Source of the DNA: a virus
Virus record (IMG/VR): IMGVR_UViG_3300008448_000052
Direction: 5' to 3' (one strand)
Length of the DNA stretch: 64,000 bases
Part shown: piece after piece, positions 1-64,000 of the stretch
How positions within the stretch are numbered: position 1 is the stretch's first letter
How the letters are laid out: every line of letters starts with the position of its first letter
Made by a program: the position numbers and the translations under genes
The notes under the pieces: generated by a model
Seen by the model: the letters and a program-made list of their open reading frames with translations, nothing else
Databases searched by the model: none
Told to the model about the DNA's origin: nothing

Positions 1-1
1 A

Positions 2-490
2 GACCTTCGTCAAGAAAAAAAGCGCATTCAAGAAGAAAAAGACGCTGCCGAAATGATGCGTTTACGTAATGAACAAAGCACTCAAATTACTAATGAAATT
101 ATAGAAGCATTAGATGGGACTAAGTCGGTTCTTCCTAAAAAGAATCCTCTAGTGCTACAGCGCATTGCTCAAACTATGGTGTTAGCTATGAAAAATGGTT
201 ACCCAAATGTTACAGCTAAGGATGTCATTCCTTTAGTTGAAAAGCAATGGAAGCAAGAAATGAACTCATATTTTAATGAGGGTTCAGAAGAACTACTAGA
301 AATTATGGCTGGTAAAGAAAAGCTAAATGCTTGGCGTAAAGCTCAATATGTCAAAAATAAAGGTAAATTACCAACTCCTCAAAAGGTGTCACCTCAAGAT
401 ACTGGTAAAATCAATAAAGACCCAGTTGAAACTGAACTTGAGGTTAAAAAGGGTCGAGAAGCATTCAGAAAGCTATTTAGACCCGTATAA
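2..490 (+). CDS. scaffolding-like protein, C-terminal part (ORF open to window start)
   Basis: Frame is stop-free from base 2; charged helical sequence; sits immediately upstream of the capsid gene. Confidence 0.35.
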   Translation, partial: DLRQEKKRIQEEKDAAEMMRLRNEQSTQITNEIIEALDGTKSVLPKKNPLVLQRIAQTMVLAMKNGYPNVTAKDVIPLVEKQWKQEMNSYFNEGSEELLEIMAGKEKLNAWRKAQYVKNKGKLPTPQKVSPQDTGKINKDPVETELEVKKGREAFRKLFRPV

Positions 491-542
491 TTAGCCCAAA
501 TATCATATTTCTCTATTATTGTCAAGAATAATTTATTAGAAT

Positions 543-575
543 TTAACAAGTAATAATAGAGGGATATGAATGTAT
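543..575 (+). promoter_or_regulatory. conserved phage promoter motif, copy 1 (TAACAAGTAATAATAGAGGGAT...)
   Basis: 16-nt core TAACAAGTAATAATAG is identical in 4 copies in the window; lies in the 223-bp gap upstream of the capsid gene. Confidence 0.5.
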
Positions 576-713
576 CCAAGTAATGACTAGACCCTTATCT
601 ACCCGTTTGGATGATTTGGCATCGAAAAATGAAAAAATACAACTCGTAAACATCAAAACAAAAAACACAACACAAACAAAATTTTTATATTAAAAGGTAA
701 ATAGGTAAATATT

Positions 714-1949
714 ATGGCAGCAAATAATACGTATGGTAATCCAGCGGGTACCATTGGTACATTAAACGGTCTCTTTAAAGAAGTATACGCAAAAGAATTA
801 GTTAATTTAATTCCAGATGGCGTTAAGTTACTAAACAGAATTCCATTCGCTAAAAAAGATGCGACTTTAGGTAACTTGTATCACCAACCAGTTATTCTTG
901 GTCATGAACACGGTGTCACCTTTGCTGGTGCTACTGACGATGCGTTCACATTGAATGCGGCAGTTGCGGGTTCAATCAAGGATGCACAAGTTCAAGGTAC
1001 ACAATTAGTGTTACGTTCTGTTCTTGGTATTGCGGCAGCTTCTCGTGCTTCTAATGGTGATGCAAAATCATTCATGCAAGCAACTAAGTTCCTCGTAGGA
1101 AACATGTTACGTTCTGTAACTAAAAAATTAGAAATTGAAATGTTATATGGTCAAGTTGGTTACGCTACCCTAGCGGTTTCTGCTGCGGTAACTGTTATTC
1201 CAATTCCTAATGCGGAATGGGCACCGGGCATTTGGGCTGGTTCTGAGGACATGCCAATTGAACAGCGTAATGCTGCTGGTACTTTAATAAAATCAATGAA
1301 CGTAGTTTCAGTTGACTTTACTGCTCGTACTGTTACTGTTGACGGTGCTGCTACGGCAATTACCGCAGGTGACGTATTATGGCACAAAGGTGCATACGGT
1401 AATGAATTTGCTGGTATCCACAGAATCATCACTAACACTGGTACACTATTTAACATCAATGCAACTACTTACTCTTTATTCAGAGGTAACTCTTACGCAT
1501 CAGGTGGTGTTTTAACTTTCGCAAAAGTTCAAGACGCTATCGGTAAGGCAGTTGAAAAAGGTTTAGATAATGATGTTCTCATTGTTGTAAACCCAGACGT
1601 ATGGTCTGACCTTATGGTTGAACAATCTGCATTAAGAAAGTATGACGCTTCTTACTCTGCTGATGCCGCTAAAAATGGTATGGCTAAATTGGAGTTCTTC
1701 GGTCAGAACGGTATGATCGAAATAGTACCTTCAATTTACTGCAAAACTGGTTTCGGATATGTTATTTCTCCTGACGAAATGATGCGCATTGGTTCTACTG
1801 ATGTGACGTTCAACCGACCGGGCAAAGATGGCGAATTCTTCCGCGACTTAGAAAATGCTGCGGGTTATGAATTAAGATGTTATACTGACCAGGCTTTATT
1901 TTGCTCGGCACCGGCCAAGAATGTTCTAATTACTGGTATAACTACATAG
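714..1949 (+). CDS. major capsid protein (putative)
   Basis: 411-aa ORF after the scaffold-like gene; long 5' leader; followed by a strong intrinsic terminator; Gly/Ala/Thr-rich composition typical of coat proteins. Confidence 0.55.
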   Translation: MAANNTYGNPAGTIGTLNGLFKEVYAKELVNLIPDGVKLLNRIPFAKKDATLGNLYHQPVILGHEHGVTFAGATDDAFTLNAAVAGSIKDAQVQGTQLVLRSVLGIAAASRASNGDAKSFMQATKFLVGNMLRSVTKKLEIEMLYGQVGYATLAVSAAVTVIPIPNAEWAPGIWAGSEDMPIEQRNAAGTLIKSMNVVSVDFTARTVTVDGAATAITAGDVLWHKGAYGNEFAGIHRIITNTGTLFNINATTYSLFRGNSYASGGVLTFAKVQDAIGKAVEKGLDNDVLIVVNPDVWSDLMVEQSALRKYDASYSADAAKNGMAKLEFFGQNGMIEIVPSIYCKTGFGYVISPDEMMRIGSTDVTFNRPGKDGEFFRDLENAAGYELRCYTDQALFCSAPAKNVLITGITT

Positions 1950-1969
1950 TAATATATTAAAATAATATG

Positions 1970-2004
1970 ATGCCAAGCGTAAAGAACTTGGCATTATTTT
2001 TGTT
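1970..2004 (+). terminator. rho-independent terminator after capsid gene
   Basis: Perfect 8-bp stem ATGCCAAG/CTTGGCAT, 9-nt loop, then TATTTTT. Confidence 0.65.
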
Positions 2005-2005
2005 C

Positions 2006-2034
2006 TTGACAGGGGCATAACAAAATAGTAAACT
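2006..2034 (+). promoter_or_regulatory. sigma70-like promoter for HNH gene (TTGACA-17-TAAACT)
   Basis: TTGACA at 2006-2011, 17-nt spacer, TAAACT at 2029-2034, ATG at 2041 (near-leaderless). Confidence 0.4.
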
Positions 2035-2040
2035 GAAAAT

Positions 2041-2712
2041 ATGAAAATTTGTACTAAATGTAAAATTGAAAAACCGTCCACTTGTTTTGAACATCATAAG
2101 GGCCAATGTAAGGATTGTCGAAATATTGATCGTAACAAAAGATTAAGAGCTAGAAATAATCCCGTTTCTGTTGAATCAAAAACTTGCGGAGAGTGTAAAA
2201 TAGTTAAACCTAGTTCAGAATTTCATATTTCAATCAGTAAACCAGATGGTCTAATGTGGTCTTGTAAAGCTTGTCGTAATAATAGTTTAAAACAAAGATA
2301 TAAAAATAAAAAAGAACAGATTAAAGCTAGGACTAATGCCTATTATTACGCAAATAAGGAAATAGTTTTAGAAAAACAATTGAAGCGTCAAAAAGAACGT
2401 CTTAAAACTGACGCTGAGTTTCACATAAGAAGAAAATTAAGAAATCGTCTCTATTGTGCTTTAAAACGTAAGGCATGGAAAAAAGATACAAAGTTTGCCG
2501 ACTACATTGGTTGTACTTTAGAGCATTTAAAAACCCATCTTGAAAGTAAGTTTACTGACGGTATGTCTTGGGAAAATAAAGGCAAATGGCACATTGACCA
2601 CATCATACCATTAGACTCGGCTCAAACAGTTGAAGAATTATATAAGCTTTGTCATTATACAAACCTTCAACCATTATGGGCCATTGACAACATTAAAAAA
2701 GGTGTTAATTAG
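2041..2712 (+). CDS. HNH homing endonuclease with N-terminal Cys-rich Zn-binding repeats
   Basis: Two CxxC...CxxC clusters; C-terminal HIDHIIP...N...LQPLW..N HNH motif. Confidence 0.75.
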   Translation: MKICTKCKIEKPSTCFEHHKGQCKDCRNIDRNKRLRARNNPVSVESKTCGECKIVKPSSEFHISISKPDGLMWSCKACRNNSLKQRYKNKKEQIKARTNAYYYANKEIVLEKQLKRQKERLKTDAEFHIRRKLRNRLYCALKRKAWKKDTKFADYIGCTLEHLKTHLESKFTDGMSWENKGKWHIDHIIPLDSAQTVEELYKLCHYTNLQPLWAIDNIKKGVN

Positions 2713-3137
2713 TCAAGCTTACAACAAGCTGATATGGTATAGGTTATCATTTTGTGCTGTTTGGGAATAGCCGTATAGTTTGACCAAAGGGTGATGCCTA
2801 AAAATTTATATGGCACATATTCATGACTAACTACAGTTTCAGTGCTTTCTAGAATTTCAACCTTATACCCAAGTTCTTTAAGTTTGGCAAATATGGATTC
2901 TCTTGTAACACCATAGGTAACATTTTCAACGTCTGGATATTGTCTATATGTTGAACTTAAATCGTGTTTAATGGTGTATTTACCATCATAACAAATTACG
3001 GAAGCAATTATGCTACTTACAATGTTGTCAAATGTTTGTACCTTTAGTCTAGCTTTATTGTCCTCTATTGTATGGCAAGCATCTTCGGCTATCATAAATG
3101 AACTCATTCGTACCCCATTTTCTTTGCTAAATCGCAA
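2709..3137 (-). CDS. hypothetical protein (antisense island in late module)
   Basis: 142-aa ORF, third gene of a 3-gene minus-strand unit. Confidence 0.45.
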   Translation of the reverse strand: MRFSKENGVRMSSFMIAEDACHTIEDNKARLKVQTFDNIVSSIIASVICYDGKYTIKHDLSSTYRQYPDVENVTYGVTRESIFAKLKELGYKVEILESTETVVSHEYVPYKFLGITLWSNYTAIPKQHKMITYTISACCKLD

Positions 3138-3170
3138 ACTTCTTCTTCGGTTAATATGTTTATGTTTATA

Positions 3171-3512
3171 CTAGTGTTCAAGTTCCATGTCAAGACCAGC
3201 TTCTTCATTTTCTTTAATAGAGTCTTTATGTGTTTCATATTCTAGTCCTTCGTTAATGATGGGTTTATTTTCTTCTTTTTCGATGATGAATAGTTCTCTT
3301 ACGCGAATGCCCTTATCCTTGATTGTTTCAAGTGCTACTGTTCCATCTTCTAAAAGGTAAACGGTACGCTCAATGTCCCAAGAATTAATTTTATCTATGG
3401 GTATGGTGTATGTTTTAAGTTCAGGGCTCATAATGGTTTTAGTTTGAGCATAGTACATTTGTTTTGATATGTAGCCGATGGTTTTTAGTTTTTTGGCTTC
3501 TGGTGTCTTCAT
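3171..3512 (-). CDS. hypothetical protein (antisense island)
   Basis: 113-aa ORF, acidic C-terminus. Confidence 0.45.
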   Translation of the reverse strand: MKTPEAKKLKTIGYISKQMYYAQTKTIMSPELKTYTIPIDKINSWDIERTVYLLEDGTVALETIKDKGIRVRELFIIEKEENKPIINEGLEYETHKDSIKENEEAGLDMELEH

Positions 3513-3527
3513 TTGTTCCTTTGTTCT

Positions 3528-3842
3528 TTAGTTGTGTAGTTCGTACACTATGTTGTCATCTTTATTTTCCCATTCTCCAAAGGTGACAATTTTATAACCA
3601 TAGTTGGTCTTCTCAATGAGAATGATAGGACCAGTGGCTCTAACTTCGTAACCTAGGTTGGGGGATTTATAACTAAGACAATTCTTACCGTTGTGTAAAA
3701 CAACCTCAATGGTAACATCTTCTATCGACATGTCCCATTTGCGAATTATCCTATTTTGTTCATTACTAGAATAGCGTTTAAGACGTTTGCAGTGCCTAAA
3801 TGATAGTTTCATAATGTTCATATTAAACCAGTATATACACAC
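3528..3842 (-). CDS. hypothetical protein (antisense island, first gene)
   Basis: 104-aa ORF starting 3 nt downstream of a consensus -10. Confidence 0.45.
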   Translation of the reverse strand: MCIYWFNMNIMKLSFRHCKRLKRYSSNEQNRIIRKWDMSIEDVTIEVVLHNGKNCLSYKSPNLGYEVRATGPIILIEKTNYGYKIVTFGEWENKDDNIVYELHN

Positions 3843-3868
3843 TAAAACACAAAAGCAAGGAAAATAAA
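3840..3868 (-). promoter_or_regulatory. sigma70-like promoter TTGCTT-17-TATACT driving the antisense island
   Basis: Read on the minus strand: TTGCTT (3863-3868), 17-nt spacer, TATACT (3840-3845), then 8 nt to the ATG. Confidence 0.45.
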
Positions 3869-3875
3869 TAAAAAT

Positions 3876-4313
3876 ATGAAAAAAATTACCCTAAACGAAT
3901 ACATTACTGCTTCTGGACGTTATCCAGACCGTTTAAACAGTTCTGAGTTGACAAAATCTGTTAAAACTAATGCTACTACATTGCTAGAAAAAGTCAACGC
4001 TCTATTGCTTGATTTAGGAGTTTCAGGTCCATTCAGTGTGTCCAGTGGCTTTAGACCTTCTGCGGTGAATGGTGCCACTCCTAATGCGGCTAAAGGCTCA
4101 TTACACCAGTCTGGTCAAGCCATAGATATAGTTGATGATAAGAAGCAAACCCTAGCTAAACTGGTACAGTCCAAACCAGAGCTACTTAAAAAGCATGGTT
4201 TATGGCTTGAACATCCAAATAACACCATTGGTAAGAATACAAATTGGTGCCATTTAGACATGGATAGCACAATTCGTAAAGATAGACCAGTAAGAGTGTT
4301 CATACCAGCTTAA
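3876..4313 (+). CDS. peptidase M15 family cell-wall hydrolase (endolysin or virion-associated)
   Basis: SGFRPSAVNGATPNAAKGSLHQSGQAIDI motif (H-x6-D zinc site) and downstream HLDMD, typical of Peptidase_M15. Confidence 0.7.
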   Translation: MKKITLNEYITASGRYPDRLNSSELTKSVKTNATTLLEKVNALLLDLGVSGPFSVSSGFRPSAVNGATPNAAKGSLHQSGQAIDIVDDKKQTLAKLVQSKPELLKKHGLWLEHPNNTIGKNTNWCHLDMDSTIRKDRPVRVFIPA

Positions 4314-4317
4314 AAAA

Positions 4318-4343
4318 TAACAAGTAATAATAGGGGGATGTAT
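4318..4343 (+). promoter_or_regulatory. conserved phage promoter motif, copy 2 (TAACAAGTAATAATAGGGGGATGTAT)
   Basis: 26-nt near-identical to copy 3; 12-18 nt upstream of the ATG at 4355 (or 4361). Confidence 0.55.
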
Positions 4344-4354
4344 TCTCCCAAAGG

Positions 4355-4849
4355 ATGCACATGGCTGTTCCATTGACTATTGCTGGTAATACATTTTTAT
4401 TTCCTGAAAGAGGAGAAGACCCAGATTGGTCAGGCGACACTACCGATTGGGCCACTGCGGTCACTGGTGCATTAAACACCCTATTGGGTTCAGGTGACAT
4501 TCTAAATGTTACTGCGTCCATTTCAAATAACATTGCTGTGGCAACAAATGTGAATGGATTAATCTTTAACCCGGGCACTATTAGAGCAGCAAACATCACT
4601 TATGCCATTTATCGAACATCAACTGCTAACCCTAGTGGATTTTCTGAAACTGGCACCATTTACTTAACTTACGACAATAATGCTTCGGCAGCAAACAAAT
4701 GGCTTCTTAGTCAAAATTCTGTAGGCAACTCAGGTGTAGCACTTAGCGTCCTAGATTCTGGACAAGTGCAGTATGTATCTACAGATATAAATTCAACTGG
4801 TTATACAGGTGTAATTAAATTCTCCGCCAAGGCCCTTACCCAAATTTAA
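4355..4849 (+). CDS. virion structural protein (putative)
   Basis: 164-aa ORF directly behind the conserved promoter motif, inside the structural module. Confidence 0.5.
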   Translation: MHMAVPLTIAGNTFLFPERGEDPDWSGDTTDWATAVTGALNTLLGSGDILNVTASISNNIAVATNVNGLIFNPGTIRAANITYAIYRTSTANPSGFSETGTIYLTYDNNASAANKWLLSQNSVGNSGVALSVLDSGQVQYVSTDINSTGYTGVIKFSAKALTQI

Positions 4850-4865
4850 CATTTAGGATACATAC

Positions 4866-7616
4866 ATGGCTTTTAGCTTACAAAAAATTCTTAGCGGCTT
4901 ACGAATTGTTAAAGAAAACACTTTAACTCCAACCGCTATTGAAATAGTACCTTCTGGAACTGTAAATACTAAAACTGTAGTTCAATCTTCCCAAACAGTT
5001 GATAGAACAATTACTTTACCAGATAAAACTGATACATTAGCTGGTATGACAGACATTGCTACAGGTTCGGCTGCATTAGCTGCTCACGTTGCAAACACTG
5101 CGGCTCATGGCGCTACTGGTGCCGTTGTTGGAACAACTAATACACAAACATTAACTAATAAAACCATTGATGGTGATGATAACACTATTCAAGATTTACC
5201 AATTACCGCATTAAAAACTAACATTACCGATGCTAGTAAATTTATGGTAAGAGATGCTTCGGGCATTCCTACTTCTGCAACTAAAGTAGTTCCTGCTGGT
5301 GTTGTAGTTGGCACCACTGATACACAAACCCTTACAAATAAAACTTTAACTTCACCTAGTATAACAACACCGACTGGCATTGTTAAAGGTGATGTTGGTT
5401 TAGGCAACGTAGACAACACTTCTGATGCAACTAAAAACAGTGCTGCTGTAACTCTTACAAATAAAACACTTACCACTCCTATAATTTCTCAAATATCAAA
5501 TACTGGAACTTTAACGCTACCCACTGCTACCGATACACTAGTTGGTAGAGCCACTACAGATGTACTCACAAACAAAGACATTGATGGTGGCGTGGCTTCA
5601 AATACTAGACGTTTAACTGTACCAAGTGCAGCTAAAGCTACTCTAGATACATTAACTCGTAAAGAAGCAACCATTGTTTACGCAACTGATTTAGATAAAT
5701 TATACGTTGATGATGGAACCAATTTAAATGTTGTAGGTTCTGGTGCTGGGACAATTAATTTTGTTACAAATCCTGACGCTGAAATTGGAACTACTGGTTG
5801 GACTGTTGATTCATTTGCTGCGGCATCTCGTCCTGCTGGTGCTTTTACTGGTGTCACTACTGGTATTACATTTGCTGCATCTTCTTCATCTCCTCTTGCT
5901 GGTACAAACTCATTCACTTTTGCTAAAGATGCTGTAAACAGACAAGGCCGCGTGGTTTACACTGGTCTTACATTTACTCCTGCTTACTTTGCTAGAGTGA
6001 TGAATATATCAGTAGACATGATCGTTGCCTCTGGCACGTTCGTAGCTGGTACTTCTACGACTGATTCTGACTTCATTTGGTACATACAAAACGTAACTGA
6101 TGGCACTTTCATTGAGCCAAGTAATTTTAAAATATTATCTAATAGTTCAACTAATTCATTCCAATTTACTGGTACATTCCAAACTGCGGCCAGTGCTACT
6201 TCATATCGTTTACTTGGTTATGTGGCTTCGACTTCGGCAGCGGCTTATACATTAAGATTTGATAATGTCACCGTTACGCCTAGCACTTATGCTTATGGAA
6301 CGCCGATAACGGACTGGCAAGCCTTTACTCCTACTGGTGCATTTACTACCAATACGACTTACACTGGAAGATATAGACGTGTCGGTGACTCAATAGAAGT
6401 TGCTGCGTATTTAACTTTTTCAGGCGCGCCCAACGCTGTAAATGCTAGTATAAATTTGCCTAGTGGTTTTTCGATAGATACCGATAGATTATCAAGCGGC
6501 TCTAGTACGCTGTTAAATTCCAATATAGACGGACGAGTTGACTACCTAATTTCGTCGGCATGGGCTGGTTTAGTTAAATATAACACTACCACAAGTGTGC
6601 AGCTTTACTATTTAGATGCGAATGGAAATGCAAGTCTAACTACAAATACAGTTCCACAGGCTTTTGCTTCTGGTTCTAGAGTAAACGTAACTTTTACTGT
6701 GCCAATAGTCGGTCTTTCTTCATCGGTTTTAACCAGCGATCAAACTGATACTAGGATTGTAACTGCAAGAATAAATAGAACAGGTACTCAGTCGTTAGCA
6801 AATGTAACGGCAACAAAGATACAATTTAATTCTGTAATTGATGACTCTCATGCGGCTTTTGATTCTGCAACTAACTATAGATATAATGTTGTTGTTTCTG
6901 GTTTTTATCAAATTTCTGGTTCTATTTCTTATGGAGCAAATACAACTGGTACAAGAATTGTACTCTATAGAATAAATGGTGGTGCTGACATTTATATGTC
7001 AAGCATTGGAACTGCTGATATAACAAACGAAACTGCGGTTGCTTTTTTTGCTAGAACAGCTTTCTTAAAAAGCGGCGATTATATAGAAATTTTTGGACAA
7101 CAAAATTCTGGTGGTGCTTTAAACATTACGGGAAATAGTACAGTACAATTTTCTCGCATCTCAGGCCCGAATCAAATCGCGGCAAGTGAGTCTGTTTATG
7201 CAAGATATACATCTTCAAATGCGCAAATTGTGAATAACAGCACGACTCAAGTTATAGAGTTTTCGACAAGAGACAGAGACACTCATAATGCCGTTTCTGG
7301 TACTGGTACTGGTTGGAGATTTACTGCGCCTATATCTGGATTTTATGAAGTAGATGCTACTACGATTACTGGTGGGGCAGGAACGTCTGGATATATTAAT
7401 CTTTCAATTTTAAAAAATGGAACTTTATTTTTAGAAGGTTTAAATAGCGTAGCATTCAATGCTTCTGGACAAGGTTCTAGTGTTTCGGGTGCTCTTTATT
7501 TGTTGGCTGGTGAATATATTTCAGTAGCTTTAGCTAATAACGCAACTGGCGCACAAAGAACAACAAGTGCTGTAGCAGCTCAAAATCATGTTACGATAAA
7601 AAGAGTAGGCAACTAA
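4866..7616 (+). CDS. tail fibre / receptor-binding protein with internal repeats
   Basis: 916 aa; repeated GTT(N/D)TQTLTNKT(I/L) units; Thr/Asn/Ser-rich beta-type sequence; two tandem C-terminal ~110-aa related domains. Confidence 0.6.
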   Translation: MAFSLQKILSGLRIVKENTLTPTAIEIVPSGTVNTKTVVQSSQTVDRTITLPDKTDTLAGMTDIATGSAALAAHVANTAAHGATGAVVGTTNTQTLTNKTIDGDDNTIQDLPITALKTNITDASKFMVRDASGIPTSATKVVPAGVVVGTTDTQTLTNKTLTSPSITTPTGIVKGDVGLGNVDNTSDATKNSAAVTLTNKTLTTPIISQISNTGTLTLPTATDTLVGRATTDVLTNKDIDGGVASNTRRLTVPSAAKATLDTLTRKEATIVYATDLDKLYVDDGTNLNVVGSGAGTINFVTNPDAEIGTTGWTVDSFAAASRPAGAFTGVTTGITFAASSSSPLAGTNSFTFAKDAVNRQGRVVYTGLTFTPAYFARVMNISVDMIVASGTFVAGTSTTDSDFIWYIQNVTDGTFIEPSNFKILSNSSTNSFQFTGTFQTAASATSYRLLGYVASTSAAAYTLRFDNVTVTPSTYAYGTPITDWQAFTPTGAFTTNTTYTGRYRRVGDSIEVAAYLTFSGAPNAVNASINLPSGFSIDTDRLSSGSSTLLNSNIDGRVDYLISSAWAGLVKYNTTTSVQLYYLDANGNASLTTNTVPQAFASGSRVNVTFTVPIVGLSSSVLTSDQTDTRIVTARINRTGTQSLANVTATKIQFNSVIDDSHAAFDSATNYRYNVVVSGFYQISGSISYGANTTGTRIVLYRINGGADIYMSSIGTADITNETAVAFFARTAFLKSGDYIEIFGQQNSGGALNITGNSTVQFSRISGPNQIAASESVYARYTSSNAQIVNNSTTQVIEFSTRDRDTHNAVSGTGTGWRFTAPISGFYEVDATTITGGAGTSGYINLSILKNGTLFLEGLNSVAFNASGQGSSVSGALYLLAGEYISVALANNATGAQRTTSAVAAQNHVTIKRVGN

Positions 7617-7661
7617 TATAAAACAAAATTAAAAATAATAAAAATAAGAAAAAGGAAACAA

Positions 7662-8081
7662 ATGAAACACCTAGAAAAAATGTTAACAAAAGCTCCAAAA
7701 GGAGACATGTCAAAAGATGAAATTCAAGCTAAACTTGACGTGTTAGTAGAAATGATGGATATGCTTGAAGACGAAACTGGTAGCAGTGTTAAGTCTGGTA
7801 TGGACGAAATGATGAAGCCTAAAGAGTCAAAAGAAAGCTCTAGCGTTGAAGAAAAAGATTCAATGCCTATTAAGGGTGGCAACAATGTTGGTCCTCTTGT
7901 AAAAGCTAATGCGGCTGAACCAGAAGTTGCAGACAGCGACAATGGCGGCGAAGGTATGAAAGAAGCTGTTTCAGAAAATGAAGCTGATGAATACTGTGGT
8001 CTTGACGATCAAGCTGACCATGACAGCATTTTCTCACAGAAAAAAACAAAAAAGAAAAAGTTTAGCTTCTTAGAAGACTAA
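7662..8081 (+). CDS. acidic virion-associated or assembly protein (putative)
   Basis: 139 aa, strongly acidic with a basic KKTKKKK tail. Confidence 0.45.
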   Translation: MKHLEKMLTKAPKGDMSKDEIQAKLDVLVEMMDMLEDETGSSVKSGMDEMMKPKESKESSSVEEKDSMPIKGGNNVGPLVKANAAEPEVADSDNGGEGMKEAVSENEADEYCGLDDQADHDSIFSQKKTKKKKFSFLED

Positions 8082-8103
8082 GGCTCTTTCTAGAAAGAAC
8101 CCT

Positions 8104-9054
8104 ATGTCTAACTATTACTTTACGTCAACGCAATTATTGGCGTCTATTAAACGTAGATGCCTCATTCCTGCTTCACAATCTACATTTAGTGACCAAGATT
8201 TTCTAGACTTTGCAACAGAAGAAATGAACATGGGCGTTGTCCCAACCGTAATTCAACTACATGAAGACTACTATCTTTATGAAACGCTTATTCCACTAGT
8301 AAATGGTCAAATTAAATATCAAATACCCTATCGTGCCATTGGTAATAAAACTAGAGACATTGCTTTAGTTGATAGTAATGGTGGTTATAGCGTAATGACT
8401 CGCATTGGTATTGGTGAAATTGCTACATGGAATTTCTCAAATAGCATTTATGCCTATTACATAGCTAGTAATGAAATATGTCTAGTGCCGTCTGATACAA
8501 ATACCACATTTAATGGCGGGTTTCTATCAGTGTCTTATTACCTTCGTCCAAATTCTCTAGTGCCAGATACAGAAGTTGCATCTATTACATCTATTGATAG
8601 AATAACTGGCATTATATCAGTTTCTTCATTGCCTGATACTTTTTCAACTAATACACTATTAGACTTTATTCAATTTAAGTCTCCACATAAAATTTTAAGT
8701 TTTGACGTTGCTCCTTTGTCAACCGACGCCATTGGTTCTACTATTACTTTTGATTTATCTAACATTCCAAGTTCTTTGTCAGTTGGTGATAAAATTTCAT
8801 TAGCTACTCAAACGTGCATTCCTCAAATACCTTCGGATATGCATGTCATGCTTGCTGCCAGAGTTGCTTCAAGACTACTTGAGGCTATTGGTGATACAGA
8901 AGGTTTACAAAATGCTAACCAAAAATTAGCAGAATTAGAAAACAAAACTGCAACTCTCATTAATAACCGTGTTGAAGATTCTCCTCGTCGCATTGTCAGT
9001 GCATACGGAACCCTTCGTAGTGGACTAAATCGTAGAGGTAGAGGTCGATGGTAA
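8104..9054 (+). CDS. virion structural protein (putative)
   Basis: 316-aa ORF within the structural gene run. Confidence 0.5.
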   Translation: MSNYYFTSTQLLASIKRRCLIPASQSTFSDQDFLDFATEEMNMGVVPTVIQLHEDYYLYETLIPLVNGQIKYQIPYRAIGNKTRDIALVDSNGGYSVMTRIGIGEIATWNFSNSIYAYYIASNEICLVPSDTNTTFNGGFLSVSYYLRPNSLVPDTEVASITSIDRITGIISVSSLPDTFSTNTLLDFIQFKSPHKILSFDVAPLSTDAIGSTITFDLSNIPSSLSVGDKISLATQTCIPQIPSDMHVMLAARVASRLLEAIGDTEGLQNANQKLAELENKTATLINNRVEDSPRRIVSAYGTLRSGLNRRGRGRW

Positions 9055-9063
9055 GGACGTAAC

Positions 9064-12000
9064 TTGGCTCAAAATGTTGTGCTCAAAGCATCGGGCATTC
9101 ACAGTAATAATAACTACTTTAGTGCTTCTCCAAATGGTTCATTTGAAGAAGCTGTAAATGTTGTCATTGATAGAAGTGAAATAGTAGAGCCACGTCGTGG
9201 ATTTGCTGTTTATGGCAATACAGATACGGCTAACACTAAGCAAATTATATCCTATAAAGATGCAGTCATTAAGCACTATTCTAATAAATTAAAATATGAT
9301 TCAAACAATGCTGGTGATTTTATAGATTTTACTGGTGACTTAGTAAACGAAACCGATACTGGTTTACGAATTAAATCTGTTGAAATGAATGGTAACCTAT
9401 ATTTAACTAGTTCAACTGGCATTAAAAAAATATCAGCAACTTCTTCTGCTGATTTTGCCACTACATCTATACAACCATCGGGAGCAGCAAAAGCGGTAGA
9501 CCTTAATGCTGTAACAAATTTTGCTTCATTTGGATTTCTTGAGCCAAATAGTAAAGTGGCCTATCGTTTAGTTTTTGGTAAAAAAGATGTTAACGAAAAC
9601 TTACTACTAGGCGTTCCTTCTGCTCGTGTTTTGGTATGGAACATTACTAATTATTTAACAGGACAATCTTGTGTTGTAAATTTAAACTTTTCTTTACCCA
9701 ATGCTGTTGACAACACTTATTTTTATCAACTATATAGAACTGGTTTAAGTAAAGAACCTTCGGTTAACGAACCCGCCGACCCGGGTGATGAAATGTATCT
9801 AGTTGTAGAAGATGTGGTCACCGCTGCTGATGTCACTAATGGTTTTATAAATGTTACAGACAGCACTCCAGATGACTTTAGAAGTAACGGAGCATTGCTA
9901 TATACCAATCCTGTTTCTGGTGAAGGCATAGCTCAAGCTAATGATGCTCCTCCATTTGCTAAAGACATAGCCACTTATAAGAATTTTCTATTTTATGCCA
10001 ACACTAAAACTGTGCAGCGTTTAAATTTAGCATTTTTAACGGCTACAGGCATTACTAGTGGGGCCTCTAATTTTAAAATTTTAGATGGCACCACTACAGA
10101 AACATATACTTTTCAAGGAACATTTGAAACTCAAACTATAAACTATAATGCTGTTGCTAGTCATAACGATTTTCATAATAGTGTGTCAGGCACCGCTAAA
10201 TATTTTACATTAGTTTCCGCATCAGACACTAGAAAATATTGTGTATGGTTTTACAAAACAGCATTCGATCTTGAGCCATCTTTATCAGGATACATTAATA
10301 TTAAAGTAACCGCCACTGGTTCAACTGTTGATAGTAACATGGTAGACGCCCTAGCTGCCATTACTGCCGCTACTGATGACTTTAATTTAACATTAAATAC
10401 TACAACTAACATACTTACAGCCGAAGCTTCAAATAATGGTGATGTTAGCATTACCCTATTAAATACCATTACAAATATGGTTTCGTCAAGAGACAATTTA
10501 GGTACTGGTCAAGACATTGCTACTAAAAAAATCTTTTTACCTCGTACTACTGGACTAAATGCTCCAAGTGTGTCAGTTGCTTTAGAGCAAATTGCCAAAT
10601 CTTTAGTAGATGTAGTAAATGGTAACAGTGTCATTGTAAATGGTTACTATTCGTCAGACTTTGACAGTATACCGGGTCAAATGTACTTTGAACAACAATC
10701 TGTAACTGGTGTTGCATTTTATTTAAATAGTAATGTTGGCACAGTATTTAATCCTACGGTTCCTGCTACAGGAAACACTATCATTTCAAGTAATGAAGTG
10801 AGGCCAAACCGTCTTTACTTTTCTAAAAATCAACAACCTGAATCAGTACCATTAGTTAATTATGTAGACATTGGTCCTAAAGATAGGGAAATTAAACGCA
10901 TACTAGGTTTACAAGATAGCTTGTTCATTCTTAAAGAGGATGGCATCTATCGCTTATCAGGTGATGATGCTTCTAACTTTCTAGTTACACCATTTGACTT
11001 TTCGGCTCAAGTGCTAGCTCCTGACACTGCTGTCATTTTAAATAACCAAATTTATGCATTGTCTACTCAGGGTGTCATTGTCATAACCGACACTGGGGTT
11101 TCAGTCATATCACGTCCTATTGAAAATCAAATTTTAAAAATTATTCGAGAAGGTTCTAATTATAAAACTGCATCGTTTGGTGTCAGCTATGAATCAGATA
11201 GAAGCTATTTACTATTTACCACAACCATATTAACCGACACAGTAGCTACTCAGGTTTTTCGTTATAATACATTTACCAATAATTGGACAAAATGGGACAT
11301 TTCTAAAACTTGCGGTTTAGTTAATTTTAGAGACGACAAGCTTTATTTAGGTGCTTCCGACATTAATGTCATTGAACAAGAAAGAAAAACTCTTACTCGC
11401 ATAGACCATGCCGATAGAGATTTTGAAGTTCAAATTCAATTAAATGGCGTTTCTTCTACTGGAATAAGATTGAACAGCTTATCAAATGTTAAAGTGGGCG
11501 ACACCCTTGTTCAAAGACAATATTTAACCCTTCAACAATTTAATCGGGTTTTAAAAAAATTAGATACAGACCCCACTGTTGATGACACTGATTATTTCTC
11601 AACTTTAGAACTTAATAAAGGTGAAAATGCTCGAACCAATTTAGAGGCTTTAGCAGTTAAACTAAATGCTGACCTATCTACGTCAATATACACTACTTTG
11701 ACAAATGACTATGTTAGAACTATAACAAACATTTCAGTGGCAGCTCAAACGGTTGTTACCATTGGTGCTCATAACATATCACAAGGTCGTTATATTAACA
11801 TTTCAGGTTCTAACAGTACGCCATCTATTGATGGTGAGTGGGAAGTGTTAGCTGCCACAGCAACTACCATTACCATTAATAAACGAGTAACAGTAGTGGG
11901 TACAGCGGGCACTGTACAAACAGACATTAATGATAGTAAAGATCAACAAATATGTTTTAACCTTATTGTAAACCAATTAAACATTGACACTGGTGTATTT

Positions 12001-12513
12001 TACACTAACTACTTACCTTCTTCTGGCTATCAAGATTTAGAGCAAAGTATATCAAATTTAAATAGCTTAACTACTAACATCGTAACACCTTACACTCAAA
12101 GCTTTCTATTTGGTAAAGCAAACATATATAAAGCCATTGAAAGCTATGTAGTTTACAATCCGCAATTTTTTGGTGACCCATCTGTTGAAAAACAAGTAAG
12201 TCAAAGCACTTTTATGTTTGAAGATACCAATTTTACATTAATGACAGCTTCGTTTAAAAGCGATAAATCTCCAGCATTAGGTTCTGTACCATTTGTTAAA
12301 AGTGGTAACGGTGATTTTGGTAGCTTTGCATGGGGTTCGGTAAATTGGGGTGGTGTAGGGGCTCCTGTACCATTAAGAACCCTTGTCCCGCTGGATAAAC
12401 AAAGATGTCGATTTTTAAGTGTTAAGCTATTACATAAAGTAGCTTTAGAAAACTATGCCCTATTGGGTATAACCTTAACATTCCGTCCTTACGGTAGTAG
12501 GTCGTATAAATAA
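9064..12513 (+). CDS. large virion structural protein (tail/baseplate-like), TTG start
   Basis: 1149-aa ORF; first in-frame start after the stop is TTG at 9064 with AAGGA SD upstream; beta-rich composition. Confidence 0.55.
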   Translation: MAQNVVLKASGIHSNNNYFSASPNGSFEEAVNVVIDRSEIVEPRRGFAVYGNTDTANTKQIISYKDAVIKHYSNKLKYDSNNAGDFIDFTGDLVNETDTGLRIKSVEMNGNLYLTSSTGIKKISATSSADFATTSIQPSGAAKAVDLNAVTNFASFGFLEPNSKVAYRLVFGKKDVNENLLLGVPSARVLVWNITNYLTGQSCVVNLNFSLPNAVDNTYFYQLYRTGLSKEPSVNEPADPGDEMYLVVEDVVTAADVTNGFINVTDSTPDDFRSNGALLYTNPVSGEGIAQANDAPPFAKDIATYKNFLFYANTKTVQRLNLAFLTATGITSGASNFKILDGTTTETYTFQGTFETQTINYNAVASHNDFHNSVSGTAKYFTLVSASDTRKYCVWFYKTAFDLEPSLSGYINIKVTATGSTVDSNMVDALAAITAATDDFNLTLNTTTNILTAEASNNGDVSITLLNTITNMVSSRDNLGTGQDIATKKIFLPRTTGLNAPSVSVALEQIAKSLVDVVNGNSVIVNGYYSSDFDSIPGQMYFEQQSVTGVAFYLNSNVGTVFNPTVPATGNTIISSNEVRPNRLYFSKNQQPESVPLVNYVDIGPKDREIKRILGLQDSLFILKEDGIYRLSGDDASNFLVTPFDFSAQVLAPDTAVILNNQIYALSTQGVIVITDTGVSVISRPIENQILKIIREGSNYKTASFGVSYESDRSYLLFTTTILTDTVATQVFRYNTFTNNWTKWDISKTCGLVNFRDDKLYLGASDINVIEQERKTLTRIDHADRDFEVQIQLNGVSSTGIRLNSLSNVKVGDTLVQRQYLTLQQFNRVLKKLDTDPTVDDTDYFSTLELNKGENARTNLEALAVKLNADLSTSIYTTLTNDYVRTITNISVAAQTVVTIGAHNISQGRYINISGSNSTPSIDGEWEVLAATATTITINKRVTVVGTAGTVQTDINDSKDQQICFNLIVNQLNIDTGVFYTNYLPSSGYQDLEQSISNLNSLTTNIVTPYTQSFLFGKANIYKAIESYVVYNPQFFGDPSVEKQVSQSTFMFEDTNFTLMTASFKSDKSPALGSVPFVKSGNGDFGSFAWGSVNWGGVGAPVPLRTLVPLDKQRCRFLSVKLLHKVALENYALLGITLTFRPYGSRSYK

Positions 12514-12926
12514 TGGGTAAAATACAACCACCTAAAACATTACGATTTGAAGACTTTAAGCCAGAAGAAAAGGACCTAGTCCTTAAGTTGAGTTCAGTAA
12601 TTAATTCATTCAATGATGATGTTTACCGTCAAATAAATGGTAACATTGACTTTGACAATATGAATAGACAAATAGCAGTGGGGGTAGTCATTAAGACAAA
12701 CTCTGCTGGTGTTGTTGTAAACTTGCCTCAAATTAAAATAAAAACAAATACCCTACCTAAAGGTATAAACGTCATTAATGCTGAAAATCAAACAAATTCA
12801 AGCATTTACCCCATTTCTCACCCTTTTATATCCTTTACCATTAAGAATGGCTTAATAACCATTTTAAACGTAACTGGACTTCAAGTTAGCAGTGAATACA
12901 AATTAAATTTAGAAATAATAGGGTAA
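12513..12926 (+). CDS. virion structural protein (putative)
   Basis: 137-aa ORF; ATGA-type coupling with the upstream gene. Confidence 0.45.
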   Translation: MGKIQPPKTLRFEDFKPEEKDLVLKLSSVINSFNDDVYRQINGNIDFDNMNRQIAVGVVIKTNSAGVVVNLPQIKIKTNTLPKGINVINAENQTNSSIYPISHPFISFTIKNGLITILNVTGLQVSSEYKLNLEIIG

Positions 12927-12945
12927 ACCCGCGATACCCTTAGAA

Positions 12946-12971
12946 TAACAAGTAATAATAGGGAGATGTAT
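12946..12971 (+). promoter_or_regulatory. conserved phage promoter motif, copy 3 (TAACAAGTAATAATAGGGAGATGTAT)
   Basis: Differs at 1 of 26 nt from copy 2; 35 nt upstream of the ATG at 13007. Confidence 0.55.
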
Positions 12972-13006
12972 AGACATTACCCTACTTCATATTGGGATAA
13001 ATCAAA

Positions 13007-14854
13007 ATGGTATCAGAAGACTTAAGTTTAAATAAAGACGAAGACAACAACGATGAAAACATGCAACTTTCTACAACATCAGCAGTTAGTCCTGTTAGTT
13101 CTAGAGTAGCACCAACATCTACTGGGCTTCCTGCTCAACAAGGGTCTGGGCGTTTTACCAATTTACAAAAATACATTAATGCTAACGAAGGTGCTGGTCA
13201 AAAAATTGCTAGTAAACTATCTAATGCAACAAGTTCAGATTTAAGTACTTTTGATAAGGATTATAATGCTAAAACACAAGAAATTGGTAAAGGCATTGAT
13301 GAGGCTAAAAACCTATTTAACACTCAAGGACAAGGCTTTAAATCGCAATTAGGTGCCTATCAACAAGGGTTGAATTCTTATAAAAACTTTACTGATAGAG
13401 GATTGTTTGACCAAACTGGACAAGACGTTCAAAACTTTACAAACTCGCCTCAATTTGGTCAATTTCAATCTTTACAAAGTGGCCTAGGTCTAAATGAAGA
13501 CCAACTTAAGCAATCTCAAGGATTGGCTGAAACTATGGCTAAAAACACTTTAGATAAAATTGATAAAAAGTATAGTGACATTCAAAGTGAAAAGGGTCGT
13601 TATGATTTATTGCAACAATCAACACCTTCTTTTGGACAAAGGTCTACTTCTGGTGGCAATAGATTAAATCAAATGTTTTTTCAAAAAGACCCTAATGCGG
13701 TTAATAATTTGCAGAATTCTTTTAAACAACAAGCTGCTGATGTTGCGGCTAAGAATGCCATATTGGGTACTCAGGGTGCTTCATTAAATGACATTATAAA
13801 TCAAGAAAAAACCCTTATGGGTGATTTAAATACAAATTCAAAAGCTTTACAAGAGTCTTTTTATAATAAGTTAAATTCAGAAGATGCTTTTAAACAAGTC
13901 AATGACGCTAGAAAAGGTTTATACGACGACTATATTCAACAACTTCAATCTGGTAAATATTCACAAGATTTAGCAAATTTATTAGGTGTAAGCAATTTAC
14001 AAACTTATAACCCAATGGGTAACACTCAGTCAATAAGCGATGCTGGGCCAGTTGATGCAAAATTTGCCAATGCTGGTAAAATTTCACAAATGGCAACTAA
14101 TCCTTTACAAGGACAATTTAGTACGTATAATATTAATAAGGAAAATTTACCAAATTACATATCAAAATCTGGACAAGAAGCTAAAACTTTTCAAGATGTA
14201 CTTACTCAGCCTGATTATGACTCTTACTCTGCTTTACAAAAATTGTTTGCAAATCAAGATTTTGCTAACAAAGCAAGGGGCATATCAACACTAGACCCTG
14301 CTGTTACTAAAAGTTCTTTAGCCGATTTAACTACTGATGTTAAAGCTAAGGATGATGCTTTTGTAAGAGACTACGCTAATAGGAATTATTTAAGTCAAGG
14401 TTTAGGTCAAGAAGTATATTCTCAACCAACTACATTTGGTGGAATGATTCCTACTGGCGGTACTGTTTCTATAGGCCCTAATGCTTTAGAAAATTTAGGT
14501 ATCACTGAAAACAATAGTCCATTAGCCGCAATTCAAGATTTAAGAAATAGATATTCAACGTGGAGTGGCGCTAATAGTCCATACCGAGCAGTGAGTTCAA
14601 GTTATGCTAATTTAGATGACTACATTAGAAATAGTGACAATGCCATTAAAAATCAAAACGAGTTAATGTTAAGTAGTGGTAATAGGGGCGATGAAGCAAA
14701 AGCCTTACAAAGAGCATATGAAGCATCTTATAATCCGTTAAGAGACAAATTAGAAAACATCGTAAACACTACTGGTGTTAAAAATCGTGTTGAAATTGAC
14801 CCTACTGAAAACACTGTAGAAAACAGATTTAAAAAATTTAAAGGACTATTATAA
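13007..14854 (+). CDS. Q/N-rich low-complexity virion protein (internal/ejection protein candidate)
   Basis: 615 aa; very high Gln/Asn/Ser content; directly behind promoter motif copy 3. Confidence 0.5.
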   Translation: MVSEDLSLNKDEDNNDENMQLSTTSAVSPVSSRVAPTSTGLPAQQGSGRFTNLQKYINANEGAGQKIASKLSNATSSDLSTFDKDYNAKTQEIGKGIDEAKNLFNTQGQGFKSQLGAYQQGLNSYKNFTDRGLFDQTGQDVQNFTNSPQFGQFQSLQSGLGLNEDQLKQSQGLAETMAKNTLDKIDKKYSDIQSEKGRYDLLQQSTPSFGQRSTSGGNRLNQMFFQKDPNAVNNLQNSFKQQAADVAAKNAILGTQGASLNDIINQEKTLMGDLNTNSKALQESFYNKLNSEDAFKQVNDARKGLYDDYIQQLQSGKYSQDLANLLGVSNLQTYNPMGNTQSISDAGPVDAKFANAGKISQMATNPLQGQFSTYNINKENLPNYISKSGQEAKTFQDVLTQPDYDSYSALQKLFANQDFANKARGISTLDPAVTKSSLADLTTDVKAKDDAFVRDYANRNYLSQGLGQEVYSQPTTFGGMIPTGGTVSIGPNALENLGITENNSPLAAIQDLRNRYSTWSGANSPYRAVSSSYANLDDYIRNSDNAIKNQNELMLSSGNRGDEAKALQRAYEASYNPLRDKLENIVNTTGVKNRVEIDPTENTVENRFKKFKGLL

Positions 14855-14855
14855 T

Positions 14856-15863
14856 ATGGCATTCCCATTTTTAGCAGCAGCAAGTGTAGCCGCACCAATT
14901 GTTGGTGGTCTCATTGGAGCAGACCAAGCAAATAAAGACCGAGACGCAGCAAATGCAGCTAGACAGCAAGCATTAGCTCAGTTTGCGGGTATAAATGTAC
15001 CTACTCCAGAGGAACAAAAACTTCTATTAGATCAATATGTGTCTACAGGAGTTATGAGTCCTGAATTAGAATCACTAATTAACATGGGACCAACTGCTTA
15101 TGAGGGCATTAGTTTAGACCCACAAGCTAGACAAGCTCAACTTGATTCTCTTTCTCAAATGGGACAATTGGCTCAAACGGGAATGACTCAAGGTGACGAA
15201 GCGGCTTATGAAATGGCTCGTAGAAATGCTGCTGCTGAATCACAAGCAAAACAAGCACAAATATTACAAAACATGCAAGCTAGAGGAATGGGCGGTTCTG
15301 GTGTAGAACTCATTTCTAGATTGCAAGCTGGACAATCTTCTGCTGATAGATTGCAACAAGCTCAACTAGAAGAAGCTGCTAAGAAACAACAAGCTAGAAT
15401 GCAAGCATTACAGTCTCAAGCAAACATGGCTCAAGGACTACGTTCGTCTGATTACAGTGAAGCCGCTAGATTGGCTGATGCTAAAGACCAAATTGCTAGA
15501 TTTAACGCAGCAAATGCACAATCTTTGGCAAATAGAAATACTGATAGAGGCAATCAAGCTCAACAATATAATATGTCAAATGCTCAACGCATCGCTGACG
15601 CAAATGTTGGTTTAAAAAATCAACAACAACAATATAATAAAGGTTTAACTCAACAAAAATTTGGTAATGAGTTACAATTGGCTGGTGCAAAAGCTGGACA
15701 ATACGGCTCACAAGCTCAAGATGCATCACAAAGAGCTGGACAAACTGCTTCTATGTGGGGTGGCATTGGTCAAGGCGTGGGTACTATGTTGCAAGGATTA
15801 AATACTCCAGCTAAAGCTAAAAAACCATTTGTTGGCCCAACCGAAGATTATAGTGGAGAATAA
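14856..15863 (+). CDS. Q/A-rich virion protein (putative)
   Basis: 335 aa, Gln/Ala-rich, translationally coupled. Confidence 0.5.
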   Translation: MAFPFLAAASVAAPIVGGLIGADQANKDRDAANAARQQALAQFAGINVPTPEEQKLLLDQYVSTGVMSPELESLINMGPTAYEGISLDPQARQAQLDSLSQMGQLAQTGMTQGDEAAYEMARRNAAAESQAKQAQILQNMQARGMGGSGVELISRLQAGQSSADRLQQAQLEEAAKKQQARMQALQSQANMAQGLRSSDYSEAARLADAKDQIARFNAANAQSLANRNTDRGNQAQQYNMSNAQRIADANVGLKNQQQQYNKGLTQQKFGNELQLAGAKAGQYGSQAQDASQRAGQTASMWGGIGQGVGTMLQGLNTPAKAKKPFVGPTEDYSGE

Positions 15864-15866
15864 ATA

Positions 15867-17267
15867 ATGGATAAACGTTTTTCACTAGTACCAGAAGACC
15901 AAGAAGAACTAGATTTATACGAAGCCGATAACGCTCCTGCTTTAGAAGACAAAGAATATTTACGTCAACAACAAGTTGCTTATACTGACACAGGAGTACC
16001 AGTTGGTCCAGAGGGTGGTTTTAGAGCTGGTCAAGCAAAACAACCAGTAGTTGGTAAAGCTGCGGCTGATAAGTATTTTGCATCAAATGATGCCAACACT
16101 CCAACATTGGAACCCGTAGATACTAAAGTAGCTGACACCAATGATAAAGAAACTAATGCTCAACGTTATCAAAGAATGTTAAGTGAATTAGAAGATTTAA
16201 GAAGTCAACCTAAACCCGATTTAACAATGTTACGTGGTGGCAATCAAATTGCCCAAGCCATTGCTTCTGGTTATGGTGGTAAACTAGGTGACAACAATGA
16301 TGTTGTGACCATTATGGAAAATAAAGATGATGATAGAGTTAAAAATTTATTATCAGAATTAAAGCTAATGAAGGATACAACTGGAGCAATAAGACCTAGT
16401 CAACAAAGTAATATTTTTGGTAAATTACCAGATGGTAAAATGGTTCCTCTTATTTTTGACCCAAATATTCAGAAATATGTAAATCCTTTAAATGGTGAAC
16501 CCGCTGGTCCTAATATGGAAATTATGCGTAATTCATTGTATACTGATGCTTTTGGAAATAAGGTATCTTTTGGTACTGATGGTGTTCAAACTCAAAAATC
16601 ATCAGCTCGTCCAGAAGCTTCACAAACTGTTGATAATATCTACGCACAAACTCAAACATTTAATCCTGATAAAGAACAAGTTAAAGCTTTAGATCAAGAG
16701 ACAAAACGTTTAGATTCGGCTACTAAAGATATTAACGCTAAAATTGATGCGACAAACAGACTAAGATCAACATTAGCTAGTAATAGCAAACTTACAGGCG
16801 CTATGGTTAAGACTCAATTTCCACGTTTAGCTGGTGAGGTTGGTAACTTAAATCAAGCCGAACAAGATGTATGGAATGGTTCATCTGCTTGGTTAGATAG
16901 AATTGACCAATTTTTAACTACTGCTTCTGATTCTCAGCTTACTCCTGAAAATAAGGTTGAATTGAATAAACTCATTGATATTTTCAATGATACATCAGGT
17001 AAAGCTTTAAATCAAATTATGGATTCTTCTGCAAATCGTTTAAATATGGTCCATAAAATTCCAAAAGATTTTGTTAAGCAATCATATGGTTCAATGCGTA
17101 AAATTCCACAACAAACCGCTGGTGGAACAAATGCGGAAGTTCAAAAAGCAAATGCTGCTACATTAATTAAAAAATTCGATGATGCATTAAAACAAAATCT
17201 TACACCAGAAGTACGTGCTGCTTATGAGAAAAAGAAACAAGAATTAAAAGATAAGTTTGGATTATAA
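15867..17267 (+). CDS. virion protein (putative)
   Basis: 466 aa; GGAGAA SD; coupled to its neighbours. Confidence 0.5.
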   Translation: MDKRFSLVPEDQEELDLYEADNAPALEDKEYLRQQQVAYTDTGVPVGPEGGFRAGQAKQPVVGKAAADKYFASNDANTPTLEPVDTKVADTNDKETNAQRYQRMLSELEDLRSQPKPDLTMLRGGNQIAQAIASGYGGKLGDNNDVVTIMENKDDDRVKNLLSELKLMKDTTGAIRPSQQSNIFGKLPDGKMVPLIFDPNIQKYVNPLNGEPAGPNMEIMRNSLYTDAFGNKVSFGTDGVQTQKSSARPEASQTVDNIYAQTQTFNPDKEQVKALDQETKRLDSATKDINAKIDATNRLRSTLASNSKLTGAMVKTQFPRLAGEVGNLNQAEQDVWNGSSAWLDRIDQFLTTASDSQLTPENKVELNKLIDIFNDTSGKALNQIMDSSANRLNMVHKIPKDFVKQSYGSMRKIPQQTAGGTNAEVQKANAATLIKKFDDALKQNLTPEVRAAYEKKKQELKDKFGL

Positions 17268-20163
17268 GATGAACGATGATTTACTAAAAGAAGCTGATGG
17301 TCTATTAAGTAAAAATGATGACGATTTATTAAATGAAGCTGACAGCTTAATGACTAACCCACAATCACCTAAAGAACCTATTTCTCGTAAAGAGTCTTTT
17401 ATGAAAGGTGCAGAGCAAGGTGCTACATTGGGATTTGCTGATGAAGGCAAAGGTGTCATGTCAGGACTTATGGACGATGCTATGCGCATTGCCAATTTAT
17501 TAGGACTTAGTGATACTAAATCTCCTAGACAAATGGATGAAGACCTTGCTGCCCAAGGATTTAAAATTCAAGGGTATAATCCAAATAAAACCGTTTATGA
17601 AGAAGCTCGTAATGTAGCTCGTGGTGAATATAAAGATGCTGAAAATGCATATCAATCTAAAATACCTTTTACAGACATAAGTGTAAATCCGTATAATTTT
17701 GCTGGTAATTTGGCTGGTGGTATGGTAACTATGCCGTTTATGCCAGCGAAAATGGTTGCCCCAATGGGTGCTGTTGGTGAAATGGCTCCTTTACTTACTA
17801 CACAGTTTGCAAAGCAAGCTGCCAAATCTGCGATAAATAGCATTCCAACTTCTGCTGTTGCTAGTATGGGTATATCCGAAGGTGAAACTCCTGTGGATGT
17901 GCTTAAAGACACCGCTGTGGGTACTGGCATGGGTATGGTGCTATCACCTACTTTGGAAAAGGGTTTACCCGCTGTTGCTAATGTTGCATCTAAAACTGGT
18001 GATAAATTTGTTGACTTATTGAACATGTTCCCCGGTGAACCAGCTAACCGATTTAAACTTGGTATGCGAGGAATTCTTGGTGTTAGTAAAAGCACTGGTG
18101 AAAAAATTCAAGGCATCTTAGATAAGCAAATTAGTAAATTTAGAAACAAAGTTGATGAAGCAGATTTAGCTCGTATAAATCAAGAAAACGTTACTTTACA
18201 AAACATTGAAGCATCTATTAGTGCAAATGAAAATAAAGTAAAAGAATTATCCAATGAATATAATGACCTATTGGCACAGCAAAGTGCTTATAAAAGAGAC
18301 GCTTTATACACTAAAAAAGACGAAAAATCTACATTATTTGAACAAGCTAAAACAAAACTTAAAGAACAAATTGATGCATTAGAATCTGAAAAAGATCAAC
18401 TATTAGCTAATTATGAAAAAGAAACTTTTGATAGCATTAAGAAATATGAAAATGACTTGTCTAAGGTTAAGTCTCAAGAAGAAATTCTTAAAGGTGAAAA
18501 AACTAAACTAAAAGACTTTGAACCAAAGCGTATAGGCGACAAAGCTCAACAAGCTTTTGAAGCAGACAAAGCTCAAATTAAAGCTAATTACGACATGTTA
18601 GATGAGGATTTGGCAACTCGTAATGTTAAATTTAATGTGTCTCAAGATTTAAAAGACTTTGAAACAACCATTAGTGGATTGGCTCGTGGAGATAAAGAAT
18701 TAACTGCACTTAATAAAAATATTCTGTCTACTTTAAAAAAGTATAAAGGTCAAATAGATCGTAAAACCCTCATTGACTTAGTAAATGGCTTTAAAGATAA
18801 ATATGGTAAGCAGCAAGGTTCTGCGCTTAAAATGATTCGTTCTAAAATTAAAGACCCTACCATTAATCGTCTATATGGTACAGCTTTTGACGGATTAGAA
18901 GACAGTGTTAGAAAAACACAAGATTTTCAATTGCGTGAATTTGGTCATGAAGATTTAGCTAATCAATATGCTCAAAACAATAAAGCATACCGAGCCATTA
19001 AAGATTTAGAAAATACTTACGGCGGGGATGAATATTCTGCCAATATAGTTTCACAAATTCAGGACTTGGGTAAGTTTGGTAATGCATCAGTTAATAAGGG
19101 TGCCAAAGGTATAGTTTCTGACATTGAAAAAAATACTCAGAATTTACCGTCTTTTACTCGTATATTACCAGAGGAAATTAGTCCATACATTAAAAAATCT
19201 ACAGAAGAACTTCCTAGTCAAATGGTACAAAATGCCAATCAAATGACGAACATTGAAAATATTTTATCTAACCTAAAAGTAAATCAGAAGAAACCTAATC
19301 AATTTTCTCAAAATCCTAAAGATGTTGAATTGTTAAATAAAATTACCGAATTAGAAAACTTAGTAGGCTCTAACAAAAAGAATTTACAAACTGAACAATT
19401 TGGTGAAGATTTTACTAAAAATGTAAATGCTTTAGATAGGCAAATTGATGATTTAAATACTGGCATTGACCCAACCTATAATAAGTTTACAGAACAAGCC
19501 AAACAAAATCAAAATGCTCGTAATATGTTGTTACAACAAAATGAGAATAGTACCCTATCTAAACGTGAACTGTTAGCACCAAAACCTAAAACTACTCAGC
19601 TAGATAAAATGCTAGCTAAGGACCCAATTGATAGAGACGCTGAATTGCGTAAAATGATTTTAGCGGCAGACAAAGAACGCACTCTTGGTGGTTTGGGTTC
19701 TGCTAGTGAAAAATTAGATAATTTAGCAACAGAATTAGATATACCCATTTCTGAAATGACTCCAGAAATTAAAGAACTTCAAGATTTACTTTCTGCTTAT
19801 AAAGACAATATTAACTTTGCCTTTAATAAGGCGGGCGGTGTTGCAACTGGTGGTGAAACGCTTGGTGCCATTGCTAATGCTGCGGGTTATGTTGCGGGCA
19901 TACCTAATAGAATGGTTAATAAAGCTTTAACACCAGTTATGAATGCTACTAACAAAGGTTTAAACTATGTTGGTAAACAAAATATAATTCCTACTAAAAT
20001 GGGACTACAGTCTATTGATGATGTTTTAGCTAAAATTAGTAATAAGCCATTACAGGACGTAATGAAAATGGACTCTACAGGAAAAGCTGCATTAAAAAAT
20101 ACATTGTTACAAATTAGTCCAGAAGTAAGAAAATATTTAGAAGATAAAGAGAATAAGAAATAA
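17257..20163 (+). CDS. large coiled-coil virion protein (tape-measure / internal core candidate)
   Basis: 968 aa; extensive heptad-like K/E/Q/L-rich stretches. Confidence 0.5.
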   Translation: MDYKMNDDLLKEADGLLSKNDDDLLNEADSLMTNPQSPKEPISRKESFMKGAEQGATLGFADEGKGVMSGLMDDAMRIANLLGLSDTKSPRQMDEDLAAQGFKIQGYNPNKTVYEEARNVARGEYKDAENAYQSKIPFTDISVNPYNFAGNLAGGMVTMPFMPAKMVAPMGAVGEMAPLLTTQFAKQAAKSAINSIPTSAVASMGISEGETPVDVLKDTAVGTGMGMVLSPTLEKGLPAVANVASKTGDKFVDLLNMFPGEPANRFKLGMRGILGVSKSTGEKIQGILDKQISKFRNKVDEADLARINQENVTLQNIEASISANENKVKELSNEYNDLLAQQSAYKRDALYTKKDEKSTLFEQAKTKLKEQIDALESEKDQLLANYEKETFDSIKKYENDLSKVKSQEEILKGEKTKLKDFEPKRIGDKAQQAFEADKAQIKANYDMLDEDLATRNVKFNVSQDLKDFETTISGLARGDKELTALNKNILSTLKKYKGQIDRKTLIDLVNGFKDKYGKQQGSALKMIRSKIKDPTINRLYGTAFDGLEDSVRKTQDFQLREFGHEDLANQYAQNNKAYRAIKDLENTYGGDEYSANIVSQIQDLGKFGNASVNKGAKGIVSDIEKNTQNLPSFTRILPEEISPYIKKSTEELPSQMVQNANQMTNIENILSNLKVNQKKPNQFSQNPKDVELLNKITELENLVGSNKKNLQTEQFGEDFTKNVNALDRQIDDLNTGIDPTYNKFTEQAKQNQNARNMLLQQNENSTLSKRELLAPKPKTTQLDKMLAKDPIDRDAELRKMILAADKERTLGGLGSASEKLDNLATELDIPISEMTPEIKELQDLLSAYKDNINFAFNKAGGVATGGETLGAIANAAGYVAGIPNRMVNKALTPVMNATNKGLNYVGKQNIIPTKMGLQSIDDVLAKISNKPLQDVMKMDSTGKAALKNTLLQISPEVRKYLEDKENKK

Positions 20164-20187
20164 AACTAGTATAGAGTAGAGGGGCGC

Positions 20188-20478
20188 ATGGTAACAGATA
20201 AAATAGACAACATTAGAGAAGACATCACGGACTTAAAAGTCATAGCAGCTCGGCTTGATGAAAATTTAAAACAAAATAACGAAATATTGGATAGGTTAAC
20301 ATCGTCTGTAGAAGAACATGTTAAACGTAGTGATAATTTAGAACAAATGGTTTTATTAGATAAACAAGCACTTCAAAATAAGATTGATTCAGATAAATTA
20401 ATTTGGACAGTGTTATGTGCCGTTGGTGTTATATTTCTTGCGCTTAAAGAACTTGGGATTTTTGATAAGCTTATCTAG
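20188..20478 (+). CDS. small coiled-coil protein with C-terminal TM helix
   Basis: 96 aa; GAGGGG SD; hydrophobic WTVLCAVGVIFLAL segment. Confidence 0.4.
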   Translation: MVTDKIDNIREDITDLKVIAARLDENLKQNNEILDRLTSSVEEHVKRSDNLEQMVLLDKQALQNKIDSDKLIWTVLCAVGVIFLALKELGIFDKLI

Positions 20479-21072
20479 TAAGTCATGGGTTTTATCAGCT
20501 AGAACCATAGCAAGTTGATGAGCATTCAATTCAGACTTTTCATAAACCTGATATATAAGATGTGCCATAGGTACATCAGAAAATTTCTTGTCATATTCTT
20601 GACGAACCGATTTTACCATTTTAGAACGAAGCATAACATATTCTTTAAATGATAGTTTTTTATGATTACGCTTATCTTCAATTTGGGCAATGAGTGCATC
20701 TTCAACCAATGTAGGATTTAAAATATACCATCCGTCTTGCTTCTCGTCCAGCTTTCCTTCAATAGTATGAACAAAATTGTTAGCTTTACCCACTGTAAAA
20801 ATATCAGAATTACGTTTATTATTAGCATCATAGCAAGCCTTTGCTAGTTCGTTTGTACTGTGTAGGTAACCATTCATTACTCTACCATTCTTTTTATGAA
20901 CAGCGCCACCTACATATTCATCAGTAAATTGGGCTAACCATTTAAGTTCTTCTGCATTCAGTTTATGTAAATAATCATAGTCTAGTAGTTCTCGCCTAAC
21001 CTTAGTATTTTCAGCAGGGTTAAGACTTTCATAGCGAACGTTTTGCTTCAAAGCTTTTTTTCTAGGTTTCAT
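20413..21072 (-). CDS. hypothetical protein
   Basis: 219-aa ORF; its 3' end overlaps the convergent + gene by 66 nt. Confidence 0.45.
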   Translation of the reverse strand: MKPRKKALKQNVRYESLNPAENTKVRRELLDYDYLHKLNAEELKWLAQFTDEYVGGAVHKKNGRVMNGYLHSTNELAKACYDANNKRNSDIFTVGKANNFVHTIEGKLDEKQDGWYILNPTLVEDALIAQIEDKRNHKKLSFKEYVMLRSKMVKSVRQEYDKKFSDVPMAHLIYQVYEKSELNAHQLAMVLADKTHDLLDKLIKNPKFFKRKKYNTNGT

Positions 21073-21467
21073 GCTTGGCCTTTTTTATTACTTGTGTACT
21101 TTTTCTTAAATACTTCATAGTCATTTAAAGCAAATCCTTCGGGATGTAATAAATAATGTGATACATTGTTCACTAAGCGTCTTTTAAATAGTTTATTGAA
21201 TTCTTTTGAAAATGACATTGCAGTTAATGGGTTCTCACCATTTGCATCACACCATTTAACAAATCTATCATAAACAACGATGGTTGGTACACAAACATTA
21301 GCATGACTTTTAATGTTTTCACTTACTACAAATTGTTTGATTTTTTCAACAGTGTCTAATTTCTTACTAGATTTTTTAGGTTTTTTTATAGGTTTTTGTG
21401 CAACCTTCATTAACTCGTCCATAGACAATTCGTCAATGCGTTTATTGTTGTTGTTGTTATTTTCCAT
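21069..21467 (-). CDS. hypothetical protein (poly-Asn N-terminus)
   Basis: 132-aa ORF, coupled to its neighbours. Confidence 0.45.
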   Translation of the reverse strand: MENNNNNNKRIDELSMDELMKVAQKPIKKPKKSSKKLDTVEKIKQFVVSENIKSHANVCVPTIVVYDRFVKWCDANGENPLTAMSFSKEFNKLFKRRLVNNVSHYLLHPEGFALNDYEVFKKKYTSNKKGQA

Positions 21468-21834
21468 TTACGGCCTGTACTGCCATTCCACCTACTACAA
21501 CACCGCCAACAAAATATAAAATTTTAGTAAATGTGTCGTCAGCTTTATTTTGAAGAATAGCTATTTGTTCGCTTTTGTTATTATTGCTTTGATGTAAAAC
21601 ATTAATCATTTCATATTGATCTGCAACAAGGTCTTTATATTCATCATTTTGCACCACTGCCGTTCTAGCTTTAAGTTCTAAATCAGGAGTAAGTAGCATG
21701 CCAGCAAATGGTGCCATGTCGCCCTTTTTTAAATACTTGGCGTCTCCACCATATGTAACATTTGCTAAAAAGAATGTAAGAAAAAAGATAAGAAAAATAG
21801 TTCCAATATGTAAGTGGTTAGCGGATGTTTTCAT
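21457..21834 (-). CDS. membrane protein with N- and C-terminal TM helices (spanin-like?)
   Basis: Hydrophobic segments IGTIFLIFFLTFFL and ILYFVGGVVVGGMAV. Confidence 0.4.
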   Translation of the reverse strand: MKTSANHLHIGTIFLIFFLTFFLANVTYGGDAKYLKKGDMAPFAGMLLTPDLELKARTAVVQNDEYKDLVADQYEMINVLHQSNNNKSEQIAILQNKADDTFTKILYFVGGVVVGGMAVQAVNGK

Positions 21835-22088
21835 AATTTCTTCCAGAAGTTTTCAGCTTCATCAGTAGTTTTCTCTGCTTCTTGCTGGGGTACAGCATCT
21901 ACAGCTTTTTGAGCTTCTTGAATTTTGTGTTCAGCCACTACAATTTTGTCTTGTAAAGCTTCATCAGACTTCTTTAATGTGTTTAGCTTACGCCAGTCAA
22001 GAAAGTCTTTAAACGATTTACCAGCCCAAGCTAATGCTGCTACAATGACAATCCATGCAATGGGGTTTGATAAAATAGTTGATAACAT
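21831..22088 (-). CDS. small N-terminal-TM coiled-coil protein (spanin/holin-like?)
   Basis: 85 aa; TM IAWIVIVAALAWA followed by a charged helix. Confidence 0.4.
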   Translation of the reverse strand: MLSTILSNPIAWIVIVAALAWAGKSFKDFLDWRKLNTLKKSDEALQDKIVVAEHKIQEAQKAVDAVPQQEAEKTTDEAENFWKKL

Positions 22089-22396
22089 TATTGTCCCTCT
22101 TTCTTAGGTTCGTCGTCGCCATCTAGTTCAATGCCTTCGCGACCAAGTTTAACTTTGTCTAAACTTCTTAATAGGTAAAATGCCAACATCAGTCCAGAAT
22201 ATCCAATGGCGCAATAGACACCAGTTTCAAGGTCTTTAAAATAGAGACTAATGATGCCACCAATGGCTACAGCGTTAGCAATGTGAGCAAATAATAATGA
22301 CACTGATGATTTGCCTGATCTGTTGTCGTGAGCTGCTGGTAAATAAAAACCAATAGTAGAACCAAACTTTAGAATTTCTTTAATTTTATTTAGCAT
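22088..22396 (-). CDS. holin-like two-TM protein
   Basis: 102 aa; two hydrophobic helices and a charged C-terminal tail DGDDEPKKEGQ. Confidence 0.4.
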   Translation of the reverse strand: MLNKIKEILKFGSTIGFYLPAAHDNRSGKSSVSLLFAHIANAVAIGGIISLYFKDLETGVYCAIGYSGLMLAFYLLRSLDKVKLGREGIELDGDDEPKKEGQ

Positions 22397-22859
22397 TATA
22401 TCCCTTTTTTGTTCTTATACTATTATTATAGCCTTTTTGACTAGCTGTGTCAAGAGATTTGTTTGCATGGCGTTCGGCAGTTTCAGTGGCGGTTTTTATC
22501 TTATGATGTGGTTTACATAAAACCTGTAAGTTGTCGATTTCACAGAACAAATTGGGAACAAAGGTATCCCACCCTACAAAGCCATCTTCTGTATCTATAA
22601 CAGGGGCAATGTGGTCCACTTGAACTTCGTCACGTTTATGATAAAATTTAACGTCACCAGCAGCTAGACAATGGGCACAAATAAAGTATACACCAAGCTT
22701 GTCTTTGCCGTTCTTAAACTGTCCCTCGTCAATTAGTATTTTAGCCTCATTAAGACACTGGTACTTATATTTCCAACGAATAGAAGCCCGCCTAAGAGCA
22801 ATGATGCGCAATTCGTGTAGAGACTTTTCTCTTTTAGGTTTTCTGGTAAATTTAGGCAT
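22386..22859 (-). CDS. HNH endonuclease
   Basis: CAHC...VDHIAPV...N...LCKPHHKIK HNH motif. Confidence 0.7.
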   Translation of the reverse strand: MPKFTRKPKREKSLHELRIIALRRASIRWKYKYQCLNEAKILIDEGQFKNGKDKLGVYFICAHCLAAGDVKFYHKRDEVQVDHIAPVIDTEDGFVGWDTFVPNLFCEIDNLQVLCKPHHKIKTATETAERHANKSLDTASQKGYNNSIRTKKGYNAK

Positions 22860-23155
22860 TATTTTAATCTCTTTCGATCTTTACAAGCTTCAACGTTGCA
22901 TGTACCATACAATTTTCCTAATATTTCAAATTCTTCATAATGACCTTTGCCACATGATTCACAAAGTATTAGTTTTTTAGTTTTAATGGGTTCACCATAA
23001 GGTTTTATGTCTTTTGGCTCTGTAGAAACGCTACGTTTTTCATAGTAGCGCAGTTGTCGTTGTAGTTGTTTTATTTGAGCTTCAAGCTCTCTAATGCGGC
23101 CTCTGAGGTGATCGGCTTCACTTTTGTCTCTTTTGCGAGACGTTTCTTTGGACAT
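22859..23155 (-). CDS. Zn-ribbon coiled-coil protein
   Basis: 98 aa; CESCGKG...CNVEAC cluster plus heptad helix. Confidence 0.4.
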   Translation of the reverse strand: MSKETSRKRDKSEADHLRGRIRELEAQIKQLQRQLRYYEKRSVSTEPKDIKPYGEPIKTKKLILCESCGKGHYEEFEILGKLYGTCNVEACKDRKRLK

Positions 23156-23164
23156 GGTTCGTCC

Positions 23165-23380
23165 TTAAGTTTTAACTGGTTTTGCTTTCGATGTCACTTC
23201 TTTTGTACCTAGAATGCTTTCTAAATACTTAATGTTGGCTTCGGCTGACTCTTTATATTTTTTTAAACTTAAAATGTCTCTTTCGGCTTTAGCGATGTTA
23301 TCATCATATGTTTGAATGTCGTCTTTAGTAGATGTAATGAGGTCTTCAAAGTGTCCTTTAAGGGATTCAGTAATTTTCAT
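23165..23380 (-). CDS. small coiled-coil protein
   Basis: 71-aa ORF. Confidence 0.35.
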   Translation of the reverse strand: MKITESLKGHFEDLITSTKDDIQTYDDNIAKAERDILSLKKYKESAEANIKYLESILGTKEVTSKAKPVKT

Positions 23381-24042
23381 GATTTTCCTTTTTTGTTTTT
23401 AGTTTCTTTAATGATGCCATACTTCTTAGCTTGGTTAACTCCAAACCATGAGTCACCAGTAGTTTTGTTTAAGGACTTAAGGTTGAGTTTACTTCTTGCT
23501 GAAATGATGCCGTACATTTGATCGTTACAAATTTTAGCTTCTGCCACATCGACAAGAGTATCTTTTAGTTTACCTTCGGTGCCATGTGATAGGCTATGTA
23601 TCATAAACCTAGTGTTGGGACTAGCAATGCGTTCAGTGCCAGCTAGAAATATAACTATACCCATAGACGCGATTTTACCACTAGCAATGACGGTGATTGG
23701 ACTAACAGATGCCCGTAACACATCATAAATCGCAAATCCTTCGTAGACTCCTCCACCATAGGTTTGTAGGTGTATAGTGATGGGGTCATGGTTAATGTCA
23801 TTGAGGGTCGTAATGGCTCTAAGTACAAACTCTGACATGTTTTCATTAACTTCTCCTGTAAGTGAAAATCTTCGACGTTTTAGGTCTAAGCCCATTTGTA
23901 ACCACTGTTGAGTGGAGTCTGAGCCAGTCGGGTCTTCTGTAGAAAACTGGGCCAATACTTCTCCATCAGGGCGAACTATACTAAACGTTCCATCATTATT
24001 ACTGTTATTGGCTCTTTTTTTATTCATTATAACTTTTCCCAT
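23377..24042 (-). CDS. ClpP-family serine protease with ~90-aa N-terminal extension
   Basis: YGGGVYEGFAIYDVL...ASGKIASMG...PNTRFMIHS...GDSWF matches the ClpP Ser-His-Asp blocks. Confidence 0.75.
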   Translation of the reverse strand: MGKVIMNKKRANNSNNDGTFSIVRPDGEVLAQFSTEDPTGSDSTQQWLQMGLDLKRRRFSLTGEVNENMSEFVLRAITTLNDINHDPITIHLQTYGGGVYEGFAIYDVLRASVSPITVIASGKIASMGIVIFLAGTERIASPNTRFMIHSLSHGTEGKLKDTLVDVAEAKICNDQMYGIISARSKLNLKSLNKTTGDSWFGVNQAKKYGIIKETKNKKGKS

Positions 24043-25283
24043 TTCTGGATTAGTTTATCTAAAGAAGCATCTTTGTCGGTGCGACCATCTACTTTAATGA
24101 AACGAATGTCACCTACTGGATAGTCTTCTACTGACTCAAATAAATATTGTCCAGAAGCAGTTTCAGTAAGTCCAATGCTAGTCGCAAATTCATCAGTAGG
24201 TGGTAATGCACCATTTGTAATGAGTACAGCACCATTTGATAGGTGAGTGCATGACCCGACGTGGACATGTCCTATAACAAATACTGAATATTCTTCTTTA
24301 TCAATGAGAGACGAGTTAATGCTATTAATTTGATCTTCTAATGAGCCTGTCTTAATGGACGAACTAGGGTGACCAACTTTTAAAACGCTATCCCCATGTG
24401 TTGCGAAGATACGTTTACCAAATACTTCATAAGTTACATATGGAGTTTTGGGAATGATAAATTCAAGGTTTTTTAAATGAGATAGGCTATATTTTAAAGC
24501 GGTATATAACATAGTACCCAAAGAGTCCCATTTTTGATTTACAGCTCTACTCGGATGACGTGATATAGTTCTATCATGATTACCAGTATTACAATAGACA
24601 GTAACAGAAGGGAACGATGCTGATAAATGTGCAAATGCTTGAGTTAATAAATGTAAGGCTCTAGCAAACTGTTCAGCTTGAGGGGCAGCATCACGAGGGT
24701 CGTGTAATTGATTTTGAATGATGTCACCAATTAATAAAACATTAAGGTGAGTTTCATTTCTATACGCAGACTTATATGTAATAGTTTCTTCAATGATTTT
24801 AGCAAGGCGTCTAGCTTCTTCAACACGTTTAAAGTCTAAGTTGCCAGTTTCATCTTTACTAATGTCTGAGCCGATATGTAAATCTGATAGAACCAAATTT
24901 AATGCTCGCTTAACTTTAGCTTTAGTTTTAATTTTGTAAGGTTCAATTTTTACTTTTGGTAAACCTAAAATGGCATTCTGAATTTCTTCTTCTAGAATGA
25001 TGCGAGTTCCAACCATGTTTTCAAGTTTATTGATGTAACTGCGGTCATCTTTCAAATTACGAATAGCTGGTAATTCTTTATTGGTTATAGTAAAGTGTGC
25101 CGATTTAACTAAAGCTAAACCTCCAACTTTTCTAAGGTCCCAATCGTTAATGCCATAGTCATTTTGAAGCAAGTCTAGCTTGGTTACTTCTGACGGCTCT
25201 TTACCTAATTCTTTAGCGGCAGCTTTAATAGCCGCTACAATGCGTTTTACCAAAGTGACGTTGGTCTCTTTTTTCTCAGACAT
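24027..25283 (-). CDS. calcineurin-like metallophosphoesterase with extra N-terminal domain
   Basis: SDLHIG (DxH), LLIGDII, GNHDR, IGHVHVG motifs. Confidence 0.65.
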   Translation of the reverse strand: MSEKKETNVTLVKRIVAAIKAAAKELGKEPSEVTKLDLLQNDYGINDWDLRKVGGLALVKSAHFTITNKELPAIRNLKDDRSYINKLENMVGTRIILEEEIQNAILGLPKVKIEPYKIKTKAKVKRALNLVLSDLHIGSDISKDETGNLDFKRVEEARRLAKIIEETITYKSAYRNETHLNVLLIGDIIQNQLHDPRDAAPQAEQFARALHLLTQAFAHLSASFPSVTVYCNTGNHDRTISRHPSRAVNQKWDSLGTMLYTALKYSLSHLKNLEFIIPKTPYVTYEVFGKRIFATHGDSVLKVGHPSSSIKTGSLEDQINSINSSLIDKEEYSVFVIGHVHVGSCTHLSNGAVLITNGALPPTDEFATSIGLTETASGQYLFESVEDYPVGDIRFIKVDGRTDKDASLDKLIQKWEKL

Positions 25284-25346
25284 TAAGGGTCTCCCTATTC
25301 ATATTTGTTTGTTTTGTCTTATGTTAATAGTTTAGCTAACTTGACA

Positions 25347-26213
25347 CTACTTGTCAAGCAATTCTTTATAATTTTTAGATAAAGCATAGTTTTTAAATTG
25401 ATTTATGTCTAAAACTGTACTAAAAATTCCCATTGTATCGTATAATCGTTTTAAGAGTTGTTGGACATCATGGTTTGGACTGTTTTTGTTCCATTTTTTA
25501 CTTTGTTCTAATCCATATGAATATTCAGCTTTAATCTTAATTTTCTGAGTATGTTCTTTTTTAGTTTTCTTTGCCTTGTTTGGCTTAATTTTAATGATTG
25601 ACAAGTTTTTTGTTGGATAGAGGTAAATTTTATCACCTTGTTGAATGAGTTCCTCGTTCTTAATAGCATCCCAAACTGCAACCTCATTTGTTCTAATATC
25701 AACTTCTTTACCCTTTATGTAATAAACTTTCTTAGGCATTAGCATTTCTTTACTATTTGGTCTAAGTTCTGTTTTAAGAACATATCCTTTACAAGCTAGC
25801 ACTGGTTCGGTAATTGTTTTTTTAGCACACCATCTAGAAATGTCTTGAATGTTTACAGCTTCTTTTACATATTTTTCATAAATGTCAACAACAGTATTCT
25901 GCTTATCTTCTAATATGGCATCAATGATTTCTTTCATAAGAGAAGCTAAAGCTGGTTCTTTGGTAGATGATTTAAACGCTGAACCCTTAATTTTAATTTT
26001 ATTAGTACCATGCTCTTTTAAAATATAGTTTTTAGCTCGAACAACAATTACTGTATCAAAATATCCATCATGGTCAAACTGTATTTTTTCAGGAAATTGA
26101 TTGTTAAGTTCTTCTAAAAAAGCATCCTGTTCTTCTTCTGTCCAAAATTCACCATTTGGTTTTTGAACTAAAATTGCATCTGTATCAACATTAACTAATT
26201 TTAAATTATGCAT
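25347..26213 (-). CDS. family B DNA polymerase, C-terminal fragment (motif C + thumb)
   Basis: Begins MHNLKLVNVDTDAILV (DTD motif C) and contains a KxY-like VRAKNYIL; sits directly behind the HEG that follows the N-terminal fragment. Confidence 0.6.
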   Translation of the reverse strand: MHNLKLVNVDTDAILVQKPNGEFWTEEEQDAFLEELNNQFPEKIQFDHDGYFDTVIVVRAKNYILKEHGTNKIKIKGSAFKSSTKEPALASLMKEIIDAILEDKQNTVVDIYEKYVKEAVNIQDISRWCAKKTITEPVLACKGYVLKTELRPNSKEMLMPKKVYYIKGKEVDIRTNEVAVWDAIKNEELIQQGDKIYLYPTKNLSIIKIKPNKAKKTKKEHTQKIKIKAEYSYGLEQSKKWNKNSPNHDVQQLLKRLYDTMGIFSTVLDINQFKNYALSKNYKELLDK

Positions 26214-26877
26214 AATAAAAAACTATCCCATTTTTTGTTTTTTTAGTTCTACCTTTTAAAATATCACAAACAGAACTAACTGAAATTTTCCAATATTTAG
26301 CAGCATCAACTAAACTTTTAAAATTATTATTCATATTGTCTTTCAGTGGTTTTTTACTTTTTTCTATAAATGGTAGTAAATCTAAATGTCGCTTTAGTCT
26401 TTTTGAAATTTTAGACATTTTACTTTTAGTTTCATCAGTATGTTTAAATTTTTTATTTAATTTCAATTGTATCATTTTAATTTTAAATTCTTTTGTCCAT
26501 TTCTTACCATACATATAATGATCAGAACCTTTAATTATTTTTCTTTTTTTAAACTTATCCATTGTTTGTTTACTATGCTTTCGGCCATCCATTGGAGCAG
26601 ACGAGTGTAGACTAATATTATATTTAGGTTGTAAGTTGTTTAAATATAATTGTTCTATTTTTAATTTATTCTTTAGTAAACATTCTTCTATAACCTCAAA
26701 TTTAAAATTATCTTTACCATATTTTTTAAAAGCAATATTAAGTTTATAATTAGGATGTATTCCTTGTTCAGCTTTTCTAAAGTGTTCTTGTTTTCTTTTA
26801 GTCCAATTATTTGTTGAACCTATGTAAAAATCTTTAGTTATTATATTAATAATTTTATATATGTAACTCATTTTCAT
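26206..26877 (-). CDS. GIY-YIG homing endonuclease
   Basis: YIYKIINIITKDFYIGSTNNWTKRKQEH... GIY-YIG core plus basic NUMOD-like C-terminal DNA-binding region. Confidence 0.8.
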   Translation of the reverse strand: MKMSYIYKIINIITKDFYIGSTNNWTKRKQEHFRKAEQGIHPNYKLNIAFKKYGKDNFKFEVIEECLLKNKLKIEQLYLNNLQPKYNISLHSSAPMDGRKHSKQTMDKFKKRKIIKGSDHYMYGKKWTKEFKIKMIQLKLNKKFKHTDETKSKMSKISKRLKRHLDLLPFIEKSKKPLKDNMNNNFKSLVDAAKYWKISVSSVCDILKGRTKKTKNGIVFYYA

Positions 26878-28435
26878 GAGTGCTTAGTCCTTTCCAATAT
26901 TCTACGGTTTTACCAGTTGCAAACATAATTGCATCAGTTAGTACTTTTCTACCCATTCTGGTTACAAAAGCTGCTCCTTGAACAAAATTAAAGTTTAATC
27001 CTGCTGCCCCCATAAATCCATACAAAGAGTTTGCTGCGACTTTTTGAGATTGCTCTAAATCTTTGTAATATTGTTGTCCTGTTTCTTTTGCTAGTTTCTT
27101 ATTTTTTAATCTTTCAGTTGCAAAATATTCTGTAATTTTTAAAAAGTTACCGTGAGGGTCTTTTTCTTTAGAATAGACTTTATAGTGTCTCATTAATGAA
27201 GGATATAGAGAAGAAACGTCACACTTTAAAGCATTTTTATAAATGCCAGCAATACCAAAAGAAATTGCCCCCTCGAATGATTGAACTTCATCTGCTTTTG
27301 GAATACTAAACCCTATTTGCAAATAACTTCTAACCATTATATTATTAATTTGACTACCCGTTGCACTAATGCCCATTGTTTGGAAAGACTTGCTCACCGA
27401 CTGGGTAAAATAGAATTTAGAAGGAATCATTATATCAAATAGTTTTAAACCATCGTCAGAGTCATCATTGGCATATTCTTTGGCTTTATTCCACATTTCA
27501 GGTTTTCCATCTAAATAATCTAAATAATATTGCCACATATGTTTAGCATCAACAAATGTTCTATTTTCTTTTTCTAATCCTAAATGTCTAATAATTGGTT
27601 TTAACCCATAACTAGGAAAACTTCTACCAATGTCATATTGATATGATAGAAACATTGTATCAATAATTTCTCTACCAAAAATGTGACAATTAAAATATTC
27701 AATGTCTTGAGAGCCGTCTTTTCTAAAAGAGCTTTCCCATCTATCAAACCTAATAGCTGAATCATCACGACCTAAATCAAGCTGAATACCTAACTCTCTA
27801 GCTCTAAATGCTAAATATGGTATGTCAAATGATAGTATGTTATGTCCAAGCATTATACTTGGGTCAACAATTTTAACCCATTTAATCCAAGCCTTTATCA
27901 TGGCTGCTTCATTGCCTTTGTAAGTGATGAGGTCAAATATTTTCTTAATGATGCGACCATCAGGTCTACGGTAAGTGTTGGTTATCATTACCACTTTAGA
28001 AAGTTCGGTATGCTTTAGTGTAGTTGTTTCTATGTCAAACGATAAGGCAGACACTTCTTTTGGTACCATGCCCTTAAAGTATGTCATGCCATTATAAACT
28101 AATGTTGCTTCTTTCTGGTCAAAAATACGATAGTAGTCTACATTGTTCTTTTTTAATAGACCAACGACTTTGTCTCGTTCTTCTTGATTATTGAAGGTGC
28201 CCAAATATTTATAGTGTTGAACGCCTTCTAGTGTAGTTTGTTTATCTGAGATTTGTTTATTGGTAATGAACCAAAATGTAGAAGGCTTTTTAGTTAGTTC
28301 TAGCTGACCATTTTTAAGTTGACGATAAATGTATAATTCATTATCTTTGTTTTCAATAGAAACTATACGATCAGTATTATCTTTACCAAATACTAATTTT
28401 TCAGTTTCTTCTGGTGTTGCAAGTAAAGTATTCAT
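26855..28435 (-). CDS. family B DNA polymerase, N-terminal fragment (N-domain, 3'-5' exo, motifs A and B)
   Basis: FDIETT (Exo I), HNILSFDIPYL (Exo II), DVSSLYPS (motif A), KVAANSLYGFMG (motif B); stops before motif C. Confidence 0.8.
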   Translation of the reverse strand: MNTLLATPEETEKLVFGKDNTDRIVSIENKDNELYIYRQLKNGQLELTKKPSTFWFITNKQISDKQTTLEGVQHYKYLGTFNNQEERDKVVGLLKKNNVDYYRIFDQKEATLVYNGMTYFKGMVPKEVSALSFDIETTTLKHTELSKVVMITNTYRRPDGRIIKKIFDLITYKGNEAAMIKAWIKWVKIVDPSIMLGHNILSFDIPYLAFRARELGIQLDLGRDDSAIRFDRWESSFRKDGSQDIEYFNCHIFGREIIDTMFLSYQYDIGRSFPSYGLKPIIRHLGLEKENRTFVDAKHMWQYYLDYLDGKPEMWNKAKEYANDDSDDGLKLFDIMIPSKFYFTQSVSKSFQTMGISATGSQINNIMVRSYLQIGFSIPKADEVQSFEGAISFGIAGIYKNALKCDVSSLYPSLMRHYKVYSKEKDPHGNFLKITEYFATERLKNKKLAKETGQQYYKDLEQSQKVAANSLYGFMGAAGLNFNFVQGAAFVTRMGRKVLTDAIMFATGKTVEYWKGLSTHENELHI

Positions 28436-28436
28436 A

Positions 28437-29204
28437 TTATCTTTTTGGATAGGGTTTTATTAAGTGTTTAATATTAGTATACAACACATGTTTCCTTTTG
28501 CCAACAAAATAAAAGTATCTATGTTTACTTTTCTGTTTAACAAATTTAGCATTAGGGTATCTCTTTAGAATTTCATCTTTACGTTGAGAGCCAATTTTAG
28601 ACCTCATGGCTCTAGACCCGTACAATTTGCCATCTATGATGACACCAAATCGTTCCTTGTTTTTATTTTTAGGATTGCTGTCTCTCATTGAACCAACATA
28701 ATGAAAATTACAGGCTTGGTAAATGGTTCCCACTTCTCCAGCTAAGTGGTCGGTAGTGCAAGTTATCACCTCATATTGAGGCGGTAGCAGCTTTATTGCA
28801 CCCATTATAAGCTTACTGTTAGTGTTCTTAGGTGTCCAATGAAGACATACTCCTCTGGATAATAGCAGCATCTTACCAGTGTAACCATACTTATCCCAAA
28901 CGCCTAAATTCTCAGAATATTCAGGACCAAACACTACAACTCCACCACATAGTTCACCAAAGAAAATACCAAAGGCATATTTATTAACCGCTGGCATACA
29001 ACCAAGCCATTCATATTTCTCTATGATGGTTTTGGCTAATGACATGGTAATGGGTTTAACTATGGCATTCTTTAAAGTTAAGTCAGCATTTGTCCAGTAT
29101 GGGTTTTCCAATTCTTCTTTAGCGGTACGAACTCTTATGTCATACTGCCAAGCTGTACCGATGCTATCCTTATCTAAAGATTCTTCATACCTAGTTTTTG
29201 ACAT
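28437..29204 (-). CDS. hypothetical protein
   Basis: 255-aa ORF coupled between polB and the primase-helicase. Confidence 0.45.
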   Translation of the reverse strand: MSKTRYEESLDKDSIGTAWQYDIRVRTAKEELENPYWTNADLTLKNAIVKPITMSLAKTIIEKYEWLGCMPAVNKYAFGIFFGELCGGVVVFGPEYSENLGVWDKYGYTGKMLLLSRGVCLHWTPKNTNSKLIMGAIKLLPPQYEVITCTTDHLAGEVGTIYQACNFHYVGSMRDSNPKNKNKERFGVIIDGKLYGSRAMRSKIGSQRKDEILKRYPNAKFVKQKSKHRYFYFVGKRKHVLYTNIKHLIKPYPKR

Positions 29205-37901: not shown

Positions 37902-38710
37902 TATTTCTTATCTCCTGTGTTTTGTATCATTGAACCATGATAGTTGTAAACTTCGTCTAAACCGTTAATGTGTAAATGTTCTATACCCTTAGAATAAATA
38001 CCATGAGTTGTGTATAATGCAACCTTATTAGCTCCAGACTCTTTTAATAGTTTTGCAGCCGCAATGAATGTTGCGCCGCCATCACATAAATCGTCTACTA
38101 TAAGAATAGTTTTACCAGTTAAATCAATGGGAAACTTGTGTTTATATTTTAAACCTTCAATGGCACCAGTTTCTTGATTACGTTTCTTTTCTAGAATGAT
38201 AGGGGCTCCATAGTATTCTTCATCATATTGATAGCCACGAGCCGCCGCACCAGCATCAGGAAAACATACATAGTCAGTATTCGATTGTTTTAACACTTGT
38301 TGAATTCTAGGTGAAGGATTTATGTTAATAATGCTAGGCATTATAATGTCTTTAACAGCTTTTATATTGTGCATGTCCACTGTTGTAATGCTTTCAAATA
38401 CTTGACCCATAAGTCTTAAAAAAGGATATAGCGCAAACGTAGACGTGTTTGTTGTAGTTTTGTCTTGACGCGCATAGGGTAGTGTATCACAAAATAAATT
38501 TGCTTTTTTATTAGTTAAAGTAAGTAATAGGTGACCCAATTGATATAGGTGAAAAATTTCCGCTTCATTTTCAAATTTGTATTGAATTCTTACTTCATCT
38601 TTTTGTTTAGGCGCAGGGTTTAAATGCCATGCTTGTGAAGTGCCATCAGGAAATTTAGTAATTTCAAATTCAATAAGTTGTCCAGTCGTCTCGTTAGTAA
38701 TGATAATCAT
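37901..38710 (-). CDS. ribose-phosphate pyrophosphokinase (Prs)-like / Adps-like phosphoribosyltransferase-fold protein
   Basis: ILIVDDLCDGGATFIAAAKLL PRPP-binding loop of type I PRTases; 269 aa with an N-terminal Prs-like half. Confidence 0.6.
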   Translation of the reverse strand: MIIITNETTGQLIEFEITKFPDGTSQAWHLNPAPKQKDEVRIQYKFENEAEIFHLYQLGHLLLTLTNKKANLFCDTLPYARQDKTTTNTSTFALYPFLRLMGQVFESITTVDMHNIKAVKDIIMPSIININPSPRIQQVLKQSNTDYVCFPDAGAAARGYQYDEEYYGAPIILEKKRNQETGAIEGLKYKHKFPIDLTGKTILIVDDLCDGGATFIAAAKLLKESGANKVALYTTHGIYSKGIEHLHINGLDEVYNYHGSMIQNTGDKK

Positions 38711-38814
38711 ATAGGTCCTTTTTGTAAAATGTGGAAGTCTCTCCTCCCTGTCACCTTTGTTTTGTCATCCAAGGTCAACGAATAGGGCTCACTAATCCCT
38801 ACTGTGTTTTTTCT

Positions 38815-40224
38815 TTATTGTAATTTACTGTCTGTGTTTACGCCAATTGTGTTTAACACTGCTTTTCCTGCATCAGTTTGTGCAAAGCCTTCAACAAGGG
38901 CACCCAATTGCATGCCGCCTTTAGCTGTAAAAACATCACCTACAGATTTAATGCCACTTTGTGCATCTCCACCTGAAATAATCATTTTAACTTCGGCAGA
39001 AGATAGTGCTTTAGCTTGTTCAACGCCAACTGCTTGAGTAGCTTTAATTTGCTCAACTGTGATGAGATATTGTTGGTATTCTTTATTAGAACCAATTTCT
39101 TTAGCTAGTGTAACCTGAGCTGCTACTGGTGCCATTTCCATTGCTTTTTGAGCTTCGGCTCTTGCCATACCCATAGCTTTTTCAGCTTCGGCATTAGCTA
39201 CACCATTAACTTTAACACCTTCGGCTTCTGCTTGTTGTAATGCAAAGTTACCATCAGCGGCTCTCTTAGTCACTTCAAGATCGGCTTCTGCTTGTAATTT
39301 TTTAGTTTGTAAATTGGCTTGTGCTGTAATGACAGAAGTAACTTTAGCTTGTTCAGCGGCAATTTCAGCAACTTGTTTATTAATGTTTGCAGAGTTAACA
39401 TGTTCAACTTGTAAAATTTGCATTTCTTTTTCTTTAGTAACACGTTGTTGATCTTTAATGTTTTGTTGTGCAAATTGATTAGCTAATTCAACTTCGCGTT
39501 GAGCTTCAACTTTACGAAGACCAGTAACTTGTGTCGCTTGTTCTCTAGAAAGAGTAGCCTCGCGTTGAGCTTCAATTTCAGATACTTCTGCAACTTTTTT
39601 ATTATTGGCTACAGCTTGACGAGATTCCATTTCAATGAATGATTTTTTCTTTTCCATGATGTTAGCAATTACTTTAGAGTTAGCCGAGTCACGTAAATCC
39701 ATTAATTCAATGTTCTTAACTGTAGATACGCCCCAATTGGACAATTGCTCCCCAACTTCTTTAGTAAATGCATCACCAAACGAACTGCGACCTTGCATAA
39801 TTTCTTCAATTTCAGAAGATGCTAGCACTACACGAACTGCACCTTGAACAATGGCTTTTAGTTGAGAATGTAATTCATCAAAGCTAGATACACGTTGTGC
39901 GGCTACGTTTGATTCTGTTATGCGGAAAAAGGCTTTAACGTCCACTCTAAATGGTAAGCGTCCTTTGTCGTATGCTTCATAGTCAGTTAAGTCTAAGTCA
40001 AATACGCTAGTGGGTAGAGTAATTTTTGTTATACCAATAACTGGCAAAAATGAAGGCCATTCGTAATACGAGTTACCATTTCCAGTATCTTTACCATACG
40101 ATGTTGTACTGCCAGCAGACTGGACAATGTGTACTTCGTTTGTAGAAACCACTCGACGGAAAAATAGTGGCAGAAAAAATCCTGCTAATAATGCGACAAA
40201 TGCTAAAATAGATGCAATAATCAT
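38815..40224 (-). CDS. SPFH/band-7 flotillin-like membrane protein
   Basis: N-terminal TM, SPFH-like core (…RVDVKAFFRITE…IMQGRSSFGDAF…), long A/E/Q-rich coiled coil like flotillin EA repeats. Confidence 0.65.
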   Translation of the reverse strand: MIIASILAFVALLAGFFLPLFFRRVVSTNEVHIVQSAGSTTSYGKDTGNGNSYYEWPSFLPVIGITKITLPTSVFDLDLTDYEAYDKGRLPFRVDVKAFFRITESNVAAQRVSSFDELHSQLKAIVQGAVRVVLASSEIEEIMQGRSSFGDAFTKEVGEQLSNWGVSTVKNIELMDLRDSANSKVIANIMEKKKSFIEMESRQAVANNKKVAEVSEIEAQREATLSREQATQVTGLRKVEAQREVELANQFAQQNIKDQQRVTKEKEMQILQVEHVNSANINKQVAEIAAEQAKVTSVITAQANLQTKKLQAEADLEVTKRAADGNFALQQAEAEGVKVNGVANAEAEKAMGMARAEAQKAMEMAPVAAQVTLAKEIGSNKEYQQYLITVEQIKATQAVGVEQAKALSSAEVKMIISGGDAQSGIKSVGDVFTAKGGMQLGALVEGFAQTDAGKAVLNTIGVNTDSKLQ

Positions 40225-40232
40225 ATGATTCC

Positions 40233-40538
40233 TTAGTAATTAAACTTTTTAGTTTTGGTTGAAGTTTTAAGAGACTTTGTTAAGAAAAACCCTTTAAAAG
40301 TTTTGTTTTCTCTAACAAGTTTGCGAGATAGTAATGCAATGAAGTCGTTGTTTACTTTAAATTTACTACCTCTAGTTGTAAAATCGTGTTCCCAGCGAAT
40401 AGCGTTAATGATGGCCCATGCTGAATAGCGGCGTCTTCCGTTTTTATACAGCACCGTAGCAAATTTTTTAAACTTGTTATACACTGTGGGGTTTTCCTTT
40501 AAATAGTTGTTAAAGGCTCGTCTAGTTGTTGAAGTCAT
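40233..40538 (-). CDS. hypothetical basic protein
   Basis: 101-aa ORF. Confidence 0.4.
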   Translation of the reverse strand: MTSTTRRAFNNYLKENPTVYNKFKKFATVLYKNGRRRYSAWAIINAIRWEHDFTTRGSKFKVNNDFIALLSRKLVRENKTFKGFFLTKSLKTSTKTKKFNY

Positions 40539-40587
40539 GCTTTTCCTTATGTTTTGGTTATGTTTTTAATTGTACTATAAATCTAGT

Positions 40588-40815
40588 TTAATATAATGAT
40601 TCTAACTTGTCAAGCTCTTTTACATCAATGAGTCCAGTGTCATCTAACTCAATGTCGTACATGTTGCCAGTTTTAATAACCATGCTTTCTATCATGCATT
40701 TATTTAGATATAATAGTGTATCATCATCTATAGGCCCACGAGGTAAAGCATCGTTTCTACCAATAGACTCGTTCCACTCTTTACTAAACTCCAAAAGATT
40801 CATTTTCGACATCAT
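40588..40815 (-). CDS. hypothetical protein
   Basis: 75-aa ORF. Confidence 0.35.
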   Translation of the reverse strand: MMSKMNLLEFSKEWNESIGRNDALPRGPIDDDTLLYLNKCMIESMVIKTGNMYDIELDDTGLIDVKELDKLESLY

Positions 40816-41266
40816 CAGCTCCCTTATCTATATTTTGTAAGTTGTTTAAAGCTTCAATGACTTCATCATGTGAAGGTTTTTGTTTTAGATTAAGACTAGC
40901 TACTATGTTTGGGTGAGCAGCTTTCCAATTTTCAAGCTCAACTAGTGCTTCAACTAGTGCTTGCATAGCTTTATCAAACATATGTTTACCATAATCAATT
41001 TCTCGACTTAAAACCTCTTTGTACATATCGAGTAATTCGTCTTGCATTTTAATACGGCGTTCAAAAATACTTACCGTCATAGTTAAAAGTATAATTATTG
41101 TACAAATTAAAACTAAAAGCAGTCCAAAGAAAATATCATTAGTAAAAGTTAAATATATACCAATGAACGCCCATATGGTAAACACATAATTAACAGGAGC
41201 ACTTTTGTAATGAATTTTCATTTCATCAAAAAGTTCTTTCATTGTTGGTTGATTATTTTCTGACAT
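40784..41266 (-). CDS. membrane protein (2 TM) with C-terminal coiled coil
   Basis: 160 aa; hydrophobic FTIWAFIGIYLTF and LLLVLICTIIILL helices. Confidence 0.45.
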   Translation of the reverse strand: MSENNQPTMKELFDEMKIHYKSAPVNYVFTIWAFIGIYLTFTNDIFFGLLLVLICTIIILLTMTVSIFERRIKMQDELLDMYKEVLSREIDYGKHMFDKAMQALVEALVELENWKAAHPNIVASLNLKQKPSHDEVIEALNNLQNIDKGADDVENESFGV

Positions 41267-41519
41267 TGTTTCCCCCGATGCGTTCTGTTAAAGTTGTTTT
41301 ACCACTTTTATAAGTGCTTATAGTTTCTGAACAATTAGTAAAGTAGTGATAACGATAGTCACTAAATCTATATACTTTACATCCATCTTTTTGAAAAAGA
41401 AGAACTACGTCAAAATTGTCGGCTGGATTAGCAGTTTGCACTGACACCGCCTGTCCAGATTTAGAACAAGTAAATCCTGTCAACATAAGCGATGCTGTTA
41501 CTAATAGTATTAATTTCAT
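41253..41519 (-). CDS. small secreted protein (signal peptide)
   Basis: 88 aa; N-terminal MKLILLVTASLMLTGFTC signal-like sequence. Confidence 0.4.
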   Translation of the reverse strand: MKLILLVTASLMLTGFTCSKSGQAVSVQTANPADNFDVVLLFQKDGCKVYRFSDYRYHYFTNCSETISTYKSGKTTLTERIGGNNVRK

Positions 41520-43879
41520 AATTCATTTCCTTTTGGTCTAATTAATTTTACTACAAAACCCGTTAATTTGTCAAACTCTTTTTTGTGTATTAAAAACAAA
41601 GATGGACCATATTCGCTGTATTCGTCTAAAAACTGTTGCTTAAATATTCCTAACCCTTTAGGTATGTTTTCTGGGTGGATTTGTTCAGCATACTCTGCCG
41701 CTTTTTTATACCATCCGTAAGCATTTGCCGTAGCACTAGATGCTTTATGAATAAGTTCTTTTTCTATTGCTTCAACTTCTGGTAATATTTCTTCTGGGAT
41801 AAGGGCTTTATATTCAGAAGGTAGGACAAACTTTCCATTAGGTAGTTCTGCCATTTTTTCCCAAATAGAAATGGGACTGATGCTGTTTAGAATTTTCTGC
41901 ATTTTACAATAGGCAGCACCTTTGTCCTTAATGCGAAATCCAGAAGGAACATAACGACGAACTACACCTTCAAAGTTTACAGGCCACGTTTGTTGTAACT
42001 CTTTAATTTCTTCCGCTGTATAGTTATAGGTTTTACGAAGCGGGAAACCAAGAATGTCGGCAAATTCTTTTAATAGGTCTTCATCTAAGTCTTTACCAGT
42101 AACCTTATTTATGGCACATAATAGGACAAGAGTTTTATCATTACCATAGTCAACAACAAGTCTAGCACCATCATTAAATCTGTTTTCTGGATATATAATC
42201 TCAAAACAAGGTGTATAACGCTTTAACGTGCCCAGCATTGTATTATATTTCTCAGAGCCAGCCTCAACCTTAGCTAGGGCTTCTTGTAGCATGGTTGTGC
42301 CAATTTTAGCTTGGTCAGATTGAAAAGAACCACGAGTAGCTATTTTGTATTTATCGTCAACTGGGTCTAAATATAAAATACCCAAAGAACCATCTAGCTT
42401 TTCCTCTACTACAAAAGTTTCACCTACTGGTGGTTGTGGTAGGGTTTTGTTTTCAAGCTCGAACTCATTAAAAAATTTGGACAAGGGTCTAGCAACAGTG
42501 TCGCCCGTTTCCTTATTTAGAATGAGTCCACGACATTCAATGGTATACTTATTCCAATAGCGTTCATATGTACATTTTTCGCTATAGTTAAAAAGTACCA
42601 ATGGTCCACTTTCTTGTTTACGAAGATAGCCTTGCTCTACTAATTTGTCGTATGTTTCAAATTTATTCATATGGTCCCATTCATCGTCTTTAGGTTTTTT
42701 TGGAACATTGCTATCTATTTCGGTTACAATGGCTATTTCTTTTTTAGGACCGTGGATTGTTGCTATTCGGTTTTTTTCACCAAAACAAGTTCCACCATCA
42801 AGTCCATAAATTGTTTGTTCTTTATCATTAACAATAATGGCATTTTTAATGTCTTCAATAACTATGTGTCCAAAAAATAATTTATACTGCGGAAATTTAC
42901 GTTTCTTGTGAAACCAATAGCCAGCCGAAGCTTCTCTAGTAAAAGTTCCCATTTTGTCATCAAAATAACGAGCATACAAACAAAATTCTCTAGTGGTGTT
43001 TTCTGGATGTACGTTTGGATTAAACCCAGCATGGGTGAAATAGTTATCGTGTATTTTTATAATGTAAGGAAAATCCATCATTTTACAATATAGTTCATGC
43101 TTTTTTTCACCCTCTAACATGTCAGATTTAGTTAGTTGGTCAATGGTGCCTTGAATGCTGTCAGTATGAACCTTATTGCCTCTTAGCCAACGTTTGAGCT
43201 TGTGTCCATGATTTGAGTCAGTGACATAAACATTGGGTGTATGTAATACAAACTCAAAAACCTTGTCACATTGTTCGCCTCTATCGTTTAAGTCCCCAAG
43301 AATGAGAAGCATATCGTTTCCAGCAACATATGAAACTAATTCTAAAGTACGAACCATTTCATCATAGCAAGAGTGAGGGTCGGCTAGCACTATGACTCTT
43401 TTAAAGTCATTAGAATAATTAGTTAAGTCAAGAACCTTTAGTCCTGACTTATGTTCTTGCATCGGTATCCAAATGTCACATTCGTTTTTAATACCTTCAA
43501 ATTCTTCTTTATCAAAGTACATGTTTAATGCTTTATATGCGGTCTCAGCATCGCCAGCTTCTATTGTTGGGTGGTTTCTGCGCTTCATTATTCTATCAAA
43601 AGCCACTGCATACGGAACATGGAAATATCTATATTCAATGACATACCCAGCGGCTTTAGCGGGTTCAACATATCGCATACGTTGTTCTTTAGTAAAACCA
43701 ATGCGGTCAACAATGATGTCGTGTTTTTGTTTTAATAAACTATTAAACTCTCGTAAATGACCTTCTTTTCCTTGTCTATCTTGGTTGACAATAAAATAGT
43801 TCTCAGCTTGAGTAGCTGCCCAAGTGCTTTTACCTGAACCTTGGCTTCCTATTGTTAGTATTAATTTAGGTTTAGTCAT
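41516..43879 (-). CDS. tripartite polynucleotide kinase-phosphatase-ligase (Pnkp-like RNA repair enzyme)
   Basis: N-terminal P-loop GSQGSGKST (5'-kinase); central calcineurin-type phosphoesterase ADPH / GDLNDRG / SNHGH; C-terminal nucleotidyltransferase motif I EEKLDGSLG (ligase-like). Confidence 0.65.
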   Translation of the reverse strand: MTKPKLILTIGSQGSGKSTWAATQAENYFIVNQDRQGKEGHLREFNSLLKQKHDIIVDRIGFTKEQRMRYVEPAKAAGYVIEYRYFHVPYAVAFDRIMKRRNHPTIEAGDAETAYKALNMYFDKEEFEGIKNECDIWIPMQEHKSGLKVLDLTNYSNDFKRVIVLADPHSCYDEMVRTLELVSYVAGNDMLLILGDLNDRGEQCDKVFEFVLHTPNVYVTDSNHGHKLKRWLRGNKVHTDSIQGTIDQLTKSDMLEGEKKHELYCKMMDFPYIIKIHDNYFTHAGFNPNVHPENTTREFCLYARYFDDKMGTFTREASAGYWFHKKRKFPQYKLFFGHIVIEDIKNAIIVNDKEQTIYGLDGGTCFGEKNRIATIHGPKKEIAIVTEIDSNVPKKPKDDEWDHMNKFETYDKLVEQGYLRKQESGPLVLFNYSEKCTYERYWNKYTIECRGLILNKETGDTVARPLSKFFNEFELENKTLPQPPVGETFVVEEKLDGSLGILYLDPVDDKYKIATRGSFQSDQAKIGTTMLQEALAKVEAGSEKYNTMLGTLKRYTPCFEIIYPENRFNDGARLVVDYGNDKTLVLLCAINKVTGKDLDEDLLKEFADILGFPLRKTYNYTAEEIKELQQTWPVNFEGVVRRYVPSGFRIKDKGAAYCKMQKILNSISPISIWEKMAELPNGKFVLPSEYKALIPEEILPEVEAIEKELIHKASSATANAYGWYKKAAEYAEQIHPENIPKGLGIFKQQFLDEYSEYGPSLFLIHKKEFDKLTGFVVKLIRPKGNEL

Positions 43880-44405
43880 TCTTTATCTCGCTTAAGTATA
43901 TTTTAGTATTTCTACGTAATGTATTTTTTCTACATAGAACATAGGCAGACATTATTGGATTATTTATAAATTCCAAAGGATTCAATTTTTCTTCTACATA
44001 GTTATGCACCCATGTGTCTTTATAAACAAAAGCCCAAGTGCCCTCATGTTTAGAAGTTCTTTGCCCTAACAATAATATGTGTTTTTCACTAATGGGTCGT
44101 TCTATATATTCTTCATTAGTCTTTAATGCCGTAACCGTAACTTCTTTTACTACCCAACCATGTTTTGATAGCATTTTTTTCATTGCTCTATCTGACCAAG
44201 TTTTAGCAGTTTTAGGTAACGACTTAGATATAGTTTCAGGGGGTAGGTGTAACAAGGCTGAAAGAGCATATGTACCACACGAGCCTCTTACTTTTTTTTC
44301 GTCAACATGAGTCGGTTTAAACATATAATAGTAGGGTTCTTCATACATGTTAAACATGAATGAACTGGTTTGTTTATTATATTTGTTTGCTGAACCAAAT
44401 TTCAT
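43872..44405 (-). CDS. hypothetical protein (start at internal ATG with ATGA overlap onto HNH stop)
   Basis: The track ORF begins at 44474, but Met24 at 44405 forms an ATGA junction with the stop of the upstream HNH gene. Confidence 0.4.
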   Translation of the reverse strand: MKFGSANKYNKQTSSFMFNMYEEPYYYMFKPTHVDEKKVRGSCGTYALSALLHLPPETISKSLPKTAKTWSDRAMKKMLSKHGWVVKEVTVTALKTNEEYIERPISEKHILLLGQRTSKHEGTWAFVYKDTWVHNYVEEKLNPLEFINNPIMSAYVLCRKNTLRRNTKIYLSEIKND

Positions 44406-44929
44406 AACAAGCTCCCCATGTTTCTTTTTACACCTTTTAATCCAAAACCTTCCGAGTGATGCTGCACTTTCCAATGAGCACTAGAACCTTTTTTAACATT
44501 ACAAGCAGTGCAACATGGTGTTAAATTTCTAATGTTATCAGAGCCACCTAGTGCCAATGGTACAATGTGATCTAATTCTGGAAATGTTTTTCTAAAATCA
44601 AACGTAATGCCACAATAGCCACAAAATAATTTACCGTTTAAGTGAAGTAGCACCATAGACTTGCGTAATTTCCATTTATTCTTATAATGTAGTCCACCAT
44701 CACTTTTTACGGGCTGATTTATATATTTTTTATATAATTCATCCTGAGTAAAGAAAATTTTATTACCTAAACTAAAATAGACATTTTTACTAGTTTTGAA
44801 TATAAAACTTACTATAAGCAATTTTACTTGTAGAATATAATTTAAGAAAAAATACTTTCCACTATTATAATAAAGACTAACAATACTAATAATATCATAA
44901 AATACCTGTTTCTTTTGTGTTGTATCCAT
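44402..44929 (-). CDS. HNH endonuclease
   Basis: CGYCG...LDHIVPLALGGSDNIRNLTPCCTACNVKK HNH motif. Confidence 0.65.
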   Translation of the reverse strand: MDTTQKKQVFYDIISIVSLYYNSGKYFFLNYILQVKLLIVSFIFKTSKNVYFSLGNKIFFTQDELYKKYINQPVKSDGGLHYKNKWKLRKSMVLLHLNGKLFCGYCGITFDFRKTFPELDHIVPLALGGSDNIRNLTPCCTACNVKKGSSAHWKVQHHSEGFGLKGVKRNMGSLL

Positions 44930-45119
44930 GTGCTTCCTTCCTAGAAGATGCCAAAACCTTTAATGTAAAGCGGTAAATATAATAAAAAATGCCACATATG
45001 AAAGTGTCTAGTGTCGTCAGACGCATTTTCATTCATCAATATGTAGTTCACAATTATTAAATGTACCCCTGATAAAATCATGGTGTAAGCCGTAAAGCTA
45101 GTAAACCATGACATGCTCA

Positions 45120-45602
45120 TTAGTTCATCCACTCTTTGTTTGTAATTTTAGCGTCTTTATCAAGTTTTGTGTGTTCTTTTTCTTTGTCATCTTTAATTAA
45201 TTCTTGCAAAGTTTTAAGCATGTACACTATAGAATCAGATGCATCATTAATTTGGTACGACAGATTGTCTTCTGAAAGAGCTAAGTTTTGACCTTTTTCT
45301 TTATCAATTTTTTCAGTAAGAATGTAGTTGTCAACTAAATAGCTTTCAATTTTATTCCAATGGTTCTTTGAAGAAGCTATGGCTCTATTCTTAATGTCTT
45401 CTTTTTTTTCGTTTAACATCTTTGCTTGTTCATGCAATGCATCGGCTTCCATCAGTAATCTACTTTTAGCAGCTTCAATAAATTTTGCTTCTTCACTAAG
45501 TAGTTCAACTTCATTTAAAATTTCATTTTTAGTATTTTCCATGTCTTGAGTTAGTTGGGCCAGCTCTGGGTAGCTGCTAATGTCACATATTTTTTTAGGC
45601 AT
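45120..45602 (-). CDS. coiled-coil protein
   Basis: 160 aa, heptad-rich. Confidence 0.4.
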   Translation of the reverse strand: MPKKICDISSYPELAQLTQDMENTKNEILNEVELLSEEAKFIEAAKSRLLMEADALHEQAKMLNEKKEDIKNRAIASSKNHWNKIESYLVDNYILTEKIDKEKGQNLALSEDNLSYQINDASDSIVYMLKTLQELIKDDKEKEHTKLDKDAKITNKEWMN

Positions 45603-45731
45603 AAGGGTTCCGTTTCTTTAGTAAGATTTAAGTAGTTCAGCGATGCGTTTTTTTGCAATTGCTATTAATGTATCTATGTCAAAAGAAGGCATCAAGGGAG
45701 CATTTAGCCCCCCTGAGCTTTGACGATTATT

Positions 45732-47219
45732 TCATAAGTTTTCTAAAATTTTCTCAACATTATCGTTTGCTTTTTTAATAAGTAAAACATTAGCGTGACT
45801 AGATAATTGTTCGTTAACTAATCCAATGAAGCCTTTAGCTAACATAGCTTGTGAGCTGTCATCAATTTCTTTAGCTTTAGGATTCATCAACTCTAGGTGT
45901 TTTTTCATTGCTGCTGCTGAGTAAACAATGTCTTTAGAAGTCAATGACAACTTTTCACCTTTACCTAAGCGACCAATGGCAAACAACTTAGAGCGTTCCG
46001 CTACTTCACGAATTACTGCTGGTATTTGTCCTGCCAACTCATCACCCACTGCTGTTAAGTCTTCATTTTCTGAAATGAGACCATCAGCATAAACTCTAAT
46101 GAGCTTTTGGGCTGCTGCGCTGTCAGGAGGATTAACCGTGATGATGGCATCAAGACGGCCGGGGCGAAGCATGGCACGTTCAATTTTCTCAATGTGATTT
46201 GTCGTAAAAATACATAGCACTTCTTGGCCTTTTGAGTCGATGCCGTCGATGTTGTTTAATACGTCATTCACTTTTGTGCTACGACCATCAGAAGATTTAA
46301 CCGCATTCTCAATGTCTTCACCAAATACTACTGCTGGTGAATATTGACGAGCAAAAATCATTGCTTCTTTAATGCCTTCAATGCGATCAAGATAAATGTA
46401 TGTCCAACCATTTTTAACCGCTTTAAGGGCTGTAACAGACGCCGTTAATGTTTTACCAGTGCCGTAAGGACCTTCTAATAATACAGTGCGCTTTAACGGG
46501 ATACCAGCGGCTCTACATTCTTCGGTTCTTTCAACTGGTGTGAACAAATTAGTTTGCACTTCTGCTCTCACTTGGTCAGAGAAAGTTAATTCATTTTCAT
46601 TAATGAGCGACAAGTCCATAAAACGAGGAGCTGACATAAAATCAATTTGACCTTCAAGATTTGTTGTCAATTTAATAGCTTGACCTTTATAAAGAGAATT
46701 TTTTGCTGAATAGGCTCTTAATGAATTAGCAATAAATTTAATTTCAGCTTCATACTTTTTCTTAACTACGCCTCTTAATATAAAAATTGGCTTACCGTTT
46801 TTAAGAGCAGCACCAGTGCTTAGTTTTCCTTGCACATTAGGCACTTGGAAATCTCCCCAAATAACTTGAGCAGTTTTACCAAAGGCCACTTCAAGGCTTA
46901 CCATAATCGGAGGATTGGGTCCAAAGAAACCTTGTGTTGGCACCGCATTTACCCAACCATAAATGTCTTTTAACACTTGCATTAAGAAATAGGCACCTTC
47001 CAAAGGCCATGCGCTGTCAATTTCTTCATTGATGGCTACGTCCATTTCTTTTTGCATCTTAATGCGATGCAAGTTATCAATGGCTTCGTCTTCTGTCATT
47101 TCACGAGGGTCGTTTGGCAGCACAATGGCCTTCCCTTGTTTCAATACAGTGATGTCTTTGTTTTTAAAAGCATCCTTGAATTCGTCTTTAGTTCCGTTTG
47201 TTGTTTGTACTTGGTTCAT
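45732..47219 (-). CDS. AAA+ ATPase (classic clade) with ~240-aa N-terminal domain; last gene of Ubl operon
   Basis: Walker A GPYGTGKT, Walker B VVFGEDIE, sensor-2 RPGRLD; starts 2 nt after the E1 stop. Confidence 0.7.
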   Translation of the reverse strand: MNQVQTTNGTKDEFKDAFKNKDITVLKQGKAIVLPNDPREMTEDEAIDNLHRIKMQKEMDVAINEEIDSAWPLEGAYFLMQVLKDIYGWVNAVPTQGFFGPNPPIMVSLEVAFGKTAQVIWGDFQVPNVQGKLSTGAALKNGKPIFILRGVVKKKYEAEIKFIANSLRAYSAKNSLYKGQAIKLTTNLEGQIDFMSAPRFMDLSLINENELTFSDQVRAEVQTNLFTPVERTEECRAAGIPLKRTVLLEGPYGTGKTLTASVTALKAVKNGWTYIYLDRIEGIKEAMIFARQYSPAVVFGEDIENAVKSSDGRSTKVNDVLNNIDGIDSKGQEVLCIFTTNHIEKIERAMLRPGRLDAIITVNPPDSAAAQKLIRVYADGLISENEDLTAVGDELAGQIPAVIREVAERSKLFAIGRLGKGEKLSLTSKDIVYSAAAMKKHLELMNPKAKEIDDSSQAMLAKGFIGLVNEQLSSHANVLLIKKANDNVEKILENL

Positions 47220-47221
47220 CC

Positions 47222-47956
47222 TTAAGCCTCTTTCTCGGAAACTAGTTCCGTTTGTTTTTTGTCTGTAAACATAACCATAGCATTTTGTGACAGCTTGACA
47301 TCCCAGTGTATGAGCTTGGGATATTCTTCGCTCATTAACACATTCTTCACTGTTTTAACAATGAGACATGCTGCACCAAACGCTGTGTAAATGGTGCTTT
47401 TCGCTGTGCAAGGGGTCTGGACACCTTCTTCATTAGTGTGTAATGACTTTCTATAGCCCGTTGTATTAGATAGAGTCTGTGGGTCTAGTACAGCATACTG
47501 ACTATACTTTTCAGCACCCATGCGAGGGTCAACTAATAATTCAGCGCCATGTTGTGAAGCCATTTCTAAACAAAACTTTCTTACTTCCATGTCATCAGCA
47601 CAACAAATGAGATAGGAACCTCTTAATAGTCTACGCATTTCTTCTTCTGGTATGGTGTCATCAAATAGTGCTGGTATGGCGGTTATTTCTATTTCAGCAA
47701 AGTCCTGAATGATGGCCTTTAATGCCTCAACTTTTGAACTACCTATGTCTTTCTTTCTGTAAATTTGATTATTCATGTTTTCAATGGCAACAACGTCAGC
47801 ATCGAAAACTGTAATGTTACTTACTCCCATTTTGGACAATGCAAATGTTGTGAATGAGCCTGTAGCCCCAGCGCCAACAATGACCACTGGTTTGTCTAAT
47901 ACCATATAATTTATGATGTCAGACTGTCTAATGAGGTGGCTGTTAGCGTTAAACAT
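47222..47956 (-). CDS. E1-like (ThiF/MoeB-family) ubiquitin-like activating enzyme
   Basis: VVIVGAGATGSFTTFALSKMGVSNITVFDADVVAIENMNNQIY matches the ThiF GxGxxG...DxDxVExSNLNRQ block; start taken at the internal ATG (47956), 8-nt overlap with JAB stop and GAGGTGG SD; track ORF extends to 48007. Confidence 0.75.
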   Translation of the reverse strand: MFNANSHLIRQSDIINYMVLDKPVVIVGAGATGSFTTFALSKMGVSNITVFDADVVAIENMNNQIYRKKDIGSSKVEALKAIIQDFAEIEITAIPALFDDTIPEEEMRRLLRGSYLICCADDMEVRKFCLEMASQHGAELLVDPRMGAEKYSQYAVLDPQTLSNTTGYRKSLHTNEEGVQTPCTAKSTIYTAFGAACLIVKTVKNVLMSEEYPKLIHWDVKLSQNAMVMFTDKKQTELVSEKEA

Positions 47957-48893
47957 CGCTACCACCTCTATTTGAACGAGAAAAGCGTTCGTGCATATCC
48001 GCACCATCTAATTCGTCAGGTTCAAACATGCCCGCTGCTTCTAACATAGTTAATTCATTTTCCTTATCGTTTAATTCTTCTTCACCAGCTTTATTTAAGA
48101 ATTTTACATATGACTCAGAAGACATTCGTAAAGCTTCTGCTTCGGCGGCAATGCCTTTACCTAGTAGACCATTAATCCACTTAGTAGGGGTAAGCTGTCC
48201 AGCTAATTCTAGTTGTTCATTATCGTCATGAAAAAGTGAAACAGGACGTTTGCTGCTCTTATCTACCCAACATTTTAAGTCATAGTCCCACTCTTGGTTT
48301 GATCTATCAATGATAGAGCTTACTCCCGATGTTTTAGTTGTGTTAGATTTAGCTAATGCTCTTGAGTGTTCAGTAATTTTTTCATCATAGGATGTGTCCC
48401 AATCTGCTGGGTGTAAATAGTATGTGTCCACGTCATCAATGAAAGACGTTGCATCGCCAAACAATGCATGCTTAGTTTTAAAACAAACTGCCGACTTCAT
48501 TTCTTCGCGTTTGTTAAAAACTGTGGCTATGATGTAGCCATTGCCACCATATTTAAGAATGGTGTCCTTATCGGTACCAGACCAAAATACACCCATGTTA
48601 GCATGACTATGCCACCAAAGTTTTGTCGAACCTTCTCCAGATGCCTTGTGTTGCTCTATCATAAGCTTACCTAAATCGGCTTCATCGGTTTCAGTGCTAG
48701 TTGGTCCGTTTACTTGCTTCACTAGAAATACGTCTGTCACTGTAAATACTTTATTTTTCTTGTCATACTCAACATTACCAAAACCACTTATTTCATAAGG
48801 TGATTTTTTTACCCAATGCATAATTTTTTGATAAACTTCTAAAGGATAATGAATTTGAATGCCAGTGTTTTCTACTAAGTTTTTTTTGCTCAT
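47949..48893 (-). CDS. JAB/MPN (JAMM) metalloprotease with C-terminal extension
   Basis: HSHANMGVFWSGTD is an exact HxHx7Sx2D JAMM motif; Glu upstream; AAAGGA SD. Confidence 0.75.
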   Translation of the reverse strand: MSKKNLVENTGIQIHYPLEVYQKIMHWVKKSPYEISGFGNVEYDKKNKVFTVTDVFLVKQVNGPTSTETDEADLGKLMIEQHKASGEGSTKLWWHSHANMGVFWSGTDKDTILKYGGNGYIIATVFNKREEMKSAVCFKTKHALFGDATSFIDDVDTYYLHPADWDTSYDEKITEHSRALAKSNTTKTSGVSSIIDRSNQEWDYDLKCWVDKSSKRPVSLFHDDNEQLELAGQLTPTKWINGLLGKGIAAEAEALRMSSESYVKFLNKAGEEELNDKENELTMLEAAGMFEPDELDGADMHERFSRSNRGGSDV

Positions 48894-48909
48894 GTTATGT
48901 CCTTTTTAT

Positions 48910-50445
48910 TTATGTTAGTTTAATTACGTTGTCGTTATTCATAGAACCTTCTGCAAATAAAGCTTCGGCACTAATGAAAGATTTTTGAGTAACGTCCAGC
49001 GGTAAATAACGAATTTTAGTTAATGGGTGTTCATAAACTTCAACTATGGTAATCCCATTAGTAGACGGTTTTAATATAAAATTTCTAACACTTTTAACAA
49101 TTTGTGGTAAATAATTAGTCTTTATAATGTACCCAAGGTTAGTGCTAACTAATTCATTAGCATCATCTACATATATAGCTCCACTAGCTTTTTCTTTAGA
49201 AAAATCATGTAAAGATGCATAAGGTGTTCCACCATATGTTTGTAATAGAACTTTAAGTAAATCAAATGCGACACTTGGTTGCATAGTGTTCATTGCTGCT
49301 GAATAGGCATTAACAACATTTCCCCAACATACGTTACCATTGTGGTCAACATGGGGGTGAAAGCATCCATTAACCGATGTATTATTTTTATAAGGTAACA
49401 CTACAATTTTATTAGCAAAAGGACAATAACGAACAATGTAAGAACCAAAATTCATTTTCTTTTCAGTAGGGCTACCGCCGTCACGAGTTAAAATGACATC
49501 TTTGGTAGTAAATGCTAAATTAAAACTACCTCTTTCATTATTATCAAATTTACTTATCTCAGTGTTAAAAACAAAAAATTTACCCGCTTGAATTTTTTCA
49601 ATTTCACTATGGAAATTTACTCCACCACTGATAATATTTTCAATTTTAGAGCGTTCATTAGCAGCTCTTTCTAAAAATATGTTTGCTTCGCTCATTTTAG
49701 ACGCAGCACTAGATAAATTATTTTGTATAGTACGTTTTACTTCTGTAACAAATGAAGAATTCTCACTAGGTTTTAATGACGTTAGTAAAGATTTTTGTTC
49801 AGCGGTTAAATTAAGTGAAGGTGCTGAATGTTTTTCTTTATTTGCTTCATAATAATCAAAAAAAGTTCTAGTGATGTCTCTTATTTTGGTGCTAGTGAGA
49901 CAAGTTTTGACTAAGTCTGCTGGTAAATCTTGAATGGTTATGCCAGCATTAGTGCATAATGAAATGAGGTGTTCTTCTGAGGCTTTTTCTATTTGATAAG
50001 AAACAACATTGGGTTCAACTGTAGCATTTTGCATTGCTATGCGTTCGGTGATGGCACGTCTTACTTCATCATTAGTCGCGTTATGCGTTTCACATTTAGC
50101 ATCACTGTTTAAAACATCTGAAATAATTTCTAAATGCATTTTACTAATGTCTAAAATTCTACCAGCATCATAATTTCTAGAAGAAATGACTGAAACAGTA
50201 TATTTAGGACTACCCACTGTTTGTGAAATAATACGAACTAAATCGTTTTTATAAAGATAGCTGTCGTTAGCGCCATCTTTTTTAATTCTAGCTAATAGGT
50301 TTTCTGGATTTTCCCAAATATTCTTTTTTGGTGTTGCTTTTTTTCTAGCCTTGGGAGGGGCAACAGATGCAGATAAAGATGCTAATGGTGCTGTAGAAAC
50401 TGCTATAGTTTGTGCAAAACCTCTATATGATGGGGACGATGACAT
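48910..50445 (-). CDS. large protein with C-terminal UBC-like E2 domain (putative)
   Basis: CPFANKIVVLPYKNN...CFHPHVDHNGNVCWGNV...VAFDLLKVLLQ parallels the UBC core (FPxxYPFxPPxV...HPNIxxxGxICLDIL...); AAGGAG SD; 16 nt upstream of JAB. Confidence 0.5.
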   Translation of the reverse strand: MSSSPSYRGFAQTIAVSTAPLASLSASVAPPKARKKATPKKNIWENPENLLARIKKDGANDSYLYKNDLVRIISQTVGSPKYTVSVISSRNYDAGRILDISKMHLEIISDVLNSDAKCETHNATNDEVRRAITERIAMQNATVEPNVVSYQIEKASEEHLISLCTNAGITIQDLPADLVKTCLTSTKIRDITRTFFDYYEANKEKHSAPSLNLTAEQKSLLTSLKPSENSSFVTEVKRTIQNNLSSAASKMSEANIFLERAANERSKIENIISGGVNFHSEIEKIQAGKFFVFNTEISKFDNNERGSFNLAFTTKDVILTRDGGSPTEKKMNFGSYIVRYCPFANKIVVLPYKNNTSVNGCFHPHVDHNGNVCWGNVVNAYSAAMNTMQPSVAFDLLKVLLQTYGGTPYASLHDFSKEKASGAIYVDDANELVSTNLGYIIKTNYLPQIVKSVRNFILKPSTNGITIVEVYEHPLTKIRYLPLDVTQKSFISAEALFAEGSMNNDNVIKLT

Positions 50446-50566
50446 ACACGCTCCTTGTGTTTGTTTAGTTTATTCTTTACATAATTCTAGCGAAAAACAC
50501 AGGGCTTACACGTTACGTTGCCTATGTTTTTCAAACAACTATGCGCCTACGGGAGGCTACGTCTGT

Positions 50567-50848
50567 TTAGTTACCTTTTACTTTTTCAGTGAATGTAACA
50601 TACGAACCATGTTCCAATTGGACTGAATCGTTGTCTTCTGGTGTACCATCAATGGTAGCTTGCTTGCTTGACGCATTTAACTTGGCCTTTAATTGACCTA
50701 AAGTTAATGGTAATGCATACTCAACAAACGCTCCACCTAATTCAGCAGCTTTAACTACTTCTAATTTAGGTTTTGCTGGTGCTGCGGCCACAGATTTTTT
50801 TGGTGCCGATTTTTTTGACGATGTTTTCTTTTTTGCTGCTTTAGACAT
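50567..50848 (-). CDS. ubiquitin-like beta-grasp protein (ThiS/MoaD-like) with Lys/Ala-rich N-tail, C-terminus ...KVKGN
   Basis: C-terminal IDGTPEDNDSVQLEHGSYVTFTEKVKGN parallels the MoaD/ThiS ...L.DGD.V.F.PPV.GG pattern; AAGGAG SD; first gene of operon. Confidence 0.45.
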   Translation of the reverse strand: MSKAAKKKTSSKKSAPKKSVAAAPAKPKLEVVKAAELGGAFVEYALPLTLGQLKAKLNASSKQATIDGTPEDNDSVQLEHGSYVTFTEKVKGN

Positions 50849-50952
50849 AATGTCTCCTTTTGTTTTGGGTTTCTTCTTTGGTTAACGTTGATAATCAGTT
50901 TATATTAGTGCTAATGTGTTGTCAAGTATTATTTTATTTAGTTTTTTCATTT

Positions 50953-51234
50953 TTATTTTTCACCTCTTATGATGGTTTGTATTAAGTTTTTTTCAGCTTC
51001 GGAAAGAATTTCAATGCCAGATTCAAAGTTGTCCCATATGACATTAGCTACCTTTGTATATAGCTCAACTTGTTGTCTATAGATGCTTCTATCTTTAAGG
51101 ACACCATGAGCACATACGGCATCTGGTCTCATCTTTAGTTTGCTGTTAGCAGAAAACCAACGTAAGTAAAGGTCTCTCACTGTTTTTATTTTCATTTTCT
51201 TACTGGGTCTATATTGGTACGCATTAATGTTCAT
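50953..51234 (-). CDS. hypothetical protein
   Basis: 93-aa ORF. Confidence 0.4.
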   Translation of the reverse strand: MNINAYQYRPSKKMKIKTVRDLYLRWFSANSKLKMRPDAVCAHGVLKDRSIYRQQVELYTKVANVIWDNFESGIEILSEAEKNLIQTIIRGEK

Positions 51235-51785
51235 ACCTTCTCCTCAGTTTTAACAAGTTGTTGAAGTTTTAAAGAATCAATTTCGGCTTTTAGTTTGGCG
51301 TTTTCTTGCCTCAAATTCCAATCGTTCCTTTGCCAAATTTCAAATAGTTGATCTTTCTCCCCCTCAAGCTTCGCATTCAATGCACACAATTCATCAATTC
51401 TGGTCGTGTACATTTCGTTAAGCCCTCGCACACCTTTTAAAGTAACATCAGTTAGGCGTAAGTCTTCCGATAGCTTCGCATTGGCTTGCTCTAAAGTGTT
51501 GCGCCATTGATTTTGATGTTTAAGGTCTGCCAGTATGGCTATGTTTTCATTCTCTAGTTCTCTTTTGGCTTGCTCTAAATCCTTAACTTGCTCCTCTAAT
51601 CGCTGAATAATTTTCCAAGTTCCAACTTGTCTAACGTAATCGTCATTTTTCAAGTCTAATGCGCCTTTTGCTTCTTTCAACTCTTGCTCTAGGGATTCGA
51701 TTTTAGTTCGTTGGTGGCGGTTATCAAAATCAATCTTGCGAGCTGATTCTTTAACTTTTGCTAACTCTTGCTCTAGGGTGTTCAT
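51231..51785 (-). CDS. coiled-coil protein
   Basis: 184 aa, E/K/L heptads. Confidence 0.4.
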   Translation of the reverse strand: MNTLEQELAKVKESARKIDFDNRHQRTKIESLEQELKEAKGALDLKNDDYVRQVGTWKIIQRLEEQVKDLEQAKRELENENIAILADLKHQNQWRNTLEQANAKLSEDLRLTDVTLKGVRGLNEMYTTRIDELCALNAKLEGEKDQLFEIWQRNDWNLRQENAKLKAEIDSLKLQQLVKTEEKV

Positions 51786-52162
51786 TGTATTCCTTTTAAA
51801 ATTTTAATTTTTTCTTTTAAAATATCAATGCAATCGTTTTTTGTATGCGTAATATCATCTAGAAACTCATGTTTTTCTGATTTAAAGCCACAAGATTGAC
51901 AAATAAAAATATAATTCTTCAAATGATCTCTATTTTGTAAATAAAGCAAAGTTCCATTGTCCATAGTACAATCATAAGAAAGCTCAACATTCTCTAAATT
52001 ATTATTACTTGAAATAATTTTTTGCATTATTCCACCCGCATCGCTTTTCGGTAAGTTTTTAATTATTACCTCGCCGTTTAAAAATCTTAACATAGCCTTA
52101 TGTGTATTTTTCATATTCCCCTTCTGTTCTTTCTCACTCTTAACTTCTGGCTTATCGCTCAT
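51782..52162 (-). CDS. hypothetical protein
   Basis: 126-aa ORF, coupled. Confidence 0.4.
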   Translation of the reverse strand: MSDKPEVKSEKEQKGNMKNTHKAMLRFLNGEVIIKNLPKSDAGGIMQKIISSNNNLENVELSYDCTMDNGTLLYLQNRDHLKNYIFICQSCGFKSEKHEFLDDITHTKNDCIDILKEKIKILKGIQ

Positions 52163-52371
52163 TTAATCCTCAATTTAATAGTTTGATCTTTACAATATTC
52201 AGGTCTATCCCATTTGCCTTCATATTTTTTATTTATTAACAACCCATACAAATTACAGCAAGGGTCTTGAAAAATGCCATTAACTCCATGAAATCTGCAA
52301 TCTAAGCATGAAGTTCCTTTTATTTCTATTTCTTCAAATTCTTGCTTCGCGCTTTCTATAGGCTTGGTCAT
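52159..52371 (-). CDS. small Cys-rich protein (start at ATGA junction)
   Basis: The track ORF starts with TTG at 52449; the ATG at 52371 overlaps the upstream stop as ATGA. Cys pattern CLDC...CC...C. Confidence 0.4.
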   Translation of the reverse strand: MTKPIESAKQEFEEIEIKGTSCLDCRFHGVNGIFQDPCCNLYGLLINKKYEGKWDRPEYCKDQTIKLRIK

Positions 52372-52655
52372 AAAATCACCTGAGAGCTTTTCGGTAAACC
52401 TCTGTGCGGATAAGTCGGACTCCCCATTCCAGTTGTTATTTTGTCCCAAGATTTTTTTTCATCTGGCAAAAAGAAAGATTGTCCATCTTGAGATATTTGA
52501 ATCGCATCTATGGTTTTACCTTCTAAATCAGCGCACCACCACGTTGGCCTGTCTGATTTACCAACTATCAGTTTTACTTTTTCGGCTTTACATGATTCGC
52601 CGTTCCAATAAGTTTTACTCATTCTGTCTCCGTTCGGGTGAGTGTTAAATTTCAC
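52368..52655 (-). CDS. hypothetical protein
   Basis: 95-aa ORF. Confidence 0.4.
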   Translation of the reverse strand: MKFNTHPNGDRMSKTYWNGESCKAEKVKLIVGKSDRPTWWCADLEGKTIDAIQISQDGQSFFLPDEKKSWDKITTGMGSPTYPHRGLPKSSQVIL

Positions 52656-53274
52656 TTATTAATTCAATTAATAAATCTCTAAATGCTGGCGGTGTTCCAA
52701 GTCTTTCAGACTCAGTTAATCTTTTTATCGGTTTATAATCAGCTTGAGCTCTTGCTAGTTTTGCCGCTTCTTTTGATCTAAAACCAGTATCAACTCTGAC
52801 ATTATTTCCGTTGTGTGATTTTCCCCAAATAAGGTCTTTCGGTTTGCGGTGTCCTGCAAAGAACAACCATGTTGCTTTTCTTGCTTTGTGCCCGTAGTGA
52901 CCTTGCTCAACACAACAAGTCCAAAAATCTGTCCTATTCTGAAAAGCTGGAACCCAACCACCTTTTCTTGGTGGTTTATTTATCATAAATTTTTCCCAAG
53001 CATGACTTGCTTCTGGGTGTTCTATAATTCCAAAATTTTTAATAACGTAATCAAAAGCAAATGCAAAACACCCATTATCATCGCCCTTTATCTTTTTAAT
53101 TTTAACAGAAGGCCCACCCGACCAATAACGTCCCCACCTTTGACAAGGTGGGTGAGCAATCGCAGGAGCTCCATTATTACAAGTCTTAGCGTCTTTAATA
53201 ATATCCCAAGGCTCAATGTTAGGATTATTAAAATAAACTCCGTTAGTTTCAACAAACAAGGCATTTATCTTCAT
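52645..53274 (-). CDS. hypothetical protein with AHPPCQRW motif
   Basis: 209-aa ORF; a PPCQ-type motif is reminiscent of nucleotide-modifying enzymes, but no family could be assigned. Confidence 0.4.
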   Translation of the reverse strand: MKINALFVETNGVYFNNPNIEPWDIIKDAKTCNNGAPAIAHPPCQRWGRYWSGGPSVKIKKIKGDDNGCFAFAFDYVIKNFGIIEHPEASHAWEKFMINKPPRKGGWVPAFQNRTDFWTCCVEQGHYGHKARKATWLFFAGHRKPKDLIWGKSHNGNNVRVDTGFRSKEAAKLARAQADYKPIKRLTESERLGTPPAFRDLLIELISEI

Positions 53275-53547
53275 CTACTCCCCCTGCGTTTTAGTTGTGA
53301 GGTATGTACGGGCGCGCTTGCCGCCGTAACCAGATTTATTTACTTCATCAAGGTCAATATCTTCATCTGGCAGTTCACAATAAAACTCATACTTAGGATT
53401 TTGAGTTCGCACTAAATCATAAGTTTCTGTATCAGCGTAATAACTGATGATATTCTCCGCTTGCTCAAGCTTCGCTTTCAAATCACCCACTTGATCTTTT
53501 AGTCTAATAATCTCTTGCTCGTATTGTACAAATTCTAATATGCTCAT
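53275..53547 (-). CDS. hypothetical coiled-coil protein
   Basis: 90-aa ORF. Confidence 0.35.
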   Translation of the reverse strand: MSILEFVQYEQEIIRLKDQVGDLKAKLEQAENIISYYADTETYDLVRTQNPKYEFYCELPDEDIDLDEVNKSGYGGKRARTYLTTKTQGE

Positions 53548-53689
53548 TTCAGCCTCTCAATCTTGGCGCATTGGTAATTGATAAGAGTGCCGCCTTTTTT
53601 ATCACAATCTATATATATTTTAAGAATCATAAAAATAAAAACTAAAACAAAAACTGTTAAAATACCTGATACTATTTTATCGAATAAAC

Positions 53690-54115
53690 TCATTTCAGCC
53701 TCACTTCGTTGATGCCATTAGCAGAAATCTTTTTTAACAACTCAATAGCGGATTCTAAATCTATTGGGCCAGTGTGTTGCTTGTTGTAGTAACCGATAAA
53801 ACTGTCTATTTCCTCTTTACTCACTGGCTCTGGCTTGGCTATGGGCTTGATGCCAACAACTGTGCCCTTGTGAGTCGCAGGGTGTTCATTTTTAGAGTAG
53901 CACCATGATTGACCAACATAGTCGCTTGTGGTTGGCGTTTGCTCGGTTAAATAAAAATCTACACCATTATCGAGGACTTCTAAAAGCGCATCAGCATCAA
54001 CAACAAATGTGTCTTCTCTTAGCGCAAGACCAGCCCAAAATACTTGTAAATTTAGCTCTTTTATTTTTGCGTACTTATCCATTATTTCAAATCCAATTCT
54101 TGCTTTTTCTCGCAC
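53690..54115 (-). CDS. hypothetical protein
   Basis: 141-aa ORF. Confidence 0.4.
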   Translation of the reverse strand: MREKARIGFEIMDKYAKIKELNLQVFWAGLALREDTFVVDADALLEVLDNGVDFYLTEQTPTTSDYVGQSWCYSKNEHPATHKGTVVGIKPIAKPEPVSKEEIDSFIGYYNKQHTGPIDLESAIELLKKISANGINEVRLK

Positions 54116-54265
54116 TGGTAAACTGCGTTTCCTATTTTAATCTTAACGCCTTTTTCAACTTTTACGTCGCTTGTCACACCAATATTTAAAATCATAAATA
54201 TGGTTACAATAGTTCCAAAAATATAACCTATAAAAAATTCCAATATTACTCCTATTCCTTTTTTC

Positions 54266-54517
54266 TTATTCTATGTACTTCATTGTTACGTATAACATTT
54301 TAGTAGGACTATCGTCAAACACTGTATGTAGTAAGCCTTCTTCATTTTTAATGCTGTTATACTTTGTTGCGGTCAGTGTTGAGCAAAACTGAGCAACATA
54401 TTCATTAGCCTTAATTTTGGACGTGAACACTTTAACCGAACTAGTGACTGTATTAATGGTTACATAAACTCTTTTACCCTTAGTTGCTTGGTAAAATCTA
54501 CTCATGTTGTCCTCCAA
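54266..54517 (-). CDS. hypothetical protein
   Basis: 83-aa ORF. Confidence 0.35.
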   Translation of the reverse strand: MEDNMSRFYQATKGKRVYVTINTVTSSVKVFTSKIKANEYVAQFCSTLTATKYNSIKNEEGLLHTVFDDSPTKMLYVTMKYIE

Positions 54518-54860
54518 AGAAGTTTTTTAATTTTTCTGGACTTATGCCCATAGCTATAGTCGTGTCGCATACTTCTGTATTGGTCACAAGCTGACCGCAA
54601 AACTCATGCGTTGAGTGATAGTAAGTTTTAACAATCTCGCATTTAGAATTGGTCACTGTTAGCTGATCTGTCACTGTACAAGTTTTTTTAGCCTTTACTA
54701 TCGACTTATCTTTTAATCCGCTTTTATTCATAAAGCTTTCTTTAGCTTGTTTTAAAGTCCTAGCCCATGTTGTAGAACACTGATAAGAACCCATAAAATA
54801 AATATCTATTTTTGGAAAGTCTCGCTTATCACCGTATTTTATTTTTGATTGCTTAGTCAT
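54498..54860 (-). CDS. hypothetical Cys-rich protein
   Basis: 120-aa ORF. Confidence 0.35.
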   Translation of the reverse strand: MTKQSKIKYGDKRDFPKIDIYFMGSYQCSTTWARTLKQAKESFMNKSGLKDKSIVKAKKTCTVTDQLTVTNSKCEIVKTYYHSTHEFCGQLVTNTEVCDTTIAMGISPEKLKNFFGGQHE

Positions 54861-55272
54861 TTAGGGTCTCGCTTTCTGTTAAATTCCATTTCTGAACGGC
54901 TTTAATATTATAAAGACGTTCTTTAGGTTTATCAAAATGAATCCACTTGGACTTTTTTACCACTTTACCAGCTTTTATAGCATTTTGAGCATTTCTTATG
55001 GTACTTAGTGCCAATAGCAATGCTGGTACGCTAATGTCACCAGCAGGGTCAGATAATGCCCAAGATAGCTTTTTACTTATGACACTGGCCTCATAAGCGT
55101 TTAACTTAGTTAAATCTAAGGTTAATAGCTCCTCTACTGGTAAGTCAACTAGTGTACGTCTTTTTATAAACCTACGTTTTATTCTTCTACCAGCTTGTCT
55201 ATATTTTAAACCATAAGCAGGGTTTAATATGGACATGGCATAATCATAATCTAATTGGTGTTTAATGGTCAT
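54853..55272 (-). CDS. hypothetical protein
   Basis: 139-aa ORF. Confidence 0.4.
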   Translation of the reverse strand: MTIKHQLDYDYAMSILNPAYGLKYRQAGRRIKRRFIKRRTLVDLPVEELLTLDLTKLNAYEASVISKKLSWALSDPAGDISVPALLLALSTIRNAQNAIKAGKVVKKSKWIHFDKPKERLYNIKAVQKWNLTESETLND

Positions 55273-55589
55273 AAAGGCTGATGTCCAATGCTTATTAAAT
55301 GGGTAATGTCAGTTTGACCGCTGGATACTTTTATTTTTTCATAAATGGATAACAATTTATGTTGTAAATGGTTTATGGCATCGGTAAGCTTCTGAATGAC
55401 AATGTGGTGTCTTATGGCAACACTATCGTAACCATGATCGTAGGCTCTTTGGTAGGCAGCCTCATGATGGACTTTTTTCATTTCAAGCCTAAACATGTCC
55501 TGTTTAAGATGGACAATGCGTAATGCATACCCTTGATGGTATTTTAGGTCAGGATTGTTTTCTAGTTGTTTTTCTCTGCTGATGCTCAC
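55269..55589 (-). CDS. hypothetical protein
   Basis: 106-aa ORF, last gene before the long non-coding region. Confidence 0.4.
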   Translation of the reverse strand: MSISREKQLENNPDLKYHQGYALRIVHLKQDMFRLEMKKVHHEAAYQRAYDHGYDSVAIRHHIVIQKLTDAINHLQHKLLSIYEKIKVSSGQTDITHLISIGHQPL

Positions 55590-55710
55590 ATGTCCTCCTT
55601 GACTTGTTATAACTAGTTTATACTGGTTTTATAAAAATGCAACATAAAAACAAATATTCTTAAATGATGCTGGGCGTTTAGCTAGGTGCATTATAAAGAA
55701 AACACTTTAT

Positions 55711-55737
55711 TAACAAGTAATAATAGAGTAGCCTATG
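55711..55737 (+). promoter_or_regulatory. conserved phage promoter motif, copy 4 (TAACAAGTAATAATAGAGTAGCC), plus strand inside minus-strand block
   Basis: Same 16-nt core as copies 1-3; no + strand gene follows. Confidence 0.45.
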
Positions 55738-55757
55738 CGTTTTACCTATTTTCATCA

Positions 55758-55786
55758 TTGACAATGGGCATTAAAAGACATATACT
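55758..55786 (+). promoter_or_regulatory. consensus sigma70 promoter TTGACA-17-TATACT on + strand
   Basis: TTGACA 55758-55763, 17-nt spacer, TATACT 55781-55786; fires toward the iteron array. Confidence 0.5.
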
Positions 55787-56039
55787 ATTCTTATAGGCAA
55801 ATAGATTATTTGACGTGAAGCGTAAACAATATGGATACAATAGGACTAAAGGCGCCTTTTAAATAAGCCTTTGGAACGACGATACCTAGCATAGAGGCGG
55901 CGATTTTTCAAGCCAACACGCCACTGCACCCCGATAAATCACTATGGGTCAGCGCACAGCATCTCGAATAATTGGACATAGTTTTACATGTTTTGTTTGT
56001 GGTAAAAGACCATAGATAGGGCATGGTTTTGCTTAAGAG

Positions 56040-56200
56040 TCACCCAGCGAAGCGAAGCCAACGGCGATAGCGAAGCGACTTTACCTTAGCGAAGACCAAC
56101 TCAACTAGATGTCACCCTAGCGAACGTAGCCAAAGGCGATAGTGAGCGTACAGCACTTAGCAATGACCGATTCGCTAAGGCAACAAAGCGGCTATAGTCA
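56040..56200. repeat. iteron-like repeat array (AGCGAAG / GGCGATAGCGAAGCG units plus inverted copy)
   Basis: AGCGAAGCGAAG (56046-56057), GGCGATAGCGAAGCG (56063-56077), TTAGCGAAG (56086-56094), TAGCGAAC (56118-56125), GGCGATAGTGAGCG (56135-56148), inverted TTCGCTAAGG (56171-56180) pairing with CCTTAGCGAA (56084-56093). Confidence 0.45.
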
Positions 56201-56328
56201 GGACGATGATGACTTGCAGTATACCAAATACTACAAGGCATATGATGAATTCTTTAGCAGAGGTGTGCCCAAAGTGGGCTTCTTTGTTTGAAAACAAATG
56301 GACATTCTTACCTAAAGTATTGGTTTTG

Positions 56329-56562
56329 TTAGGGTTTTTCATGTTTAGTTTTCTTTTTGGGTTTAGACTTAGGCTTGGGTTTATATTTTTGGACTACTCC
56401 TATGTAGTAGTAGTCTGTAAAGCATTCTAAGCCCTCAATGAAGTCATGCTTAGTATAATTAGTCCAGTCTTTAGACCTATCTTCATTGACTAGGTTAACC
56501 ACTTTTCTAGTAGTTAGCACAAAGAATTTTCCAGTTTCATAATGTTGTATGACGTGTAGCAT
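56329..56562 (-). CDS. hypothetical protein (basic C-terminal tail)
   Basis: 77-aa ORF. Confidence 0.35.
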   Translation of the reverse strand: MLHVIQHYETGKFFVLTTRKVVNLVNEDRSKDWTNYTKHDFIEGLECFTDYYYIGVVQKYKPKPKSKPKKKTKHEKP

Positions 56563-56831
56563 TAGTTCAACCTATGTATTTCAGTACGTCCAGAAACAGA
56601 CAACTTCTCAGGTAGCATATAAATGGCACCTTGTTTAGTTTCTAAGACGTTGACAAGCTCACGTCCTGAAATTAGGTCTATACGTTTATGAAATTCGGGC
56701 TTCATACGTTCTTTCAGGACAAACTTAATTTGTTCTTTTCTCTTGTTTTCTTTTTGGACATCTTCCATACGTCCAGTAGGTTTAGAGCTAAAATTCATAA
56801 ACTTAGTAAAAATCATTTTTATTTTCCCCAT
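56562..56831 (-). CDS. hypothetical protein
   Basis: 89-aa ORF. Confidence 0.35.
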   Translation of the reverse strand: MGKIKMIFTKFMNFSSKPTGRMEDVQKENKRKEQIKFVLKERMKPEFHKRIDLISGRELVNVLETKQGAIYMLPEKLSVSGRTEIHRLN

Positions 56832-57079
56832 GTAAAAGTAGACACATTGTTTATTTTGGCTATTGTTTCGGACATTATACCCTTACGACTAAGTATGTAA
56901 GCTAGTTCCAATTTAGTCAAGGGTTTAGTAAGCAGTAGTCCTAAAGAGGTGTCGTTAGAACATGCTTTGACGTTTTCTATAAGCCTATCTAGACGTTCTT
57001 TACACTTGGCACATACAAGGCTGTTTAAGGCTTCTCGATGTGTTATAGGACTAGCTAAGGCTTTTTCTAAATTTAACAT
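56819..57079 (-). CDS. small putative HTH regulator
   Basis: 86 aa; C-terminal LTKLELAYILSRKGIMSETIAKINNVS resembles a LuxR/sigma-r4-type HTH. Confidence 0.35.
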   Translation of the reverse strand: MLNLEKALASPITHREALNSLVCAKCKERLDRLIENVKACSNDTSLGLLLTKPLTKLELAYILSRKGIMSETIAKINNVSTFTWGK

Positions 57080-57081
57080 GG

Positions 57082-57441
57082 TTACCCCTTGTTGAATGTG
57101 TCATAATTCAAGTTTTTAACATGTTGGAAATGGTTACGTCTATCATATTTCATCATGTTTATGATAGTCAAAATTCTACCTATGATGCTAGGTTTATGCC
57201 ATGCCGTCAATGCTGCACCACTAGTGAAACAAGATGGATAAAAACCACGTTTAGACAAATAGGCATAATGCTCATCTAAGTTTTTTAATGACATTTCAAT
57301 GGTAGGTATGTAGTATTCACATAATCCGCTAGAGTGTAATATTCTAATTCTGTTTAAGAAGTTTGGTCTATATGAAACTAAACTGATAAAAGGCTTACCA
57401 CTAGTCCAGAATAAAAACTTCCAATAGGTTTTAAAGTTCAT
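57082..57441 (-). CDS. hypothetical protein
   Basis: 119-aa ORF. Confidence 0.35.
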   Translation of the reverse strand: MNFKTYWKFLFWTSGKPFISLVSYRPNFLNRIRILHSSGLCEYYIPTIEMSLKNLDEHYAYLSKRGFYPSCFTSGAALTAWHKPSIIGRILTIINMMKYDRRNHFQHVKNLNYDTFNKG

Positions 57442-57468
57442 TTATTACCTCTTTTATATGTTATATAT

Positions 57469-57717
57469 TTAGCCATGTTTAACTCTTTCTTTGAATTCAT
57501 AAAAGTCTGAATTGTCTTCATAGTTTAACGTATTATCGTCTTCAAAATATAGACTAGGTTCTTGCTCTATGTCTGTAGAGTATTCGTAAAGCTTCCCACC
57601 AGACTGCTGTTGATATTCTATGGCGTCTTGTTCCAATAAGAATACTTCATCTGGGTAGTCATTATCCTCAGAGTCATAGGCAATGTCGGTGCATACTAAA
57701 TAGATAGTTGTTTTCAT
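57469..57717 (-). CDS. hypothetical acidic protein
   Basis: 82-aa ORF, D/E/Y-rich. Confidence 0.35.
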   Translation of the reverse strand: MKTTIYLVCTDIAYDSEDNDYPDEVFLLEQDAIEYQQQSGGKLYEYSTDIEQEPSLYFEDDNTLNYEDNSDFYEFKERVKHG

Positions 57718-57718
57718 A

Positions 57719-58003
57719 TTATAATTCTTTACTAAATTCGATTGATTGAACTGGATATAAAGCTATCATTTCAATGTTGTCTCGTAATTCACCAAAGTTG
57801 ACATTTAGTTTTAAATTAAAGCCATTAACTCTATAGCCTTGTTCTTTTATTAAGCTTTTAGCTTTTTCAAAATAAATAGGTTTTGTTTCATCACTTAGTT
57901 TCACATGACCTTCTATTTGAGCCACCTTAACTATTTGAAACTTTGAAGTTCTTTTACCTTTTTTTATGCCATTGAATGATACATATACGTTCGTAATTTG
58001 CAT
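57719..58003 (-). CDS. hypothetical protein
   Basis: 94-aa ORF. Confidence 0.35.
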   Translation of the reverse strand: MQITNVYVSFNGIKKGKRTSKFQIVKVAQIEGHVKLSDETKPIYFEKAKSLIKEQGYRVNGFNLKLNVNFGELRDNIEMIALYPVQSIEFSKEL

Positions 58004-58051
58004 AAATTCCCCTTTAAACTAATATTATAGACTAAATAAAAAGACTATTGC

Positions 58052-58273
58052 TCATGTTGCTCCCTCTCGTCGCATTACTCTTTTAACGTCACCTTTGACA
58101 TGTTGTAGTGAAAATGGACAGCTAGGTGTTTTAGATGCCACCACTATGCCACCTTTAGGGCTTCGTAGCTTAATAGACTTTGCACCTATGGTAAAAGTCC
58201 AGCCTAGTGCTAGCAGCTCTTTAAAAAATGGTCTAAATTCCCGATGCACATGTTTTAGGTCAAAACTAGTCAT
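58052..58273 (-). CDS. hypothetical protein
   Basis: 73-aa ORF. Confidence 0.3.
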   Translation of the reverse strand: MTSFDLKHVHREFRPFFKELLALGWTFTIGAKSIKLRSPKGGIVVASKTPSCPFSLQHVKGDVKRVMRREGAT

Positions 58274-58374
58274 AATATATCCCTTTTGTTAAAATGAAGT
58301 CCAGACGTTCGCATCCTACTCAGTCCAGACCTCTCCCCTCAAAGCTCACGTCCTATGAGCCTACAAATAATAGC

Positions 58375-58650
58375 CTAAGAGTTAACCAAAAATTGGTCAA
58401 CTATTTTTTTGTCTTCCAAGACCTCAATGAATATTTGTTTTTGACTCATCTTAGCTCGATAGAGTCCAGATAAGCCAATTTCAGCCAAGGCGCCATTTAT
58501 AGCCTTGGTTGTGCTATTGGTTATGAATCCACCATGCTTAAATTTAAGCTGCCCTAGGCTACGTTTAAAACTCAAAACAGTTGTTTCGTATAAAATAGCC
58601 TCAAAATTGTTGGTTGTGCCTACGCTTTTGTATCCCGATTGCTTGTGCAT
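58375..58650 (-). CDS. hypothetical protein
   Basis: 91-aa ORF. Confidence 0.35.
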   Translation of the reverse strand: MHKQSGYKSVGTTNNFEAILYETTVLSFKRSLGQLKFKHGGFITNSTTKAINGALAEIGLSGLYRAKMSQKQIFIEVLEDKKIVDQFLVNS

Positions 58651-58667
58651 ATATTTCTTTCCTTTTA

Positions 58668-59129
58668 TTAGTTTTCAAAGTTTAATGATAGACTAAACTT
58701 TAATCCGTTTAATATTGTATAATCTGAATTAGGGTTTAAACTGAAGCCAAAACCATTGGTTAAGACCTTACCAGTGTAACAGTCAAGCAAGATGTTTTCA
58801 TCATTGTGTCTAAGTAATATAGACTCTTGACCTAGGTCTGCACCTAGTTTTAGCAGTGCATCTAAAAAGCCTATTAGTTCACCCGTAGTTATAGGTCTAG
58901 TGAGTATAATGGCACAAGAGTTTTCTTCTTTGCCACCATATAAACCCTTGGTATTATTTATTATAACGCTGTCAGCCAAGGCTAGTACGTCCAGTCTAGT
59001 CAGTGCATTATTCATAAAGTCTTCAAAGCTATCTACTTTTAAAGATGCCCTATGTTTAGGAGCTTCCCAACTCATCAACATTATAGTGCTATGTTCTACA
59101 ATGTATTGGGCTGCTGTTACTTTGTCCAT
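58668..59129 (-). CDS. hypothetical protein
   Basis: 153-aa ORF. Confidence 0.4.
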   Translation of the reverse strand: MDKVTAAQYIVEHSTIMLMSWEAPKHRASLKVDSFEDFMNNALTRLDVLALADSVIINNTKGLYGGKEENSCAIILTRPITTGELIGFLDALLKLGADLGQESILLRHNDENILLDCYTGKVLTNGFGFSLNPNSDYTILNGLKFSLSLNFEN

Positions 59130-59535
59130 GTTGTCCCCTTTGTTGTTGAGTTAAATATAATTCGTTTTATTTGTTAAAAGCAACGATTATTTTCATGACG
59201 TCCAGTGTCAAACAAAATTAATCGCTAAAGCTTCACTCAATGGCTTCGATCTTTTCATAGACAAAACGTCTTTATAGGCCAAAGGCACCGCATCAAAAGA
59301 CATGGTCTGTATGTTTACCTATGTCACTAGTTACGTCTCACCTTGAGCCGTTTAGAGAGTTTTAGCTTAGTTTTGAATAATGAGTAAAAGTCAAGGCATA
59401 TAAACTTAGTTAACGCATTGTGTCATAAATAGGGTAGGGTTACATTATCAACTTCTTTAAAAGAATTAGCAAGACTCATAAAGAATAGCACAATGGAACG
59501 AAAATGCAACTAGAAATGCGTTGCGTCAAAAAGTG

Positions 59536-59572
59536 AGTAAAAAGAAGGCACCAAGTATAAACAAGGTGCCTA
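59536..59572 (-). terminator. rho-independent terminator (minus strand)
   Basis: Minus-strand GGCACC-12 nt-GGTGCC stem followed by TTCTTTTT; 40 nt downstream of the gene ending at 59615. Confidence 0.5.
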
Positions 59573-59614
59573 AGAGTGTCCGATAGGACGTTGTAACGAA
59601 AGTCTAGACGACGT

Positions 59615-60001
59615 CTAAACTAGTGCAATGAGATAGGGGTTATTCTTTACTTTTAAAGCCGCTTTATAAGCAGATAAGGCCATAGCAACACTGCGCTCGT
59701 CTGTAATAAGTTTTAAGTCATTACTCATTTTAGCCTTGACTACATCTTGAGCAGCTCCAATAAGTGAAGTTTTTAAATAATATTGCCAAGCTGTCATATT
59801 ATCATGCATGACTAATAGTTGAGCAATGTATATAAGACTTTCATTATCAGCAGACTCTAGGTCAAAGTCCAGCATCATGTCACCCATAGCTGAAAAAGAC
59901 TTAGAGCAATTAATAACTCTACGTCTAAGCTCTTGACATCTTTTGTGTGTTAGCCGTTGTTTAGGTTTGTTTTGGTTTAGTTGTGTCGCTAGTTGATTCA
60001 T
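59615..60001 (-). CDS. hypothetical protein
   Basis: 128-aa ORF. Confidence 0.4.
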   Translation of the reverse strand: MNQLATQLNQNKPKQRLTHKRCQELRRRVINCSKSFSAMGDMMLDFDLESADNESLIYIAQLLVMHDNMTAWQYYLKTSLIGAAQDVVKAKMSNDLKLITDERSVAMALSAYKAALKVKNNPYLIALV

Positions 60002-60132
60002 TTTGTCCCCTTTGGTTTGTTATAGACTTACAATAATTGATCGGTTAAACAAGGTCAAACTAATAATTTTTAGTTTGCCACGTAGTGTCAAGGTAATGCC
60101 AAACTTTTCATAACGCTTTGCGGTGTACATGG

Positions 60133-60237
60133 TCATAATGCACCAAAAAAGAATATGATGCTGAATGTCAATGCTGCCATGCAACATAGGTCAATAGCCA
60201 TTTGTTTAGTGCTTGGTATTTCATCATTTAGTTTCAT
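60133..60237 (-). CDS. small hydrophobic peptide (34 aa) candidate
   Basis: Below the track's size cutoff; ATG at 60237 with AAAGAGG SD 5 nt upstream; MKLNDEIPSTKQMAIDLCCMAALTFSIIFFFGAL. Confidence 0.25.
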   Translation of the reverse strand: MKLNDEIPSTKQMAIDLCCMAALTFSIIFFFGAL

Positions 60238-60257
60238 TATTGCCTCTTTATTAGTCA

Positions 60258-60713
60258 TTAATTACTCAAGCTTTCACCATTGCTTAAATGGAATGTATTA
60301 CGCTCTGAGTCAATGCCTAATAAGCTACCACTAGCACTGGTTATGTTATTACCCGAATAAACAGTGTTAAGTTCTACGCTTAATTCTAAGTGAAATAATT
60401 CAGACTCGTCTAGCTCATTTAATAGGCACTTAATAATAGGTGGCCAGATTAAAGCATTGGCACACAAAATTCTGTTTTCAATGATAAGCCTAAAACAATA
60501 GCACACTTTGCCATACTTTAGATTAGACTCGTTTAGTTTATTAGCTCTGTTTAATAATTGAGCTGCACGTAAAATGAGCTTTCTTTTATGCACCAAGTTA
60601 CCATAACACTTCGTGTAATATTTAGTGTTAGCTAAGTTTATATTATAAGATGCTTTCATTATTAGCACTGATATAAGCCATTGCCGTTGTTTTTGTTTAT
60701 TTTTAAATCTCAT
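60258..60713 (-). CDS. hypothetical protein
   Basis: 151-aa ORF. Confidence 0.4.
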   Translation of the reverse strand: MRFKNKQKQRQWLISVLIMKASYNINLANTKYYTKCYGNLVHKRKLILRAAQLLNRANKLNESNLKYGKVCYCFRLIIENRILCANALIWPPIIKCLLNELDESELFHLELSVELNTVYSGNNITSASGSLLGIDSERNTFHLSNGESLSN

Positions 60714-61083
60714 AGCGCCCCCTTTGTTTTGGTTATTTACTTAATTTAGCACAATTTAGGAACTTTACAACACCAAATGCACTGCGTTAATTGCTTCGCT
60801 CATACTTTTAGACCAAAGACCGACCAAAGCGATACAACTATTTCATAGGGAAAACGTCTTAATACTGTCACCATTGAATTATTTTAGTCGGGTCTATATA
60901 TTGACCAGCTTAAGAAATGATGCGGTGCTATGGCTCTAATAGGCTTAAATTCGATAAACTACTAAAAGTCAAAGAATACTTTTAATGCAGGACGTTAGAT
61001 AAAAACCAATAAAAAACTAGCCCAATCTCCAGAATATCAAAAAAATCAACTAGTTACAAGCCACACTGCGTCAAAGAAATGCC

Positions 61084-61108
61084 ATAAAAAAAGGCACCTT
61101 TCGATGCC
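61084..61108 (-). terminator. rho-independent terminator (minus strand only)
   Basis: Minus-strand GGCAUC-GAAA-GGUGCC (6-bp stem with one G.U pair, GNRA loop) then UUUUUUU; on the plus strand the same position would be a C-A mismatch, so it is strand-specific. Confidence 0.55.
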
Positions 61109-61136
61109 CTTTGTTAAACTATAGCTCGTTTAGTGC

Positions 61137-61367
61137 TTATAGACGCATGATGTCATTGAGTGAGTAAAAAATGCCGCTGTCAGTGTAAAGCCCAGACTCG
61201 CCGTCTTGCGTTTCGTCTTGATAGACTATTTTACCCTTGCTAATAGCACCATTCAAGAATTGATAGGCAACATAGTCTTCGATGCCATGCGTTATTTTAA
61301 ATATTTTAAGTAAACCATCGCTAGATGCTGCTATAGGATTGGACACTTCGTGACTTGTTAGTTTCAT
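61137..61367 (-). CDS. hypothetical protein
   Basis: 76-aa ORF followed by a terminator. Confidence 0.4.
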   Translation of the reverse strand: MKLTSHEVSNPIAASSDGLLKIFKITHGIEDYVAYQFLNGAISKGKIVYQDETQDGESGLYTDSGIFYSLNDIMRL

Positions 61368-61368
61368 A

Positions 61369-61638
61369 TTAAGCTCTCTTTCGTAGAATTGTTTTTAAGA
61401 CGTGTTTAGTTACTGTTTTAAACTTAAGCGGTGAAAACTCGATGACATCGCAAGACTCTGAACCATGACCAGAATAGCCTAGGCAATAGTTCATAAAATG
61501 GACGTCAAGACGTGCATCGCTAGGGTCATCTAGTATGACGGCCATAGCTTGAGCCATAGACTCAAATCCCGCATAAACGTAATACCGCTTTTTAGTCTTG
61601 ACTGTTTTTAGGGTTAAAATTGGTTCTTGCTTATACAT
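61369..61638 (-). CDS. hypothetical protein
   Basis: 89-aa ORF. Confidence 0.4.
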   Translation of the reverse strand: MYKQEPILTLKTVKTKKRYYVYAGFESMAQAMAVILDDPSDARLDVHFMNYCLGYSGHGSESCDVIEFSPLKFKTVTKHVLKTILRKRA

Positions 61639-62074
61639 TGAGCACTCCTTTAAATAGGTTATTGTTTTGTAAAATGGACTTAGTAAACGCTACTTGATCG
61701 GCGACAAAAACGCCGTTTTGTTTATAATAGAGAGCTTGCTCTGTTATTTCGCATTGCGTTATGGCTCTAATATAGGGACAAGCTACTAGGCTAGACTGAT
61801 AGTCACCTAGTGTCACCTCATCGGCTACGCTAAAGCCTAAACCAGACTTTAGGTGACAAGCGTCATGAATGGCTCTAAATGCCCAATTAACTTGTTTATC
61901 ATTCCATAGCGTATTGTCAGAGGCTCCAGACCATATGACTAGCGTCTTATGATTGAATAGATCAGCCTCAGTGTTAGACGCTAGGTCGGCAACTCTATAC
62001 TTGATAGAGCTAGCCGCTTTTAAGATGCTATGGTTTAAATAGTTCGCAAAGTCAGGTTTAAATATACTTTTCAT
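61631..62074 (-). CDS. hypothetical protein
   Basis: 147-aa ORF, first minus gene after the strand switch. Confidence 0.4.
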   Translation of the reverse strand: MKSIFKPDFANYLNHSILKAASSIKYRVADLASNTEADLFNHKTLVIWSGASDNTLWNDKQVNWAFRAIHDACHLKSGLGFSVADEVTLGDYQSSLVACPYIRAITQCEITEQALYYKQNGVFVADQVAFTKSILQNNNLFKGVLNV

Positions 62075-62316
62075 AATTCTAATATAGTCGAATAGCTTTG
62101 AGAGTACAAGTAAAAAAAGACTAATTTTTTACGTTAGCACTTGCGTCATAGTCGAATAGCTAGGGTTAAAATGACGCCATATGTCAATATAATGCTTAAT
62201 GCGTCGATAGATTGATAGGGTTAAGCGATAATGGTTATCAATTAGACTCACTCACTCTCTTGCAAATTCCATACCAACTCGTTTAATGACGCATCTAGTC
62301 ACCTAAAATAAAGTTC

Positions 62317-62346
62317 TTGACAATGCACCGTGTCATGAGTTACACT
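62317..62346 (+). promoter_or_regulatory. sigma70-like promoter TTGACA-17/18-TACACT
   Basis: TTGACA 62317-62322; TTACAC/TACACT 62340-62346. Confidence 0.4.
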
Positions 62347-62802
62347 AAACTAGTGCTTTGCTTGTTTATTCATAAACCCGATAATCCGCTAGACGACATG
62401 TTATGACGCAATACAGCAAGTTGTTTAGACGCATTATGTTAGGCATAGGTTTTGCTAGTGCAATAGTTGTGCCAACATATTTCAATGCATAGGTTATAGG
62501 TTAAGTCAAGTGTTGACTCAATGTGTCATGAAGAATTCTTTGGTATGGTTCTTGCAATAGCAATATGCATGCCAGTATTCTACATTGCACTGCGTCTAAC
62601 GCTATGCGTTAACACGGTGTGTCATACGAATTTACTTGACTAACGCGGGGTGTTAGGGGGGTAGGGTGACATCGAATGGGGGTGATGCTTTTGCCGGCTC
62701 TGTCGAACATTCAGTCAATACAATCCTAATCGACTAGACCTTTACTAGACACCCCCCCTGTTGACTTTTACATCCTGAATTCTTTGGCTATATATTTTTT
62801 CC

Positions 62803-62831
62803 TTGACAAATCGTAATCGACTGGCTATACT
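62803..62831 (+). promoter_or_regulatory. consensus sigma70 promoter TTGACA-17-TATACT
   Basis: TTGACAAATcGTAaTC...TATACT; shares TTGACAAATNGTANTC with the 37.7-kb promoter; 32 nt upstream of the gene at 62864. Confidence 0.5.
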
Positions 62832-62863
62832 GTTTACTTAACCCAAAACAAAGGTAAAACATC

Positions 62864-63136
62864 ATGAGTCCTATATACATCGTAACTATGCGTAGATGGG
62901 GTGACGCTGAGTCACACAGCTACATCATAGGTGCATTCAGTGACCTAGCTAAGGCATTTATTGAGGGTATAGAGAACAAGCTCTTTAGAGGTGGCAAGTA
63001 TGAGCCTTTCATAGAAGAATGCTTTGTAGACCAGAACTATGTTAAAGAAGTGTCCTTGACAGTGGCTTTACAGTATGCTAAACTAAAACACCCTGAACGC
63101 TTTGACGACAGGGGTAACCTAAAGGAAATAGAATGA
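62864..63136 (+). CDS. hypothetical protein
   Basis: 90-aa ORF behind a consensus promoter. Confidence 0.45.
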   Translation: MSPIYIVTMRRWGDAESHSYIIGAFSDLAKAFIEGIENKLFRGGKYEPFIEECFVDQNYVKEVSLTVALQYAKLKHPERFDDRGNLKEIE

Positions 63137-63363
63137 AAACAAAACCGAATAGCCCAGCACACCCAACAGACGTAACGACTCACATACAAGCTGGCCTTAC
63201 AAAGAGAGAATACTTTGCGGCTATGGCTATGCAGGGACTTTTAGCCAAAGGTTACGACTATCGTAGCGAAAACTGGATTGTAGACACTGAAAGAGTTGCT
63301 TATTTTGCAATTCAACTAGCAGACGCTCTAATCATCGAACTCAATATACCAGTAAAGGAATAG
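63133..63363 (+). CDS. hypothetical protein
   Basis: 76-aa ORF, ATGA-coupled. Confidence 0.4.
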   Translation: MKTKPNSPAHPTDVTTHIQAGLTKREYFAAMAMQGLLAKGYDYRSENWIVDTERVAYFAIQLADALIIELNIPVKE

Positions 63364-63364
63364 A

Positions 63365-63700
63365 ATGAAGGAAAGCCGCTATATACAAAGATGGGAAGCT
63401 ATGGCAATATGTGAAAAAGAGTTTGAATGGCGTAAATGGATAAAGGACATACCCTTCATCCAGTGGCCCTCTGACTGGAAGGTAAAGGCCGTACCCCCGT
63501 TTGCTGGTGCTGTCATTCGTTACCTTGTACAAACCCCTAAAGGTGAGGCTTCGGTGTACCTTGACTGTTACGATCAACTAGGATGCATGGGTGAGCCCTA
63601 TTGGGAGGTTTACCCAGTAGAAGATGATGTTGAAAGATGCTTAATGAATGAAACCGATAAGCTGTTAGAAATACTTAGTAGAGTTATAAATAATAGATAG
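63365..63700 (+). CDS. hypothetical protein
   Basis: 111-aa ORF, AAGGAA SD. Confidence 0.45.
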   Translation: MKESRYIQRWEAMAICEKEFEWRKWIKDIPFIQWPSDWKVKAVPPFAGAVIRYLVQTPKGEASVYLDCYDQLGCMGEPYWEVYPVEDDVERCLMNETDKLLEILSRVINNR

Positions 63701-63720
63701 AAATAGAATAGGAAGTAAAT

Positions 63721-63996
63721 ATGTCGATGCCTAAAATAATGTTCATTGCAGAAAATTATTGGTACTCAGATGAAGACGCACCTGCCACTAGAAGCTATGA
63801 TGCTTATGAGGTGGAGAAACCTGTGGGTGTGCCTACACCTATGGTTAAGTTTATATCATACAGTGAATATGAACGCCTTGAGGCTGCTTATGATGAGGCT
63901 ATAGGAGCTTTAGTTAGTCTGGCTGATATAACCAAACCCACTGGTTTAATTAAAGTTAAGATTGAGCACATTTCAAAAAAAGGTGGTATTAAATGA
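63721..63996 (+). CDS. hypothetical protein
   Basis: 91-aa ORF, AGGAAG SD. Confidence 0.45.
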   Translation: MSMPKIMFIAENYWYSDEDAPATRSYDAYEVEKPVGVPTPMVKFISYSEYERLEAAYDEAIGALVSLADITKPTGLIKVKIEHISKKGGIK

Positions 63997-64000
63997 GTGA

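What the first reader, a model, noticed from the sequence alone, without database searches (positions are those of the whole stretch)
543..12971. Four copies of a perfectly conserved 16-nt core TAACAAGTAATAATAG (two copies 26-nt near-identical) - a phage-specific promoter class ending in a T7-like ATAGGGAGA
Copies at 543-575, 4318-4343, 12946-12971 (all + strand, in intergenic gaps immediately upstream of late/structural genes) and 55711-55737 share TAACAAGTAATAATAG exactly. Copies 2 and 3 read TAACAAGTAATAATAGGG(G/A)GATGTAT. The 3' half (TAATAATAGGGAGA) resembles the initiating region of single-subunit T7-class RNAP promoters (..TATAGGGAGA). Alternatively the TAATAAT element could be an extended -10 for a phage late sigma (T4 gp55-style), with no -35. 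Either way it defines the late regulon, and it predicts that a cognate RNAP or sigma factor is encoded outside this window.
Basis: seen in the sequence. Interest (0 to 1): 0.7.

Follow-up and report, generated by a model that had tools for sequence, protein, structure and literature searches.

The report
Compact late-gene promoter of a novel phage
A 16-base sequence repeated exactly seven times, always on the same strand and almost always in front of virus-particle genes, is most likely the late-gene promoter of an uncultured freshwater phage family, but the genome encodes no recognisable polymerase or sigma factor to read it.

Summary
TAACAAGTAATAATAG occurs four times exactly in the window, all on the + strand. 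After I closed the 85.8-kb genome from overlapping contigs, there were seven copies and none on the - strand. Six copies head packaging or structural gene blocks, and two of these lie in divergent gaps where a + strand promoter is needed. The seventh copy (55711) lies in a 585-nt non-coding gap.

In 71 related phage contigs a family motif, T-TAACAA(C/G)T followed by 6-7 AT-rich bases and a purine, occurs at 220 sites, 216 of them on the capsid-gene strand. A distant relative carries a variant at three orthologous places.

Start codons lie as close as 13-16 nt after the first base of the motif. The transcription start must therefore fall at about position 14-17 (the A/G of ..ATAG), and many relatives would produce leaderless mRNAs.

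A separate class of about 17 TTGACA-N17-TA(A/T)ACT sites serves early and middle genes.

The T7-like reading fails on gene content: the closed genome has no RNA polymerase gene, and the only sigma-like hit is an orphan 64-aa region-4 fragment.

Best reading: a compact promoter without a -35 element, read by host core polymerase plus an unidentified phage factor. It is a new variant of a known kind.

The parts
543..559 (+). Motif copy (tTAACAAGTAATAATAG), 155 nt upstream of the major capsid gene ATG at 714
   Evidence: Exact match; sequence; capsid gene = PHROG major head protein. 29 of 43 relatives have a family-motif site within 700 nt upstream of the capsid gene.
4318..4333 (+). Motif copy, 22-28 nt before the start (4355/4361) of a conserved ~160-aa late gene. 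It heads the block 4355-12926.
   Evidence: In relatives the orthologous gene starts 14-20 nt after motif position 1, and the N-termini align exactly.
12946..12961 (+). Motif copy, 46 nt before the ATG at 13007. It heads the block 13007-20478. This is the only copy that reads ATAGGGAGA.
   Evidence: A weak hairpin GGGTA-N9-TACCC lies just upstream.
55711..55726 (+). Orphan motif copy in the 585-nt non-coding gap 55590-56174 between - strand genes. It points the same way as the sigma70-like promoter at 55758-55786, towards a hairpin plus T-run at 55987-56035.
   Evidence: No + strand ORF follows it and there is no Rfam match.
55758..55786 (+). TTGACA-N17-TATACT, one of about 17 host sigma70-type promoters. 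This is the contrasting early/middle promoter class.
37226..37420 (-). 64-aa ORF consisting of a sigma70 region-4 helix-turn-helix (…YTLEELAKRHNITRERIRQI…). It is the only sigma-related sequence in the genome and is probably unrelated to the motif.
   Evidence: Pfam Sigma70_r4, E 3e-9. Identified by phmmer against RpoD. Best PDB matches are RpoD/SigA region 4. No homologue other than itself in 5.8 billion proteins.
20413..21072 (-). 219-aa family-conserved protein of unknown function, the last gene of the - strand unit. Tested as a candidate late factor; the result was negative or inconclusive.

Best explanation
The 16-mer is the late-gene promoter of this phage. It is compact, lacks a -35 element and abuts the transcription start.

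Anatomy:
- The recognition core is TAACAA(G/C)T, at about -14 to -7.
- Six AT-rich bases follow (AATAAT in this phage) and serve as the melting region.
- Transcription starts at the purine of ..T-A-G (motif position 15-16).

How the programme runs:
- Early and middle genes use host sigma70-type TTGACA-N17-TA(A/T)ACT promoters.
- Late in infection, host core RNA polymerase is redirected to the seven motif copies by a phage-encoded specificity factor that I could not identify. The logic is that of T4 gp55 or phiEco32 gp36.
- This switches on the packaging, head and tail genes.
- The orphan copy at 55711 would drive a short non-coding transcript, or prime or activate an origin, in the 55.6-56.2 kb gap.

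Shown: the copies, their strand and positions, their conservation in the family, the upper bound on the start site, and the absence of any detectable RNAP gene.

Inferred: promoter function, the start site, late timing, and the nature of the factor.
For: 1. Seven exact copies in the closed 85,820-bp genome, all on the + strand and none on the - strand. Chance gives at most 2 copies of any 16-mer.

2. Six copies sit directly ahead of late gene blocks: the packaging operon, portal, capsid, the 4355 block, the 13007 block and the fibre-like block. Two of them are in divergent gaps whose left neighbours are - strand genes, so + strand transcription has to begin there. The gap holding the 7th copy has no sigma70-like + promoter.

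3. A family position-weight matrix finds 220 sites in 71 relatives plus this genome, 216 of them on the capsid-gene strand. The information peaks on T-TAACAA(C/G)T, then an AT-rich run, then 85-88% purine at positions 15 and 17.

4. A distant relative (L079) has TAACAAGTGTATRTAG at three orthologous places, one of them back-to-back with a reverse-complement TTGACA exactly as here.

5. The distance from the motif to the start codon has a sharp floor at 13-16 nt, and the N-termini align. In this phage the Shine-Dalgarno sequence follows the motif directly in two copies. The start site therefore lies at or before about position 17.

6. Positions 9-16 are more alike within a genome than between genomes (0.534 vs 0.442; 0 of 500 permutations reach the observed value). 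The control positions 17-24 show no such effect. This is the signature of a co-evolving cis/trans pair.

7. A separate, clearly host-type promoter class serves the other genes.
Against: No sigma factor, gp55/gp33-like protein or RNAP was detected by Pfam, PHROGs, PDB sequence search or motif scanning. The best positional candidate, the 219-aa protein, has no sigma-like fold. The only sigma-like ORF is an orphan region-4 fragment absent from relatives.

There are no transcript data, so promoter activity, timing and the start site are all inferred.

Leaderless late mRNAs in the relatives are unusual for a host whose genes otherwise show Shine-Dalgarno sequences.
Confidence: 0.55

Rival explanations
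1. The promoter is read by a phage-encoded RNA polymerase of a type too divergent to recognise: T7-like in logic, with a contiguous motif of about 16 nt ending at the start site followed by a G-rich initial transcript.
For: The architecture matches single-subunit and other non-canonical phage RNAP promoters:
- The motif is contiguous, lies next to the start and has no -35 element.
- It shows genome-specific tuning.
- Five of seven copies have ATAG followed by a G-rich run.
- The family reads AACA-(8N)-T-R, reminiscent of the AR9 non-virion RNAP late promoter AACA-(6N)-T-A/G, where the last base is the start site (PMC5312081).
- Several large ORFs (916, 1149, 968, 615, 511, 459 aa) have no annotation at all.
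Against: There is no PF00940 hit and no other RNAP hit in any long ORF of the closed genome. T7 motifs A/B/C are absent. The only DxDGD-type motif (DFDGD) lies in a 375-aa nuclease. The unannotated large ORFs sit in the virion module and are themselves behind the motif, so they would be late products; a late-gene polymerase has to be made earlier. The 511-aa and 459-aa ORFs are short for a polymerase.
Confidence: 0.15
2. The promoter is read by unmodified host holoenzyme, either housekeeping sigma used in an extended -10 mode or a host alternative sigma, possibly helped by a phage DNA-binding activator.
For: In this phage AGTAATAAT resembles an extended -10 element TGnTATAAT, matching 6 of 8 specified positions (read from the sequence). 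No phage sigma was found. The core begins with TTAACA or ATAACA, close to a -35 hexamer.
Against: A -10 at positions 9-14 puts the start near position 21. That is inside or beyond the Shine-Dalgarno sequence of two copies here, and downstream of the start codon in at least 24 sites in relatives. The family-conserved part is TAACAA(C/G)T, not the -10-like half. No conserved hexamer lies 16-18 nt downstream of TTAACA. The motif matches no host sigma consensus that I know of (from memory, not tested). The genome-specific tuning argues for a phage-encoded reader.
Confidence: 0.15
3. It is not a promoter but an RNA-level signal in late mRNAs: a site for processing, for a translational regulator or for translational enhancement.
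For: In many relatives the motif sits where a ribosome-binding region would be, 13-20 nt before the AUG. It is strictly on the sense strand. One copy overlaps the terminase stop codon inside a co-directional gene run.
Against: Distances to the start codon range from 11 to over 160 nt, with ordinary Shine-Dalgarno sequences in between in this phage. Two copies lie in divergent gaps where no upstream + strand transcript is expected. One copy has no ORF downstream. There is no consistent secondary structure around the copies.
Confidence: 0.1
4. It is a DNA-level site unrelated to transcription, such as a packaging, replication or recombination signal, or a mobile cassette.
For: Seven identical 16-mers could reflect recent spread. 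One copy lies in a gap with iteron-like repeats.
Against: The flanks are unrelated. The positions are orthologous in distant relatives that carry a diverged motif. The strict co-orientation with genes at 216 of 220 sites is not expected for such signals.
Confidence: 0.05

Closest known systems
T4-type late promoters (TATAAATA read by gp55 with gp33 and the gp45 clamp)
   Same: A short AT-rich element in the -10 region and no -35 element. It marks all late (virion) genes. It is read by host core polymerase carrying a phage factor (established knowledge). An 8-nt core ending about 6-7 nt before the inferred start fits the geometry.
   Different: The core sequence is TAACAA(G/C)T, not TATAAATA. 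No gp55, gp33 or clamp homologue was detected. The motif is longer (16 nt identical within the genome).
phiEco32 middle/late promoters (AATGTA centred at -11.5, read by the phage sigma gp36 with gp79)
   Same: A single-element promoter read by a phage factor (PMC12276001). The phage has SU10/phiEco32-like adaptor and portal signatures. Early genes use host sigma70.
   Different: The core sequence differs. No gp36-like sigma with regions 2 and 4 was found. ATGTAT occurs after only 3 of the 7 copies, at variable distance, and cannot exist in two copies whose ATG is too close.
T7-class single-subunit RNAP promoters (TAATACGACTCACTATAGGGAGA)
   Same: A contiguous conserved motif that ends at the start, with …ATAG followed by GGGAGA in one copy. 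It shows genome-specific variants. An orphan copy lies in a non-coding region, as with the T7 replication promoters phiOL and phiOR (from memory).
   Different: The closed genome has no single-subunit RNAP gene. The GGGAGA is not conserved and partly serves as the Shine-Dalgarno sequence.
AR9 non-virion RNAP late promoters, AACA-(6N)-T-A/G with the last base as the start (PMC5312081)
   Same: An AACA block followed by an AT-rich spacer and T-purine at the inferred start. The promoter is compact, and the paper notes that phage transcripts are often leaderless.
   Different: The spacer is 8 nt, not 6. There are no beta/beta'-like genes, the genome is 86 kb rather than a jumbo genome, and nothing indicates uracil-DNA.

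Membership tests
T7-class single-subunit RNAP promoter | The phage encodes a T7-like single-subunit RNA polymerase (Pfam PF00940; motifs A, B, C) | tested here: not met
   The genome was closed to 85,820 bp. No RNAP family hit in any ORF scanned or in the precomputed Pfam of the flanks. A regex for T7 motifs found nothing credible.
T7-class single-subunit RNAP promoter | A conserved contiguous motif of about 20 bp spanning the start, with no -35 element | tested here: met
   16 nt are identical in 7 copies. The start is bounded to at or before about position 17 by start-codon and Shine-Dalgarno positions. No conserved upstream or downstream hexamer.
T7-class single-subunit RNAP promoter | Initiation at the G of …TATAG | not testable with these tools
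   Needs 5'-end mapping. Only purine enrichment at positions 15-17 is seen.
T4-type late promoter (gp55/gp33) | TATAAATA element at -10 | tested here: not met
   The core is TAACAA(G/C)T; it matches TATAAATA at 4 of 8 positions.
T4-type late promoter (gp55/gp33) | gp55-like sigma and gp33-like co-activator genes | tested here: not met
   No PHROG or Pfam match to late sigma or accessory proteins among all ORFs scanned. Very divergent homologues cannot be excluded.
T4-type late promoter (gp55/gp33) | No -35 element; located before late virion genes | tested here: met
phiEco32-type gp36 promoter | A phage-encoded sigma70-family factor with regions 2 and 4 | tested here: not met
   Only a 64-aa region-4 fragment was found. 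It has no homologues in relatives.
phiEco32-type gp36 promoter | AATGTA centred at -11.5 | tested here: not met
   Absent from the 16-mer. ATGTAT follows only 3 of 7 copies, at variable distance.
Host sigma70 promoter | TTGACA-like and TATAAT-like hexamers 16-18 bp apart | tested here: not met
   There is no information 16-18 nt downstream of TTAACA in the family matrix. The genome has a distinct class that does meet this feature.
AR9/phiKZ non-virion RNAP late promoter | Split beta/beta'-like multisubunit RNAP genes, and AACA-(6N)-T-A/G | tested here: not met
   No RNAP genes (as above). The spacer is 8 nt, not 6.

The most novel reading that the evidence does not exclude
A widespread family of uncultured freshwater phages of about 85 kb uses a previously undescribed transcription specificity system. 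This would be either a new sigma-like or appropriator protein with no detectable similarity to known ones, or a new small RNA polymerase. It reads a TAACAA(G/C)T-N6-T-R promoter and, in many members, starts late mRNAs directly at the AUG (leaderless late regulon).
Probability: 0.3. Interest if true: 0.7.

Novelty: new variant of a known kind. Interest (0 to 1): 0.5.

Why it matters
The motif gives a ready-made map of the late regulon for a large, uncultured and almost unannotated phage family: more than 70 contigs in IMG/VR, with no megablast hit among cultured phages.

Because no polymerase or sigma factor can be found by sequence or fold, the motif is a handle for discovering a new transcription factor class, for example by DNA-affinity capture or by co-variation between motif variants (G, C or T at positions 6-7) and phage proteins.

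The near-leaderless arrangement in relatives predicts an unusual mode of late-gene translation.

If the factor turns out to be an ordinary divergent sigma, the finding is a routine phage late promoter.

Tried and rejected
**Looking for the same or related genomes**
- Megablast of 14 kb against cultured phages: no match.
- tblastn of the capsid and terminase proteins: only about 28% identity, to a Silvanigrella element and to Pelagibacter, Arthrobacter and Microbacterium phages.
- Exact-sequence scans of viral and metagenome collections to extend the contig: nothing.
- The search for related loci with the RNA ligase and the terminase as single queries: nothing.
- The genome was finally closed through a homologue look-up of the Rnl2 ligase.

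**Looking for an RNAP or sigma factor**
- Pfam and PHROGs on essentially all ORFs.
- Catalytic-motif regex.
- phmmer with RpoD regions 2-4 against all 379 ORFs.
- PDB sequence search of four large or unknown ORFs.
- The only hit was the orphan 64-aa region-4 ORF.

**Testing the 219-aa terminal gene as the late factor**
- It is conserved in the family, but no fold match was found.

**Other checks**
- Conserved 5' hairpins or upstream terminators at the copies: three copies have a small hairpin right after the motif, but it is not general.
- Rfam on the gap after copy 55711: no family. Folding gave a weak signal only (z -2.4 and +0.2).
- Literature search for the core sequence: only unrelated primer hits.
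- The - strand family-type site at 40512 lies inside a coding sequence and was set aside as chance or an internal site.
Full report
**Observation**

TAACAAGTAATAATAG occurs exactly at 544, 4318, 12946 and 55711, always on the + strand. Hits with three mismatches are at chance level (6 found, 2.8 expected). From base composition I expect about 3e-4 exact copies. In 100 Markov-1 simulations no 16-mer occurred more than twice. It is the most repeated 12-16-mer of the genome. The flanks of the four copies are unrelated, except that copies 4318 and 12946 share 25 of 26 bases.

**Context**

The window is from a novel phage. There is no megablast hit among 50,697 phage records, and the capsid and terminase proteins reach only about 28% identity to anything cultured.

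- Genes 1-20.4 kb are on the + strand and structural: a major head protein at 714-1949 and an SU10-like adaptor at 8104-9054.
- Genes 20.4-62 kb are on the - strand and cover replication, recombination, NAD salvage and RNA repair.
- From 62.8 kb on there are small + strand genes.

I extended the window on both sides with contigs that carry identical proteins. L072 shares 4947 of 4951 overlapping bases with the window and L073 shares 3537 of 3537. L076 then bridged the two ends. The result is a closed genome of 85,820 bp.

**More copies**

The 21.8 kb outside the window holds three further exact copies, again on the + strand.

- One lies in the divergent gap that heads the small-gene/terminase operon.
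- One overlaps the terminase stop codon, 14 nt before the portal ATG.
- One lies in the divergent gap that heads a block of fibre-like, Ser/Thr/Gly/Asn-rich proteins. It reads TAACAAGTAATAATAGGGGAGACACCATG and sits back-to-back with a - strand TTGACA-N17-TAAACT.

That gap has no sigma70-like + strand promoter. In total there are seven copies and none on the - strand. Six of them head late gene blocks.

**Family conservation**

A search with the capsid protein returned 71 related IMG/VR loci at 52-68% identity.

- A loose pattern derived from the motif matched 42 times on the capsid-gene strand and once on the other.
- An iterated weight matrix found 220 sites, 216 of them on that strand.
- The information is concentrated on T-TAACAA(C/G)T. 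Then come 6-7 AT-rich positions, then T, then 85-88% purine at positions 15 and 17.
- 29 of 43 loci have a site within 700 nt upstream of the capsid gene.
- A more distant relative (L079, RNA ligase 43% identical) carries TAACAAGTGTATRTAG at three orthologous places: the divergent gap next to a reverse-complement TTGACA, before the packaging operon, and across the terminase end before the portal gene.
- Positions 9-16 are more alike within a genome than between genomes (0.534 vs 0.442; 0 of 500 permutations). Control positions 17-24 are not.

The second half of the motif is therefore tuned genome by genome. This is expected if the reader of the motif is encoded by the phage.

**Where transcription must start**

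Distances from motif position 1 to the next start codon have a sharp floor at 13-16 nt in relatives. For the ~160-aa gene family orthologous to window 4361-4849, the N-termini align exactly at those start codons. In this phage a Shine-Dalgarno sequence follows the motif directly in the portal copy and in the fibre-block copy.

The start site must therefore lie at or before about position 17, and the purine peak points to position 15-16 (the A/G of ..ATAG). This places TAACAA(G/C)T at roughly -14 to -7. It also means many relatives make leaderless or nearly leaderless late mRNAs. All of this is inferred; no transcript data were available.

**A second promoter class**

About 17 sites of TTGACA-N17-TA(A/T)ACT precede - strand genes, the small + strand genes beyond 62.8 kb, and a homing-endonuclease gene at 2041. 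The host therefore uses ordinary sigma70-type promoters, and the 16-mer is a distinct class.

**Who reads the motif**

No RNA polymerase was found.

- Pfam found no RNAP hit in any ORF of 314 aa or more that I scanned, and PHROGs annotated none of the structural-module ORFs as a polymerase.
- The precomputed Pfam of all flank genes shows none.
- T7 motifs are absent. The only DxDGD-type motif (DFDGD) lies in a 375-aa PD-(D/E)XK nuclease and is taken as coincidental.
- The large unannotated virion proteins have no PDB sequence match.

No sigma factor was found either. The one exception is a 64-aa ORF at 37226-37420 (-) that is a bare sigma70 region-4 helix-turn-helix. Its recognition helix TRERIRQI is identical to that of RpoD.

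**Interpretation**

The best-supported reading is a compact late promoter without a -35 element, read by host core polymerase plus an unidentified phage factor (confidence 0.55). This is the logic of T4 gp55 and of phiEco32 gp36, whose promoters have AATGTA at -11.5 (PMC12276001).

The rivals are:

- an unrecognisable phage polymerase (0.15);
- host holoenzyme, with or without an activator (0.15);
- an RNA-level signal (0.10);
- a non-transcriptional DNA site (0.05).

Its TAATAAT-as-(-10) variant fails because that half is not the conserved part, and because it would place the start downstream of many start codons. The family form AACA-(8N)-T-R resembles the AR9 late promoter AACA-(6N)-T-A/G (PMC5312081). 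The spacing differs, however, and the required polymerase genes are absent.

**The orphan copy at 55711**

This copy lies in a 585-nt gap without ORFs. It sits 47 nt upstream of a near-perfect sigma70-type promoter on the same strand (55758-55786). A 17-bp-stem hairpin with a T-run follows at 55987-56035, and then two 35-nt direct repeats.

The predicted RNA 55793-56035 folds only modestly better than shuffles (z -2.4). No Rfam family matches. By inference, this is a short non-coding RNA made both early and late, or transcription that activates an origin, comparable to the orphan T7 promoters at replication origins.

**Verdict**

The feature is real and strongly non-random, and it is very likely the late promoter class of a new phage family. 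It is a new variant of a known kind. The open and interesting part is the missing reader.

Noticed in passing
window 37226-37420 (-): A 64-aa ORF that is a free-standing sigma70 region-4 helix-turn-helix, with recognition helix TRERIRQI identical to RpoD. It sits behind its own TTGACA-N17-TATACT promoter (37704) and a tRNA-like gene. It has no homologue other than itself in 5.8 billion proteins. It may be a captured host rpoD fragment, or a decoy or competitor for -35 recognition.
   Followed up: partly
window, about 17 sites, e.g. 2006, 22453-, 25357-, 35196-, 37704-, 40613-, 50925-, 55758, 62803, 63056: A second, very uniform promoter class, TTGACA-N17-TA(A/T)ACT, precedes early and middle genes on both strands. 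The host therefore uses canonical sigma70-type promoters, not the Bacteroidota type.
   Followed up: partly
window 55590-56174: A 585-nt non-coding gap. It holds a sigma70-like + promoter, a long hairpin with a T-run (55987-56035) and two 35-nt direct repeats (56039-56073 and 56111-56145; GTCACCC.AGCGAA…GGCGATAG.GA). It may encode a non-coding RNA or be a replication origin. No Rfam match.
   Followed up: partly
window 25347-28435 (-): The family B DNA polymerase appears split into two ORFs (26855-28435 and 25347-26213) by a GIY-YIG/NUMOD3 homing-endonuclease gene (26206-26877).
   Followed up: no
window 45732-50445 (-): A cluster of an AAA/STAND-like ATPase (495 aa), a ThiF/E1-like protein (261 aa), a weak Prok-JAB match (314 aa; Pfam E 0.0025, 18.1 bits, below the 25-bit cut-off) and an unannotated 511-aa protein. 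It resembles a ubiquitin-like conjugation or deconjugation module.
   Followed up: no
window 35110-38710 (-) and 41516-43879 (-); L073 9145-12874: NAD salvage genes (NAMPT and a PRPP-synthetase-like protein) and a full RNA-repair set: a Pnkp-like kinase/phosphatase/ligase of 787 aa, an Rnl2 ligase and a CCA-adding enzyme. These are probably counter-defence functions.
   Followed up: no
window 37440-37509 (-): A tRNA called by Rfam (50.8 bits) but not by ARAGORN.
   Followed up: no
window 2041-2712 (+), with a promoter at 2006-2034: An HNH/endonuclease VII-like gene with its own TTGACA-N17-TAAACT promoter, inserted between the capsid gene and the next late gene. Together with three small - strand ORFs (2709-3842) it interrupts a gene order that is contiguous in relatives.
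   Followed up: partly
window 28437-29204 (-): A Mom-family protein (Pfam E 1.4e-27), which suggests that the phage DNA is modified.
   Followed up: no
window 40497-40512 (-): A family-consensus-type site, TTTAACAACTATTTAAAG, on the - strand inside the ORF 40233-40538. It scores 17.8 bits with the family matrix and is either chance or an internal promoter.
   Followed up: partly

Follow-up and report, generated by a model that had tools for sequence, protein, structure and literature searches.

The window analysed here is a stretch of 64,000 nucleotides from a virus (IMG/VR record IMGVR_UViG_3300008448_000052). Its minus strand carries three consecutive open reading frames (ORFs), each in a reading frame of its own. 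The first, polB-N, encodes the N-terminal part of a family-B DNA polymerase (PolB), the second a homing endonuclease, and the third, polB-C, the C-terminal part of the polymerase. The features of the locus are as follows:

26855..28435, minus strand: polB-N cistron, 526 aa (ORF, Pfam, PHROG, profile match, AlphaFold)
28022-28039, minus strand: Exo I motif FDIETT, in polB-N
27824-27841, minus strand: Exo II motif NILSFD, in polB-N
27452-27475, minus strand: Exo III motif YANDDSDD, in polB-N
27197-27220, minus strand: motif A, DVSSLYPS, in palm part 1 of polB-N
27008-27043, minus strand: motif B, KVAANSLYGFMG, in the fingers of polB-N
26858..26914, minus strand: C-terminal tail of polB-N, GKTVEYWKGLSTHENELHI (junction alignments, structure model)
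26855..26877, minus strand: 23-nt overlap of the polB-N end and the endonuclease start (sequence)
26206..26877, minus strand: endonuclease gene of the free-standing GIY-YIG homing type, 223 aa (Pfam, PHROG, I-TevI match)
26617-26871, minus strand: GIY-YIG catalytic domain (Pfam GIY-YIG, 1e-8)
26470-26586, minus strand: NUMOD3 (Pfam, 2.5e-7)
26209-26325, minus strand: helix-turn-helix-like C-terminal segment, conserved in homologues
26206..26213, minus strand: 8-nt overlap of the endonuclease stop and the polB-C start, ATGCATAA (sequence)
25347..26213, minus strand: polB-C cistron, 288 aa (ORF, profile match, AlphaFold, Foldseek)
26172-26189, minus strand: motif C, VDTDAI, in the palm beta-hairpin of polB-C
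26025-26033, minus strand: KxY motif, KNY, in polB-C

The ORF list and motif mapping bear out the coordinates and the motifs FDIETT, NILSFD, DVSSLYPS, KVAANSLYGFMG, VDTDAI and KxY of the initial annotation, which had also given overlaps of 23 and 8 nt and a spacing of about 640 nt; the measured distance from the polB-N stop to the polB-C start is 641 nt. PolB-N ends with a TAA at 26855-26857, and the endonuclease ATG lies at 26875-26877, with a second in-frame ATG at 26869-26871. The GC content is 0.21-0.24 inside the endonuclease gene, as against 0.30-0.37 in the flanks. Promoter-like matches in the region were discounted as uninformative at such AT content.

The phage belongs to a group that has not been cultured and has genomes of about 73-90 kb; among cultured phages, the Salinibacter phages come nearest, at 28% identity. 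The region has no match among GenBank phages by megablast, and polB-C has none by tblastn. Scanning IMG/VR with a single polB-N or polB-C protein returned no relatives, while scans based on alignments did find them.

Anatomy of the divided polymerase

PolB-N comprises the N-terminal domain, the 3'-5' exonuclease, the first part of the palm, the fingers and the last palm helix. Pfam identifies DNA_pol_B_exo1 (E=6e-16), together with a DNA_pol_B match that covers only positions 122-201 of 453, and the polB-N profile aligns with residues 52-526 of KOD polymerase. The AlphaFold model (pLDDT 90.5) closes with a helix at residues 485-507, a short helix at 511-518 and a disordered end at 520-526; the motif A region scores low confidence in this model, which was built without polB-C. 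The C-terminal tail is missing from short-loop contiguous relatives in the junction alignments, and it may be a docking element. The best 120 homologues of polB-N (51-77% identity) are 496-580 aa long, with one intein-bearing exception.

PolB-C consists of the motif C beta-hairpin of the palm, the KxY motif and the thumb. It has no domain match in Pfam. However, a profile of its homologues aligns with residues 531-643 of the KOD, 9N and Tgo PolB proteins (E about 1e-5), and its AlphaFold model (pLDDT 91.9) starts four residues ahead of the motif C hairpin, where strands 5-9 and 14-17 flank the DTD. A Foldseek search of this model against the PDB returned family-B polymerases only, with probability 1.00 for palm/thumb structures. 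The downstream ORF is, as was first proposed, a polymerase palm and thumb. PolB-C stands alone in all of its best 120 homologues (199-321 aa); among the 150 nearest cluster representatives at 50% identity, about 100 are stand-alone polB-C as well.

In alignments, the 526 and 288 aa of the two halves match contiguous relatives (710-830 aa) and the 801-aa PolB of a Salinibacter phage end to end, with nothing missing. The split falls, as the proposed alignment check located it, in the loop between motifs B and C (KOD 526/531). The anatomy, homology and fold of the halves are direct observations.

The gene between the halves encodes a phrog_314 homing endonuclease (1e-27), whose residues 4-87 align to the catalytic domain of I-TevI (1mk0/1ln0, E=3e-8). 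The catalytic Tyr, Tyr, Arg, His, Glu and Asn are kept in eight homologues of the family, five of them in the polB gap. The C-terminal segment is likewise conserved; a weak NUMOD-like match to I-HmuI comes from the homologue of one relative (L009) only. The gene is free-standing, since its frame is distinct from those of both polB halves and neither an Rfam intron nor a Hint domain accompanies it, and it is apparently intact. Its endonuclease activity and its target are predicted ones.

The loop before motif C across the family

The comparison set included about 59 related polB loci, which vary in a loop located 8-17 residues before the DTD of motif C. The loop is short and contiguous in 22 loci (one of which, L028, has a frameshift elsewhere in polB), long and contiguous in 13, and split at 24 distinct loci. 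Contiguous forms occur only among distant relatives, at 40-50% identity. In the split loci the gap holds a GIY-YIG gene (five loci), an HNH gene (six, from two families, with type A at 4 loci and type B at 2), a small unknown ORF (four) or no separate gene (nine); in these last, the overlap of stop and start codons is 4-14 nt or, for L003, the two are set apart by a 32-nt spacer. The GIY-YIG gene itself is patchily distributed at the polB gap: the window, L009, L026, L065 and L075 have it, and the near relatives L003, L025, L029 and L012 lack it. Sister pairs with bootstrap values of 96-100 in a neighbour-joining tree differ in loop state. The deep branches of this tree form a star, which leaves it uncertain how often the state changed and in which direction, and the picture may be blurred further by recombination at the junction: in the pair L009/L025, for example, dS is 0.53 for polB-N and 0.24 for polB-C. 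Conservation and distribution were observed directly. The pre-motif C loop is a hotspot throughout the family, where three families of endonuclease occur and the short, long and split states recur, a pattern that the initial annotation did not note.

The initial annotation had the polymerase split by the endonuclease. This agency is not demonstrated, as the comparison with endonuclease-free relatives that the annotation itself proposed makes plain: the closest of them, L003 (77% identical), still has a split polB. The spacer is 32 nt in L003 and L004, and the L003 arrangement is present in two assemblies. The relic ORF was observed directly: the spacer encodes MKNSCIYKKGIKFFYA and a stop, its 16 codons correspond to the first 8 and the last 8 of the window endonuclease, and start and stop lie at identical positions in both. 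Anchored alignments were used for the insertion flank, since MAFFT and free-end global alignment misplaced its left side. A shuffle test over the whole endonuclease gene did not discriminate the relic halves, the sequence being AT-rich and the 5' half of the match short, and the reading therefore rests on where the match lies, on its frame, and on the start and stop codons that the two have in common. By these marks, the L003 spacer is an in-frame deletion relic of the endonuclease ORF. A split with a relic spacer suggests that the split outlasted the loss of the endonuclease and is fixed, independent of the presence of the gene. No similarity was found between the gap ORF of L025 and the endonuclease gene of its sister, of which it might have been a decayed copy.

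Given the repeated changes of state and the three endonuclease families at the site, endonuclease invasion beside the DNA coding for motif C would be the likeliest origin of the split. A different order of events, which concerns origin only, is that the loop grew in frame, a stop and a start arose inside it, and endonucleases colonised the gap later. We hold this order to be possible and rather doubtful. It would accommodate the nine split loci with no gene in the gap, as well as the 13 long-loop contiguous relatives, which share the loop start 'GKxxxYW' and the loop end 'HNFxIVNxDTD' with the split forms. Additionally, free-standing endonuclease genes preferentially settle in the regions between cistrons (PMC2993671), and the same order of events has been weighed for the Aeromonas phages 25 and 44RR (PMC2988022). 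It fits poorly, however, with the meeting of three unrelated endonuclease families at one gap, and with the one spacer open to close scrutiny, that of L003, being an endonuclease relic. In another relative (L027), a further GIY-YIG gene cuts an otherwise contiguous polB at a second, unique site in the thumb, where insertion appears to have split the gene directly. At the motif C junction, the peptides of tail and head also follow the type of endonuclease (L065, L009, L026) and not the phylogeny of the polymerase.

With endonuclease invasion as the starting point, the loop can be pictured as undergoing a complete and recurrent cycle in which homing endonucleases drive the fission and fusion of an essential gene. 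Any of the three families would insert near the DNA of motif C and split polB. The endonuclease would bring or co-convert a tail ('GKxxxYW...acidic') and a head ('MxxNFxIxN') peptide, which may aid docking of the subunits. The endonuclease would then decay, either to a relic mini-ORF that couples polB-C or to overlapping stop and start codons. Some lineages might re-fuse by loss of the stop codon, leaving long loops of 40-53 residues as scars. All of these steps taken jointly make a tentative proposal, which is less likely to be true than not.

Two cistrons and the predicted two-subunit enzyme

Motifs A, B, DTD and KxY are invariant across the relatives in alignments, and dN/dS, in comparison with L003, comes to 0.12 in polB-N and 0.13 in polB-C. 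Both halves are under purifying selection. From this selection, and from the precedents discussed below, the fragments are expected to form an active enzyme. We consider it likely that the replicative PolB is a two-subunit enzyme made from translationally coupled cistrons, with endonuclease invasion the likely origin of its splits. The polymerase of two polypeptides put forward in the initial annotation is the best reading of the sequence.

Read-through cannot unite the halves, because the three ORFs lie in three frames, and fusion by read-through or frameshifting was ruled out on these frames and the separation of 641 nt. A single polypeptide could still be produced by cryptic splicing, through a degenerate group I or II intron or a split intein, or by ribosomal bypassing; the initial annotation had allowed for unseen splicing. 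Phage polymerase genes commonly host group I introns with endonuclease genes, and gene 43B of phage 25 itself carries such an intron. At this locus, however, Rfam gave no group I or II intron match in 25000-28800 even at E<=10, nor any intron match at the gathering threshold in 12 relatives, and coding sequence occupies the whole 641-nt gap and overlaps both flanks. By Pfam, none of the three proteins has a Hint or intein domain, and a split intein would not fit in the tail and head, which add up to about 30 residues or fewer. The absence of an intron core and of an intein, as first claimed, is thereby upheld. Moreover, the L003 halves are only 32 nt apart, in different frames and with separate start codons, and in one relative the halves are about 8 kb apart with polB-C upstream. 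A spliced or bypassed product is accordingly very improbable.

Least credible of all is that polB is a pseudogene inactivated by insertion, or its split an artefact of sequencing or assembly: insertions into essential genes are usually harmful and L028 has an apparent frameshift elsewhere in polB, but selection acts on both halves with catalytic residues invariant, 2-3 contigs from NCBI and JGI encode the identical proteins, the L003 layout recurs in two assemblies, split relatives number in the hundreds, and the window ORFs that were examined include no further DNA polymerase.

In the two-subunit enzyme as we picture it, polB-N would contribute the exonuclease, motif A, the fingers that bear motif B and the final helix of the palm, and polB-C the motif C hairpin, the KxY motif and the thumb. 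The catalytic carboxylates would lie on separate chains, D406 on polB-N and D10/D12 on polB-C. Since these motifs are on separate polypeptides, non-covalent association of the subunits would be needed to complete the palm sheet. The break falls in the connection from the palm helix to the motif C hairpin, which is a hypervariable loop in relatives. PolB-N, the endonuclease and polB-C are probably co-transcribed and coupled by their overlapping stop and start codons. The overlap ATGCATAA is a predicted junction of translational coupling; the stop/start overlap ahead of polB-C is kept in L003, by its relic ORF, and in most split relatives.

The GIY-YIG gene would be a mobile element lodged between the two polB cistrons. 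The gene or a forerunner of it would already have been in the common ancestor of the window phage and L003, and would since have been deleted in L003, where the 16-codon relic may preserve the coupling of polB-C while the split remains. Across the family, the site has probably switched repeatedly between the short, long and split states and been colonised by the three endonuclease families; the direction of each evolutionary step is a predicted one.

Relation to known split enzymes and significance

The closest precedent is Aeromonas salmonicida phage 25, which also has a family-B polymerase in two cistrons and a free-standing GIY-YIG gene in the gap. Its layout, 43A / seg43(25) / 43B with a GIY-YIG seg-type gene, was confirmed in NC_008208. 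The products of 43A and 43B reportedly co-purify and show activity (Petrov, Ratnayaka and Karam 2010, via PMC2988022). Phage 44RR (43A / IC-UTS / 43B) keeps the split with no endonuclease gene, as L003 does, and for both phages the same question arises of whether the endonuclease invaded a gene that was already split (PMC2988022). The comparison with gene 43 of T4-like phages, drawn at the outset, holds as to the kind of arrangement and fails as to its place. In phage 25, the break lies between motifs A and B, in the fingers, as motif B opens 43B and 43A stops short of it (NC_008208); in the window phage, whose lineage is unrelated to phage 25, the break separates motif B from motif C and is 8 residues ahead of the DTD. 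The family of the window phage also differs in being mostly split, in hosting three endonuclease families and in including contiguous long-loop forms.

In phage Aeh1, the divided enzyme is instead a ribonucleotide reductase, and the endonuclease, mobE, is HNH-type. These 'genes in pieces' were described by Friedrich et al. in 2007 and by Crona et al. in 2011 (PMC3045599). The Aeh1 arrangement, nrdA-a / mobE / nrdA-b, likewise has a free-standing homing endonuclease inside an essential gene of nucleotide metabolism (PMC3045599). The two NrdA polypeptides reassemble into an active enzyme, and peptides flanking the insertion are thought to aid assembly (PMC3045599, PMC2988022).

The PolB of Methanothermobacter thermautotrophicus differs from the present case in being archaeal and cellular, with unlinked genes and no endonuclease gene between them. 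This split PolB is said to have been described by Kelman, Pietrokovski and Hurwitz in 1999. Its small subunit has about 223 aa, near the size of polB-C, and its split site would coincide with an intein insertion site near motif C. The enzyme consists of two polypeptides, a large N-terminal one and a small C-terminal one, which are active together (PMC7776575, PMC1079782). The pol-c intein allele of archaeal and Mimivirus PolB is inserted within motif C, at YGD|TDS (PMC549080). Like the window insertion, which lies 8-9 codons upstream of the DTD, it is a selfish homing-endonuclease element at motif C, where polB is most conserved; it differs in being in frame and protein-spliced to a single polypeptide, whereas the window locus has no Hint domain. 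The 'split DNA polymerase' of OM43 phages (PMC10580990) and of jumbo phages (PMC7824862) concerns other polymerases and is not comparable.

A gene in pieces with an endonuclease is already known, and the present locus is a new example in which the split is old and widespread. It would be a second natural case of a replicative phage PolB made of two polypeptides, independent of the first and far larger, with a cut site that differs from the T4-like case and separates the carboxylates of motifs A and C onto two chains. Stand-alone polB-C genes are mostly labelled 'hypothetical' and have no Pfam match, so phages can appear to have truncated polymerases. The pre-motif C loop tolerates breakage and insertion, and it could guide the engineering of split polymerases. 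The roughly 60 sampled relatives represent a natural series for the fragmentation of a gene by selfish endonucleases, the coordinated expression of its parts, their reassembly and its reversibility. If the fission-fusion cycle is true, one mobile element would be responsible for breaking the polymerase and also for providing what it needs to reassemble, as has been proposed for Aeh1 NrdA.

A polymerase in two cistrons

The family-B DNA polymerase (PolB) of the window is encoded in two halves, polB-N and polB-C, with a free-standing homing-endonuclease gene between them.

26855-28435, minus strand: polB-N, 526 aa
26206-26877, minus strand: endonuclease ORF, 223 aa
25347-26213, minus strand: polB-C, 288 aa

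Each ORF occupies its own frame, three in all. The polB-N stop TAA (26855-26857) lies 23 nt within the endonuclease ORF, and in the octamer ATGCATAA (26206-26213) the endonuclease stop and polB-C start overlap. This anatomy agrees with the initial annotation, and all motifs it quoted are in their expected places: FDIETT, NILSFD, DVSSLYPS and KVAANSLYGFMG in polB-N, VDTDAI and KNY in polB-C. The middle ORF is a GIY-YIG + NUMOD3 homing endonuclease (Pfam, PHROGs), with GC of 0.21-0.24 inside the gene versus 0.30-0.37 for flanking sequence. It preserves the I-TevI catalytic residues and is probably active. No intron at the polB locus matched Rfam, even at E<=10, no Hint domain was found, and the coding strand of 25000-29400 contains no terminator-like site.

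polB-N matches the PolB exonuclease and polymerase families (Pfam, PHROGs). polB-C has no Pfam match, and its identity was therefore checked by profile and structure. It is a polymerase palm/thumb, as first proposed: its homologue profile matches residues 531-643 of KOD/9N/Tgo PolB, DTD and KxY included, and a structure search of the PDB with its AlphaFold model (pLDDT 91.9) returns family-B polymerases and nothing else. The polB-N profile alignment to KOD pol stops at residue 526 and that of polB-C begins at 531, the KOD DTD being residues 540-542. At the end of the polB-N model come a palm helix (485-507), a shorter one (511-518, EYWKGLST) and finally disordered residues 520-526, while the first motif C hairpin strand begins four residues after the polB-C model start. 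From the profile ends and both models, the break is placed after the last palm helix, in the stretch that leads to the motif C hairpin. The catalytic carboxylates are thus on separate chains, the motif A Asp on one and the motif C Asp residues on the other. Confidence is low in the motif A segment of the polB-N model, which would follow if polB-C is needed to complete the palm sheet.

Against L003, the closest related polB locus without the endonuclease gene, dN/dS is 0.12 and 0.13 for the two halves, and by this measure both are under purifying selection. Their catalytic residues are invariant, and no second DNA polymerase was present among the window ORFs examined.

Other genes of the window

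Flanked by polB-N and the primase-helicase gene is a Mom-like DNA-modification gene (28437-29204, minus strand; Pfam Mom 1.4e-27). Its patchy occurrence there (missing in the related loci L003 and L006, found in L005) marks it as a variable cassette beside the polymerase. Genes for nicotinamide phosphoribosyltransferase (phrog_448, 1e-196; 35110-36651), metallophosphoesterase (36672-37244) and a phosphoribosyltransferase resembling PRPP synthetase (37901-38710) cluster on the minus strand at 35110-38710, and together may serve the phage in NAD+ salvage or reconstitution. A 787-aa fusion of kinase (AAA_33), metallophosphatase and T4 Rnl1-type RNA ligase (41516-43879, minus strand) resembles the Pnkp-plus-ligase RNA-repair proteins that counter host tRNA-cleaving defences. 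In the pair at 45732-48007, a ThiF-family (E1-like) gene (47222-48007, minus strand) adjoins one for a 495-aa protein of phrog_10440 (E=3e-127), a family without assigned function. ARAGORN found no tRNA genes in 1-64000. The large plus-strand ORFs at 4866-7616, 9064-12513, 13007-14854, 15867-17267 and 17257-20163 lack PHROG matches at 1e-5 and presumably encode structural or tail proteins, the lineage being undescribed.

The split in related loci

The initial annotation held that polB was split by the endonuclease gene. L003 (77% identity to the window in polB-N, 71% in polB-C; seen again in a second assembly, L004) is endonuclease-free yet still split, with a 32-nt spacer. In anchored alignments this spacer matches both ends of the window endonuclease gene. 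In the endonuclease frame it reads MKNSCIYKKGIKFFYA*, where the window endonuclease starts MKMSYIYK and finishes NGIVFYYA*; its ATG lies within the same polB-N 'CATGAA', and its TAA overlaps the polB-C ATG as in the window. The ends, frame and start and stop positions make a strong case that the spacer is the endonuclease gene with its interior deleted in frame, short of conclusive because the match is short and AT-rich. If the deletion reading holds, the common ancestor of the window phage and L003 would already have carried the endonuclease gene, and L003 would later have lost it while the split remained.

The nearest cultured phages, Salinibacter phages at 28% identity, have a contiguous PolB of 801 aa. 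In a large protein collection, the best 120 polB-N homologues (51-77% identity) are 496-580 aa long with one intein-bearing exception, and the best 120 polB-C homologues all stand alone (199-321 aa). An exhaustive phmmer search of 1.84 billion representatives returned 339 family members, the best 150 of which include ~100 stand-alone C-fragments and 38 full-length proteins. We classified ~59 distinct polB loci from genomic contexts and two IMG/VR scans (L035 duplicates L029). The loop before DTD is contiguous and short in 22, the Salinibacter outgroup included, at 17 residues, equal to the outgroup's; contiguous and long (40-53 residues) in 13; and split in 24, in every case 8-17 residues ahead of DTD. 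Long loops start like polB-N tails ('WA(T/S)GKxxxYW') and end like polB-C heads ('HNFxIVNxDTD').

Three loci have further peculiarities. Short-loop L028 (5526-7666, on a contig also carrying L068) appears frameshifted around residue 451 of its polB-N equivalent; sequencing error or a pseudogene is the probable explanation, and there is no connection with the motif C loop split. Short-loop contiguous L071 (2516-5284, 922 aa) extends ~200 aa beyond its relatives' length. L013 (5998-7536) and L047 (254-928) share contig IMGVR_UViG_3300020049_005939, where polB-N (~9031-10569) and polB-C (254-928) lie on the same strand ~8 kb apart, polB-C upstream; given the repeated paralogous ORFs (L013 8841-9254, 12524-12922; L047 13-261), this may reflect rearrangement or misassembly.

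The gap has various occupants. GIY-YIG homologues of the window gene (35-43% identity) fill it in L009, L026, L065 and L075, one HNH family in L005, L008, L059 and L060, a second in L019 and L046, and small ORFs of no known family in L006, L010, L020 and L025. Nine split loci have no separate gap gene: eight show a 4-14-nt stop/start overlap, and L003 has its spacer. In nearly all split loci the polB-C start overlaps the preceding ORF's stop, and the preceding ORF overlaps the polB-N end, a chain suited to translational coupling.

Selfish elements occur elsewhere in the family. A 221-aa homologue of the window GIY-YIG protein (L070 4741-5406, 40% identity) directly follows the stop of a polB that is contiguous and has a long loop, the two genes overlapping at ATGA; the window's GIY-YIG family therefore occupies the polB 3' end too. 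P0098, an 883-aa polB-N homologue, carries a ~360-aa intein (Hint and LAGLIDADG Pfam domains) between the equivalents of residues 322 and 324 of the window's polB-N, interrupting Exo III at YA|NDDSDD; it brings the kinds of selfish element in the polB gene family to three.

History of the loop

A neighbour-joining tree (100 bootstraps, loop columns left out) is star-like at depth and contains well-supported sisters of unlike state.

Sister loci differing in loop state (loci; states; bootstrap)
L058 / L015; short / split; 100
L054 / L044; short / split; 100
L012 / L065; short / split with GIY-YIG; 97
L042 / L029; long / split; 96
L053 / L069 + L032; split / long; 100
L048 / L041 + L038; short / long; 100

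Because such sisters differ, the loop state is read as having changed repeatedly. L065, L009 and L026 have similar tail and head peptides, and their polymerases are not grouped in the tree. Between L009 (polB-N 1028-2551, polB-C 3188-3871) and L025 (5983-7521, 7843-8523), dS is 0.53 in polB-N versus 0.24 in polB-C, a difference suggesting that recombination has a boundary in the gap. The gap contains a GIY-YIG gene in L009 and an unrelated 113-aa ORF in L025. Exchange at the polB junction would fit both the shared peptides and the dS difference.

L027 (5995-9020, on a contig also carrying L084) has a contiguous, 53-residue long motif C loop and is split at a second site after KxY, where an inserted gene seems to have broken polB directly.

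ending at 7890: 631-aa polB ORF
7862-8647: GIY-YIG gene other than the window's, 261 aa
8613-9020: thumb fragment, 135 aa

In Aeromonas phage 25, as reviewed in PMC2988022, a seg endonuclease gene separates the two parts of gene 43, 43A and 43B; phage 44RR has an untranslated spacer there. According to the review, the endonuclease gene may have entered an already split gene 43, and the 43A and 43B products purify together and show activity. Read directly, the phage 25 locus has 43A stopping ahead of motif B, 43B opening with motif B, and a GIY-YIG gene as the insert. The proposed parallel with T4-like gene 43 thus applies to the kind of arrangement but not to the site, as the phage 25 break falls between motifs A and B. 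Among classical 'genes in pieces', Aeh1 nrdA/mobE is the other example (PMC3045599, PMC2988022), and M. thermautotrophicus PolB shows that a PolB made of two polypeptides can be active (PMC7776575, PMC1079782). Motif C is a known selfish-element target, with pol-c inteins at YGD|TDS (PMC549080).

As far as sequence can tell, the window PolB is a two-cistron enzyme without splicing (Rfam and Hint searches negative), and a free-standing GIY-YIG gene resides at the locus, as initially presumed. Besides the site of the T4-like parallel, the part of that interpretation to be revised is the cause: the polB split is of old date, occurs widely and does not depend on the endonuclease gene now present. 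With the short, long and split series across the family and the relic ORF, an endonuclease-driven fission-fusion cycle becomes testable.

Follow-up and report, generated by a model that had tools for sequence, protein, structure and literature searches.

RNA repair enzymes combine end-healing and end-sealing modules in different ways, and the systems closest to the gene described here are the Pnkp of Clostridium thermocellum (CthPnkp), which works with Hen1, and the T4 pair Pnkp and Rnl1. In CthPnkp, residues D187, H189, D233, R237, N263, H264, H323, H376, and D392 are needed for phosphoesterase activity, R237 and H264 being required for its monoesterase activity (PMC2190708), and the H189D variant diverts the product to a 2′-phosphate (PMC1920235). 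When the kinase-phosphoesterase unit of CthPnkp was combined with T4 Rnl1, it supplied all of the end-healing for tRNA splicing in vitro, whereas the same unit performed poorly with the yeast Trl1 ligase (PMC1920235). This implied that the unit makes 2′-OH ends. In T4 Rnl1, specificity for tRNA is conferred by the C-terminal domain (PMC6379707).

We analyzed a gene within a 64,000-nt stretch of viral DNA, which we call the window. The phage setting was confirmed by genes for a major head protein, a primase-helicase, a DNA polymerase, and an exonuclease. An earlier sequence-only reading had proposed a Pnkp-like ORF here; the ORF is real, runs uninterrupted from an ATG, and lies on the minus strand, which that reading had left unstated (Table 1). 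Since four contigs from independent assemblies encode an identical 787-aa protein (the three displayed come from JGI 3300008107 and from two metagenome assemblies at NCBI), an assembly artefact is ruled out. Pfam searches, the check that had been proposed, placed AAA_33 at aa 6-104 (3.4e-12), Metallophos at aa 161-341 (4.3e-6), and RNA_lig_T4_1 at aa 448-630 (2.3e-14), all above their gathering scores. In PHROGs, the protein matched the Rnl1 family phrog_562 (1e-45) and phrog_8238 (8e-32), the 737-position profile of the latter being matched over aa 80-671. Together these domains confirm the proposed order of kinase, calcineurin-type phosphoesterase, and nucleotidyltransferase. The motifs GSQGSGKST (aa 11-19), ADPH (aa 166-169), GDLNDRG (aa 195-201), and KLDGS (aa 494-498) were all found as described. 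The function that fits best is the healing and sealing of RNA ends, and the product is probably an autonomous RNA repair enzyme that does both in a single chain.

Table 1. Features of the repair gene, in window coordinates
Feature	Coordinates	Strand	Basis
Complete ORF (787 aa + stop): kinase, metallophosphoesterase, and Rnl1-type ligase in one chain	41516..43879	-	
N-terminal P-loop polynucleotide 5′-OH kinase module, aa 1 to ~135	43475..43879	-	AAA_33, family profile, residue invariance
Central binuclear metallophosphoesterase module, aa ~156-390; predicted 2′,3′-cyclic phosphodiesterase and phosphomonoesterase	42710..43414	-	Profile against 4j6o, conservation
Rnl1-type ligase module	41885..42667	-	
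C-terminal all-helical module, aa ~666-787; putative substrate-specificity domain	41519..41884	-	

A megablast search with the gene found no match among 50,697 phage records, and relatives were found at the protein level only. Some relatives are full fusions; in others a kinase-phosphatase gene adjoins a separate ligase gene, or the ligase gene stands near one for a Pnkp of the T4 kinase-HAD type. The best 150 matches of the exhaustive search included about 20 clusters of full-length fusions as well as many proteins that are split or stand alone. Kinase-phosphatase proteins and ligases each occur commonly as standalone members, and many of the standalone ligases that are close relatives reside in Bacteroidota genomes. 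In one locus (L009) Rnl1 pieces come directly after the kinase-phosphatase gene, and the nearest standalone ligase (L010/L011) is two genes away from a T4-type kinase-HAD Pnkp, in which HAD_PNKP is present. The same domain is found in Runella aurantiaca (L044), where the ligase is immediately upstream of a kinase-HAD Pnkp; we rejected assignment of this locus to the HD-Pnk/Tpt1 type of Runella slithyformis, as it is a T4-type ligase and Pnkp pair. Among the matches listed in metagenome and IMG/VR locus scans, most were distant standalone ligases and not close syntenic relatives. Some relatives are split by a homing endonuclease, with an HNH ORF between the pieces, and some carry an intein. A group I intron in the split relatives was rejected because the HNH ORF shares a few nucleotides with each of the pieces beside it, leaving no space for an intron core, and Rfam detected no intron in L004 or L006.

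To score conservation, we used 37 relatives of 33-56% identity. The sealing domain has the ligase fold, and its conserved residues R450, K468, F469/470, K494, G497, R516, E560, E637, G638, K651, and K653 align, in order, with T4 Rnl1 R54, K75, F76/77, K99, G102, K119, E159, E227, G228, K240, and K242, which are likewise invariant in a 27-member alignment of the T4 Rnl1 family. Motifs I, Ia, III, IV, and V correspond to K494-x-DGS, R516-GS, E560, E637-G638, and K651-x-K653, and all are invariant except R516 (35/37). Motifs III-V, whose absence would have told against the sequence-only reading, are thus intact. Downstream, the helical module contains invariant P695-E696-E697 and R781-P782. It fails the Pfam T4_Rnl1_C model (PF20819), and a fold comparison revealed a weak likeness to Rnl1 C-domains. 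We regard it as a putative counterpart of the T4 Rnl1 C-domain, either very diverged or distinct. Since it is not recognizable as that domain by sequence, and by fold only weakly so, the target may not be tRNA anticodon loops.

The surroundings of the gene include recombination and replication genes, a PRPP synthetase, a NAMPT-like protein (NAD+ salvage), and a weak match to an Acb2/Tad1 hairpin, and the gene order is syntenic in relatives. This neighborhood looks like a counter-defence island. About 4 kb downstream of the repair gene, on the same strand, is an anticodon-less tRNA-like gene with a 4-nt anticodon loop, and a second such gene occurs in a syntenic relative. Loops of 5, 8, and 9 nt in our cloverleaf scan were mostly register artefacts, and those that were checked (CAU, UGG, UUG) proved to be ordinary 7-nt anticodon loops.

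A bolder proposal, which we consider unlikely, is a Hen1-independent class of single-chain repair in which the divergent C-terminal module marks a new ligase sub-clade with a substrate other than the usual anticodon-loop break. In this phage lineage the enzyme would act jointly with the tRNA-like RNA, which might be its decoy, its cofactor, or its substrate, as part of the counter-defence island against RNA-targeting immunity. A rather improbable alternative is that the enzyme serves a programmed phage RNA instead of damaged host tRNA, by ligation or circularization, or by processing of the anticodon-less transcript. Both the tRNA-like genes and the difference between the C-terminal module and the tRNA-specific C-domain of T4 Rnl1 are consistent with a programmed substrate. 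However, one relative (L096) pairs the repair gene with an ordinary tRNA-Met in place of the tRNA-like gene, and no such element was seen on most family members' contigs.

In the kinase, the P-loop GSGKST spans aa 14-19 (nt 43823-43840). Residues G14, G16, K17, D34, R67, and R100 are conserved among the 37 relatives, with the P-loop and D34 invariant; D34 is the putative general base, a residue whose equivalent Asp has been described in PMC11571804. Profile comparison identified Mucorales RNA 5′-OH kinases as the nearest solved relatives (RazKIN 9d8a, 1.7e-24), followed by mammalian PNKP (2e-11), the CthPnkp kinase (1e-8), and T4 Pnk (1e-7); fungal and mammalian polynucleotide kinases are therefore nearer than T4 Pnk. 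Polynucleotide kinases of this class accept DNA in addition to RNA (MciKIN, PMC11571804), and literature cited in PMC1920235 describes in vitro action of CthPnkp on DNA ends. With recombination and replication genes nearby, these observations would suit a DNA end-repair enzyme in the manner of PNKP plus ligase, acting for instance on 3′-phosphate/5′-OH nicks left by host or phage nucleases and not on RNA, a reading we judge to be very unlikely.

For the phosphatase, the nearest solved relative was the phosphatase of CthPnkp (4j6o, 1.2e-30). Its nine functional active-site residues are all present: D167, H169, D196, R200, N223, H224, H283, H338, and D361 align, in order, with the CthPnkp residues listed above, eight of them being invariant in the 37 relatives and R200 occurring in 35/37. 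Every metal ligand is in place, so the loss of ligands that would have told against the sequence-only reading is not seen. The "GNHE-like" motif of the sequence-only reading does have a counterpart at aa 222-225, but the actual letters are SNHG and the family consensus is GNH[DE]; the window protein carries S222 for a Gly found in 35/37 members and G225 for an Asp or Glu found in 35/37, and these departures from consensus count against the repair reading. The equivalent of CthPnkp H189, H169, is a His, which counts in favor of that reading, as does the presence of R200 and H224.

The phosphatase profile also matched Ap4A hydrolases (4e-27 to 1e-23), almost as strongly as it matched CthPnkp, and NCBIfam gave ApaH and PrpE matches below threshold. 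Together with the NAD+-salvage and Acb2/Tad1-like genes in the neighborhood, this could point to the phosphoesterase as the main actor, degrading Ap4A, cyclic nucleotides, or 2′,3′-cNMP against host defence, with kinase and ligase accessory or vestigial. We give this only a very slim chance. All catalytic residues of the kinase and the ligase are invariant across the family, which speaks against these modules being vestigial, and a phosphatase that is repeatedly fused to or placed beside an RNA ligase and kinase fits end-healing. R200 and H224, although generic to the clade, suit phosphomonoesterase action at the end of a polynucleotide. Lastly, orthology to bacterial Pnkp, by which an Rnl4-type ligase would stay auto-inhibited until Hen1-N bound, the junction would bear a 2′-O-methyl mark, and Hen1 would lie outside the window, is effectively refuted and scarcely credible: the identical domain order, the phosphatase profile, and a weak TIGR04075 match speak for it, but that NCBIfam model aligns with aa 5-387 only, at 46.7 bits against a 750-bit cutoff, so that the likeness to Pnkp is limited to the healing half.

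The preferred reading is a single-chain RNA repair enzyme. Domain identities, intact and conserved active sites, the ligase fold, and the linkage of the modules across genomes are demonstrated here and support it, as do the compatibility of the CthPnkp healing unit with T4 Rnl1 in vitro, the lack of Tpt1, Hen1, or methyltransferase matches in the window, and the island-like neighborhood; the three activities, the clean 2′-OH junction, the RNA target, and the counter-defence role are predictions. Repair would proceed in three steps. The binuclear (Mn2+/Ni2+-type) metallophosphoesterase would open a 2′,3′-cyclic phosphate and strip the phosphate to give a 2′-OH,3′-OH end. The P-loop kinase would then transfer an NTP gamma-phosphate to the 5′-OH, with K17 and S18 predicted to bind nucleotide and metal and D34 to activate the 5′-OH. 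K494 of the T4-Rnl1-type ligase would be adenylylated and pass AMP to the 5′-phosphate, and the ends would be sealed as a 3′-5′ phosphodiester. The predicted junction would carry neither a 2′-phosphate nor a 2′-O-methyl mark, making Hen1 unnecessary. In effect, this would be the T4 Pnkp and Rnl1 pathway in one chain with the HAD phosphatase swapped. Its most likely role during infection would be to undo the cuts that ribotoxin-type host defences make in tRNA or in other RNAs of translation. tRNA cut in this way is the most likely target, and PrrC, RloC, PARIS, and the like are plausible sources of the cuts. A full-text literature search found no measured activity for any member of the family, so all functional assignment draws on homology. 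The ligase-like protein of a different Runella repair cluster, distinct from L044, self-adenylylates yet sealed none of the tested 3′-OH/5′-PO4 substrates (PMC6097658), and intact motifs are thus no guarantee of conventional sealing.

Should this prediction prove right, the whole T4-style RNA restriction-repair pathway would reside in a single polypeptide, a compact, reagent-like enzyme that turns 5′-OH/2′,3′>p ends into a clean, sealed junction. Such a protein would likewise serve as a natural "Rosetta stone" that joins Pnkp-type metallophosphatase healing to Rnl1-type sealing in vivo, as was done in vitro in 2007. The spread of the family suggests that these phages commonly come under pressure from defences that cleave RNA, and the variable C-terminal module offers a handle on substrate choice by RNA ligases.

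Compared with known systems, the window protein shares with bacterial Pnkp-Hen1 the N-to-C order of modules, including the N-terminal P-loop polynucleotide 5′-kinase, and the phosphatase active site, whereas the Rnl4-type, Hen1-N-activated C-terminal ligase is absent. It is a chimera in which healing is of the Pnkp type and the ligase of the T4 type, and it stands outside the bacterial Pnkp/Hen1 family. The absence of Hen1, which the sequence-only reading had noted and which holds over the whole window, is then expected and no puzzle; no Hen1 or methyltransferase match was obtained among the scanned ORFs across the window or in the relatives' loci. T4 tRNA repair employs two polypeptides, Pnkp (PseT) and Rnl1 (RnlA/gp63), where the window protein is one. 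The T4 3′ phosphatase is a HAD/DxDxT acylphosphatase, whereas Pfam finds no HAD domain (HAD_PNKP) in the window protein and Metallophos in its place, and the T4_Rnl1_C model of the T4 ligase does not recognize the C-terminal module. In fungal and plant Trl1/AtRNL (Rnl6), the order LIG-KIN-CPD is the reverse, and a 2H cyclic phosphodiesterase leaves a 2′-phosphate that is required by the ligase and then removed by Tpt1. The window protein has a metallophosphoesterase instead, no Tpt1 was detected in the window, and, as read from the sequence, no RxxR 2′-phosphate site of the Rnl6 C-domain follows motif V.

Among phage proteins, Fnu1 gp169 of a Fusobacterium phage has the same AAA_33, Metallophos, and RNA_lig_T4_1 domains by Pfam. 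For SPbeta-like Goe11/SPbetaL3, Lactobacillus phage Lb338-1, and Alicyclobacillus phage KKP_3916, a tri-domain layout is suggested by tblastn alignment extent only. Such PHROG 8238-type proteins, annotated "RNA ligase," "metallophosphoesterase," "protein phosphatase," or hypothetical, share 22-23% identity with the window protein, and their tblastn alignments end near aa 616-663, so the C-terminal module of the window protein is not common to them. A full-text literature search found no biochemical study of these tri-domain phage proteins, and the fusion may have been catalogued computationally before. Nothing in current understanding is overturned; there is ample precedent for RNA-repair domains being reshuffled as modules. 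In Bacteroidota-type RNA repair, healing and sealing modules are likewise reshuffled in the Pnkp1-Rnl-Hen1 complex of Capnocytophaga gingivalis (PMC4411300) and in the HD-Pnk/ligase/Tpt1 cluster of Runella slithyformis (PMC6097658). Taken together, these comparisons indicate that the gene is a novel combination of well-known parts.

We found the 787-aa ORF claimed by the sequence-only reading on the minus strand of the window, and all three of its modules exceeded their Pfam gathering thresholds, with AAA_33 at aa 6-104, Metallophos at aa 161-341 and RNA_lig_T4_1 at aa 448-630. Of the motifs quoted in that reading, only the third phosphoesterase motif departs from the quotation, being SNHG rather than GNH[DE]; the others are there. 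In PHROGs, the protein matched phrog_562, the T4 gp63/Rnl1 family, at 1e-45 and, over aa 80-671, the 737-position profile phrog_8238. Four contigs, three of them shown, encode an identical protein. The window encodes a major head protein, a primase-helicase, a family-B DNA polymerase and an exonuclease and is a phage genome; in a megablast with the repair gene, none of 50,697 deposited phages was a relative at the nucleotide level.

Assignment of the protein to the bacterial Pnkp family, as proposed from the sequence alone, did not hold. The NCBIfam equivalog model for bacterial Pnkp, TIGR04075, has a cutoff of 750 bits and scored 46.7, and the match spanned only model positions 9-413 of 851, that is, the kinase and phosphatase. 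When a profile built from our alignment of 37 full-length relatives (A1; 33-56% identity) was run against all PDB sequences, the ligase module matched T4 Rnl1 (2c5u, 5tt6 and 9do4) at ~1e-23; Rnl3, Rnl5 and Rnl2 were listed at ~14, 12.8 and 11.5, respectively, in the ligase-type comparison. Rnl1-type ligases do not require Hen1-N, so it is expected that the ORFs scanned across the window included no Hen1, methyltransferase or Tpt1, which for Hen1 bears out the earlier observation. In the Pnkp ligase, by contrast, an insertion domain blocks the ligase until Hen1-N binds (PMC4411300).

The same profile search and alignment were used to map the active sites. The closest solved relatives of the kinase are the Mucorales stand-alone tRNA-splicing RNA 5'-OH kinases 9d8a/9drz (~2e-24), followed by mammalian PNKP (2e-11), the kinase of Clostridium thermocellum Pnkp (CthPnkp, 1e-8) and T4 Pnk (1e-7). 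The P-loop GSGKST at aa 14-19 is conserved; of its residues, G14, G16 and K17 are invariant in the 37 relatives, and so is D34, the counterpart of the essential MciKIN Asp36 that activates the 5'-OH (PMC11571804). The phosphatase is closest to the CthPnkp phosphatase domain (4j6o, 1.2e-30), whose phosphoesterase activity requires D187, H189, D233, N263, H323, H376 and D392, with R237 and H264 needed for monoesterase and cyclic-phosphodiesterase activity (PMC2190708). These align with window D167, H169, D196, N223, H283, H338 and D361 and with R200 and H224, respectively; eight of the nine are invariant, and R200 is found in 35/37 relatives. Near the GNH[DE] motif, the window protein has S222 in place of G and G225 in place of D/E, each against 35/37 members. 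In the ligase, T4 R54/K75/F76/77/K99/G102/K119 correspond to window R450/K468/F469/470/K494/G497/R516 and T4 E159/E227/G228/K240/K242 to E560/E637/G638/K651/K653, and these residues are invariant or nearly so both in the window family and in a 27-member alignment of the T4 Rnl1 family. Hence neither ligase motifs III-V nor the phosphatase metal ligands, on which the sequence-only reading had staked its case, are missing.

RNA ligases are sorted into clades by the domain added to the nucleotidyltransferase core. In the window protein, this is the C-terminal all-helical module (aa ~666-787), and any tRNA specificity of the ligase hangs on whether it belongs strictly to the Rnl1 clade. The C-domain of T4 Rnl1 gives tRNA specificity (PMC6379707). 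Its family, PF20819 (T4_Rnl1_C), is carried by all T4 Rnl1 relatives (1.8e-39 for T4 itself) and gave no match even at E<=10 to the module, nor to P0085, a close standalone ligase encoded two genes from a T4-type Pnkp. In profile-profile comparison, the module alone was co-linear with the Rnl1 family over 81 columns without reaching significance (probability 2.8%, E 0.016), and the alignment of the whole ligase (3e-30) continued through T4 residue ~329. Upon a BFVD fold search with the module, five of the seven top matches were C-terminal parts of phage Rnl1-like ligases; these five included Clavibacter phage CN77 (TM 0.68), Tenacibaculum phage pT24, Caulobacter phage CcrBL9 and the split RnlA of the T4-like Acinetobacter phage 133. 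The module is thus probably a very diverged Rnl1-type helical domain.

Because each module belongs to an established family, the chemistry would proceed in three steps, in which the metallophosphoesterase would convert 2',3'>p to 2'-OH,3'-OH, the kinase would put a phosphate on the 5' end, and the ligase, once adenylylated at K494, would seal the ends. The main support in the literature comes from Keppetipola et al. 2007 (PMC1920235), where tRNA splicing in vitro with T4 Rnl1 needed no healing activity other than the CthPnkp kinase-phosphoesterase. The CthPnkp unit works poorly with the yeast Trl1 ligase, which implies that it yields 2'-OH ends, and the H189D change diverts its product to 2'-PO4 ends (PMC1920235). 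The window protein retains His at this position (H169). Our analysis shows its domains, the conservation of their active sites, the fold of the ligase and the linkage of the modules in genomes; from these we infer that it has the three activities, acts on an RNA target, leaves a clean junction and serves in counter-defence.

The features of the window are as follows.

Features of the window around the repair gene and elsewhere in the phage genome
Feature	Coordinates (nt)	Strand	Remarks
ClpP-family protease	23377-24042	-	precomputed Pfam tables
288-aa ORF	25347-26213	-	weak match, PolB residues 556-667, E 0.06
GIY-YIG/NUMOD3 endonuclease gene	26206-26877	-	
PolB N-terminal part with exonuclease domain	26855-28435	-	
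Mom-like protein (PF25680, DNA modification family)	28437-29204	-	next to primase-helicase; precomputed Pfam tables
Acb2/Tad1-hairpin	~31.3-31.9 kb		weak match
NAMPT-like protein	35110-36651	-	NAD+-related cluster
Small metallophosphoesterase	36672-37244	-	NAD+-related cluster
tRNA-like gene	37440-37509	-	Rfam tRNA 50.8 bits; rejected by ARAGORN
PRPP synthetase	37901-38710	-	NAD+-related cluster
SPFH/Band_7 gene	38815-40224	-	few genes from repair gene
Kinase-phosphatase-ligase ORF	41516-43879	-	ATG start, 787 aa
Free-standing HNH endonuclease gene	44402-44929	-	two genes upstream of repair gene
AAA+/nSTAND3-like ATPase	45732-47219	-	
ThiF/E1-like protein	47222-48007	-	
Weakly JAB-like protein	47949-48893	-	

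The genes around the repair gene fit a counter-defence role, which is no proof of a target. The region with the NAMPT-like protein, PRPP synthetase and the weak Acb2/Tad1 match resembles an island for NAD+ reconstitution and anti-defence, and the order SPFH, PRPP synthetase, NAMPT is kept in the related contigs L095 and L096. SPFH/Band_7 genes also lie near repair genes in relatives (L004 12001-12801, L006 8305-9105, L095 5445-6224, L096 11162-12637) and beside a ligase and Pnkp pair in Runella aurantiaca (L044 2513-3673), and a Gad2-like gene adjoins SPFH/Band_7 in two of four related phage contigs; this recurrence may be chance or functional. Upstream of the repair gene, the row of ATPase, ThiF/E1-like and weakly JAB-like genes (45732-48893, -) may form a module for ubiquitin-like conjugation or deconjugation. 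The position of the free-standing HNH gene of the window is similar to that of HNH genes in L095 and L096. Elsewhere, the family-B DNA polymerase (25347-28435, -) appears to be split by the GIY-YIG endonuclease gene.

The strand that encodes the repair gene also carries, ~4 kb further downstream, the tRNA-like gene. Its acceptor, D and T arms are canonical, and a UUCG tetraloop caps the anticodon stem; since this arm is only 14 nt compared with the usual 17, the gene has no anticodon. The sequence is identical in four more fetched loci from independent assemblies. In L095, a syntenic relative, the tRNA-like sequence (12651-12721, +) is another one, also 3 nt short in the anticodon arm; it is not a close homologue of that in the window, and its fold is ambiguous. 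The corresponding site of L096 is occupied by an ordinary tRNA-Met. When we scanned 3.1 Mb in 257 sequences (256 fetched loci and the window) for cloverleaves, 141 normal tRNAs came up, and a 4-nt loop occurred only in the window and L095 sequences, with ~one match in total in three shuffled replicates. Phage tRNAs that evade anticodon nucleases through anticodon-loop mutations are a known theme (PMC10264068). The gene may be a decoy, a processing signal or a pseudogene; as a decoy, it could divert defences that target tRNAs.

Reshuffling of domains as modules is a familiar feature of RNA repair enzymes. We searched 1.84 billion representatives exhaustively by HMM, and among the best matches were full fusions (~740-790 aa), phosphatase-ligase forms, kinase-phosphatase proteins that stand alone (370-400 aa) and, in large number, standalone ligases (350-390 aa) that match profile positions 390-764. 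Rnl1 pieces come directly after a kinase-phosphatase gene in L009, and in L010 and L011 the nearest standalone ligase is two genes downstream of a T4-type kinase-HAD Pnkp. Cellular Bacteroidota (Emticicia, Arcicella, Runella, Spirosoma, Saprospiraceae) encode ligases 36-42% identical to aa 404-720, that of Runella aurantiaca immediately upstream of a kinase-HAD Pnkp. Judged by these gene neighbourhoods, this ligase lineage normally functions as part of a two-gene cassette for healing and sealing in the style of T4; in the window protein, a metallophosphoesterase has taken the place of the HAD phosphatase, and all parts are fused. The tri-domain architecture is already in databases and PHROGs, unrecognised: distant analogues (22-23% identity) occur in deposited phages as Fnu1 gp169 and in SPbeta-like phages, Lb338-1 and KKP_3916, with inconsistent annotation, and we found no biochemistry on them in the literature.

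Several relatives carry insertions. In L004 (6001-8868), L006 (3080-6024) and L007 (2396-5166), the repair gene is in pieces, with an HNH ORF of 155-191 aa inserted between the KFFN..EL element and ligase motif I and overlapping both halves by a few nt; this looks like a split by a free-standing homing endonuclease rather than a group I intron, since there is no room for an intron core. The related proteins P0004 (1089 aa) and P0011 (1091 aa) have a ~300-aa insert directly behind the phosphoesterase GNHD motif, which opens with Cys (CVK...), closes with ...FTGN ahead of a +1 Cys, shows a faint LAGLIDADG_3 signal and is probably an intein within the phosphatase active-site motif. The tblastn matches in L017 (5001-7994), L186 (10001-13110) and L099 (10001-13221) span ~3.0-3.2 kb compared with 2.4 kb, which suggests more insertions (endonuclease, intein or intron).

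Taken together, the window protein is not a member of the bacterial Pnkp family, three defining features of which were tested and found lacking. It differs from T4 Pnkp in having no HAD domain, and from Trl1 in having no 2H domain and a reversed domain order. The likeness to Rnl1 is established for the catalytic core, which is Rnl1-type. As judged from its domains, the protein would be a functional match in one chain to the T4 Pnkp and Rnl1 pathway, but with a phosphatase of the Pnkp type.

Follow-up and report, generated by a model that had tools for sequence, protein, structure and literature searches.

Gene layout of the locus

The window, the whole 64,000-nt stretch of phage DNA that was analysed (IMG/VR record IMGVR_UViG_3300008448_000052), contains five successive minus-strand genes, and all five ORFs were found where a preliminary description of this DNA had placed them. 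Read along the minus strand from the promoter-like site to the terminator-like hairpin, the features are the following.

50897..50925, minus strand: promoter-like site, TTGACA-17-TAAACT, upstream of the Ubl gene (consensus scan, 10/12 matches)
50567..50848, minus strand: pro-Ubl, the ubiquitin-like precursor, 93 aa (ORF)
50446..50566, minus strand: Ubl-E2 spacer of 121 nt, with an A-run/hairpin/U-run element and the E2 Shine-Dalgarno (sequence)
48910..50445, minus strand: multidomain E2-like protein, 511 aa (ORF)
49327..49359, minus strand: E2 active-site segment HPHVDHNGNVC, residues 363-373 (motif and UBC alignments)
47949..48893, minus strand: JAMM/MPN+ metallopeptidase (JAB), 314 aa (ORF)
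47222..47956, minus strand: minimal single-domain ThiF/MoeB-type E1, 244 aa (ORF and homologue alignment)
45732..47219, minus strand: classical-clade AAA ATPase, 495 aa, phrog_10440 (PDB and PHROGs matches)
45692..45716, minus strand: terminator-like hairpin and T-run directly 3' of the AAA+ stop codon (consensus scan)

The genes had been described as tightly coupled, with gaps or overlaps of 2-16 nt. This is correct for three junctions, namely a 16-nt gap between E2 and JAB, an 8-nt overlap between JAB and E1 and a 2-nt gap between E1 and the AAA+ gene, and incorrect for the first, where the spacer between Ubl and E2 measures 121 nt. Shine-Dalgarno sites had been reported upstream of three starts; they are indeed present, and we found Shine-Dalgarno-like sequences at all five (AAGGAG, AAGGAG, AAAGGA, GAGGTGG and AAGAGG). 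The mechanical ORF of the E1 extends to 48007, and its start at 47956 is backed by an alignment of five homologues and by public gene calls of 244 aa. Because the regional total of promoter-like sites was not above the shuffled expectation, only the position of the site upstream of the Ubl gene is suggestive. The fold of the hairpin in the Ubl-E2 spacer was not significant (z = -1.2), and that this element is an attenuator is only a guess. The terminator-like hairpin has a 10-bp stem with 6 GC pairs.

The proteins of the cassette

All five domain assignments of the preliminary description stood. The 93-aa protein, which had been read as beta-grasp, has that fold: a disordered Lys/Ala-rich tail (residues 1-30, with 10 Lys) precedes a beta-grasp domain at residues 31-92, and the C-terminus reads KVKG92-N93. 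K91 and G92 are invariant in the family, whose members carry from 0 to 22 or more tail residues beyond the conserved Gly motif. Because the window protein ends in G-N and not in the family's usual G-G, we can only infer its cleavage site. The Ubl had no match in PADLOC, NCBIfam or Pfam, libraries in which the presence of Bil models was not confirmed.

The 511-aa protein consists of an SH3/KOW-like beta domain (residues ~50-107), a helical region (123-287), a UBC-like core (~291-420) and a C-terminal beta domain (424-510). A UBC fold with an HPN-like HPH...GNVC segment had been proposed for it, and the alpha/beta fold of UBC enzymes was borne out. Aligned by hhalign to UBE2D2, the protein gave a probability of 88.6% (E 2.6e-6) and placed Cys373 opposite Cys85, and a PDB profile search aligned its HPH motif to UBC enzymes. 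The HPH-x7-C spacing equals that of HPN-x7-Cys, and LLQTY(N/G)xxPY follows downstream, comparable to the LLxxPNxxxP-like helix of UBC. C373 and G375 are present in 58/58 sequences, P364 in 56/58 and H363 in 54/58; Cys373 is the predicted thioester cysteine. The score against Pfam UQ_con was 12.7 bits, under the gathering cut-off of 27, and a Foldseek search with the complete model failed to recover UBC. Neither the window protein (E<=1) nor any of 60 family members (E<=0.01) matched Prok-E2_A-E or Prok_Ub. The family comprises 442 cluster representatives (50% identity clusters) and matched nothing in Pfam, PHROGs, NCBIfam or PADLOC, with Bil models not confirmed among those of PADLOC, NCBIfam and Pfam. 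The family is large and unannotated.

The JAB protein has a catalytic domain at residues ~9-150, followed by a conserved C-terminal extension. It had been called a JAMM protease with an exact HxHx7Sx2D motif, and it is an intact JAMM peptidase: EISGF lies at residues 34-38 and HSHANMGVFWSGTD at 95-108, so that the zinc site E...HxHx7Sx2D is complete, and E34, H95, H97, S105 and D108 are kept in 58-59 of 59 sequences. Its best PDB match was the Rpn11-like protein 6fjv (7e-5), and it also matched Prok-JAB (0.0025) and the PADLOC JAB model (5e-4).

The E1 matched Pfam ThiF at 1.1e-21 (77.6 bits, cut-off 28.1; residues 40-227 of the 261-aa ORF) and MoeB in the PDB at 3.4e-8. It lacks UFD and CYS domains, and all its homologues are 235-271 aa long. 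It scored far under the ThiF/MoeB equivalog cut-offs. Against PRTRC_ThiF, the model of the PRTRC system, it reached 34 bits (cut-off 144.75). Near-invariant positions in 75 sequences are R10 (the N-terminal RQ Arg), the glycines of the Rossmann GxGxxG (G28/G30/G33; GAGATG at residues 28-33 in the window protein), D52 (the ribose Asp), N60, Q64, K75, D121 (the Mg Asp) and C183, the last in a loop reading PCTAKSTIY. The preliminary description was right about a ThiF-type E1 with GxGxxG. It misread the second motif block as DxDxVExSNLNRQ, however; the block reads DADVVAIENMNNQ, and the canonical NLxRQ Arg is therefore absent. The window protein has Asn63 there, and its 75 relatives have T, C, S, P or N, never Arg. 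Because this arginine is missing family-wide, adenylation competence is assumed.

Co-inheritance of four genes and their possible roles

The genes for the E2-like protein, JAB and E1 follow one another on one strand, with the E2-like gene directly before JAB, in all 30 phage-like loci that have upstream DNA, and most of these also have a Ubl gene upstream. The order Ubl-E2-JAB-E1 is repeated in ~35 loci of Planctomycetota metagenome-assembled genomes (MAGs), on integrated elements. When the genes of all loci were clustered, these four families were the only ones conserved. Four families in one order at more than 60 independent loci is far beyond chance, and Ubl-E2-JAB-E1 is a genuine co-inherited cassette on phages and integrated elements.

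Many viral contigs of 35-180 kb carry the cassette within arrays of early/replication genes on the same strand. In the window, neighbouring genes encode a Pnkp/RNA ligase, a NAMPT, a PRPP-synthetase-like protein and a Band_7 protein, and IMG/VR loci have a primase-helicase and an SNF2 helicase beside the cassette. The Planctomycetota cassettes are multi-copy and adjoin genes for a tyrosine integrase and a large serine recombinase as well as a GP88-family gene; copies beside integrases and recombinases would also be compatible with use by the carrying element for defence or exclusion. As for the window phage having been called lytic, no integrase turned up when 25 ORFs of the window, the largest and a minority of the small ones, were scanned with Pfam; the contig itself runs on for ~9 kb beyond the window.

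In many phage contigs the genes around the cassette are of early, replication and counter-defence type. From this we infer that the phage uses it in its own infection cycle, modifying host or phage proteins; gene context suggests a pro-viral role. We favour, with a probability of roughly 0.6, a four-gene ubiquitin-like conjugation cassette of tailed phages and mobile elements that serves the phage's own infection cycle and is independent of the AAA+ ATPase. By homology, the JAMM peptidase would trim the 93-aa precursor to expose the invariant Gly92. The E1, presumably homodimeric, would adenylate Gly92, and its loop Cys183 would accept the Ubl, which would then move to Cys373 in the UBC-fold domain of the 511-aa protein. 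Because no E3 is present, the variable N- and C-terminal domains of the latter would pick the targets, to whose lysines the Ubl would be joined, and the JAMM peptidase might also undo the modification. The roles put forward in the preliminary description (modification of virion proteins, a decoy, a tag for an unfoldase) are speculative.

Defence genes are often carried by phages, and the cassette could instead act in Bil-like defence or superinfection exclusion on mobile elements. It would then tag competing phages' proteins, for instance those of the tail, and thereby protect the carrier phage or prophage and its host. Its parts and gene order match those of Bil, a proven antiphage system whose target is a tail protein of the phage (PMC10557695; 10.1101/2023.09.04.556158), and the multi-copy Planctomycetota cassettes with their adjoining integrase, recombinase and GP88-family genes also speak for this. 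We nevertheless consider it possible but rather doubtful, since the viral copies lie in early/replication arrays and not in bacterial defence islands, CapH/CapP or WYL regulator families are absent among the recurrent neighbours, the E1 architecture is unlike BilD, and neither the E2 nor the Ubl matched a PADLOC model, Bil models there not being confirmed.

The preliminary description had also counted the AAA+ gene as part of a complete five-gene operon. Its product is, as had been stated, a classic-clade AAA+ ATPase, with best PDB matches to Afg2/Cdc48/VAT (3e-29), the motifs GPYGTGKT and RPGR (RPGRLD), a Walker A and a second region of homology with Arg fingers. If all five genes formed one tag-and-unfold pathway, the ATPase would unfold or extract Ubl-marked proteins, possibly feeding a phage ClpP-like protease. 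Members of the Cdc48/Afg2/PAN clade, in which its PDB and NCBIfam matches place it, process ubiquitin- or SAMP-tagged substrates. The 2-nt gap to the E1 gene, the ATPase gene's own Shine-Dalgarno, and the promoter-like site before the Ubl gene and terminator-like hairpin after the AAA+ gene point the same way, and the ATPase is probably co-transcribed with the cassette. A ClpP-like protease with an aligned catalytic triad is encoded at 23377-24042, and the adjacency recurs in two further loci, L004 and L005.

We find this pathway unlikely, however. Adjacency of the AAA+ gene to the cassette is confined to the closest relatives of the window, and one of these (L003) keeps an intact cassette beside a remnant of the last 70 aa of the ATPase. 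In 81 viral loci that carry AAA+ relatives, no cassette gene lay within 6 kb, no homologue in N4-like phages lies near one, and ~26 other phage-like cassette loci have no AAA ATPase. The match to phrog_10440 (3e-127) covers residues 23-492; because the whole protein, N-domain included, is common to cassette-free phages, the N-domain is not Ubl-specific. Its Walker B is ED, not DE, family-wide, and the ClpP-like gene is a head maturation protease in PHROGs. The search for five-gene synteny thus returned a recurrent four-gene order, with the AAA+ gene in the window's immediate clade only: the ATPase is a local neighbour, outside the conserved cassette. It would be a widespread, independent phage gene of Cdc48-like type that landed downstream of the cassette in this lineage, and any AAA+-Ubl coupling would be lineage-specific.

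Finally, the Ubl and E1 have their nearest sequence and fold matches among ThiS/ThiF/MoeB sulfur carriers, but a sulfur-carrier or small-molecule adenylation pathway (thiolating a nucleoside, cofactor or phage DNA, for example, with JAB only maturing the carrier) is very improbable, since the conserved neighbours include neither a rhodanese nor a cysteine desulfurase nor a ThiG/MoaE/TtuA-type partner and the four families alone recur, the E1 falls far under the equivalog cut-offs, and the cassette always contains a protein of UBC fold whose cysteine is invariant, a component that such pathways lack (PMC10557695).

Comparison with known systems

Like ThiS-ThiF/MoaD-MoeB, SAMP-UbaA and TtuB-TtuC, the cassette pairs a small beta-grasp carrier ending in a C-terminal Gly with a minimal E1-like adenylyltransferase; those systems have no E2 and need sulfur-transfer partners, whereas the cassette has a UBC-fold protein and a JAB as obligatory partners. 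Type II CBASS (Cap2/Cap3) differs in that its Cap2 fuses E2 with E1 and conjugates a CD-NTase, not a Ubl, whereas the cassette E2 and E1 are separate; no CD-NTase or effector accompanies the cassette, and no nucleotidyltransferase is among its recurrent neighbours. The Ub-E1-E2-Rpn11 system of Caldiarchaeum supplies the best solved relative of the JAB (6fjv), and the active-site spacing of the E2 is that of eukaryotic UBC. Unlike systems of this type, the cassette has neither a RING E3 nor a multidomain Uba1-like E1, and the likeness is only at the level of fold and motif.

The closest parallels are bacterial, and the cassette order matches both Bil and type I Bub, as had been suggested. Bil consists of four separate genes, Ubl-E2-JAB-E1, JAB cuts from its Ubl precursor the short tail that lies behind a conserved Gly, and its E2 is presumed to select targets because there is no E3 (PMC10557695, PMC11601596). 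The cassette likewise has four separate genes in this order and a Ubl with a conserved C-terminal Gly and a short, predicted removable tail. It differs in its E1, a single ThiF domain of 244 aa without the BilD architecture, in its 511-aa multidomain E2, whose HPH-x7-C resembles eukaryotic UBC where BilB is of the CEHH type, and in its location on viral contigs and integrated elements.

Type I Bub (6E.1/DUF6527) has the order Ubl, E2, JAB, E1, a JAB that matures the Ubl, and a minimal homodimer-type E1 like ThiF/UBA5 (PMC11601596). The cassette shares the module order and the minimal E1, but in Bub the Ubl and E2 form one fusion and JAB and E1 another, whereas the cassette ORFs are separate. 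Bub also adds the DUF6527 (BubE) serine protease; the cassette has no conserved fifth gene, and DUF6527 had no Pfam match among the five window proteins. Lastly, Bub uses oxyester intermediates and an E1 without a catalytic cysteine, whereas the cassette keeps both putative catalytic cysteines, C183 of the E1 (73/75) and C373 of the E2 (58/58).

Gene layout and distribution of the cassette

The window is a phage: a major head protein is encoded at 714-1949, and genes for primase-helicase, DNA polymerase and NAMPT are also present. Its proteins recur on metagenome contigs of freshwater type, the longest of which measures 72.9 kb. Neither the operon nor bases 1-25000 had a megablast match in a phage collection, and tblastn of E2 and JAB against phage records also gave none. 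The five minus-strand open reading frames (ORFs) that had been described in this region are all present, together with three candidate regulatory features.

Genes and candidate signals of the cassette region
50925-50897, minus strand: promoter-like site TTGACA-17-TAAACT, upstream of the Ubl gene
50567-50848, minus strand: Ubl, 93 aa
50446-50566, minus strand: 121-nt Ubl-E2 spacer, the sole long spacer in the gene set, with an A-run/hairpin/U-run element
48910-50445, minus strand: E2-like protein, 511 aa
47949-48893, minus strand: JAB, 314 aa
47222-47956, minus strand: E1, 244 aa
45732-47219, minus strand: AAA+ ATPase, 495 aa
45716-45692, minus strand: terminator-like hairpin, directly past the AAA+ stop

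The mechanical E1 reading frame reaches 48007; the start at 47956, which gives the 244-aa protein, matches five homologues and the genes called publicly on metagenome contigs of identical sequence. Each of the five starts is preceded by a Shine-Dalgarno-like sequence. E2 and JAB are separated by 16 nt, JAB and E1 overlap by 8 nt and E1 and the AAA+ gene are 2 nt apart, but the tight coupling (2-16 nt) claimed in the preliminary description does not extend to the Ubl-E2 junction, where the gap is 121 nt. Since promoter and terminator consensus sites show no regional enrichment overall, it is the position alone of the promoter-like and terminator-like sites that is suggestive. The A-run/hairpin/U-run element in the spacer might reduce read-through into the enzyme genes. 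We dropped the claim of an attenuator there because the spacer folds no better than shuffled sequence (z = -1.2).

We ran family profiles over the surroundings of five E2 relatives and over 26 IMG/VR loci that the E1 alignment had retrieved. The order E2-like, JAB, E1, on one strand, was found in 30 of 30 loci with upstream DNA, and nearly all of these have a small Ubl gene upstream. All-against-all clustering returned Ubl, E2, JAB and E1 as the only families common to the loci; apart from these, the genes that recur nearby in viral loci serve replication and encode a D5-like primase-helicase and an SNF2 helicase. When one genome per species was scanned, two further phage-like contigs binned into MAGs were added, along with about 45 cassette loci in Planctomycetota MAGs. 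The latter show the same gene order; a genome often has several of them, and some lie on megabase contigs. The Planctomycetota copies are probably integrated elements, because a tyrosine integrase and a large serine recombinase are encoded among their neighbours, as are an SNF2 helicase and a GP88-family phage protein. Contigs carrying several Ubl-E2-JAB-E1 copies per genome (L042-L089; for example JASGHE01 and CAVXOB01) come from Gemmatales, Phycisphaerae and Pirellulales. We conclude that a phage-borne four-gene Ubl system is real and has no existing annotation.

Partial likenesses were seen in better-known phages. In crAss001 (MH675552.1; L037 1283-5693, gp79-gp76), gp77, annotated as 'metalloprotease' (HSHNNMATFFSGTD), matches the JAB profile at 4e-11, and gp76, annotated as 'ThiF', matches the E1 profile at 2e-29. 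The upstream gp78 contains a GYMHSHV...C segment and aligns as an E2 in hhalign with a probability of only 13%, while gp79 has a Ubl-looking N-terminus and ends in KKIKSG, without profile support as a Ubl. crAss-like phages may carry the cassette in a highly diverged form, and the full-cassette reading in crAss001 is a lead only. Related E1s are found in Flavobacterium FpV4 and in Xanthomonas jumbo phages.

Conserved residues and predicted folds

A word-indexed homologue search with E2 returned the query alone; its relatives came from an exhaustive search (E<=1e-3), which yielded 442 cluster representatives (50% identity clusters) with a conserved region corresponding to residues 155-420. G334, H363, C373 and G375 are invariant in 60 aligned members (consensus GYxHPHVxxxGxVCWGNA...LQTYNxxSPY), none of which matched a relevant Pfam family, and C373 and G375 are invariant across 58 loci. 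In a PDB profile search this segment aligned to the HPN...Cys and LLxxPNxxSP elements of UBC proteins with E about 0.1, and hhalign against UBE2D2 gave a probability of 88.6% (E 2.6e-6) and placed Cys373 on Cys85. The AF2 model (pLDDT 81.8) comprises an SH3/KOW-like domain, a long helical region, a core of beta-sheet plus helices at about 291-420 and a C-terminal beta domain.

The closest solved structure to JAB is a Caldiarchaeum Rpn11-like protein (7e-5), and the JAB residues E34, H95, H97, S105 and D108 are kept in 58-59 of 59 sequences. E1 matches ThiF (1.1e-21) and MoeB (3.4e-8), and R10, GxGxxG, D52, N60, Q64, K75, D121 and C183 (in PCTAKSTIY) are near-invariant (n=75). C183 presumably sits at the position of ThiF Cys184 and MoeB Cys187, ahead of the last conserved helix. 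The Arg of the NLxRQ motif, which the preliminary description had included in its motif reading, is never Arg in this family (the window and 75 relatives), its place being taken by T, C, S, P or N. The Arg-less motif is a hallmark of the E1 family and a caveat for its predicted activity. R67, four residues past that position, is Arg in the phage clade of E1 and unconserved in the Planctomycetota copies.

Ubl matched nothing in profile libraries, and an alignment of the upstream small ORFs from related loci retrieved 116 relatives, a few of them labelled ThiS/PF02597. In its AF2 model (pLDDT 73), residues 1-30 are a disordered tail rich in Lys and Ala (10 Lys), followed by a domain of beta-beta-alpha-beta-beta-beta topology. 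The alignment of relatives shows no variation at K91 and G92, VKGG is present in 82 of the 116, with extra residues after it in most, and C-termini in the window's clade read KVKG-N, KVKG-A or KVKG-NKENQV. Bil Ubl precursors likewise have a conserved Gly and a tail, and JAB cuts after that Gly (PMC10557695); by analogy, the window's Ubl would be cleaved after Gly92. The N-terminal extension (50759-50848, minus strand), Lys/Ala/Pro-rich, histone-tail-like and predicted to be disordered, is limited to the window and the related loci L003, L004 and L006, other members beginning at the beta-grasp domain. It could bind nucleic acid or offer lysines to which chains are attached.

Possible roles and the adjoining AAA+ ATPase

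The best-supported reading is that the four proteins would form a minimal cascade in which E1 and E2 conjugate Ubl and the JAMM protein serves as maturase/deconjugase. Conservation of folds and active sites and co-inheritance are the observed parts of this mechanism; catalysis at every step, the position of the cut in Ubl, thioester formation on E1 and the selection of targets through the variable end domains of E2 would follow Bil and eukaryotic precedent. We tentatively propose, with a probability of about 0.45, that the cassette is phage-native and pro-viral, tagging host or phage proteins during infection and uncoupled from the AAA+ ATPase. The family so defined comprises hundreds of 50%-identity clusters, including a group of ~40-47 kb contigs, some jumbo-sized contigs and possibly crAss001 gp79 to gp76. 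The gene context favours use of the cassette in the phage's own cycle: the cassette lies in early/replication arrays, and downstream of it come genes for Pnkp/RNA ligase, NAMPT, a PRPP-synthetase-like protein and a Band_7 protein.

Other minus-strand genes of the window
41516-43879, minus strand: 787-aa kinase-phosphatase-RNA ligase fusion (Pnkp/RNA ligase)
38815-40224, minus strand: SPFH/Band_7 protein
37901-38710, minus strand: PRPP-synthetase-like protein
36672-37244, minus strand: metallophosphoesterase
35110-36651, minus strand: NAMPT
23377-24042, minus strand: free-standing ClpP-like serine protease (Pfam CLP_protease 2e-29; PDB ClpP 9e-25; Ser/His/Asp aligned)

The run at 35110-43879 is of a counter-defence or metabolic type. 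Elsewhere on the minus strand (28437-29204, 26206-26877, 22386-22859 and 44402-44929) are a Mom-like DNA modification gene, which adjoins polymerase and helicase genes, and several homing-type endonucleases: a GIY-YIG/NUMOD3 gene that shares bases with the end of the DNA polymerase ORF, and two of the HNH type.

A role in defence or exclusion is a less likely alternative to use in the phage's own cycle; the integrated Planctomycetota copies would be compatible with it.

A third reading couples the cassette, in the window's lineage, to the Cdc48-like ATPase and perhaps to the ClpP-like protease, as a virus-encoded tag-and-unfold/degrade pathway. The AAA+ protein is of the classical AAA clade (Afg2/Cdc48/VAT 3e-29; NCBIfam PAN/Cdc48 matches), with a Walker A motif, an RPGRLD second region of homology and an aromatic residue at the pore-loop position. 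Over residues 23-492 it falls into phrog_10440, with 40-44% identity to N4-like phage proteins, and throughout that widespread phage family (alignment A5), N4-like members included, Walker B has an invariant E-D for the usual D-E (VVFGEDIE). Cassette genes are absent from the N4-like phage loci that carry homologues, and none of 81 further IMG/VR loci with AAA+ relatives had E1, E2, JAB or Ubl within 6 kb. Among cassette loci besides the window, the AAA+ gene adjoins only in its close relatives L004 and L005. In a third close relative, L003 (6659-6856), just residues 426-495 (70 aa) remain, directly after the E1 of an intact cassette; this deletion scar shows that the gene was ancestrally adjacent in the window's clade and is dispensable. 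An iterative search of phage-like loci found no other AAA. Because of these cassette-free loci, the limited adjacency, the L003 remnant and the lack of an AAA in other phage-like loci, the AAA+ gene is not part of the conserved unit. It is probably co-transcribed with the cassette in the window, and a functional tie is unsupported. The preliminary description had counted it as a member of the system, which the 81 loci and the remnant contradict: the phage-borne Ubl-E2-JAB-E1 order recurs across loci and stands, but the ATPase is not co-inherited and is only a lineage-specific neighbour.

Among the window's neighbouring genes we found no conserved partner for AAA+. A 494-aa AAA ATPase lying 5-6 kb upstream in five Planctomycetota loci was rejected as its counterpart, having the AAA core alone in common, and so was the 'IGL' tripeptide in the AAA+ tail as a ClpP-docking loop, which sits in a 4-residue gap of the L003 remnant. 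The ClpP-like gene lies within a nuclease/replication block, overlapping the gene of an SbcD-like exonuclease (24027-25283); the major head gene is ~21 kb away and on the opposite strand. The PHROGs label of the ClpP-like gene is head maturation protease. We regard the coupled pathway as improbable. A sulfur-carrier pathway is unlikely, since the cassette has no linked sulfur enzymes and its Cys-bearing UBC protein is obligatory.

Significance and comparison with known systems

To our knowledge, all characterised prokaryotic Ubl conjugation systems (Bil, Bub, CBASS Cap2) have been described as bacterial antiphage weapons. A complete, co-inherited cassette carried by phages would place the same chemistry on the opposite side of the conflict, and, if its targets are host defence proteins, would represent a new class of counter-defence. 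The very small E1 and the E2 with eukaryotic active-site spacing would offer a compact model for the evolution of E1-E2-Ubl systems from ThiF/ThiS-type enzymes, and four families now annotated as 'hypothetical' could enter phage and defence annotation pipelines. No account of an E1-E2-JAB-Ubl cassette encoded by a phage turned up in the literature covered, in which subscription journals are poorly represented and an earlier catalogue mention is possible; the 2006 Iyer catalogue names phages solely for a tail-assembly Ubl/JAB pair.

Prok-E2, Prok_Ub and PRTRC models did not match the cassette. Its gene order is identical to that of Bil, Ubl-E2-DUB-E1 (PMC10557695), but the Bil E1 has an IAD-AAD-CYS architecture whereas the cassette E1 is a single 244-aa domain. 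The order also parallels that of type I Bub, in which Ubl is fused to E2 and JAB to E1 (PMC11601596), while the cassette genes are unfused; Bub moreover uses oxyester chemistry and has a DUF6527 partner, whereas the cassette has invariant cysteines and no such partner. Cap2 is characterised by a fusion and a CD-NTase, neither of which the cassette has. Altogether, these comparisons indicate that the cassette is predicted to work like Bil, Bub and Cap2, yet departs from each in a defining feature.

Follow-up and report, generated by a model that had tools for sequence, protein, structure and literature searches.

Antisense and convergent-promoter control units include the oop RNA and the PRE/PR pair of lambda, sar of P22, prgQ/prgX of pCF10, and the late phage antisense transcripts that run over early regions. 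The primary origin of T7 and the oriF/oriG origins of T4 are built from a promoter and an AT-rich or unwinding segment, not from a promoter and iterons. Morons are units inserted into phage genomes that have their own promoter and terminator, deviate in composition from their surroundings and carry a protein gene. Phage RNA decoys are represented by the pseudo-ToxI repeats of phage PhiTE and by CRISPR-repeat-like anti-CRISPR RNAs. The phiEco32-like phages have a sigma factor of their own that recognises one short element (PMC8948821).

We compared with these systems a non-coding island at positions 55590-56328 of a 64,000-nucleotide stretch of phage DNA (the window). The island appears to resemble in kind the antisense and convergent-promoter units, which likewise make a short non-coding transcript directed against the surrounding operon, have their own promoter and intrinsic terminator, and lie between gene clusters. 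It differs from them in that its predicted + strand RNA overlaps no annotated ORF and would overlap only minus-strand transcripts, in that it has two tandem promoter types and 350 nt of GC-rich cargo with a tandem duplication, and in that we found no sequence relationship between these units and the island. With T7 phi1.1A/B, T4 oriF/oriG and ColE1 RNA II the island shares promoters that fire into a non-coding segment giving a purine-rich RNA, and with ColE1 a distance of about 500 nt from promoter to unit end. Unlike these origins it has two terminator hairpins and no AT-rich unwinding element downstream, and neither its skew nor its gene context lends support to such a role. Like morons, it has its own promoters and terminators, an unlike composition and a position of insertion between operon genes; it differs in holding no credible ORF, the best being 49 codons, of chance length and without relatives. 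With the phiEco32-like phages the source phage shares a short, highly conserved element before its late genes, opposed early and late clusters and an SU10-type adaptor. The phiEco32 element (consensus tAATGTAtA; PMC8948821) is unlike the late motif found here, and one copy of the latter points against early genes with no gene behind it. As for the RNA decoys, the likeness lies in a promoter-driven, non-coding repeat RNA in a lytic phage, which here also carries several likely counter-defence genes; the island differs in having two 72-nt copies that are 78% identical, and no cognate host repeat, toxin or Rfam match was found. A ToxI-type array would consist of near-identical tandem units of about 34-45 nt with a same-strand toxin gene after them, and the island also has no + strand gene downstream. 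A CRISPR mini-array or repeat-like anti-CRISPR RNA would have identical repeats with unrelated spacers between them; here the 'repeat' (74%) and 'spacer' (78%) parts of the unit are both copies of one another, and equally diverged. For iteron origins, T7/T4-type origins, ToxI-like arrays, CRISPR-like arrays and morons, at least one defining property was absent from the island in every class.

The source phage is uncultured and from freshwater, and identical DNA was seen in lake metagenomes of JGI (two) and in metagenome assemblies at NCBI (two). The source waters are represented by JGI samples 3300008110 and 3300008107 and by those that gave GCA_031546225 and GCA_031545195. Its structural genes occupy 0.7-20.2 kb on the + strand and include the major capsid gene (714-1949) and a gene for an SU10-type adaptor (8104-9054). 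From 20.4 to 62.1 kb there follows a 42-kb minus-strand block of replication genes, repair genes and many small orphan genes. We found no close isolated phage, the best match of the capsid protein being at 29% identity; the adaptor places the phage near the phiEco32-like group. No sigma-factor gene was identified within the window. A tRNA-like gene at 37440-37509 is the sole match to Rfam at gathering level in the window. Recoding of TAG was ruled out, as reading with the standard code leaves the long late genes intact and there is no suppressor tRNA. The six public contigs are 100% identical and all six cross 55590-56328 without a break, which rules out a physical genome end at the island; two public contigs stop at 55023 and 55112, some 0.5 kb left of it. 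The features of the island are as follows.

55590-56328, no strand assigned: non-coding island, flanked by minus-strand genes at 55269-55589 (106 aa) and at 56329-56562 (77 aa)
55690-55716, minus strand: candidate promoter of the 106-aa gene, TTGTTA-15-TATAAT, from a relaxed scan
55711-55726, + strand: exact copy of the late-gene motif TAACAAGTAATAATAG, a promoter-type signal
55758-55786, + strand: sigma70-type promoter TTGACA-17-TATACT, 11/12 matches
55793-56035, + strand: candidate RNA-1, about 240 nt, structured on the + strand only
55848-55859, no strand assigned: 12-bp palindrome AAAGGCGCCTTT
55987-56035, + strand: T1, a 17-bp hairpin with six G-U pairs (55987-56025), then GUUUUGCUU
56039-56110, + strand: tandem repeat unit 1, holding all four AGCGAAG and three GCGAAGC motifs
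56111-56183, + strand: tandem repeat unit 2, about 78% identical to unit 1
56142-56291, + strand: 49-codon ORF with a GTG start and AAGG 5 nt upstream, ending in T2
56175-56342, minus strand: 55-codon ORF, called as a gene in two JGI contigs, with a low coding score
56218-56226, minus strand: candidate extended -10 element TGGTATACT, facing the + strand unit; count of the pattern in the window at chance
56256-56289, + strand: T2, a weaker terminator-like element with core GCCCAAAGUGGGC and UUCUUUGUUU

The island is the largest gap in the 42-kb minus-strand block. The preliminary description had reported a gap with no credible ORF, and this was borne out: all ORFs in 55590-56328 are of 55 aa or less. 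In none of the six frames does a stop-free run exceed 53 codons, a length matched or exceeded by 93% of 500 shuffled sequences (mean 73 +/- 17), and stop density equals the random expectation in all frames. A coding-potential model gave no clear frame across the island, and a six-frame Pfam scan of the island was empty. The corresponding PHROG scan returned one marginal match only (E 0.0016), which falls in a + frame with weak coding-like scores over 56048-56190, and tblastn with the conceptual peptide of that frame found nothing. A decayed homing endonuclease or other gene was rejected on the basis of the empty Pfam scan and of the marginal PHROG match left unsupported by tblastn. The 55-codon minus-strand ORF is probably spurious; at its position the purine-rich strand is the + strand, a signature of + sense. 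ARAGORN found no tRNA or tmRNA in the island. We also considered an intron splitting the two flanking ORFs, a reading opposed by the AAGGAGG ribosome-binding site and GTG start that the 106-aa gene has of its own, and by the lack of structure on the minus strand of the island. The flanking proteins are orphans with no recognisable domain.

Two promoter-type signals lie in the same + orientation in the island, 47 nt apart. The upstream one is among four exact copies of the late motif in the window, all on the + strand; the other three, at 544, 4318 and 12946, precede structural genes, and the first of them stands before the major capsid gene. Within the 42-kb minus-strand block, the island copy is the only late motif on the + strand. 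The preliminary description had taken this fourth copy to extend over 27 nt; its presence and strand were upheld, but only 16-19 nt are common to the copies, with 55710-55728 (19 nt) being identical to the copy at 543-561. By analogy with the phiEco32-like phages, the motif is probably a late promoter read by a phage-directed RNA polymerase holoenzyme. The downstream signal, TTGACA-17-TATACT, was confirmed, and is the only + strand sigma70-type site with at least 11/12 matches between 20.4 and 62 kb. Its position predicts a transcription start near 55793. The same TATACT -10 hexamer is found at sites 62803 (+) and 37704 (-). On the minus strand, the TTGTTA -35 hexamer of the candidate promoter at 55690-55716 matches the beginning of the late motif in reverse complement, and this candidate is weak because its spacer is only 15 nt. 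Together with the extended -10 element, it would give face-to-face promoters (55716-55690 and 56226-56218), neither candidate being above chance.

The promoter-type signals, and hairpins with U tracts downstream on the same strand, bracket an ORF-free segment in the manner expected of a gene for a non-coding RNA, and the four signals of the unit have a common + orientation. T1, which by its sequence may be an intrinsic-terminator-like or a processing hairpin, has a predicted folding energy of -20.6 kcal/mol on the + strand (z -4.76) and of -4.4 kcal/mol on the minus strand (z -0.50), and its stem is the longest among the terminator-like sites in 40.4-60.4 kb. Such a strand-specific hairpin with G-U pairs suggests selection at the RNA level. 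T2 folds at -13.9 kcal/mol on the + strand (z -2.2) compared to -7.7 kcal/mol on the minus strand; its core stem is only 5 bp, and its support is at the pattern level only. In this T-rich strand, terminator-like patterns are about as numerous as chance predicts. No minus-strand terminator-like sites were found in 54.5-57.5 kb.

Strand-specific structure beyond that of shuffled sequences, a further property of non-coding RNA genes, was found for T1 and also for RNA-1. The 244-nt RNA that runs from the predicted start at 55793 to T1 folds at -62.8 kcal/mol on the + strand (z -2.60), with 1 of 200 shuffles as good, and at -48.2 kcal/mol on the minus strand (z +0.66). In sliding windows of 120 nt, the two strongest folds (z -3.45 each) were both on the + strand only. 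Folding of the + transcript, which the preliminary description had advised, supports strand-specific structure in RNA-1; the whole 500-nt transcript is not unusually stable (z -1.06). The tandem-repeat segment on the + strand is less structured than its shuffles (z +1.9), and RNA folding does not, therefore, account for the array. Rfam gave no match in the island at the gathering threshold, and at E values up to 10 no match above 19 bits; the families covered included group I and II introns, ribozymes, ToxI, pRNA, 6S, GOLLD and ROOL. Within the phage, complementarity of the RNA to possible trans targets did not exceed chance.

The repeats lie between T1 and T2. AGCGAAG starts at 56046, 56051, 56069 and 56088, which are four of the eight copies in the window counting both strands; GCGAAGC occurs at 56047, 56052 and 56070, and GGCGATAG starts at 56063 and 56135. 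An inverted pair of 13 nt, 92% complementary, is formed by 56081-56093 and 56171-56183, the latter being the 3' end of repeat unit 2. The preliminary description had presented these elements as an iteron-like array. They are present, and the AGCGAAG-type cluster is specific to the island and far beyond chance (post-hoc Poisson about 1e-12), but the repeat structure is one tandem duplication of 72 nt (alignment score 47, compared to 13 +/- 2.5 for shuffles), and not an array of iterons. Spacings between motifs are 5, 18, 19 and 31 nt, irregular and without helical phasing. No further copy of the repeat was found elsewhere in the parts of the genome that were compared. The 12-bp palindrome, also pointed out earlier, is present at 55848-55859 but not above chance, the window having 12 perfect 12-bp palindromes compared to 26 +/- 5 in shuffled sequence. 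We also compared GGCGATAG with the ops element of RfaH, GGCGGTAG; the likeness (7/8 matches) is at chance level for the length and was set aside.

Base composition sets the island apart from its surroundings. No 351-nt stretch of the window is richer in GC than 55850-56200, at 48% compared to 35% for the window, and downstream of the promoters GC content reaches 46-52%, the maximum of the window. Such a GC-rich core is typical of a constrained RNA or of a separately acquired module. Upstream of and around the promoters, at 55600-55830, lies an AT-rich stretch (22-34% GC). The + strand has a purine content of 55-60% in the core of the island compared to 45% on the surrounding + strand; in this phage, richness in purines is a signature of the sense strand of genes.

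We place about even confidence in the reading that the island is a self-contained + strand transcription unit, making a small, structured non-coding RNA both early and late in infection. A regulatory non-coding RNA had been offered in the preliminary description as an alternative to an origin, and it is the reading with the best fit, as the promoter signals, hairpins, folding and purines are all on the + strand. The part of that proposal that did not stand is that the RNA would be antisense to early messages in the sense of annotated early coding sequence. The + transcripts would end short of the adjacent minus-strand ORF, and would consequently be antisense only to read-through or leader RNA. 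From the sequence we infer how the signals might be used, where the RNAs might end and what effect they might have. Host RNA polymerase would start near 55793 at the sigma70-type promoter early in infection, and the late signal 47 nt upstream would add transcription late; with a late signal on top of an early promoter, the RNA would be made throughout infection. The majority of transcripts would end at T1 to give the structured RNA of about 240 nt. Read-through past T1 would add the purine-rich, unstructured repeats and give an RNA of about 500 nt with its end near 56289, in T2. Since no minus-strand terminator was found in the island, early minus-strand transcripts from 62 to 56.3 kb probably read through it, and the most concrete mechanism is for this reason a local one. 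The RNA probably acts against these minus-strand read-through transcripts: convergent transcription, together with base pairing between the + RNA and the read-through or leader RNA, would uncouple or silence expression of the next minus-strand cluster (55589 leftwards), an effect predicted to be more pronounced at late times.

Should the RNA prove real, this almost unexplored freshwater lineage would include a lytic phage that devotes 1% of its genome to a non-coding RNA, and would offer a compact example of temporal control through an opposite-strand unit with a host-type and a phage-type promoter. The element would also open a way to ask how early gene clusters are kept apart in this group of phages. 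The findings contradict nothing in the current understanding of phage regulation, and the value of the element is limited by its having no relatives.

Weighing the non-coding RNA against other explanations, we counted against it the z score of -1.06 for the 500-nt transcript, the chance-level terminator counts, the 5-bp stem of T2 and the absence from Rfam. It also leaves unexplained the repeat array, the place of the array after T1, and the GC-rich composition; a purely local antisense role needs no GC-rich cargo. A rival reading is that the island is a non-functional remnant, either a decayed + strand gene or an acquired module of the moron type, with signals that still look intact. Its base composition is unlike that of the rest of the genome, purine loading on the + strand is sense-like, the 72 nt of the duplication correspond to 24 codons, and the weak coding-like scores coincide in frame with the PHROG match; the homing endonuclease genes carried by this phage indicate that insertions happen in it. 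We nevertheless consider a remnant unlikely, given that stop density is random in all frames, that neither Pfam nor tblastn detected a remnant, that an exact late motif of 16-19 nt and an 11/12 sigma70 site are unexpected in decaying DNA, and that the G-U hairpin points to selection on RNA. A small protein gene, in which the 49-codon ORF would be the cargo and T1 would regulate a long leader, is a highly improbable explanation. This ORF has a start codon preceded by AAGG and ends exactly in T2, and over 56144-56290 its frame outscores the other five for coding potential, albeit with a value of about zero. Its length is that expected by chance from shuffles, it has no relatives among 1.84 billion cluster representatives, its AlphaFold model is of low confidence (pLDDT 60.7), and it was called by neither annotation pipeline; the ORF is probably not a gene. 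If instead the repeats act as DNA, the AGCGAAG and GGCGATAG copies with the inverted copy would be operators or a binding platform for a phage protein, and the RNA would be incidental. The putative role of such a platform would be to regulate the facing promoters or to serve another DNA transaction. A cluster far beyond chance and confined to the island, with direct copies plus one inverted copy, is what this explanation predicts, and the array is not accounted for by RNA folding. Against it are the unphased spacings, the origin of the copies in a single 72-nt duplication, the neighbouring proteins, which have no recognisable DNA-binding domain, and the lack of a further copy in the genome parts compared, and we regard it as quite improbable. 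A further novel but improbable reading is that the read-through RNA with its unstructured AGCGAAG repeats would be an abundant decoy for a host RNA-binding protein with a defence or regulatory function.

The preliminary description gave its greatest weight to a transcription-activated origin. As worked out here, a persistent RNA-DNA hybrid would form on the purine-rich GC island and the displaced + strand, with its three GCGAAGC mini-hairpin motifs, would serve as a site for priming or helicase loading. We consider this decidedly unlikely, the follow-up having added nothing to its case. The two promoters do feed a segment that favours hybrids: when windows are ranked by nearest-neighbour energies, 56000-56250 (+) comes about 7th among some 2,550, which puts the array in about the top 0.3% by a score that is a thermodynamic proxy for the RNA-DNA hybrid. 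However, ordinary genes reach like scores. The island also includes an AT-rich stretch, but this lies upstream, and no part of the window is richer in GC than the DNA that follows the promoters, so that of the T7 and T4 arrangement only the upstream promoter is seen, at the level of sequence. The appeal to T7 and T4 as precedents for a promoter-plus-iteron build was itself inexact, as those origins have an AT-rich or unwinding segment instead. Two + strand terminator hairpins would release the RNA rather than leave a persistent primer. Iteron origins, such as lambda ori, those of theta plasmids and P4 ori/crr, have at least three near-identical direct repeats of 17-22 bp at regular, helically phased spacing; the island has two units of 72 nt, about 78% identical, from a single duplication, with irregular motif spacing, no adjoining initiator gene and no switch in composition. 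The phage encodes its own DnaB-type helicase protein and a family B polymerase, which would suit an origin, but the helicase gene is 24 kb away. Motifs of the GCGAAGC type, three of which lie within 56047-56076, form very stable DNA mini-hairpins and occur at G4-type phage priming sites and in ssiA of RSF1010 (PMC13037366). A new kind of origin or priming site, with a dual early and late R-loop and the three d(GCGAAGC) mini-hairpins, overlapping or adjacent and extruded from the displaced + strand, as single-strand signals for the phage helicase-primase, would make use of them, and we rate it as very improbable. The GC-skew check advised earlier likewise spoke against an origin here: the cumulative curve turns at about 20-21 kb and at 61-62 kb, the points of change in gene orientation, with the minimum at 61-62 kb, and the island appears as a small local bump only. 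Phage skew also tracks transcription, and is consequently weak evidence on the position of an origin. A better candidate, close to the skew minimum, is 62075-62863, a divergent intergenic region of 790 bp with divergent promoters, the TGACGCA repeat family and other direct and inverted repeats.

The preferred reading of a + strand non-coding RNA unit was also considered in light of possible relatives. The DNA of the island has no similarity to isolated phages or plasmids, and no homologues were found in phage, plasmid, IMG/VR, JGI metagenome or GTDB genome collections. A scan of IMG/VR with the repeat core gave 106 matches, all to the pattern itself only, and a GTDB genome scan for two GGCGATAGYGA copies gave 89 loci, none homologous to the island; these loci are coding repeats of the Gly-Asp-Ser-Asp type and cyanobacterial repeats. 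Flanking proteins were of little help in locating syntenic regions. The 106-aa protein is an orphan and provides no route to relatives, the only lead from the 209-aa protein, in IMG/VR and JGI metagenomes, was a mosaic phage without synteny, and a 120-aa protein has homologues in unrelated phages. Protein clusters contained no sequence variants, and all public copies of the island are identical. The contig of one distant relative of the phage, L141, extends away from the early region and cannot hold an equivalent of the island. In this relative and in a second one, L127 (both at about 40% amino-acid identity), the same 16-nt late motif is present at homologous sites. Its retention at this distance indicates a conserved signal and not a chance word, and the exact motif provides a practical marker of late transcription units in this lineage.

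Judged from sequence features, the divergent intergenic region at 62075-62863 is a better candidate than the non-coding island (55590-56328) for an origin, regulatory hub or genome terminus, because the cumulative GC-skew minimum coincides with it. This region and two other non-coding gaps are located as follows:

62075-62863, divergent intergenic region of 790 bp, separating the minus-strand block from a plus-strand block of small genes
62803-62831, sigma70-type promoter within this region
59130-59614, non-coding gap of 485 nt inside the early minus-strand block
60714-61136, non-coding gap of 423 nt inside the early minus-strand block

In the divergent region TGACGCA/TGCGTCA occurs five to six times, and one 14-nt sequence is repeated exactly (at 62084 and 62148). 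Further direct and inverted repeats are present there, as are runs of G and C at 62650-62760. Single copies of the TGACGCA-family motif are found in each of the two gaps, and a terminator-like hairpin (AAAAAAAGGCACCTTTCGATGCCCTTTGTT) lies within the gap at 60714-61136.

The 16-nt late motif TAACAAGTAATAATAG, a promoter-type phage signal, was located in the window and in two distant relatives, designated L127 and L141:

544, 4318, 12946 and 55711, copies in the window
5878 (-) and 7303 (-), copies in L127
662, copy in L141

The motif is exact in these relatives despite a protein identity of only about 40%, and stands upstream of structural genes at homologous positions there. No gene for a sigma factor or a single-subunit RNA polymerase was recognised within the window.

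The island's sigma70-type promoter has a BLAST match within the window that lies inside a minus-strand ORF:

33320-33358 (-), 30 of 39 nt identical (E 0.002)

The identity covers the spacer and downstream bases as well, and the match may be another promoter of that family, internal to the ORF, or a coincidence.

A tRNA-like gene and an RNA ligase fusion gene were also found:

37440-37509 (-), tRNA-like gene (Rfam tRNA model, 50.8 bits)
37704-37676 (-), sigma70-type promoter TTGACA-17-TATACT upstream of the tRNA-like gene
41516-43879, phage-encoded polynucleotide kinase-phosphatase/RNA ligase fusion

The tRNA-like gene was not called by ARAGORN. Its anticodon stem (UCGGA/UCCGA) is capped by a 4-nt UUCG loop, and it is therefore three nucleotides short and lacks an anticodon; the product could be a decoy or non-decoding tRNA mimic. 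Beyond the window (L177) lie another RNA ligase and an enzyme of the CCA-adding type.

At 25347-28435 (-) the phage's family B DNA polymerase seems to be divided into parts, and a further endonuclease gene lies separate from this locus:

26855-28435 (-), exonuclease and N-terminal polymerase part
26206-26877 (-), GIY-YIG/NUMOD3 homing endonuclease gene, next after the polymerase part
25347-26213 (-), 288-aa ORF, next after the homing endonuclease gene
44402-44929, HNH endonuclease gene

Genes at 28437-29204, 35110-36651, 37901-38710 and 47222-48893 likely function in counter-defence or DNA modification. This set comprises a Mom-family protein, a ThiF-like and JAB-like pair, and a NAMPT-like nicotinamide phosphoribosyltransferase adjoining a PRPP-synthetase-like protein.
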